Positions 1 to 24,259 of a stretch of 24,259 bases of DNA are shown in pieces. Origin of the DNA: an uncultured Pseudomonadales bacterium (GTDB lineage Bacteria > Pseudomonadota > Alphaproteobacteria > UBA2136 > JAPPOO01); contig CAZDNZ010000001.1 of NCBI GenBank assembly GCA_964506925.1, positions 826-25,084 on the forward strand. The letters are read 5' to 3'. The position numbers and the translations under genes were made by a program. The first letter of the stretch is position 1; every line of letters starts with the position of its first letter. Below the pieces are notes generated by a model. That model worked only from the letters and a program-made list of their open reading frames with translations. It searched no databases and was not told the origin of the DNA.

Positions 1-1665
1 TGATCCAGTCAGGTTCGGTATCTTCAATGGGTAATTTCCCGCAGAAACATCCCCTGTTATAGTAAAAACAACCTGTTGCTTAGGGGGCGTATAATCACCC
101 GTATTGATACTTGTCACAACGCTTACCTGATTACCACCCTCTTCGGTTATTGTCTGTGTCGTAAAACCATTTGCTAGCCAAAATGAGGGTGGTGAGGGGT
201 TTGTACCAGTTACATCCGTAACAACGTTTTGGTCTTTGACGCCGAATATCTGAACGACAGAGCCAGCAACCCAAGACTCACCAGAGTTTAAAGCAAGAAT
301 ATCAATCTCATTGATCGAGGATGTGTTATCCCAACCGATAATTCCATGAAATGGACCAGTGATATTCCCTGAGTTCCCATCATAGCGGTATGAGAAATAT
401 TCGATTAATTTATCTTTATCCCCCGTGTAATTCCGTATGATGAGTTCAAATTGACCAAACTTGCCGTTGCTTCCCGTAGTGTTAAATCTCGGTGATGGCA
501 CCCCTGAACTAGAAGGACCAGTGCTATAATTGGCAAAAACTCTCACACTACGGTAATTCCCATCCGTATTGTCGCCGTTCAGGTATATAACGCTCGCTCC
601 GTTATTGTCAGTGACTTCGCCATAACCTCGAATAATTAATTCATCGTAATCCTGAGAGATACCTGGGAAGTTGAACGATCCGTTTGCAGATAATTCCTTT
701 GTGTGCAATAATGTCTCGGTTCTCATATTGGACTTTGTTACAACAAGGGGTGCTTCACCACTGTTCCCCGACGATCCGCTTGTGGTATCCCCACCATTGA
801 GCAGTACCCAATTAGAATTACCGAGGTACATATAAACTGCTTGTCCACTTTGATGCACATGTAGCGAACCAATTCCAAAACCAGATGCTTCTGTCTGACC
901 ACTGTTCGGGGAACCAGAGCCAGAGAAGTTATTACGAGGTCCAGGGTTATTCAGGAAGTATCGGAAGTCATACCCGTTCCATTTATCGCGCTCTACAACC
1001 CTTGTCTGACCATTGTAGAGGCGAAAAATTCCGGCTGGAATACCTCTTGGGGGAGATTTTAAGGCTATCTCTTGAACGTCAGTTAGATCAAGTGGGATGG
1101 CTAAATGCTGGCTGACGCTCGTAATAACATCAAATGTACCAGAATTATTTAAGTATATAGCGACCAAACGATGATGAGATGTAGTTGACGGTATATAACT
1201 CGTCAAGTCTACACGCACATCGCCAACGTTTTTTACCGTTCGCTCGTGGTCTACGTAAAAGTAGGGGTATATATAAACACTCTTGCTGTCCCCTATAGCC
1301 TTTGCCAATAAGCGCGTATTCGTCTCGGTGGTATATATATCGACAATCTGAGCCTTAGCGGGATTTATGTCATTTATATTCCGACCCTGTGCTGAAAATG
1401 CGGGTTCGGATACTCCTTTTATATACAAAACTTGATTTTTAGAATAACAATCTACGGCTAAGCCCCATGCGCTCTCATCAATAGGTATCGGTGAACTACC
1501 ATCGTATATTGCTATCGTAGAAGGTGAAAAATTATCAGCACGGACGTAGTAGAAAAACCTGTTGCCTACTCGATAACCTATCTCTCGTTGCTCATTGCCG
1601 ATAAAATATACTTCCGTCTTACCAAAAGCGTTTGAAATTTGATGAGATAAAAGACCTTTATTCAT
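1..1665 (-). CDS. Minor tail / tail fibre-like protein, >555 aa, truncated by the window edge (not in the ORF track)
   Basis: Hand translation from ATG at 1665 (1 nt after the tail tip stop) stays open to position 1: MNKGLLSHQISNAFGKTEVYFIG...YVDHERTVKNVGDVRVDLTSYIPSTTSHHRLVAIYL...NNFSGSGSPNSGQTEASGFGIGSLHVHQSGQAVYMYLGNSNWVLL...FNFPGISQDYDELIIRGYG...LNGDNTDGNY...WDNTSSINEIDILALNSGESWVAGSVVQIFGVK...GNYPLKIPNLTGS. G/S/N/T-rich, beta-rich and modular, directly downstream of the tail tip gene. Confidence 0.85.
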   Translation of the reverse strand, partial: MNKGLLSHQISNAFGKTEVYFIGNEQREIGYRVGNRFFYYVRADNFSPSTIAIYDGSSPIPIDESAWGLAVDCYSKNQVLYIKGVSEPAFSAQGRNINDINPAKAQIVDIYTTETNTRLLAKAIGDSKSVYIYPYFYVDHERTVKNVGDVRVDLTSYIPSTTSHHRLVAIYLNNSGTFDVITSVSQHLAIPLDLTDVQEIALKSPPRGIPAGIFRLYNGQTRVVERDKWNGYDFRYFLNNPGPRNNFSGSGSPNSGQTEASGFGIGSLHVHQSGQAVYMYLGNSNWVLLNGGDTTSGSSGNSGEAPLVVTKSNMRTETLLHTKELSANGSFNFPGISQDYDELIIRGYGEVTDNNGASVIYLNGDNTDGNYRSVRVFANYSTGPSSSGVPSPRFNTTGSNGKFGQFELIIRNYTGDKDKLIEYFSYRYDGNSGNITGPFHGIIGWDNTSSINEIDILALNSGESWVAGSVVQIFGVKDQNVVTDVTGTNPSPPSFWLANGFTTQTITEEGGNQVSVVTSINTGDYTPPKQQVVFTITGDVSAGNYPLKIPNLTGS

Positions 1666-1666
1666 C

Positions 1667-4600
1667 CTAAATGACCCAATTGTTTTCCCAAAATGACAGG
1701 TTTGATATATCTGAGTTTCTAGGGTATCTTGTGTAAAAGTTCAAGCCCCCATCCTCACTATATAGTATATCAGTTCCGTCAGTCGTTATGATAATTTGTG
1801 TCCAGTTCGATGGATTTACGAAAACACCTTTGGGTGTATTGGTCGTCAGCGAACCCACGTTTGTAAATACAGACCATATCAAACCGCTACTATCACTCCT
1901 AGCCAACTTATAATCCATGCCGAACAATCCCAAGAAATAAACAGTATCCTCTTTTGTTCTCGGTATCGCTATGCTATGTTCACTTATCGCTAAACCGTCT
2001 GTTGATCCATCATTGGGCGTCCTATTAAAACCGTCTTTGAATAAAGTTGTTTCTGTCGAGTACCATACCTCATCGGTTGAGTTTGTAGCCCATATCGCAA
2101 TAGCATCAGGGGATGTATATGCTAATGGTGTACCGCCGTTAGTTTGTAAAATAGAATCATCATCTGATAGATATGCAATATTGTCTCTATAATTGACAGA
2201 TGTACCTATCTGATCTTGTGGACGATTATTACCAGCAGAAAGATTAAATATGCTGGCATTACTGCCGTATTCCGTACTGTAGGCGTATTTGCCCGATGGT
2301 GTATCTTCGGTGTAGACATAGCATTCGTCAACACGAGCCTCGCCTGATCCACCACCAAAGGTGTTGGAAAGAAAGCCAACTTGGAAAGCAACGCTTCGGA
2401 CATTGGGCACCTGTGAAAATTCCAGATCATACTCAATCCATTTTTTGAGGTTTGAATTTCCTTCTGCGTAAGTACCGAAATTTTTTGTAGATAGCACGCT
2501 ACTGCTTGAATCTAGCAATATGGCTCTAAACCGTACTTGACCCGAATTATTGTTGAAATTCTCGCATTTTAACCAAGATGCCCCGCTAAGACCATGAACG
2601 GTTTTATCCTCATCAAAAGAAAACGTGACAAATGTTTGGTACGACAAATTTATACCTGGTTGAAGCGGTGGGAAATTTTGCACGGCACGTACCGCGTTTT
2701 CCCCGACATAACCATATGCAGCAACGCCGATTGAACCTGGATATAGTGTTTTGTTGTGACCACCCACCCAACCAGGAACCTCGTCATCGACATCAGGAAC
2801 ACTTGTGTTTTCGTAATCCGCACCGTCGAAACCAGCAAAGAAGTTTTCGCGACCAGCAAAGCCATAATCCGTCGTCATAAATATATGCACAACACCAGGA
2901 GCGTCACCTACTTTTATCCGATTCCATCGGCCTGATAACTGAATAGTGTTTTTCCAGATTAAGCCCCGAACAGTTGGTTTATAATATATCAATGAGTTAT
3001 CAGTATCCGAATTGTAAGTCAGCGCATATATCCCCGTTCCGTAAAAATCAAAGCAAAAATCTATAGGGACCCCTTGTGTAGGGTTGATATTATGCGATAA
3101 ACCATAGCTCGGCTTGGCAATATCTTCGGTTATTACCAGATTTTCATTTGTCCGACTGATGCTTACAATCGTAGAACCACTATGAGCGCCACTTATAGGG
3201 GGATTTGACGTATCACGGGGTCTTGGGTTATCGGGGTCCTCTTCCTGATTGTTTCCGGTAGGGGGTAGTGGTGTATTCGGAGTGGGTAAACCCAAACCCT
3301 CTAAATCTAAATAATCTGCAGGGTCTACACTAAAACCAGGATCACCCGGATCAAGATCACCAAAATCAAAACTACCTAAGCCAGGTGCCTGTTCCTCATA
3401 TGTCTGATAAATACCCCGATCAAGCTCCTCTACCAGATTAATCGTAATTTCCTTAATCGGTCCACTTTTTTTATTGGAATAGTTTATCTCCGAATTTTGC
3501 AGGTAAAAATAAGTCGAATCTGTGAAAGTCCTTTGGGGAACAGTGGTGGTAGAGGGTATTGTAACCGTGTAACGCTGCGAACCATGCGGTATTAACCAAT
3601 CATAGGAACCAACAAGGCGTAATCTCATGCGCCAGAAAGGGTTGTTTTCTGCAAAGTGAGTCTGGCATCTAATGCTTAATTCCGAAGAACTATCCTTAAA
3701 GTCCAAATCTGCCTTTAATACCTGCCTATTGTATTCGTTTCTCTGTGGTGCTTCTGTCGGGACTTTGGCAGGGCAGTATGACAAAAGGACAAGTACATCG
3801 TCGGATTCCGTCTGATAAGAACCCCCGTATGCCACCATTCGGCCTATCTGTTGGGGGTGTTCTTTTGCTATTTCATCTATCGCGACTAAATCTTGCTGCT
3901 CTATGTCAAATATTGTGAGTAAGTCAGCACGGTCTGTATCGCTCAGATATTGACCTGATCTGTCAAAATGAATACCACCTTCGGGTCTTTCATTCATCCA
4001 TGCGTTAATCGCGAATTGAAGGCTCTCTAAGGTATCGTAAGCGCTTTGCTTGACTGTACCGAAGGAATCTATACGATAATCATTTGATGTATCGAATATC
4101 GCGATGGGTGCAATATTGCTTAGAGAACAAAGTTGAGTGGCGATTAGAGAAAAAGCTCTCCATATCGTAAGGTCTTTTACTTCACCGTATTTATCGGGCG
4201 TACCAGTGGGGGGTATCATAGCAATTGTGCCGAGTCCCACTCTGGTTATGTATTGGACCGTACTCTCTAATGTAATACCTGCTGTCTTTACATAACCACG
4301 TCGCTCTTTTACCAGAACACTATTTCTCTCAGGGACGATCCTACCTATAAATTTGACATTGTTTTCGGTCTCATCTTGGTTTATGTCAAATACACATACG
4401 AGTTGCTGATATGCCCATTGTTCGGGGATATAATGCGTTTTTATTTCGCATGTCCCACCCCTGCCTAACTCGTATGAAAATCGCGATGATTCTATTTCTA
4501 TCAAGTTGAGAGTTGATTCGTTTATGTCTTCTGCAAGAACAAAAACAGGGCATGTGTAAAAACCATCTACGCCATTGCTATCCGTCATCGTTAACCTGAG

Positions 4601-5281
4601 CCAATATACACCCTCTGATGTATAAGTCAACGTGCTATCGGATAGGCTAAATGTAGAATCTAAATTGTTCGTTATTGTCGGATTGGTTACATTTCCATTT
4701 CCATCATTGAGCGAAACACTACTCAAAGCGGCACCTGATGTCGGCACAACTACGTTTGTAACAAAGTCGATAGATGCTGAACCCGAAGATAGTTGAACAA
4801 CATAAGCCTGTTGCGGAATACGGTCTTGCTCATCTGTGCCAGCACCTACAAAAGGAGGTATCTGTTCAAAACTCTGGTCGAAGTCGAAACGGATGGTTTC
4901 ACCGACCACATAGGGGTATTTCGGCAGGAGAGGAACATCCCGAATAACCCATATAAAGTCATTATCTTGAATATTCGCAGATGTAGCATTTATATATAAG
5001 GTCGATCCGCTTATCGGTTTCCTGACTCTGGTCCGCAAATAGGCCGAATTTTTGGAAGATGTTCTGGATACAAGCACTAAAAATCCCGTTAAAACATCGC
5101 CCGTCTGACCCGTAATATTGTCTATTGTAATTTCGCCCAATATGTCATCGAAACCAGACTGATTGACCTGGGCGCTGATTACGACATCGTTTGGGTTCAT
5201 AACCGCGTATTGCTTATATTGGCTTCCTGATCGAGCTTGTGATTTTTCTTGCGACGTAACCGCAGTTATACGAAATGCCAT
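1667..5281 (-). CDS. Tail tip / hub protein with distal receptor-binding-like modules (1204 aa)
   Basis: Large ORF after tape measure and Dit-like gene. Contains a PKD/Ig-like motif (YTSEGVYWLRLTMTDSNG), a Pro/Asp-rich linker, a jelly-roll-like segment and C-terminal Asp-box-like motifs (RSDSSGLIW, YSEDGGLNF). Confidence 0.75.
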   Translation of the reverse strand: MAFRITAVTSQEKSQARSGSQYKQYAVMNPNDVVISAQVNQSGFDDILGEITIDNITGQTGDVLTGFLVLVSRTSSKNSAYLRTRVRKPISGSTLYINATSANIQDNDFIWVIRDVPLLPKYPYVVGETIRFDFDQSFEQIPPFVGAGTDEQDRIPQQAYVVQLSSGSASIDFVTNVVVPTSGAALSSVSLNDGNGNVTNPTITNNLDSTFSLSDSTLTYTSEGVYWLRLTMTDSNGVDGFYTCPVFVLAEDINESTLNLIEIESSRFSYELGRGGTCEIKTHYIPEQWAYQQLVCVFDINQDETENNVKFIGRIVPERNSVLVKERRGYVKTAGITLESTVQYITRVGLGTIAMIPPTGTPDKYGEVKDLTIWRAFSLIATQLCSLSNIAPIAIFDTSNDYRIDSFGTVKQSAYDTLESLQFAINAWMNERPEGGIHFDRSGQYLSDTDRADLLTIFDIEQQDLVAIDEIAKEHPQQIGRMVAYGGSYQTESDDVLVLLSYCPAKVPTEAPQRNEYNRQVLKADLDFKDSSSELSIRCQTHFAENNPFWRMRLRLVGSYDWLIPHGSQRYTVTIPSTTTVPQRTFTDSTYFYLQNSEINYSNKKSGPIKEITINLVEELDRGIYQTYEEQAPGLGSFDFGDLDPGDPGFSVDPADYLDLEGLGLPTPNTPLPPTGNNQEEDPDNPRPRDTSNPPISGAHSGSTIVSISRTNENLVITEDIAKPSYGLSHNINPTQGVPIDFCFDFYGTGIYALTYNSDTDNSLIYYKPTVRGLIWKNTIQLSGRWNRIKVGDAPGVVHIFMTTDYGFAGRENFFAGFDGADYENTSVPDVDDEVPGWVGGHNKTLYPGSIGVAAYGYVGENAVRAVQNFPPLQPGINLSYQTFVTFSFDEDKTVHGLSGASWLKCENFNNNSGQVRFRAILLDSSSSVLSTKNFGTYAEGNSNLKKWIEYDLEFSQVPNVRSVAFQVGFLSNTFGGGSGEARVDECYVYTEDTPSGKYAYSTEYGSNASIFNLSAGNNRPQDQIGTSVNYRDNIAYLSDDDSILQTNGGTPLAYTSPDAIAIWATNSTDEVWYSTETTLFKDGFNRTPNDGSTDGLAISEHSIAIPRTKEDTVYFLGLFGMDYKLARSDSSGLIWSVFTNVGSLTTNTPKGVFVNPSNWTQIIITTDGTDILYSEDGGLNFYTRYPRNSDISNLSFWENNWVI

Positions 5282-5697
5282 TATATTATCTCTACGTACA
5301 TGAATCTAATTGTATAACCAATAGCCCAAAAATAATCATTTTCCCAATCTCTACCACCAATTTTCGGCAATATCATCAGGGCGTTACAATCGACATAATC
5401 ATCATCACGGAAACGCCGAGTTCTAACCGTTACATTCCCGCTACGCCCATTTGAGCAATAATCCGTGCTTAGCTTGGAATCTAGGCTATATAACATGGGT
5501 GAAATTCTAAACTCAAAGTAGGCAAATCCTTCATCACGAACTGTCGCGCCAATGGAGATAATTTCTTCACCGTTTTCCCACGTTGAGAGTGTTTGTACTT
5601 CTCCCATTTCATAACCGTCTGTATCGGTAATGGCCTCAAAATCGGTATATCCCGCTTTATTGTTGTGACCTGCCGCTATTCGTATGTTATTGCTCAT
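5281..5697 (-). CDS. Putative distal tail (Dit-like) protein (138 aa)
   Basis: Small beta-rich ORF immediately after the tape measure, coupled on both sides (ATGA and TAATG overlaps). Product assigned by position. Confidence 0.6.
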   Translation of the reverse strand: MSNNIRIAAGHNNKAGYTDFEAITDTDGYEMGEVQTLSTWENGEEIISIGATVRDEGFAYFEFRISPMLYSLDSKLSTDYCSNGRSGNVTVRTRRFRDDDYVDCNALMILPKIGGRDWENDYFWAIGYTIRFMYVEII

Positions 5698-8600
5698 CGG
5701 GTTAAATCCCTATGCGTTTCTATCCAAGTAGAGGGTATTCTGTTGTAATCTGAGACAGAACTTAGGAAAATCCGCATAACCGAATCATTCCCTTTTTGTA
5801 CACCCCGTCCTACCGCGTCGGCTAGTTCTTCAGGTGATAATCCAGAACCATCTATATTCACATTGTTCTGTACACTTACGGATGATCCACCAGAACCGCC
5901 CATTATATCCCTCGCTTGCTGTAAAAGTTTCAGTCGCGCCGCCTCTTTCGCCTCTTCGCCCATCATGATAAGCTCTAATTCTTTTTCTATCGAATCTCTT
6001 AAAACTTGCAATCTCGTTTGATAGGCTTGGTGTTCTAGGCGTATCGCCTTCTGATGGTATTCGGTTGCGTCGTCTAGTGCGCGTTGCTGAGCCTGACGAC
6101 TATCCCTGAGTTCTCTATTATAACGTATCTTTAAATCCTGCTGTGCTTCGCGATATGCAATCATTCTTTCGCGACGTTTTATTTCAAAGTCACGTTGCAT
6201 ATCTTGTAGTTCGACTTGTCGCTGTCTTACCTTTTCCTCTTGTTCAATGCCAAAGTCCTCTTGCTCTGACTCTATGTTGTTTCTAGCATCACGCATGATC
6301 TCAAAGATTCTACGGAAGTCGAATTCTAAGAGGGCCTTATCGCGCTCTTGACGTGCTTTTTCTAAAATCTCTTTTAACTTATCGACATGCTTACGGTAAT
6401 CTTCTACTTCTTTCCTTAAGTATTCTTGGCGTTCTTCTAGCACAGCGTCTTGTAACTCACGCTCTTGCTTCGCAAAATCTCTCTTTAGGTCGCGCTGCGC
6501 GTCTTTACGACTGTCTTTTAGACTCTGTAATGCTTTTTCGGCGGCTTCCTTCGCTCGTTTCGCTATCTCTATTTGTTTTTCCGCATAATCTTCATTTATA
6601 TCAGCTAGTTTTTTCAGATGTGAGTCCTCAGCCGATTCCGTGTCCTCATTATATTTTTTTACCGCATCTATGAGTTTATCGACCTGTTCATCTGTGACAT
6701 CCATTGATTCTTTTAATCTATCAAAGGCGCTTACTACTTCATCTATATCTTCAGACGTGTCTGATCCAGCCTTCCCTAGTAGTCCTAACGAGTCGGCAGT
6801 CCCCGTCGCTAAATCTGCAATTTTTCTGTTATAAAAATCTATTATATCATCAGCACCGCCTTCGGGACCTTCACCGAATGAACCCCGACCCGCATTAAAT
6901 TCATCTAAGCTCTCGATGGAAGCATTCAAGGTCTCTATTGCGTCGTTGAACTCATCTTGCCTCCCGATAAAAAACCCCAGGGTGTTTGCTAAATAAACAA
7001 GCTGTTTGGCGAATTCTAAAAGGAACCTAGATACTCCGAGTACAGCTGTTAAAAAAATATTGCTCAGTATATGCCCCAATAAGTGAAAGTCTCTAATTAA
7101 CGCTATAACTACAGAAACGAGACCCGTTAATATTATAGTTAAAGATTCAAGCGTGTGTTCCAGAGGTGTCTTTTTGCCCGACTCCTTTCTCTCTTTGTCA
7201 ATAATTCTATTTAGTTGCAGTACAGCGCTAGCTAAATTGTCATTTTCCCTGGCCTCGTTTATCAAATTCGCTATATCGCGTGTTGGGATTTTTAAGTCAA
7301 ACTTTTGTTTTATCTCACCAGCGCTGAGTTTTTCCAAGTCATCGACACTTGCTCTTAAACCATCATCCACATGAGATAACAGATCGCCGAATATATCCAT
7401 TTGTGCGGCAAATTTCATTATCTCATTTCCCATAATCGTACCCGCCGCTAGAGATGCACCCGTGACTCCCACTCTTACAGAAGGCATTTTAGCAAAGGTT
7501 TTCATTCCGGCACCGAGATTATTTCCGGTAAAAAGATTGAAAAAACCAGCAACGCCGCGCTGCTGACCTAATGCGGCTGCACCCGACATAGCGGCTGTTA
7601 GGGCAGTTATACCGAGAGTGAGTGATCCTATTGTGCCGATAAACTTTATAAGTTCAGGTTCTTCCATTATGAGTTGATTTAGAAAGTTACTAAAATCTTT
7701 CGATATATCGTTTATAGATTCCTCAATCGGAGCCATTCCGACAGCCCCTAAGAGTTTGAAAGAACTTTGTAACTGTTCTACACCTCGGATACCCGTTTCG
7801 CCCAATTCCTTCAATTTATCCTCGGTGATACCGATCTGACCGAGGTATTGAGATAAACCTTGCAACGCCGCCTCTGGTCCTGCCCTGAAAAGTTCCGTTA
7901 GCTGTTCTCTAGTTACAGGTAACTCGAAACGACGAATCAGTGACTCTTCATCGCCAGCTAGAAATTCTTGCAAAGCGATACGTGCGCCGCCTACACCTTG
8001 CTCAGGACTTAATGTACCTAGTTGCTCTGAAATGAGCAAGACCTGTCGCATAACCGATTGCATAGACGCCCCTGTTTGATTAGAAGTGGCGCGAACAATA
8101 GGAAGAAATTCACGGAACGCTTGTATAGTCTCAAATATAGGACGATTGAACTCTTGGGAAAACTGATTCGCCTGAACCATAAACTGTTCAAACTCATCAT
8201 CCGTTGGTAACATGACGCGGGTTGTCTCTTGCAGTCTCCTTAACTCATTCGATGTATTTAAGCCCCTCTGGACCGCCATCGAACCACCGACCATTGTCGC
8301 TAGATTTATCAGCCCTTCATTGATACTCTGTTGTCGCTGTAGTAGTCTGTTGTTTCTTTCTTCAGCGTCCGCCCTTTTCTTCACTTGCATTAACAAGCGA
8401 CGCTCTAAGGCAATACGCTCTTGTATTATCTGATTTTGTTTCTGCTCAATATTAAGAGCAATTTTGTCGCCCGTGTCTGTGTCGCCAGAAGAAAAAGCAG
8501 ACCTCATTGATTTCTGCTGACCCTCTATCTGACTCTTTAGTTTGGATATTCTAATACGGGACCTGTCAATTTGAGCGTCCATCTTCCGCATTGTATTATC

Positions 8601-8765
8601 GGATAGCTTGATGAGCGACTCGCCAAAATTGCTAGAGGATGTCTGAGATTCTTGAAATGTCTTTTCAAGGGTAATAAACTGGCGTCTAACCTTGCTTACA
8701 GATTGCTCAAGATCAGAAGGGTCTAATGAAATTTTTACCTGAATGTCGTCTGCACTAGGATTCAT
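5694..8765 (-). CDS. Tape measure protein (1023 aa)
   Basis: Long, mostly helical ORF after the chaperone pair, with N- and C-terminal coiled-coil regions, central Ala/Gly-rich hydrophobic stretches and a C-terminal SVSVQNNVNIDG strand typical of tape measures. Confidence 0.92.
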   Translation of the reverse strand: MNPSADDIQVKISLDPSDLEQSVSKVRRQFITLEKTFQESQTSSSNFGESLIKLSDNTMRKMDAQIDRSRIRISKLKSQIEGQQKSMRSAFSSGDTDTGDKIALNIEQKQNQIIQERIALERRLLMQVKKRADAEERNNRLLQRQQSINEGLINLATMVGGSMAVQRGLNTSNELRRLQETTRVMLPTDDEFEQFMVQANQFSQEFNRPIFETIQAFREFLPIVRATSNQTGASMQSVMRQVLLISEQLGTLSPEQGVGGARIALQEFLAGDEESLIRRFELPVTREQLTELFRAGPEAALQGLSQYLGQIGITEDKLKELGETGIRGVEQLQSSFKLLGAVGMAPIEESINDISKDFSNFLNQLIMEEPELIKFIGTIGSLTLGITALTAAMSGAAALGQQRGVAGFFNLFTGNNLGAGMKTFAKMPSVRVGVTGASLAAGTIMGNEIMKFAAQMDIFGDLLSHVDDGLRASVDDLEKLSAGEIKQKFDLKIPTRDIANLINEARENDNLASAVLQLNRIIDKERKESGKKTPLEHTLESLTIILTGLVSVVIALIRDFHLLGHILSNIFLTAVLGVSRFLLEFAKQLVYLANTLGFFIGRQDEFNDAIETLNASIESLDEFNAGRGSFGEGPEGGADDIIDFYNRKIADLATGTADSLGLLGKAGSDTSEDIDEVVSAFDRLKESMDVTDEQVDKLIDAVKKYNEDTESAEDSHLKKLADINEDYAEKQIEIAKRAKEAAEKALQSLKDSRKDAQRDLKRDFAKQERELQDAVLEERQEYLRKEVEDYRKHVDKLKEILEKARQERDKALLEFDFRRIFEIMRDARNNIESEQEDFGIEQEEKVRQRQVELQDMQRDFEIKRRERMIAYREAQQDLKIRYNRELRDSRQAQQRALDDATEYHQKAIRLEHQAYQTRLQVLRDSIEKELELIMMGEEAKEAARLKLLQQARDIMGGSGGSSVSVQNNVNIDGSGLSPEELADAVGRGVQKGNDSVMRIFLSSVSDYNRIPSTWIETHRDLTR

Positions 8766-9125
8766 TTATTTCCCACCTACTCGGATAACCCCTGGAGCAG
8801 GGGCCATTTGACCTCTTCTTTTAACAAGCCGTTCTTCATGTCTTTCTTGCTTAGACTTTAGCGCTTGTTCATAGGCTTGTTTCATATAATTATCTTGAAC
8901 CCTCTTTGTCAGTTCGCCTTTGTGATTTTTAGCAAGTTCATAATAAAGGGATTCTATTTCAGACTTCAGATGTGAACCTACTATATGAACCGCTTCATCA
9001 AAATGATAGCATAAGAGACCCCATTCTCCATGCAAGCCTGATTCTCGACTAGCCATTTCTGAAACGCGCATGTATTCGCTTGGGGTAATTCCAAACGCCT
9101 TACTGCGATTCCAGAGGTCCATCAC
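8766..9125 (-). CDS. Tail assembly chaperone, downstream (gpT-like) portion; probably expressed by frameshift from the upstream gene
   Basis: Sits between the gpG-like gene and the tape measure and overlaps the upstream ORF by 26 nt. No well-spaced RBS at its GTG/ATG. The frame opens just before the T6 run at 9142-9147. Sequence DLWNRSKAFGITPSEY...YHFDEAV. Confidence 0.7.
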   Translation of the reverse strand: MMDLWNRSKAFGITPSEYMRVSEMASRESGLHGEWGLLCYHFDEAVHIVGSHLKSEIESLYYELAKNHKGELTKRVQDNYMKQAYEQALKSKQERHEERLVKRRGQMAPAPGVIRVGGK

Positions 9126-9558
9126 CCGTCTTTTGTTGATGAAAAAAGTCTACAAAGGGTTTGATGCCTTTGCTGCTCCAATCTGATAGGACCGACAAAT
9201 CCTCATCTTCAAGTTCTTCGAGTGCTATTTGTTCGTCGGTTTCCAAGTCTTCGAGATTATTAACAACCTGTGGGTAGATAATCATCTCTTTAGCCAGTAG
9301 TTCAAAGTATTCCCGAACAGCACGCATGTTTTCGCGGTATTCTTGTGGAGTTGTTTTCTTGCCACGAAGAACTTGCGATACATCGACCTCGCTGCTGGCA
9401 AAGTATTTCAGCAGGGTATTCGGAACCTTATCCGAACGCAAAATAGCACTCTGGCTGGCGGGGCGTATGGTAACAGAAAGCCCTGAAGGGAGAACAATGT
9501 CCATTCCCTCTTCATAGGCTTGTTTTCTATAGCTTCTATAGCTACGAACGTCGATCAT
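9100..9558 (-). CDS. Tail assembly chaperone (gpG-like), 152 aa
   Basis: Position after the tail tube gene. Start moved to ATG 9558 (TAATG overlap with the tail tube stop, GGAG upstream). Sequence includes LPSGLSVTIRP and an acidic C-terminal helix. Confidence 0.75.
   Translation of the reverse strand: MIDVRSYRSYRKQAYEEGMDIVLPSGLSVTIRPASQSAILRSDKVPNTLLKYFASSEVDVSQVLRGKKTTPQEYRENMRAVREYFELLAKEMIIYPQVVNNLEDLETDEQIALEELEDEDLSVLSDWSSKGIKPFVDFFHQQKTGDGPLESQ
9141..9148 (-). other. Candidate programmed ribosomal frameshift site C_UUU_UUU_C (+1 or -2)
   Basis: GAC TTT TTT CAT near the end of the gpG-like ORF. The downstream ORF is in the +1 frame, which opens right after a TAG at 9150-9152. The -1 frame closes at a TGA before the downstream ORF. 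Confidence 0.6.
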
Positions 9559-10175
9559 TATACGTCGCTCCAAGCACCACCACTGGTATCAAAATAAGGA
9601 TCAGGGAAGGCGTCTTCGGTCACACTTGTTGCACTCGCATATTCAATTTTGAATATCGGAACGGGACGACTAAGGTTATCAACATAGTTCGAGTTACGGT
9701 ACGCACGAATATTAACCGAGGGCATAATGATGCTATTGTCGCTTATAGACCAAGAGATATTGCCCGAAACCGTGCATACAGGGGCAAATAGGACAACAAC
9801 GCCACCATCTGCGAGGTCTGCTAACATCTTCAGACCAAAATAAGGGAAAATCTTGTTAACTGGTGTACCGAACGTTCTGACTTCGCTTGAGCCAGAACCA
9901 CTAGTGCGGTATGAACCACCCGTTAAAACTGAATAAACAGAACCTTCGTGTGCCGACATAGAAAGGTTAATTTCTGTAAAGTCCAGTTTAGTATACGTAG
10001 CGTACAAGGAACCATCCCCTGGACGGTCGGCACTACGAACGGTTTCTGTGATGTCACCGCCTTGAAATAGAACTTGTACCGCAGTTCCGTATACATTGGT
10101 CGATCTAGTGTAAGGCGCTAGATAACATGCCCTTACATCAAAATCTTCAGCGCCATAAGAAAGGGTTGCAACCAT
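9558..10175 (-). CDS. Major tail (tube) protein (205 aa)
   Basis: Beta-rich ~200-aa ORF between the tail completion gene and the chaperones, with a good GGAG RBS 7 nt before the ATG and its own upstream intergenic promoter motif. Confidence 0.8.
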   Translation of the reverse strand: MVATLSYGAEDFDVRACYLAPYTRSTNVYGTAVQVLFQGGDITETVRSADRPGDGSLYATYTKLDFTEINLSMSAHEGSVYSVLTGGSYRTSGSGSSEVRTFGTPVNKIFPYFGLKMLADLADGGVVVLFAPVCTVSGNISWSISDNSIIMPSVNIRAYRNSNYVDNLSRPVPIFKIEYASATSVTEDAFPDPYFDTSGGAWSDV

Positions 10176-10206
10176 ATTTCGTCTCCATTAGACAAACATA
10201 TCACTG

Positions 10207-10224
10207 ACCCTTATTCTACCATAT
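10207..10224 (-). promoter_or_regulatory. Putative extended -10 promoter (ATATGG-TAGAAT-AAGGGT) for tail genes
   Basis: TGn-TAGAAT in the 68-nt intergenic gap; 17/18 identical to the motif at 13150-13167. Confidence 0.6.
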
Positions 10225-10243
10225 AAAATGACTAAACGTAAAA

Positions 10244-10720
10244 TCAAGTAGGGATATAGTAACCACGAACACGATAAAGCCCTACGATTGTATTAAATCG
10301 TTCGGTCAAACCCTTCATGCTTATGTCGTTTACATATTGTATCTTGTAACCACCAGTTATCTTTTTGTTCTCTAAGGCTGAGTAGACAGCCTGATTTCCG
10401 GTATGTAAAGTACCGAAGCCTACATGTTTGGCGTCATTCATGTGTACTTCGATCAACTGATTTAAGTCGATCCTATTGACAGCGCGTTCAAAACGATCAT
10501 CCAATCTTGTTTTTTGTCTCCCGTAAACGACAATTGTCGGCTGTAAAACCGCGTCCGCATCATAGACCCCATCGGGGGCGTTATCGTAGTTTAAGCCCTC
10601 AAAGCCAATATTAGAGGCCGTTGTTTCGGAATTGTACGCAAATATTCGTGTATCGAAAATATCAGTGACATCGCTATTTGCAAGCAACATGGTCACAACT
10701 TCACCTACGTAATCTCTCAT
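10244..10720 (-). CDS. Putative tail terminator / tail completion protein (158 aa)
   Basis: Directly upstream of the tail tube gene; TGATG overlap with the preceding gene; alpha/beta pattern (PTIVVYG...LIEVHM...). Assigned by position. Confidence 0.6.
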   Translation of the reverse strand: MRDYVGEVVTMLLANSDVTDIFDTRIFAYNSETTASNIGFEGLNYDNAPDGVYDADAVLQPTIVVYGRQKTRLDDRFERAVNRIDLNQLIEVHMNDAKHVGFGTLHTGNQAVYSALENKKITGGYKIQYVNDISMKGLTERFNTIVGLYRVRGYYIPT

Positions 10721-11292
10721 CAAGTTTTGCCCTTCCTTATTGCTTCTCTTATCTCTTGGAGTATATAAGGGGCGTAAATATCTCTTGTGGGTTTTATAAT
10801 AGCGAACGCACCGTAGTCCCCTGGTGAAGCATTGCTATTAGGACTTCTTTGCATCGTCTCTAGGAAGAACGGATAAAATTCACCCCTGTCATATAGATCA
10901 GGGGCATCAGTATCGTAACCCATAACTATCTGAATACGACCTTTTCGATCTACTGATTCCATTCTCGCAAACAGATTTCTTCGAGCCGCACCTGTTCTGT
11001 TCGTCCAGGGAGCAAAGGTTTTCATGTAGATTTCGACCTCTTCGGCAAGTTCGACCATACGACCTTTAGCCGCATCTACTTTGACACGCACCTTCATAGA
11101 GATACCAGCGACCACCAAACCAAAAGGGGTTTCCTCATGTTTAAAACGACGACTGGTTCTCATACCAGACTGTGCCGTTTGCTTAAAAGACCTCTCCCGA
11201 ATTGGCGTGGATGTAACACTACTCATCATTAGTCTATTCGGGGAAAATCTAGGTATATTCAGTTCAAATGTCACTGGATTTTTCTTAGGCAT
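10720..11292 (-). CDS. HK97 gp10-like neck / tail completion protein (190 aa)
   Basis: Motif APWTNRTGAARRNL...YPFFLE...AIIKPT matches the APWxDRTGxAR pattern of this family. Start placed at ATG 11292 (TAATG overlap). Confidence 0.7.
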   Translation of the reverse strand: MPKKNPVTFELNIPRFSPNRLMMSSVTSTPIRERSFKQTAQSGMRTSRRFKHEETPFGLVVAGISMKVRVKVDAAKGRMVELAEEVEIYMKTFAPWTNRTGAARRNLFARMESVDRKGRIQIVMGYDTDAPDLYDRGEFYPFFLETMQRSPNSNASPGDYGAFAIIKPTRDIYAPYILQEIREAIRKGKT

Positions 11293-11633
11293 TAAATGAC
11301 CTCGCATTTAGCCTGAATAGAAGCAGGAAAGTAATCTACGGATTGAACCTCTAATCGCATATTATTATAAACAAACGTATCGCCAATTTGTATATCGGCA
11401 TCGTCATCAGTCGGATGATTTCTTATGCCGAACAAATCGTATATCTTCTCATAAACGTTTATTTGCGGGGTAGAAGCACGGCTAGGATTCATTACGGTAG
11501 GTACACAAGCAAGCATCTGTGCTGCTTGTTTTACGCCCCCTTTTCGTACCAATACGATGCTTTCGCCGTAACGATCAATTAGATGTTTATGGAAAGTGGC
11601 TAATTTGGCTTTATCTAGTGTTCCTAATGACAT
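11292..11633 (-). CDS. Putative head closure (stopper) protein (113 aa)
   Basis: Size, position and the beta-rich C-terminus DIQIGDTFVYNNMRLEVQSV are typical of stopper proteins. Confidence 0.65.
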   Translation of the reverse strand: MSLGTLDKAKLATFHKHLIDRYGESIVLVRKGGVKQAAQMLACVPTVMNPSRASTPQINVYEKIYDLFGIRNHPTDDDADIQIGDTFVYNNMRLEVQSVDYFPASIQAKCEVI

Positions 11634-12058
11634 CAGGGGACATCTTCTTTACTCTCATCGTCAGTTAAACGACCTGTTCTATCATCTGGCATTTCATATT
11701 CTATAATGGGCCTTCTGCGGGACGCATTGCCTGAACTAATCAGGATACCCACATCTTTATTTATAGAATCAGTTAGTTCTTTTTCTGCCTGTTTTATGAG
11801 TCGTTCTATGTTCCCCAAGCGTTGAGATAGCTTTTCCGATATATCGCCCATTTTTACATCCACGTCTGAGTAAAATTCAGCAGACTTGTTGAGCCAGTAT
11901 TCGTGAACAATCCAGGCAGATATCGTGCGATTACTTTTCCCCGGTAGTTCCCCCGTACCCTCATCCCACAAATCATCTATTTCTTGATCGGTAAGGGTAG
12001 TGACTGTCGTATTTGTCTTGCGTCTTATCCTCGTGACATATAAGCTAGGCGCTGGCAT
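11633..12058 (-). CDS. Putative head-tail adaptor protein (141 aa)
   Basis: Helical protein (RIRRKT...LTDQEIDDLW...DVKMGDISEKLSQ) in the first connector position after the capsid region. Confidence 0.6.
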   Translation of the reverse strand: MPAPSLYVTRIRRKTNTTVTTLTDQEIDDLWDEGTGELPGKSNRTISAWIVHEYWLNKSAEFYSDVDVKMGDISEKLSQRLGNIERLIKQAEKELTDSINKDVGILISSGNASRRRPIIEYEMPDDRTGRLTDDESKEDVP

Positions 12059-13115
12059 CTACTATCCCTTTATAAATATCCATTACTCGTGAAGAGAAAA
12101 AATCCCATCTGTAGTTTTTACGAACCCATTCTGCCTTTTCGTATCTGTTTTCAGCACTCATGTCCCAAGTTTCATATACCCATTTCAGAGTATCTGCGGC
12201 TGACGCGACATCTATCTTTGCCCATTGATCTTCGGGGTCCACAAGTGTGCCTCTCATCATGTGATTTTCGTACCAAGCGGGTTCGAGTTCTGTTACTGCA
12301 ACAGGGTATCCCCAAGAGCGAATATCGTCAGCAGTTCCACCCCAATCCAGAGAAATAGCCGCGCCCCCTGTTGCCGCAAACTCTCTGGGAGGAAGTCCAA
12401 AACCTTCCCTTCCTAAATACAACATAGCGTGACAAGAATGATAAAGGTCCTTCATTTGCGAATTGCTGTAATCTTCTGCTATCAATGTGATATTTTCGTC
12501 TTTTGGCAGGGCAGTATATTCTATGACATCACCCGCATCGTCTTTTATAGAAAAAAGGTTCCCTTTCGCTCTGGTCTTTAAAACAACTTCTATATCGGGA
12601 TTATTTTGTCCAAATACAGTCCCTATTGTCATTAAAGACTCGAACCAGCCACGCCTACCACCTCTATCTAAAATAACCAATATCCTAAATGGCTTGTCAT
12701 TAGGTCTTGTTCTATATTCTTTATAGATTTCGTCTATACCCAACGGGACACTGTAAATAGGGGTGCTTACTCCATTATCTTCAAACCATTGCTTCGGTTC
12801 TGATGCGCTTACTACAACAGCAGCAGAACTATTCAGAGGTTCGACCCATCCTTCGGGTAATTTTGTGCTTTCATAGGTTGTGATCCACATTCTAGGACCA
12901 GCGTATTTATTCAACGGGTATTCGTTATACTGAGTGGGATAACCCATAAGAATACCCCCTATAGACGGGACGTAAGGTGTCGCGTAATCCATGTCATTAC
13001 TGAGCAGGTTTACATGTAAGCCCTGCTTACGCATGTGATCTGCTACATGAAACGACCAGATTCCATAGCTATCATTCAGGTCTTGATTGGGGGTTAGTAT
13101 GCTGACTACTTCCAT
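12045..13115 (-). CDS. GT4-family (GT-B) glycosyltransferase, 356 aa
   Basis: Contains YESTKLPEGW, an intact E-x7-E motif (EGFGLPPRE) followed by ATGGAAISLDWGG, and no transmembrane helix. Start taken as ATG 13115; the track start is TTG 13136. Confidence 0.88.
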   Translation of the reverse strand: MEVVSILTPNQDLNDSYGIWSFHVADHMRKQGLHVNLLSNDMDYATPYVPSIGGILMGYPTQYNEYPLNKYAGPRMWITTYESTKLPEGWVEPLNSSAAVVVSASEPKQWFEDNGVSTPIYSVPLGIDEIYKEYRTRPNDKPFRILVILDRGGRRGWFESLMTIGTVFGQNNPDIEVVLKTRAKGNLFSIKDDAGDVIEYTALPKDENITLIAEDYSNSQMKDLYHSCHAMLYLGREGFGLPPREFAATGGAAISLDWGGTADDIRSWGYPVAVTELEPAWYENHMMRGTLVDPEDQWAKIDVASAADTLKWVYETWDMSAENRYEKAEWVRKNYRWDFFSSRVMDIYKGIVDASA

Positions 13116-13124
13116 TTTATATCC

Positions 13125-13155
13125 AAACACAAACAAGGGTACATTTAGTACCCTT
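13125..13155 (-). terminator. Putative intrinsic terminator downstream of the major capsid gene
   Basis: Perfect 8-bp stem AAGGGTAC-TAAAT-GTACCCTT followed by T-rich GTTTGTGTTT on the minus strand, about 26 nt after the capsid stop. The U-tract is imperfect. Confidence 0.55.
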
Positions 13156-13167
13156 ATTCTAGCATAT
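13150..13167 (-). promoter_or_regulatory. Putative extended -10 promoter (ATATGC-TAGAAT-AAGGGT) upstream of the GT4 and connector genes
   Basis: TGn-TAGAAT in an intergenic gap; 17/18 identical to 10207-10224. Confidence 0.6.
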
Positions 13168-13181
13168 TTGTATAGTGGTTT

Positions 13182-14390
13182 CTAAGTCAGACTTGGGAGT
13201 GTGATCTCTTGTACAGAGCGTGTGGTATCAGTGTAAACACCGAACTCGGTTGTGTAGGCTTGTGTCAAAGCAATTCTGCGACGAACATCTGAATTTTCAT
13301 CTTCCTTCATCTGCATCTCTACGCGGATGAAGCATTGTAGGTCAACGTCACGATTACCCGTATGAATCAGGTAAGCAGTACCTTGCGAAACACCCGTATA
13401 TGTGGTTGTTTCGTTGTTCATCGTACCTTGCCAACCATCATAGGCGACAATTTGCGAGACGTTGAATGGGGAAAGCTTATTCACAAGCTGAACGTCATAG
13501 CCCTCTTGCGGAACTGGCCGTGCAATCGCGTTAACGATATTGGCGTAATCAGCCATTGAGCATAGCAGTACATATGGACCTCTGCGCGGATTCACATCGT
13601 CGTTGATACTATCCTGAATGCCCTGATAGATAGTGGATGCGATTTTCTCTTGATTGGTAGCGCCTGTCGAAACAGCACTCGTGGCATTGTTGCCCGTATA
13701 CGACGCGCTGATAATCGGATCGAAATGCTTATCGTTCATCAAAGCATTATGGGCCTTACCTACTTCGCGGACAATAGGACCCATTTCCCAGGCACGATTG
13801 CTACGCATCATCTTTTCAGTAAGGATCACCGAAACACCGTAGTCACGAATGCGGATTGTATGTTGACGTTCTTTTATATCAATCGTCGGGATGGATTCGG
13901 TATCTACAATTTGTTCCCATACAACACCGACATTGCCGCGAACATTTACCGTAATGACATCTTCCAGGTTAGGGTCACGAACCATGTTATAAACGCCATC
14001 GAAAAGGATGGGATTTTCGTCACGTCCCGCATCCAAGTAGAACATGCGTTGTTTACGGAAGTCTGCCAAAAATTGCCCTGTGCTAATTGCGCCACTGGCG
14101 GCTTCGGTTAGATTCTTTACGCGATTTTCGTCAACAATCGCGTATTTTTCCCCACCCACCCGTTCGATCTTGAATACTTCGTAAAAACCTTTCGGGACAA
14201 TGGGATTGGGAATACGACCAGCTTCATATGCGTCGATGAAATGCCGCATGTTGCTTTCCCACAAAGCACGTGTTTGCGGATTTCTAGCCGCAATGCCTTG
14301 TGGACCCATGTTATATTCTGCTTCGGCCCTCGCCAGTTTGCGACGAACCTTTTGGTCATATAGCGTCTGTGAAGTTACTAAGCGTGTCAT
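13182..14390 (-). CDS. Major capsid protein (HK97 fold, Mu gpT-like), 402 aa
   Basis: Position after cement and protease. Contains LTEA...STGQF near the N-terminus and HTIRIRDYGVSVILTEKMMRSN...IVREVGKAHNALMND, matching the typical YG...TxEMIxND pattern, plus a C-terminal TTEFGVY strand. Confidence 0.88.
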   Translation of the reverse strand: MTRLVTSQTLYDQKVRRKLARAEAEYNMGPQGIAARNPQTRALWESNMRHFIDAYEAGRIPNPIVPKGFYEVFKIERVGGEKYAIVDENRVKNLTEAASGAISTGQFLADFRKQRMFYLDAGRDENPILFDGVYNMVRDPNLEDVITVNVRGNVGVVWEQIVDTESIPTIDIKERQHTIRIRDYGVSVILTEKMMRSNRAWEMGPIVREVGKAHNALMNDKHFDPIISASYTGNNATSAVSTGATNQEKIASTIYQGIQDSINDDVNPRRGPYVLLCSMADYANIVNAIARPVPQEGYDVQLVNKLSPFNVSQIVAYDGWQGTMNNETTTYTGVSQGTAYLIHTGNRDVDLQCFIRVEMQMKEDENSDVRRRIALTQAYTTEFGVYTDTTRSVQEITLPSLT

Positions 14391-14786
14391 TTATGCACCA
14401 CCTGTCGGATTCAAGAAACCTTCAACAAAGTTAGAGGCATCTTTTGTAGCTGTCACTTTCAATAGTGGGTAGTTTGTCGATGCGGTAAGCGTATAAGCAG
14501 CGTCGGGGGGGACATGAGCGCTTGTTATTGCAGACAAGTCTAAATAAAGAACCTGCCCGATAGCGGGATCAAGCGAAGCGGGAATCTGCAATCTCACCAA
14601 ACCAGCGTTCATATTCAGCGAAACTTGTTCGCCGCTATCGCCGCTTCTAGTTGGAATGCCTACCAAAGCATAGCTTGTACCACCGATGCTTGCCAAGCGA
14701 CTAGGATCAACGCTATATTCCAGGCTTACGCTGTTTTCGACTGCAAATTCCTGGGGTTTCTTTACGAATACTGTTCCTACAGCCAT
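14391..14786 (-). CDS. Capsid cement / decoration protein (beta-tulip, DUF2190-like), 131 aa
   Basis: Small Gly/Ala-rich beta protein between protease and capsid genes: LVGIPTRSGDSGEQVSL...IGQVLYLD. Confidence 0.75.
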   Translation of the reverse strand: MAVGTVFVKKPQEFAVENSVSLEYSVDPSRLASIGGTSYALVGIPTRSGDSGEQVSLNMNAGLVRLQIPASLDPAIGQVLYLDLSAITSAHVPPDAAYTLTASTNYPLLKVTATKDASNFVEGFLNPTGGA

Positions 14787-14795
14787 TAGGTTCTC

Positions 14796-16169
14796 CTATG
14801 CTAAAAATATAAGCGAAGATTCGGCAAAGTCTGTTTCTTCCTCGGAAGTTTCAGCTTGCTTTTCTTCTAGCGTCTTGTTTTCGCTGACGACTGGTGGACC
14901 AACCGATTGAGCAAGCGCAATCTTAATTAGGCGCTGACCGAAGTCCGACTCTTTTACGGTGTTCCATGCGTTTTCGACTTCTAGGCGTGTTGTCGGTTCA
15001 TGCGTCCAAACGCTAGAAACCAACACGTTAGCAATTTCTTCGCTGCCTTCGGGAAGGCTCCCACTTACCGTCGATAGCACATTCGATTCGAGAAGTTCTT
15101 TATTTTCATCAGCCATCGAACGTACTTCTATTTGCAATCCCTGAACGTGACTAGCCAGTTTAGAACTATCGTCAATACCAAGCATGTCCATAACAACATT
15201 GACTCTTTTATTGAGCGTGTTGTATTTTTCTTGTATTTGTTCTAGTTCCAGAACGCGCTTTTCCATTTCAAGGATGTCTTGTGTCTTTTCTACATTTTCT
15301 GACATCTTCTTATCCTCGTATTTTTTAGATTTAGCTTCTTGATCTACGACATTGAATGCTTCATGAGGATTGACGGATTCGGCACGGTGCCCTACCAGGG
15401 TATCTGTTCTCTGGAAACCGCCTTCTGTTTTTCTGTACACGCGGATGAGTAATGCTGGATTATCATCGTCCGCGTTTAGGGTTACATCCGCGTCGGGAAC
15501 ATTTAACGTACCTGACCTAACAATACGTTCGATTCTCCCGTATGCTGTACCACCAGAACTTCCCCATTGCACATCTCTGCCGACTCTCATCTGATCTTTC
15601 GACAAAGCCTCTGTTATATGTGGTACAACCGCCATTGTTGGTATTCCGGCTAGGGATGGTTCAACCATGTCGATTCTCTCTACCTTTAAGTTTCGGACTC
15701 GGTTTTCCTCATCTATTGTGCCTCGACCCAATATGGAAGTTGCAATCTTACCATTTAACGCCTTAGCTGTAGCGCACGACGCTCGTATCGCTTTAGCATG
15801 AGGGTAAATGTACGCTACTCCGAATAATTCACCCGTGTTTTCGTCTAATTCTACGTTCAGCCACCGCATGACTGTTTCCTGATAACCACTGACTCTGTTA
15901 TCTGAAGGATGACCCGCAGCCCCTTCAACCCGATCCATGATCGCATCACGAATCGCTATAACACTATCCATCTCATAAATCCGGTTATTATGAGAGTAGC
16001 TACCAGCTTCCGCAACTTTCAGGTGAATAAACATCGGAGACGAATCGTTTAATGTCTTGCGAACATATTCCCGAAAACCCTCTGGAATAGGAACTTCTCT
16101 AAACGCAGATTGCGTCATAGAGGTACTCATCTCAATGATTATTTGATCTTGGGAAATATCGCTATCCAT
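14796..16169 (-). CDS. Prohead protease / scaffold fusion with an inserted Tudor/SH3-like domain (457 aa)
   Basis: Protease motifs SHNNRIY, AGHP (His), TSILGRG (Ser) and IDMVEPS (Asp), followed by an SH3-like block and a coiled-coil/helical scaffold region. Start placed at ATG 16169 (GGAG 6 nt upstream); the track start 16211 adds an AT-rich, non-protein-like leader. Confidence 0.85.
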   Translation of the reverse strand: MDSDISQDQIIIEMSTSMTQSAFREVPIPEGFREYVRKTLNDSSPMFIHLKVAEAGSYSHNNRIYEMDSVIAIRDAIMDRVEGAAGHPSDNRVSGYQETVMRWLNVELDENTGELFGVAYIYPHAKAIRASCATAKALNGKIATSILGRGTIDEENRVRNLKVERIDMVEPSLAGIPTMAVVPHITEALSKDQMRVGRDVQWGSSGGTAYGRIERIVRSGTLNVPDADVTLNADDDNPALLIRVYRKTEGGFQRTDTLVGHRAESVNPHEAFNVVDQEAKSKKYEDKKMSENVEKTQDILEMEKRVLELEQIQEKYNTLNKRVNVVMDMLGIDDSSKLASHVQGLQIEVRSMADENKELLESNVLSTVSGSLPEGSEEIANVLVSSVWTHEPTTRLEVENAWNTVKESDFGQRLIKIALAQSVGPPVVSENKTLEEKQAETSEEETDFAESSLIFLA

Positions 16170-16316
16170 TAAACGCTCCGATTGGACCTTATATATAATA
16201 TATACTATCATAGAAACCTTCTTTTTTGCAAATTGACCCTTGTTTTGCCAACTTTGATGGTTACAATAGCGCCAGAATGTTGACCACCATTGCAGTCTCT
16301 TTCGAGGCTTCTATGG

Positions 16317-16356
16317 ATTTCGACCCGTTCTGTATTGTTATAGAATGGGTCGAAAT
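16317..16356. repeat. 18-bp inverted repeat / hairpin in the divergent intergenic region
   Basis: ATTTCGACCCGTTCTGTA-TTGT-TATAGAATGGGTCGAAAT: 16 Watson-Crick pairs plus 2 G:T pairs on the + strand. Confidence 0.85.
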
Positions 16357-16399
16357 GCGATTAGTCTGCCTGTAACATATTAAAGACAGGGAATGATAT

Positions 16400-16951
16400 A
16401 TGGTAAACAAACAAAATACAAACTTCCAGCACGCTAATTTGTACAAAAAGGACATGCGAGGATGGAATCTAAAAGGTTGCGATATGACAGGTGCCTTTTT
16501 GATATATGCCAATCTGATGTATGCAGACCTAACGGGTGCAAACCTAAAAGAGGCTAGCTTTTACAATGCTAATCTGACAAATGCTAATTTGCAAAAGGTC
16601 AAGCTACAAAGGGCATACATGGGACACGCAAACCTAACAAACGCCGACTTAACGGGTGCAAACCTGACTCATGCTTTTTTGCAAAAGACCATCCTGACGG
16701 GCGCTGACCTGACGACTGCTAATCTGCAAAACACTAAGATGTTCGGCGCTAAGCTAAGAGGTGCAAACCTAACAAGCGCCAATCTAAAAGACGTAGACTT
16801 GTTTGGGGCTAATCTATCGGGTGCAAACCTGACAAACGCAAAGATGCAAAATACAGACATGTCGTTCGCAGACCTGAGAGGGGCCATCCTGACAGGTGTG
16901 AATTTAGAGGGCCTCATTCTGCACGGGGCAAAAATGCCTGACGATGAATAG
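16400..16951 (+). CDS. Pentapeptide-repeat protein (183 aa)
   Basis: Nearly the whole protein is A(D/N)LxX pentapeptide repeats (ANLYK, ADLTG, ANLKE, ANLTN...). AGGGA RBS-like sequence upstream. Confidence 0.95.
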   Translation: MVNKQNTNFQHANLYKKDMRGWNLKGCDMTGAFLIYANLMYADLTGANLKEASFYNANLTNANLQKVKLQRAYMGHANLTNADLTGANLTHAFLQKTILTGADLTTANLQNTKMFGAKLRGANLTSANLKDVDLFGANLSGANLTNAKMQNTDMSFADLRGAILTGVNLEGLILHGAKMPDDE

Positions 16952-16978
16952 TAAGATATTAGTGAGGAATAAGCAATC

Positions 16979-17344
16979 GTGAATGATATAGACACAGGGC
17001 AATTCAAAACAATTTTGGAAATTGATAGAGATTTTGACTATGATGTGTACAGCACGACATATATAGGCAGGGATTATCGTTTCCGCGCCCTATGGGTACG
17101 TCATACGGACATTCTCTCAATGCGTTATGGTTACTATGGGGACCCCTGCTCACAACATGAGAACCTTAAGGTAACAACCAGTGAAAGGATACATGGTCGT
17201 ACACACCCGATGTTTGGCTCATATCCAACCTTGAAACAAGCATTGATGTATAGCTGTCGGAGTATGCGTGAAAAATACCGACACGCGGTAAATGTACACA
17301 AAGAGATGTGTGAGTCCGAAGCCTACGGCGAGATATTGGGGTAA
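16979..17344 (+). CDS. Hypothetical protein (121 aa), co-oriented with the pentapeptide gene
   Basis: GTG start with GAGGA about 10 nt upstream; fills an otherwise empty gap; protein-like composition. Confidence 0.7.
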   Translation: MNDIDTGQFKTILEIDRDFDYDVYSTTYIGRDYRFRALWVRHTDILSMRYGYYGDPCSQHENLKVTTSERIHGRTHPMFGSYPTLKQALMYSCRSMREKYRHAVNVHKEMCESEAYGEILG

Positions 17345-17391
17345 ATACCAGACAATTCTTGAAAAGCACCTAGAACTAATTGACTGAAAAA

Positions 17392-17589
17392 TTAGTCGTC
17401 CCAATCGAAGTCTATCTCAGATATAAACTCTATATCTTCGGCTTCGAACATGATTTCTACTAATTTTGAAAATTCAAAACCGCACCTATCGCACACCCAT
17501 GCGGTAGGTATGATCCTATCGCCAAAGTTAAGCCATTCTGTTTCACGCGGGGTATTTCTTTTGCAACGAGGACATTCTTTAGTTTTCAT
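17392..17589 (-). CDS. Small zinc-ribbon protein (65 aa)
   Basis: CPRC...CDRC motif with an acidic C-terminus; TGATG overlap with the upstream gene. Confidence 0.75.
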   Translation of the reverse strand: MKTKECPRCKRNTPRETEWLNFGDRIIPTAWVCDRCGFEFSKLVEIMFEAEDIEFISEIDFDWDD

Positions 17590-17969
17590 CAGCTAATAAT
17601 CACCCTTATTCTGAGCTTTTTGCTATCGCCACCCTGGGCTACTGTAATTTGCAAATTTTCACCTGCCATCGGATAAAGCATCGTGGCATCTGCGGATGTT
17701 TCGCCTACTTTATAGGTGTCGATTGTTATGGCACGGCTTGTATCACTGTTGCTATTTGTTATAGTCTGAAGCGTTTCTTCCAATGTTTCTTTCAGACCTG
17801 TAGACGGGTTTTTAATCGAAGCGATGGATTTTATAGTTATATCTGTGCCAGAATCAGTATCAACATGTTCTATGGTAATTCGCGCCAACCAGCCGAACAC
17901 TTCGTTTACCGTAAATGTAGCATTGCCGCTAGCGTCTGTTGTCAGAACCTCACTATAATGTTGCATCAT
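17589..17969 (-). CDS. Hypothetical Thr/Ser-rich all-beta protein (126 aa), possibly virion structural
   Basis: ATGA-coupled to the double GT4 gene; alternating beta-strand pattern (LARITIEH, TDITIKS, NLQITVAQG, LRIRVIIS). Confidence 0.7.
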   Translation of the reverse strand: MMQHYSEVLTTDASGNATFTVNEVFGWLARITIEHVDTDSGTDITIKSIASIKNPSTGLKETLEETLQTITNSNSDTSRAITIDTYKVGETSADATMLYPMAGENLQITVAQGGDSKKLRIRVIIS

Positions 17970-20149
17970 TTCCCCTTAATATCCTCTATAAAGTCGATAT
18001 ACTGTTTTATCTCTTCACCTATTGAGAATCTTTTATCTATATCTTCTCTCGCAAACTTGCCCATAGATTCTCTTAGTGGTTTATCTTCGATTAGTTTGAT
18101 TATAGCACGAGCAACACTATTGGCGTTTTGTTCTACTACATAACCAGATTGCCCGTCTTTTACGACATGGGCATTGCCTCTGTTTTTCGTCACAACTGCT
18201 GGTATTTGATCTAGCATCCTTTCCCGAAGTCCCAAACAATACGCCTCGGTATTAGAGGTATTGACGTTAATATCCCAAATCCTTAGCAGTGGGTGGTATT
18301 GAGAAACGCTACCCATGAGTACAAAATATTCGCTTGCGTTTTTACTCTTTATAATACCCTTTAACTGCTTTGCGTAATTCGAGGTATCATCACCCGCGAC
18401 ATAGAAAACGACATCGGGGTATTTGCGATGTACTATTTCCGCAGCTTCCAAAAACAAATAGGTATTTTTTACAGGTCGAATATTACCTACTGTACCGACA
18501 AGTATTTTATCTTGGGGTATTCCCAATTCATCACGCAATTTGACCTTATTCGGCAATGAGGGCGTTTCGGTTCCGGTATGTATAACGCAAGTCGGTATGC
18601 CATATCTGGAAAATTGTTGAGATATGTAGTCAGCACTACCGATAAAGTAATCGGATTTCTGCAAACCCCTGAGTGACCTTCCTATCAACTTGCTGATTTC
18701 ACTACCCTGAAAGCTGACCACTTTATACTTATCTACCCTCAAATCCGCAATAAAGTCGCGACCCATAGACATAAGTGCGAATATAATATCGGGGTTGAAA
18801 GTATCTATTGCCTCTTGAACATCACGCACTCTTGTTTTCATCTGAGTAAAAATATTGTTCTTTCTTAAGGTATCCAATCCCCTTTCATTCCCCTCTACAT
18901 CTTGCAATACAATAGCTTGACAGTTATAGCCCAGTTCTGATAATCGAATCAATCTTCTTATCCAAGTTAACTCCGTACCGCCGACCTGGACAGAAGGGAA
19001 TAGAACAGTTATCTTTGTTTCCAAAACTGTAGAGAATAAGTTTTCCCATTCCTGATCCGATTGTTCGTTGCTGGTAAAATTAGGCAAATATTTATCCCTC
19101 AGATACAAGTTGCGATGCCAATCACGTTTGTTGATTATTTCATTGAGATTTTTTAAAAGGTGTTCGTTACCTAATTGGGTTATCGTAGTCATAGAAGGGG
19201 ATTTTTGTTTTATAATCCGATGTGGGTGAATATCGCTTAGTAGTTGAGGTATACCAAAAAATAGCGTTTCTAGCACAGCGTTAGGGAAGCCCTCGTGAAA
19301 CGACAATAAAATATGCAAGTCCAGTATCGACAATAGTGGTGATAGATGCCCTATTTCCCCCTGAAATTCTACATTTGGGGATGTAGTTATTTCTGCCAAA
19401 AAGCGATTGTAGTAGTCTCCTTCACCTAGTGTTTCACCCCAAAATATAAATTTTACATTGGGATGTGTTTTTTCTATACTCCTGGCGAAATGGATAATCT
19501 CAATCTGTCTCTTGCTAGACCTGATGTGAGCGTAGCAACCGATGACAAAATCCTCATCGCTAAAACCCATCTGCTCTCGGAATATGCGCCTTGTCTCTTT
19601 TAAGAGATTATAATCGGGAGGTGTCGGTCCCCCTTGCTCTATAACTCTAAAGACGCTTTTATCTATATTCGGGAATCTCGAAAATGTATCCAGTGCTCTC
19701 TGACTGTTACTCACAATTGCGTAGGCATAAGCATGGGCATGAGAGACAAACTTTTTGTTTTCTTCATTGGCGTTTGCAAAATCATGTTGTACTTCGCCTC
19801 CGTGATATACGATGAGTGGGGTACTTGTCTTTTGTGCCGCATAAGATGTGAAATAAGCCGAGTTCCATGACCTTGCAATTACAATATCGGGTTTGTAGTC
19901 CGCTATTTTCTTCTGTATTCTACTTATTAAATCGAATGCGGTTGCCATGTGATAATCACGTGGCTTCTCATTCCATACCTCGTAACCAGAAACATTCGGT
20001 ATATTTTCTATATACTTGAGAGTATTATCGTGCAGTTGACTCGTGACTAAAACATAAAAGTCATGATGTGACATCCTTCGCATTCGATTGAGCCATTGAA
20101 AAGACGCACCACCAGACATCATATTTTCAGAAACTAGCATGATCTTCAT
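17966..20149 (-). CDS. Tandem double GT4-family glycosyltransferase (727 aa)
   Basis: Two complete GT-B units: N-unit MKIMLV...GGA...RSSKRQ...EGFPNAVLE, and C-unit KITVLF...VGGTE...RPVKN...EAYCLGLRE...VVKDGQSGYVV. Both E-x7-E motifs are intact. Confidence 0.92.
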   Translation of the reverse strand: MKIMLVSENMMSGGASFQWLNRMRRMSHHDFYVLVTSQLHDNTLKYIENIPNVSGYEVWNEKPRDYHMATAFDLISRIQKKIADYKPDIVIARSWNSAYFTSYAAQKTSTPLIVYHGGEVQHDFANANEENKKFVSHAHAYAYAIVSNSQRALDTFSRFPNIDKSVFRVIEQGGPTPPDYNLLKETRRIFREQMGFSDEDFVIGCYAHIRSSKRQIEIIHFARSIEKTHPNVKFIFWGETLGEGDYYNRFLAEITTSPNVEFQGEIGHLSPLLSILDLHILLSFHEGFPNAVLETLFFGIPQLLSDIHPHRIIKQKSPSMTTITQLGNEHLLKNLNEIINKRDWHRNLYLRDKYLPNFTSNEQSDQEWENLFSTVLETKITVLFPSVQVGGTELTWIRRLIRLSELGYNCQAIVLQDVEGNERGLDTLRKNNIFTQMKTRVRDVQEAIDTFNPDIIFALMSMGRDFIADLRVDKYKVVSFQGSEISKLIGRSLRGLQKSDYFIGSADYISQQFSRYGIPTCVIHTGTETPSLPNKVKLRDELGIPQDKILVGTVGNIRPVKNTYLFLEAAEIVHRKYPDVVFYVAGDDTSNYAKQLKGIIKSKNASEYFVLMGSVSQYHPLLRIWDINVNTSNTEAYCLGLRERMLDQIPAVVTKNRGNAHVVKDGQSGYVVEQNANSVARAIIKLIEDKPLRESMGKFAREDIDKRFSIGEEIKQYIDFIEDIKGK

Positions 20150-20196
20150 GAATAGAGAACCTTAATCGACACATATACAGAACGACATCTAAATAT

Positions 20197-22044
20197 TTAT
20201 AACTTTATCTCGTCTTTCATCTCGCCATATGCTATTAAAAACGCCTCTTTTAGCTGCGGATTCTTACTCATCATCTGACGATAAATCGAGTTGACACGGC
20301 TTTTCGCAGCATCGCCACCCCATCCCATCCAAGCTACCCATGCCCGTTCTCTGTCTTTAAAATTAGGGCTGTTTTTAGATGTTGATGTATGACGGGCAAA
20401 CCAAGCACGCATTGTAATAACATCGTTCGGGCTTAAAGTCCCGCCTTTTGCTAGCTGTCTGGCACGTCTCATTCCTGTAGAAGTCATGCCTCTTTTAGAA
20501 CGGGGCAGTTCCTTATTTCTTTCAATTGCGCGTTTGGCATTGTTTGACATATCTTTGGTGATTGAAAAATCAATACCGTCATACATACCTTCGCTTATTT
20601 TATTCTCTATGGTAGGCAATTCACTAGCTGTATCACCCGACCTACCATTTCCTTCTAAATTAGGGTTGGGTTTTGTGACAATTTCAGATTGTGCCTTTTT
20701 GAATATCTCTTCGGGATCACTGATGCTTGGGTCTAGTTCTCTAGCGACCTTCAGGGCGGTAACACCATCTAAAATACCATAACGCAACAACATTCCCAAT
20801 TGCTGCAATCTTATCTTGCCGTTATCGGGGATAAGAGGAGGCCATACCAGATCAAAACTCTGAAGCTTTATTCCGCTATCATAGATCGCCATGTATTCCA
20901 TAACAATCCTGACAATCCTGCTTATCCAGCTTTTAGCCTCTAATCTTTGCTTTTCGCCCCATAATACAAAAGCTCTCATTTGTTCACTAGCGGTTCTGTC
21001 ACTGGACGACACGCTTATACCAAAGGCAAACTCAGGTATTTCTGTTGCGATAATCAATTCTCTATGTGTTAGATCAATAACCCTCTGAGTTTCTTCTACA
21101 AATGGACTTGGGGAGACCATATCCATTTCGGCATCACCAGCCAGAATCGTAATTTGTCCCGCGTGCCAATCGTATTCTTGGTATTCGACGCTGCTCCCGT
21201 CTTTTAGTTGTACGCTCCGCGTCGTTCCAAATCTTGTCAAAAAGTTATCTATTTCTTCAGCAGTGCCCATTTTTCGGAATACGGGGGTAGGTATAGCCAT
21301 GTTTCTGTGACCCACGAACGTATTCGTGTACGTCTCTTGTTTTTGCCTTAAAAGTGCCAGCATAGGTTCGGCATCTGATCTGCCGAATAGAGAATTACTA
21401 TCCCTATTCGCCGCTATATGTACGAACGGCATTTGTTGCGTGGCGTAAGGGTATCTTTCCCTATATTTCTTAGTGCTGTATTTTCGATAGCGAACCCGAC
21501 TTAGAAACTCGTCTGTTATTGTCTGTTGGTCAAATCCTGTATGCGAACGATACGTTATATGAACCTGCCAACCATCAATCTTAGAAAAATCATTCTTATT
21601 CGTCAACGGATGAACTACATCAGGCTGTATCGGGTGTATATTAGGATATTCTTCCTTATAACCAGGAGGGGAAATATGAGCGTACATATCACCTAATCTA
21701 CCAGCGAACTCCGATAAGTGGCCTATTTTATCGGCATTTAATTTCAACCATTCGGATAATCTCTCGCTGGTATATTGATCGTCGCATTCCACACGCGGGG
21801 TTATATTTGTAACAATAGCTCTCTTTTTGCTGGTTACGCTTTTCGGCAAAGGCCATACATAGCTGTACCCGTTCGCAACCCCTGAATATAACCTAGAGTA
21901 AAAAGCATAATCCGTTCTTCCAGGGTCTATGCTTACAGAACCCCAATCCGTATAAGCACTGAATTTGATAGAACGGTTTGTATCCAAAACCTCAGATACA
22001 GGCTTTGTTTTCTTTTTAAGGGGCTTTTTGTTTAGACTGGGCAT
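20197..22044 (-). CDS. Portal protein with a C-terminal fused accessory domain (615 aa)
   Basis: Position after TerL. Portal-like features include GRLGDMY, NSLFGRSDAEPML and IATEIPEFAFG. The extra ~130 aa carry an RxWFARH...AWMGWGGD motif. Confidence 0.85.
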   Translation of the reverse strand: MPSLNKKPLKKKTKPVSEVLDTNRSIKFSAYTDWGSVSIDPGRTDYAFYSRLYSGVANGYSYVWPLPKSVTSKKRAIVTNITPRVECDDQYTSERLSEWLKLNADKIGHLSEFAGRLGDMYAHISPPGYKEEYPNIHPIQPDVVHPLTNKNDFSKIDGWQVHITYRSHTGFDQQTITDEFLSRVRYRKYSTKKYRERYPYATQQMPFVHIAANRDSNSLFGRSDAEPMLALLRQKQETYTNTFVGHRNMAIPTPVFRKMGTAEEIDNFLTRFGTTRSVQLKDGSSVEYQEYDWHAGQITILAGDAEMDMVSPSPFVEETQRVIDLTHRELIIATEIPEFAFGISVSSSDRTASEQMRAFVLWGEKQRLEAKSWISRIVRIVMEYMAIYDSGIKLQSFDLVWPPLIPDNGKIRLQQLGMLLRYGILDGVTALKVARELDPSISDPEEIFKKAQSEIVTKPNPNLEGNGRSGDTASELPTIENKISEGMYDGIDFSITKDMSNNAKRAIERNKELPRSKRGMTSTGMRRARQLAKGGTLSPNDVITMRAWFARHTSTSKNSPNFKDRERAWVAWMGWGGDAAKSRVNSIYRQMMSKNPQLKEAFLIAYGEMKDEIKL

Positions 22045-22045
22045 A

Positions 22046-23647
22046 CTACCACTTGGTCCTTAACTGTATAATCTTTCGCTCCGAAGTAAGCTTTTTGTTT
22101 TTAAACATAAGATGGATGCACCCCCATACCAACGCATCGAGTATATCAGGCGATTTTCCTTTTCCGACATACGTGGTAAGTTGATCTTCTAGTCTAGGCA
22201 GAACACCCACATGATGAGCGCGACCTTGTTCATACAACATAGATGGTCTTTCAGCGCGAGTCGTTTTCCTTTGAGACGCGCTAACATCATGCACCCTGGG
22301 TATTTCGTCTAAAAATTCACGAGCAGAGTCCATAATAACTTTTATTGCCATATCGCCGCCTTGATTCGTCTCTACAACTATAGAATCGGCAGCGTGATCC
22401 TTGTATGCTTGAATAACCATCTGTCCCCACTTGGCAGGTGATCCGCGAACCGAATAATCCTCAATGACGTAAAAATGGTTATCCGATCCCCTTGCTGAAA
22501 CAATGATACCACACTCAGACGTTTCGTAATCCCTCACTGGTGGATCGACGCTTACTACAAGCTCTTCGATGGGGACGTTTATCTTTGACACACGTCCTTT
22601 TTCAATATCAGAGAGTTTCCATAAAGCCCCAGGGATTTCACTTAAAAGTTCCCCATAGATTTCTTGCCTGCCGACTGTTGTATCCGAATAAATATCTAAT
22701 ACGTTGTCTGCCCAATCTTTATCTAGGTTCCTAATATTGTCTAAAGTGGAACCTTTTGTGACAACTGTTTTGGGGTCCTCAATAACTTTACGAATTATTT
22801 CCCCTGGTCTAGGGGTTGTTGTCCATATACGATGGGGATATATGTACTTTCCATCATTGGCAAAATATTGCAGACGATTTCCGAGAACAGCCTGCGTATA
22901 AGTCAAAGTTGCGAATTTCCAAGCTGCCAACTCGTCGCCCCATAAAATAGTAGATTCAGGTCCTCTGAGTGAATCGGGTTTTTCGGCAGAATACATGAGG
23001 GCTATTGCCCCTGTACTTAGCCACTCCACACGGCTTTTAGAGGGATAATAAACAGCAGGGTTCCAGGGTGGCGAACAAGTTACAACGCCAGATTCGCCCA
23101 ATACCATTGTGTCTCTAGCGTCTTTAGCAGTTCGAGCAATAAGTGACATTCTAAGAGGGTTGCTTTTTCTACTACGCATGGCTTGCGAATTTATATACTC
23201 AGCACCCGTCTTGGTTTTCCCGAAACCGCGACCAGCCATAAGCAACCATGCTTTCCATTTTCCTTTGGGTGGGAGTTGTTCAGGTCGTGCGAATATGTTC
23301 CAGTTATATAATAATAGTTCTATTTCTTCAGCGCTGAATTTATCAATCATATCCGGTGTTACACGTTCTATGACTGATCGGGAACCACCCCCTGAACTTA
23401 TATCTCTTTTCAGATCACTTAAGGTTTTCTTTTTTCCTGGTCTGTTTTCGAGGCTAGGTTCCTGAACCTTTTCATCCAGTGAATCTAAATAATCATCGAG
23501 TGCCTTGTCTAAGTCTTTTCTATTGTCAGCCTGAATGATTAGTTTCTCTCTGAAATTACCATCTTCTTTTAGGTCCTCATATACAAATACGCCCCAATCA
23601 TCACCGACTTTCTTAACTGTATATTCTTCAAGAATGGGTTTCGGCAT
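22046..23647 (-). CDS. terL: Terminase large subunit (533 aa)
   Basis: FARPEQLPP, Walker A AGRGFGKT, Walker B LWGDE, coupling motif TTTPR, and nuclease motifs VSVDPP, ETNQGGD and SPDILDALVW. Confidence 0.96.
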   Translation of the reverse strand: MPKPILEEYTVKKVGDDWGVFVYEDLKEDGNFREKLIIQADNRKDLDKALDDYLDSLDEKVQEPSLENRPGKKKTLSDLKRDISSGGGSRSVIERVTPDMIDKFSAEEIELLLYNWNIFARPEQLPPKGKWKAWLLMAGRGFGKTKTGAEYINSQAMRSRKSNPLRMSLIARTAKDARDTMVLGESGVVTCSPPWNPAVYYPSKSRVEWLSTGAIALMYSAEKPDSLRGPESTILWGDELAAWKFATLTYTQAVLGNRLQYFANDGKYIYPHRIWTTTPRPGEIIRKVIEDPKTVVTKGSTLDNIRNLDKDWADNVLDIYSDTTVGRQEIYGELLSEIPGALWKLSDIEKGRVSKINVPIEELVVSVDPPVRDYETSECGIIVSARGSDNHFYVIEDYSVRGSPAKWGQMVIQAYKDHAADSIVVETNQGGDMAIKVIMDSAREFLDEIPRVHDVSASQRKTTRAERPSMLYEQGRAHHVGVLPRLEDQLTTYVGKGKSPDILDALVWGCIHLMFKNKKLTSERKIIQLRTKW

Positions 23648-24197
23648 CTTTATCCCCGTCTACTAATAGGGTAAACGGTTCATCAGACTCGTTGTTTTTC
23701 TCTACAAGTCGGAGAAGCCTTTCAGCCGCATCTTGCTGACGGGCTTTTATTTCCAGAACATTTTCCTGACGCTCATCTTCATGCACACTACCGTATTGAG
23801 CAAATATAGCGCCCCATTCGCGCATTTCCTTAGACCAAGCCGCCGTGCCTTCTGATAATACTTTTTCGTGGGAAATTTTTAACATTTCCCTGGAAAGTCC
23901 ATAAAGAAAAGCTGCGTTTTCCTCACCCTGTCGTCTATCATTACTCCATTCGGATCGGATGTAATCCATATCGTTCCGTATTGTCCCCAACGACCAATTT
24001 TCCCGATTGGGCTTTACGGAAAAATAAGGGTTACTTTTCTCTTTAGCTTTCATTTCTGGTTCAGGATGAAGAGGGTCGCTTATCATATCCAGTATGATCG
24101 CGGGTTTTGTATGTCCCATTAGCATCAGCTTCTCGACCTGAATACGACGATGCTCCTGCAACCTCTTCTCTTCTGATTTGCTTATTTTGTCAGTCAT
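23628..24197 (-). CDS. Probable terminase small subunit (189 aa)
   Basis: Immediately upstream of and overlapping terL. HTH-like N-terminal half (RRIQVEKLML...SLGTIRNDMDYIR), helical core and acidic C-terminus. Confidence 0.6.
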   Translation of the reverse strand: MTDKISKSEEKRLQEHRRIQVEKLMLMGHTKPAIILDMISDPLHPEPEMKAKEKSNPYFSVKPNRENWSLGTIRNDMDYIRSEWSNDRRQGEENAAFLYGLSREMLKISHEKVLSEGTAAWSKEMREWGAIFAQYGSVHEDERQENVLEIKARQQDAAERLLRLVEKNNESDEPFTLLVDGDKDAETHS

Positions 24198-24203
24198 GAA
24201 TCA

Positions 24204-24212
24204 ATTGTATCA
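24204..24212 (-). promoter_or_regulatory. Putative extended -10 element TGA-TACAAT, 6 nt before the TerS ATG
   Basis: Minus strand reads TG-A-TACAAT-TGATTC-ATG, the spacing expected for a leaderless transcript. Confidence 0.4.
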
Positions 24213-24259
24213 CCTAAACTACGTGAGGAAGGTGGTCGATTTAGCGAATGGTCATGCAC

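Follow-up and report, generated by a model that had tools for sequence, protein, structure and literature searches.

Three glycosyltransferase (GT) modules are encoded within a phage head-gene cluster, which raises the question of what they glycosylate. The window, meaning the whole analysed stretch of 24,259 nucleotides, comprises the structural half of one siphovirus genome, from a large uncultivated lineage. Most genomic copies of this lineage are prophages residing in MAGs of Chloroflexota (Anaerolineae-type), and the contig appears to be mis-binned. We consider glycosylation of the virion to be the best reading of the locus, and on balance a probable one, judging from the class of the enzymes and the position of their genes. 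The ORFs discussed all lie on the minus strand, with coordinates as in the preliminary description of this DNA.

20197–22044, minus strand: portal protein (Pfam SPP1_portal; homologues in relatives), the upstream border of the island
17966–20149, minus strand: 727-aa tandem GT4–GT4 glycosyltransferase (Pfam, model, Foldseek), in the variable post-portal "glyco-island" slot
17589–17969, minus strand: 126-aa S/T-rich (25%) protein (ORF list)
14796–16211, minus strand: 471-aa head maturation protein that resembles a protease/scaffold and has a Tudor-like insert (Hva1_TUDOR match), the downstream border of the island
14391–14786, minus strand: 131-aa cement/decoration-like protein (weak Pfam Phage_cement_2 match, likewise in relatives)
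13182–14390, minus strand: HK97-like major capsid protein, MCP (Pfam Phage_capsid_4, phrog_3116)
13116–13181, minus strand: MCP–GT intergenic gap (read directly from the sequence)
12045–13115, minus strand: 356-aa GT-B (GT4-like) glycosyltransferase (phrog_2170, model, synteny), a head-module core gene of the lineage
11633–12058, minus strand: 141-aa head–tail adaptor-sized protein (ORF list, relatives' loci)
9558–10175, minus strand: tail tube protein (phrog_4971)

Fold and catalytic residues of the glycosyltransferases

The double GT gene begins 47 nt past the portal gene. Pfam searches with the 727-aa protein returned Glycos_transf_1 in two stretches (9.1e-41) and Glyco_transf_4 at residues 14–172. 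The AF2 model (pLDDT 87) comprises two full two-Rossmann GT-B modules, residues 1–375 and 379–727, and superposes in Foldseek onto the retaining GT4 enzymes HepE, BshA, PglA and MshA, with TM-scores of at most 0.84 by target length. The E-x7-E motifs, E286–E294 in module 1 and E635–E643 in module 2, are both at least 90% conserved in the family alignment, and G14 and K213 of module 1 and G391 and K561 of module 2 are also conserved. K561, E635 and E643 align with K331, E403 and E411 of TarM. The protein is a sequence orphan, its top match reaching 137 bits among 1.84 billion representatives, and the closest tandem GT4 fusion is found in a cellular Wzy/exosortase polysaccharide cluster.

The 356-aa GT starts with an ATG at 13115 and lies between the MCP gene and the adaptor-sized gene, which it overlaps by 14 nt and to which it is probably translationally coupled. 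This protein has no Pfam match but matches phrog_2170, "glycosyltransferase" (5e-21). The model (pLDDT 90.9) has a GT-B fold, and the top PDB matches are a chlorovirus GT (3oy2), MshA, BshA and PimA. Homologues occur in more than 100 metagenomic clusters, at 31–42% identity, and many of them do match Pfam GT1 models. The 356-aa GT is confirmed as a third GT module, more divergent than the two in the 727-aa protein. The earlier assignment of all the modules to GT4 needs one correction: for the 356-aa GT, the label derives from its fold and motifs and has no Pfam or CAZy-type model match behind it.

As first described, all three modules in the head cluster keep the E-x7-E motif, the conserved Lys and the Gly loop, and neither protein has a transmembrane-like segment (maximum KD19 of 1.51 and 0.66). 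The bacterial retaining GT4 enzymes BshA, MshA, PimA, PglA, HepE, TarM and GtfA likewise combine the GT-B fold with E-x7-E and Lys/Arg diphosphate binders. Searches against NCBIfam gave no equivalog-level match of the GT modules to any of these seven, and the sub-threshold matches were mostly to EPS or LPS GT4 families.

A core gene of the head module that lacks a Pfam GT match might also encode a GT-B fold that has lost catalysis and been recruited for assembly or as a minor structural protein. We consider this highly improbable. G18, E82, R154, K180, E237 and E245 (356-aa numbering) are invariant in 48 homologues with ~36% mean identity, and E237–E245, the E-x7-E motif, is at least 90% conserved in the family alignment. 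The invariance of E237, E245, K180, R154 and G18 across such diverged homologues favours a working enzyme over a structural relic, as do the Pfam GT1 matches of many homologues.

A core glycosyltransferase gene and a variable sugar-enzyme island

A survey of related genomes for GT genes beside portal or capsid genes had been suggested in the preliminary description. We picked loci by the capsid gene alone, from 214 IMG/VR relatives and from metagenome and genome matches, of which 91 were assessable. The GT directly follows the MCP gene in ~65 of the 91 loci and lies 0.8–2.6 kb downstream in 15 more (~80/91, ~88%); for one locus apparently without a GT, the gene was found 9.4 kb downstream. The overlap of the GT stop with the next head–tail gene is present in relatives too. 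Identity to relatives is ~31–39% for the GT versus 26–38% for the MCP, and this equal divergence is expected under co-inheritance. Across most relatives, the capsid-adjacent GT belongs to the syntenic core of the head module. Since a GT adjoins the capsid gene in most of ~90 relatives, the particles are probably sugar-coated.

Cement homologues are present in all loci examined, upstream of the MCP gene in relatives, and are preceded there by homologues of the 471-aa maturation protein. The gap between the MCP and GT genes holds a putative extended −10-like box, TGcTAGAAT, followed by a potential hairpin (AAGGGTAC/GTACCCTT) and then a stretch rich in T. The tail-tube gene is preceded by a box of similar sequence, TAGAATAAGGGT.

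The slot between the portal (or a MuF-like gene) and the protease/scaffold gene varies in content across relatives. It is occupied by the double GT4 in the window, where the start of the 126-aa gene overlaps the double-GT stop by 4 nt. The islands of relatives encode DegT aminotransferases, NDP-sugar epimerase/dehydratases, a sugar C-methyltransferase and rhamnosyl-O-methyltransferase-like proteins, together with GT2, GT4, ATP-grasp, formyltransferase and GDSL esterase genes. Flippase and NDP-sugar genes are indeed missing from the window, as judged by checks that included Pfam and PHROG profile searches. The suggested supply from host NDP-sugars fits the window only, as relatives encode their own sugar-modifying enzymes.

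This arrangement bears on where the GTs act. They could act late on the host envelope, modifying its glycans or lipid-linked precursors (cell-wall polysaccharide, S-layer glycan or EPS), and such activity could mask receptors and spare progeny from loss on debris or already infected cells. The missing membrane anchor, first taken to speak against an envelope enzyme, is a weak argument: GT4 enzymes that lack an anchor often use lipid-linked or small-molecule acceptors, and typically assemble polysaccharides on lipid carriers. The closest tandem fusion has a Wzy setting. The EPS and LPS leaning of the NCBIfam matches points the same way, and many relatives are prophages. However, we regard an envelope target as unlikely. 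The window and the examined loci contain no flippase, polymerase or membrane GT. The GT is a core gene between capsid and connector genes in ~88% of relatives, whereas genes for conversion normally occur as morons close to attachment or immunity regions. In addition, the net charge of the 356-aa GT, −18, makes it strongly acidic, in contrast to membrane-surface GT4s, and rare-sugar pathways within a head operon suit a virion product better.

Alternatively, the GTs might modify a small molecule or host protein, in counter-defence or metabolic takeover, and hitch-hike in the late operon. The close structural relatives BshA, MshA and SenB take small-molecule acceptors, P0001 and many homologues have weak matches to the Pfam "GT4-conflict" model, and the actinophage homologues Faust gp18 and gp19 exceed its cut-off. 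We find this improbable, as hitch-hiking explains neither a fixed capsid–adaptor position over capsid-deep divergence nor multi-enzyme sugar pathways in the same module.

Glycosylation of the phage DNA (hypermodified bases), before or during packaging, would explain a GT position near portal and terminase genes. The double GT adjoins packaging genes, phage DNA glycosyltransferases include GT-B enzymes, and published abstracts document DNA glycosylation by diverse viral GTs (10.1101/2023.12.21.572611, PMC13326640). We judge this target to be quite improbable. No hydroxymethylase, TET/JBP-type or DNA-kinase gene was found in the window, which covers the structural half only, or in the examined flanks of relatives. 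The conserved GT is tied to capsid and adaptor genes rather than replication genes, and the relatives' enzymes for C-methyl, amino and formyl sugars, like their sugar O-methyltransferases, were found beside no DNA-metabolism gene. The structural matches are GT4 enzymes and not the T4 alpha/beta-GT families.

Candidate acceptors in the virion

GtfA, a protein O-GlcNAc transferase of the accessory Sec system, illustrates that GT4 enzymes can take protein Ser/Thr as acceptors. By position only, the MCP is the likeliest acceptor here, with the cement protein as an alternative. The alignment of relatives shows an invariant Y231...T237 loop in the MCP (N-A-T here) and a C-terminal tail, ...ITLP-SLT. 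None of the acceptor sites named in the preliminary description gained support. The N-x-T of the S/T-rich capsid loop does not track the GT, being equally conserved in loci without one. The C-termini of relatives' tail tubes are neither conserved nor S/T-rich. For the 126-aa Thr-rich protein, blastp found nothing in the 16 compared loci, Pfam and PHROG gave no match, and the Atlas yielded viral hypothetical clusters only. A short S/T tail at the capsid C-terminus is found in 55 of 69 GT-bearing versus 3 of 11 GT-less loci, a correlation that reflects ~4 state changes and 2–4 independent pairs and has no phylogenetic power.

Parallels with known viral glycosylation systems

A parallel in position is mycobacteriophage Corndog, whose virions are glycosylated according to PMC12363180. 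The Che8 gp108–110, Corndog gp35–38 and Myrna cassettes (Freeman et al. 2023, Cell Host Microbe 31:1216, as relayed in PMC12363180, PMC11256854 and PMC13313380) resemble the present system in encoding soluble phage GTs, often with sugar methyltransferases, and their targets are reported there as capsid and tail-tube proteins. In Corndog, portal gp34 and capsid gp41 flank a methyltransferase and three GTs, a slot that matches those of the double GT4 and of the islands of relatives. However, the Che8 and Corndog enzymes are GT-A (GT2, GT25) with TylF-like methyltransferases, in contrast to GT4/GT-B here, and have no significant sequence similarity. The Che8 cassette lies at the far right genome end, and these phages have no equivalent of the GT fixed directly after the capsid gene. 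Their hosts are Actinobacteria, whereas the genomic matches of the present lineage, known here from genes alone, are mostly Chloroflexota.

The only cultured-phage homologues of the 356-aa GT are GT4-type enzymes of Streptomyces phages (Stanwilliamsviridae/cluster BE: Faust gp18–19, StarPlatinum gp43) and Rhodococcus cluster CB phages, at 20–28% identity and up to 96% coverage. Their authors suspect that they glycosylate virions (PMC13313380), but their genes open a rightward late operon, ahead of those for RNR, endolysin and portal, and do not adjoin the capsid gene. In chloroviruses and giant viruses, cytoplasmic GTs, sometimes with viral rare-sugar pathways, decorate the MCP (PBCV-1; PMC9614988, PMC5408694). 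The best structural match for the 356-aa GT comes from chlorovirus NY-2A (3oy2), a similarity confined to the fold (14% identity). These viruses infect eukaryotes, and their capsid fold is unrelated.

The interpretation in the preliminary description is partly supported. Its core, a virion-linked system as opposed to O-antigen conversion or modification of DNA, is strengthened by the synteny and islands of relatives and by the Corndog slot. We propose that the head module carries a two-part glycosylation system. The first part would be the GT4-like enzyme, conserved, soluble and acidic, whose gene directly follows that of the MCP and is coupled to connector genes. Using an NDP-sugar, this enzyme may place the first sugar on a head protein, with the capsid protein as the likeliest one, in the cytoplasm late in infection. 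The second part would be the variable island, where the tandem GT4–GT4 may add two further sugars from host NDP-sugars, and where relatives would use other GTs and enzymes that make or decorate unusual sugars. To our knowledge, virion glycosylation has so far been proven only in a few mycobacteriophages, with unrelated enzymes. If virion glycosylation is the correct reading, these phages would carry a glycan coat that differs between related members of the lineage.

Gene order and sequence features of the head cluster

The window (bases 826-25084) comes from a 25-kb parent contig, the longest in a 1.09-Mb bin of 165 contigs, and its minus strand carries every credible gene except one small cassette. 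The two glycosyltransferase (GT) genes lie in the head cluster at the positions that the preliminary description had assigned to them.

Genes of the window from large terminase to tape measure (positions, strand, product)
22046-23647, minus: large terminase
20197-22044, minus: portal
17966-20149, minus: 727-aa glycosyltransferase (Pfam Glycos_transf_1 and Glyco_transf_4)
17589-17969, minus: 126-aa S/T-rich protein, its start overlapping the stop of the 727-aa GT gene
16400-17344, plus: inverted two-gene cassette, between the 126-aa gene and the protease/scaffold gene
14796-16211, minus: 471-aa protease/scaffold-like protein
14391-14786, minus: 131-aa cement-like protein
13182-14390, minus: major capsid protein (MCP)
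12045-13115, minus: 356-aa glycosyltransferase (phrog_2170, 'glycosyltransferase')
11633-12058, minus: adaptor-sized gene, with a 14-nt overlap with the 356-aa GT gene
9558-10175, minus: tail tube, reached through more connector genes after the adaptor-sized gene
5694-8765, minus: tape measure, with chaperone genes between it and the tail tube and distal tail genes after it

The head operon is interrupted by the sole plus-strand genes of the window, which form a pair. The first (16400-16951, 183 aa) encodes pentapeptide repeats throughout (Pfam Pentapeptide, 2e-61) and the second (16979-17344, 121 aa) is without any match; the cassette could be a DNA-mimic or anti-defence moron. An extended -10-like box, TAGAATAAGGGT (TGcTAGAAT), occurs on the minus strand in two gaps. 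The copy within 13140-13170 precedes the GT and connector genes, with a hairpin and a T-rich run after it, and the copy within 10205-10225 precedes the tail-tube gene. They may act as late promoters or, behind the capsid gene, as an attenuator. At its C-terminus the portal carries an additional domain (residues about 494-587; 20197-20586), which matches phrog_2859 (7.8e-07) and not portal families; in its place most relatives have a separate gene, of roughly 379 aa, after the portal. The protease/scaffold-like protein (14796-16211) contains a Hva1_TUDOR-like domain (residues 211-257, E 1.9e-06), and the lengths of its homologs in relatives span 350-607 aa. Immediately left of the window is a 10-N scaffold gap (G000:C1:816-825), with 815 bases beyond it.

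The three GT4-type modules

The 727-aa protein matched Pfam Glycos_transf_1 over two stretches (9.1e-41, 139.7 bits against a cut-off of 26.4), and Glyco_transf_4 was also matched. The AF2 model (pLDDT 87) comprises two complete two-Rossmann modules, for which Foldseek returned the retaining GT4 enzymes HepE, BshA, PglA, MshA and TarM. In an alignment with 42 tandem GT4 fusions about as long as the protein itself, module 1 keeps G14, K213, E286 and E294 and module 2 keeps G391, K561, E635 and E643, the last three of which align with K331, E403 and E411 of TarM. At the sequence level the protein is an orphan: word-indexed and exhaustive searches of 1.84 billion representatives gave a best match of 137 bits, confined to the C-terminal Rossmann domain, and the 399-aa GT4s encoded near the portal in relatives showed no blastp match to it. 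The tandem GT4 architecture itself is common.

The 356-aa protein gave no Pfam or NCBIfam match above threshold. The HMM assignment put forward as a check in the preliminary description succeeds for the 727-aa protein, which passes the curated family threshold, and falls short for the 356-aa protein, many homologs of which carry PF00534 or PF13692. The model of the 356-aa protein has a GT-B fold (pLDDT 90.9, pTM 0.90). Its top PDB match was a glycosyltransferase of chlorovirus NY-2A, followed by MshA, BshA, PimA and PglA, and its BFVD matches were mostly viral GTs. The protein has a net charge of -18. Full-length homologs fall into more than 100 clusters at 31-42% identity, and G18, E82, R154, K180, E237 and E245 are invariant among 48 of them (about 36% mean identity), the pattern that would be expected of a working GT4-type enzyme.

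Comparison of the two proteins indicates the features that they share. Both are modeled with the two Rossmann-like domains of the GT-B fold (Foldseek probability 1.00 to MshA, BshA, PimA, PglA and HepE). All three E-x7-E motifs are intact, as had been claimed (E286/E294 and E635/E643 in the 727-aa protein, E237/E245 in the 356-aa protein), and are conserved in the respective alignments. The Lys/Arg residues for the NDP diphosphate and the N-terminal Gly loop are also present (K213 and K561; R154, K180 and G18), with roles assigned by homology. Although the 356-aa protein lies below the family thresholds, a non-catalytic structural role for it seems to us extremely unlikely. Neither protein contains a TM-like segment, in agreement with the earlier statement that the modules lack a membrane anchor.

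Linkage of the GT to the capsid gene and the post-portal island

No close relatives of the window were found by megablast and tblastn against 50,697 phage records or by an IMG/VR scan with single proteins, and relatives were recovered only through alignment-based scans. One gene order (protease/scaffold, cement, MCP, GT, connector genes, tail tube and tape measure) recurred without exception in six long contigs from metagenomes and in ten genomic loci. The proteins in this order were all homologous to those of the window, and divergence from it was alike for the GT (31-39% identity) and the MCP (26-38%).

A second survey used only the capsid protein as its anchor, so that loci were not chosen for carrying the GT, and took the best 80 of 214 IMG/VR relatives plus 58 from JGI metagenomes. 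After de-duplication, 91 loci had enough sequence downstream of the MCP gene for scoring. In 65 of the 91 the GT start is at most 450 nt from the MCP stop; the GT lies 0.8-2.6 kb downstream in 15 and is not seen within 6 kb in 11. Retention of the GT beside head genes, which the preliminary description had proposed to look for in relatives, is therefore seen within 2.6 kb of the MCP gene in about 80 of the 91 loci. Among the 15 displaced GTs, seven are separated from the MCP gene by one or two inserted genes (in the relative L035, a sugar C-methyltransferase and a GT2-methyltransferase fusion), and eight belong to one sub-lineage with a divergent GT after the connector genes. One of the 11 GT-less loci, L047, derives from a 47.8-kb IMG/VR record that does carry a GT at 9423-10418, 9.4 kb downstream of the capsid gene, with one in-frame TGA that could reflect a pseudogene, a sequencing error or recoding. 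No GT is present on the 27-40-kb fragments of four further loci, which belong to the most distant capsid clade.

The portal is usually followed by the protein of roughly 379 aa (38 loci), one member of which is a weak Phage_Mu_F match. The double GT4 of the window occupies the stretch between the portal (plus the roughly 379-aa gene) and the protease/scaffold gene. The same stretch in relatives is variable in content and rich in sugar enzymes.

Sugar-related genes near the portal in relatives (locus, content)
L012, island: 399-aa GT4, ATP-grasp, NDP-sugar epimerase/dehydratase and DegT aminotransferase
L010, island: formyltransferase, GT4 and DegT
L007, upstream of the portal: epimerase
L013, L022 and L050, islands: GT2-like proteins and SAM methyltransferases, some rhamnosyl-O-methyltransferase-like
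L018, island: Glyco_hydro_cc protein
L058, island: GDSL esterase

Since the islands of relatives hold nucleotide-sugar genes, the earlier remark that none lie nearby is true of this phage, within the window, and not of its lineage.

We favor, with moderate confidence, the view that the window and its relatives encode a head-module glycosylation system acting on the virion. In this view a head protein would serve as acceptor for the conserved GT4-like enzyme encoded beside the capsid gene, and the glycan would be extended by the variable post-portal island, here the tandem GT4. Other targets have to be weighed against this. The nearest tandem GT4 example lies in a cellular Wzy-type polysaccharide cluster, and the GTs might modify envelope or lipid-linked glycans late in infection. 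We regard this as unlikely: a gtrABC-type serotype-conversion set (GtrA flippase, GtrB bactoprenol GT, membrane GtrC) had no Pfam match in the window and is absent from the relatives' loci examined. DNA glycosylation appears very improbable, with no genes for hydroxymethyl-pyrimidine synthesis (dCMP/dUMP hydroxymethylase, TET/JBP) in the window, which covers only the structural half of the genome, or in the relatives' flanks examined. Neither GT gave an equivalog-level match for sugar or acceptor specificity, NCBIfam giving only sub-threshold GT4 matches. Given the linkage to head genes, small molecules or host proteins as targets seem quite doubtful.

Candidate acceptors, host and comparison with known systems

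The acceptors suggested in the preliminary description found no support in the relatives. In the capsid S/T-rich loop, Y231 and T237 are invariant among 14 aligned capsid sequences, T237 with a few exceptions in the wider survey. The motif here reads N-(Q/K/A/L)-T, and the S/T/G/A stretch after it is variable. This motif does not track the GT, being kept in 10 of the 11 loci without a GT within 6 kb; its equal presence there gives no specific support to the loop as an acceptor, and we rejected it as a GT-specific site. The capsid C-terminus has a conserved ...EEITLP followed by a short S/T-containing tail (PTS, PS, PSLT, PTSGA), which is present in 55 of 69 GT-bearing versus 3 of 11 GT-less loci. 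The capsid tree has no more than about four changes in GT presence, which leaves 2-4 independent contrasts, too few to support this candidate, and it was also set aside. The tail-tube C-termini of relatives are neither conserved nor S/T-rich, the Thr-rich 126-aa protein has no match in the 16 loci compared, and no conserved S/T feature was found in the cement protein. A controlled complex prediction of the MCP with the 356-aa GT scored 0.00, which counts neither for nor against binding.

A more specific form of the virion reading is put forward tentatively. Possibly, the 356-aa-type GT is a dedicated capsid glycosyltransferase priming a fixed site, and the remaining glycan is set by the post-portal island, which would work as a swappable cassette. 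Candidate priming sites would be the short S/T tail after ...EEITLP or the invariant Thr237 loop. If so, related Chloroflexota phages would bear different 'glycan serotypes' on otherwise homologous capsids, the GT would add a new class of enzyme to those that glycosylate phage virions, and the system would be the first of its kind outside Actinobacteria-infecting phages.

Of the 12 genomic matches, from species-representative genomes, nine fall in MAGs of Chloroflexota (Anaerolineae, Aggregatilineales, Ardenticatenia, Litorilinea), and two of these nine lie on contigs of 573 and 675 kb and are thus prophages. The capsid family was found in 0 of 300 genomes sampled from the phylum of the MAG itself, and the contig has a GC content of 42.8% versus a bin mean of 50.4% (SD 3.2). 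Therefore, we do not trust the bin as the host. The contig carries phage structural genes and the small inverted cassette, with no cellular genes, and is probably mis-binned. In the Anaerolineae prophage on the 573-kb contig (L011/L013), an IS605-family TnpB gene (OrfB_IS605/Cas12f-like TNB, 13340-14479) lies inside the tail-gene region, where several opposite-strand genes are also inserted.

To our knowledge, a few mycobacteriophages are the only phages for which virion glycosylation by their own enzymes has been demonstrated. Two papers, both citing Freeman et al. 2023, report that the virions of Che8, Corndog and Myrna are glycosylated by phage GTs and that this shields the particles from antibodies (PMC12363180, PMC11256854). 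Corndog has a methyltransferase (gp35) and GTs (gp36-38) between portal gp34 and capsid gp41, the same slot as the double GT of the window, and such linkage of GTs to structural genes is found in the window and about 80 of 91 relatives. In Che8, by contrast, the cassette lies at the genome's right end and not between portal and capsid genes. GT2, GT25 and TylF-like methyltransferases make up the Che8 and Corndog sets; the enzymes described here are GT4/GT-B. The window proteins showed no homology to Che8 gp108-110 or Corndog gp35-38 (BLASTP E >1), and the one marginal match was the GT2 of the relative L022 (E 0.003).

Among cultured phages, homologs of the 356-aa GT are only annotated GTs of Streptomyces phages of about 130 kb and of Rhodococcus cluster CB phages, where, unlike in the window, they open the late operon and are not beside the capsid gene. 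The authors who described them suspect virion glycosylation (PMC13313380). In Streptomyces phage Faust (locus L005, 4632-7926), tandem homologs gp18 and gp19 open the late operon directly beside three tRNA-Thr genes, and in StarPlatinum, too, a tRNA-Thr lies close by. The proximity may be a coincidence or a hint at Thr-rich acceptors.

The inferred function would be the same as in the mycobacteriophage systems, with a different enzyme class, fixed capsid-side position and host range. Here, a large environmental phage lineage has a GT4/GT-B class fixed beside its capsid gene, with a neighboring island of varying sugar-pathway content. If our reading is right, sugar-coated phage particles would be widespread outside Actinobacteria and their glycans would diversify quickly, with consequences for how stable phages are, how they adsorb, how hosts and grazers recognize them and how phage coats are engineered.
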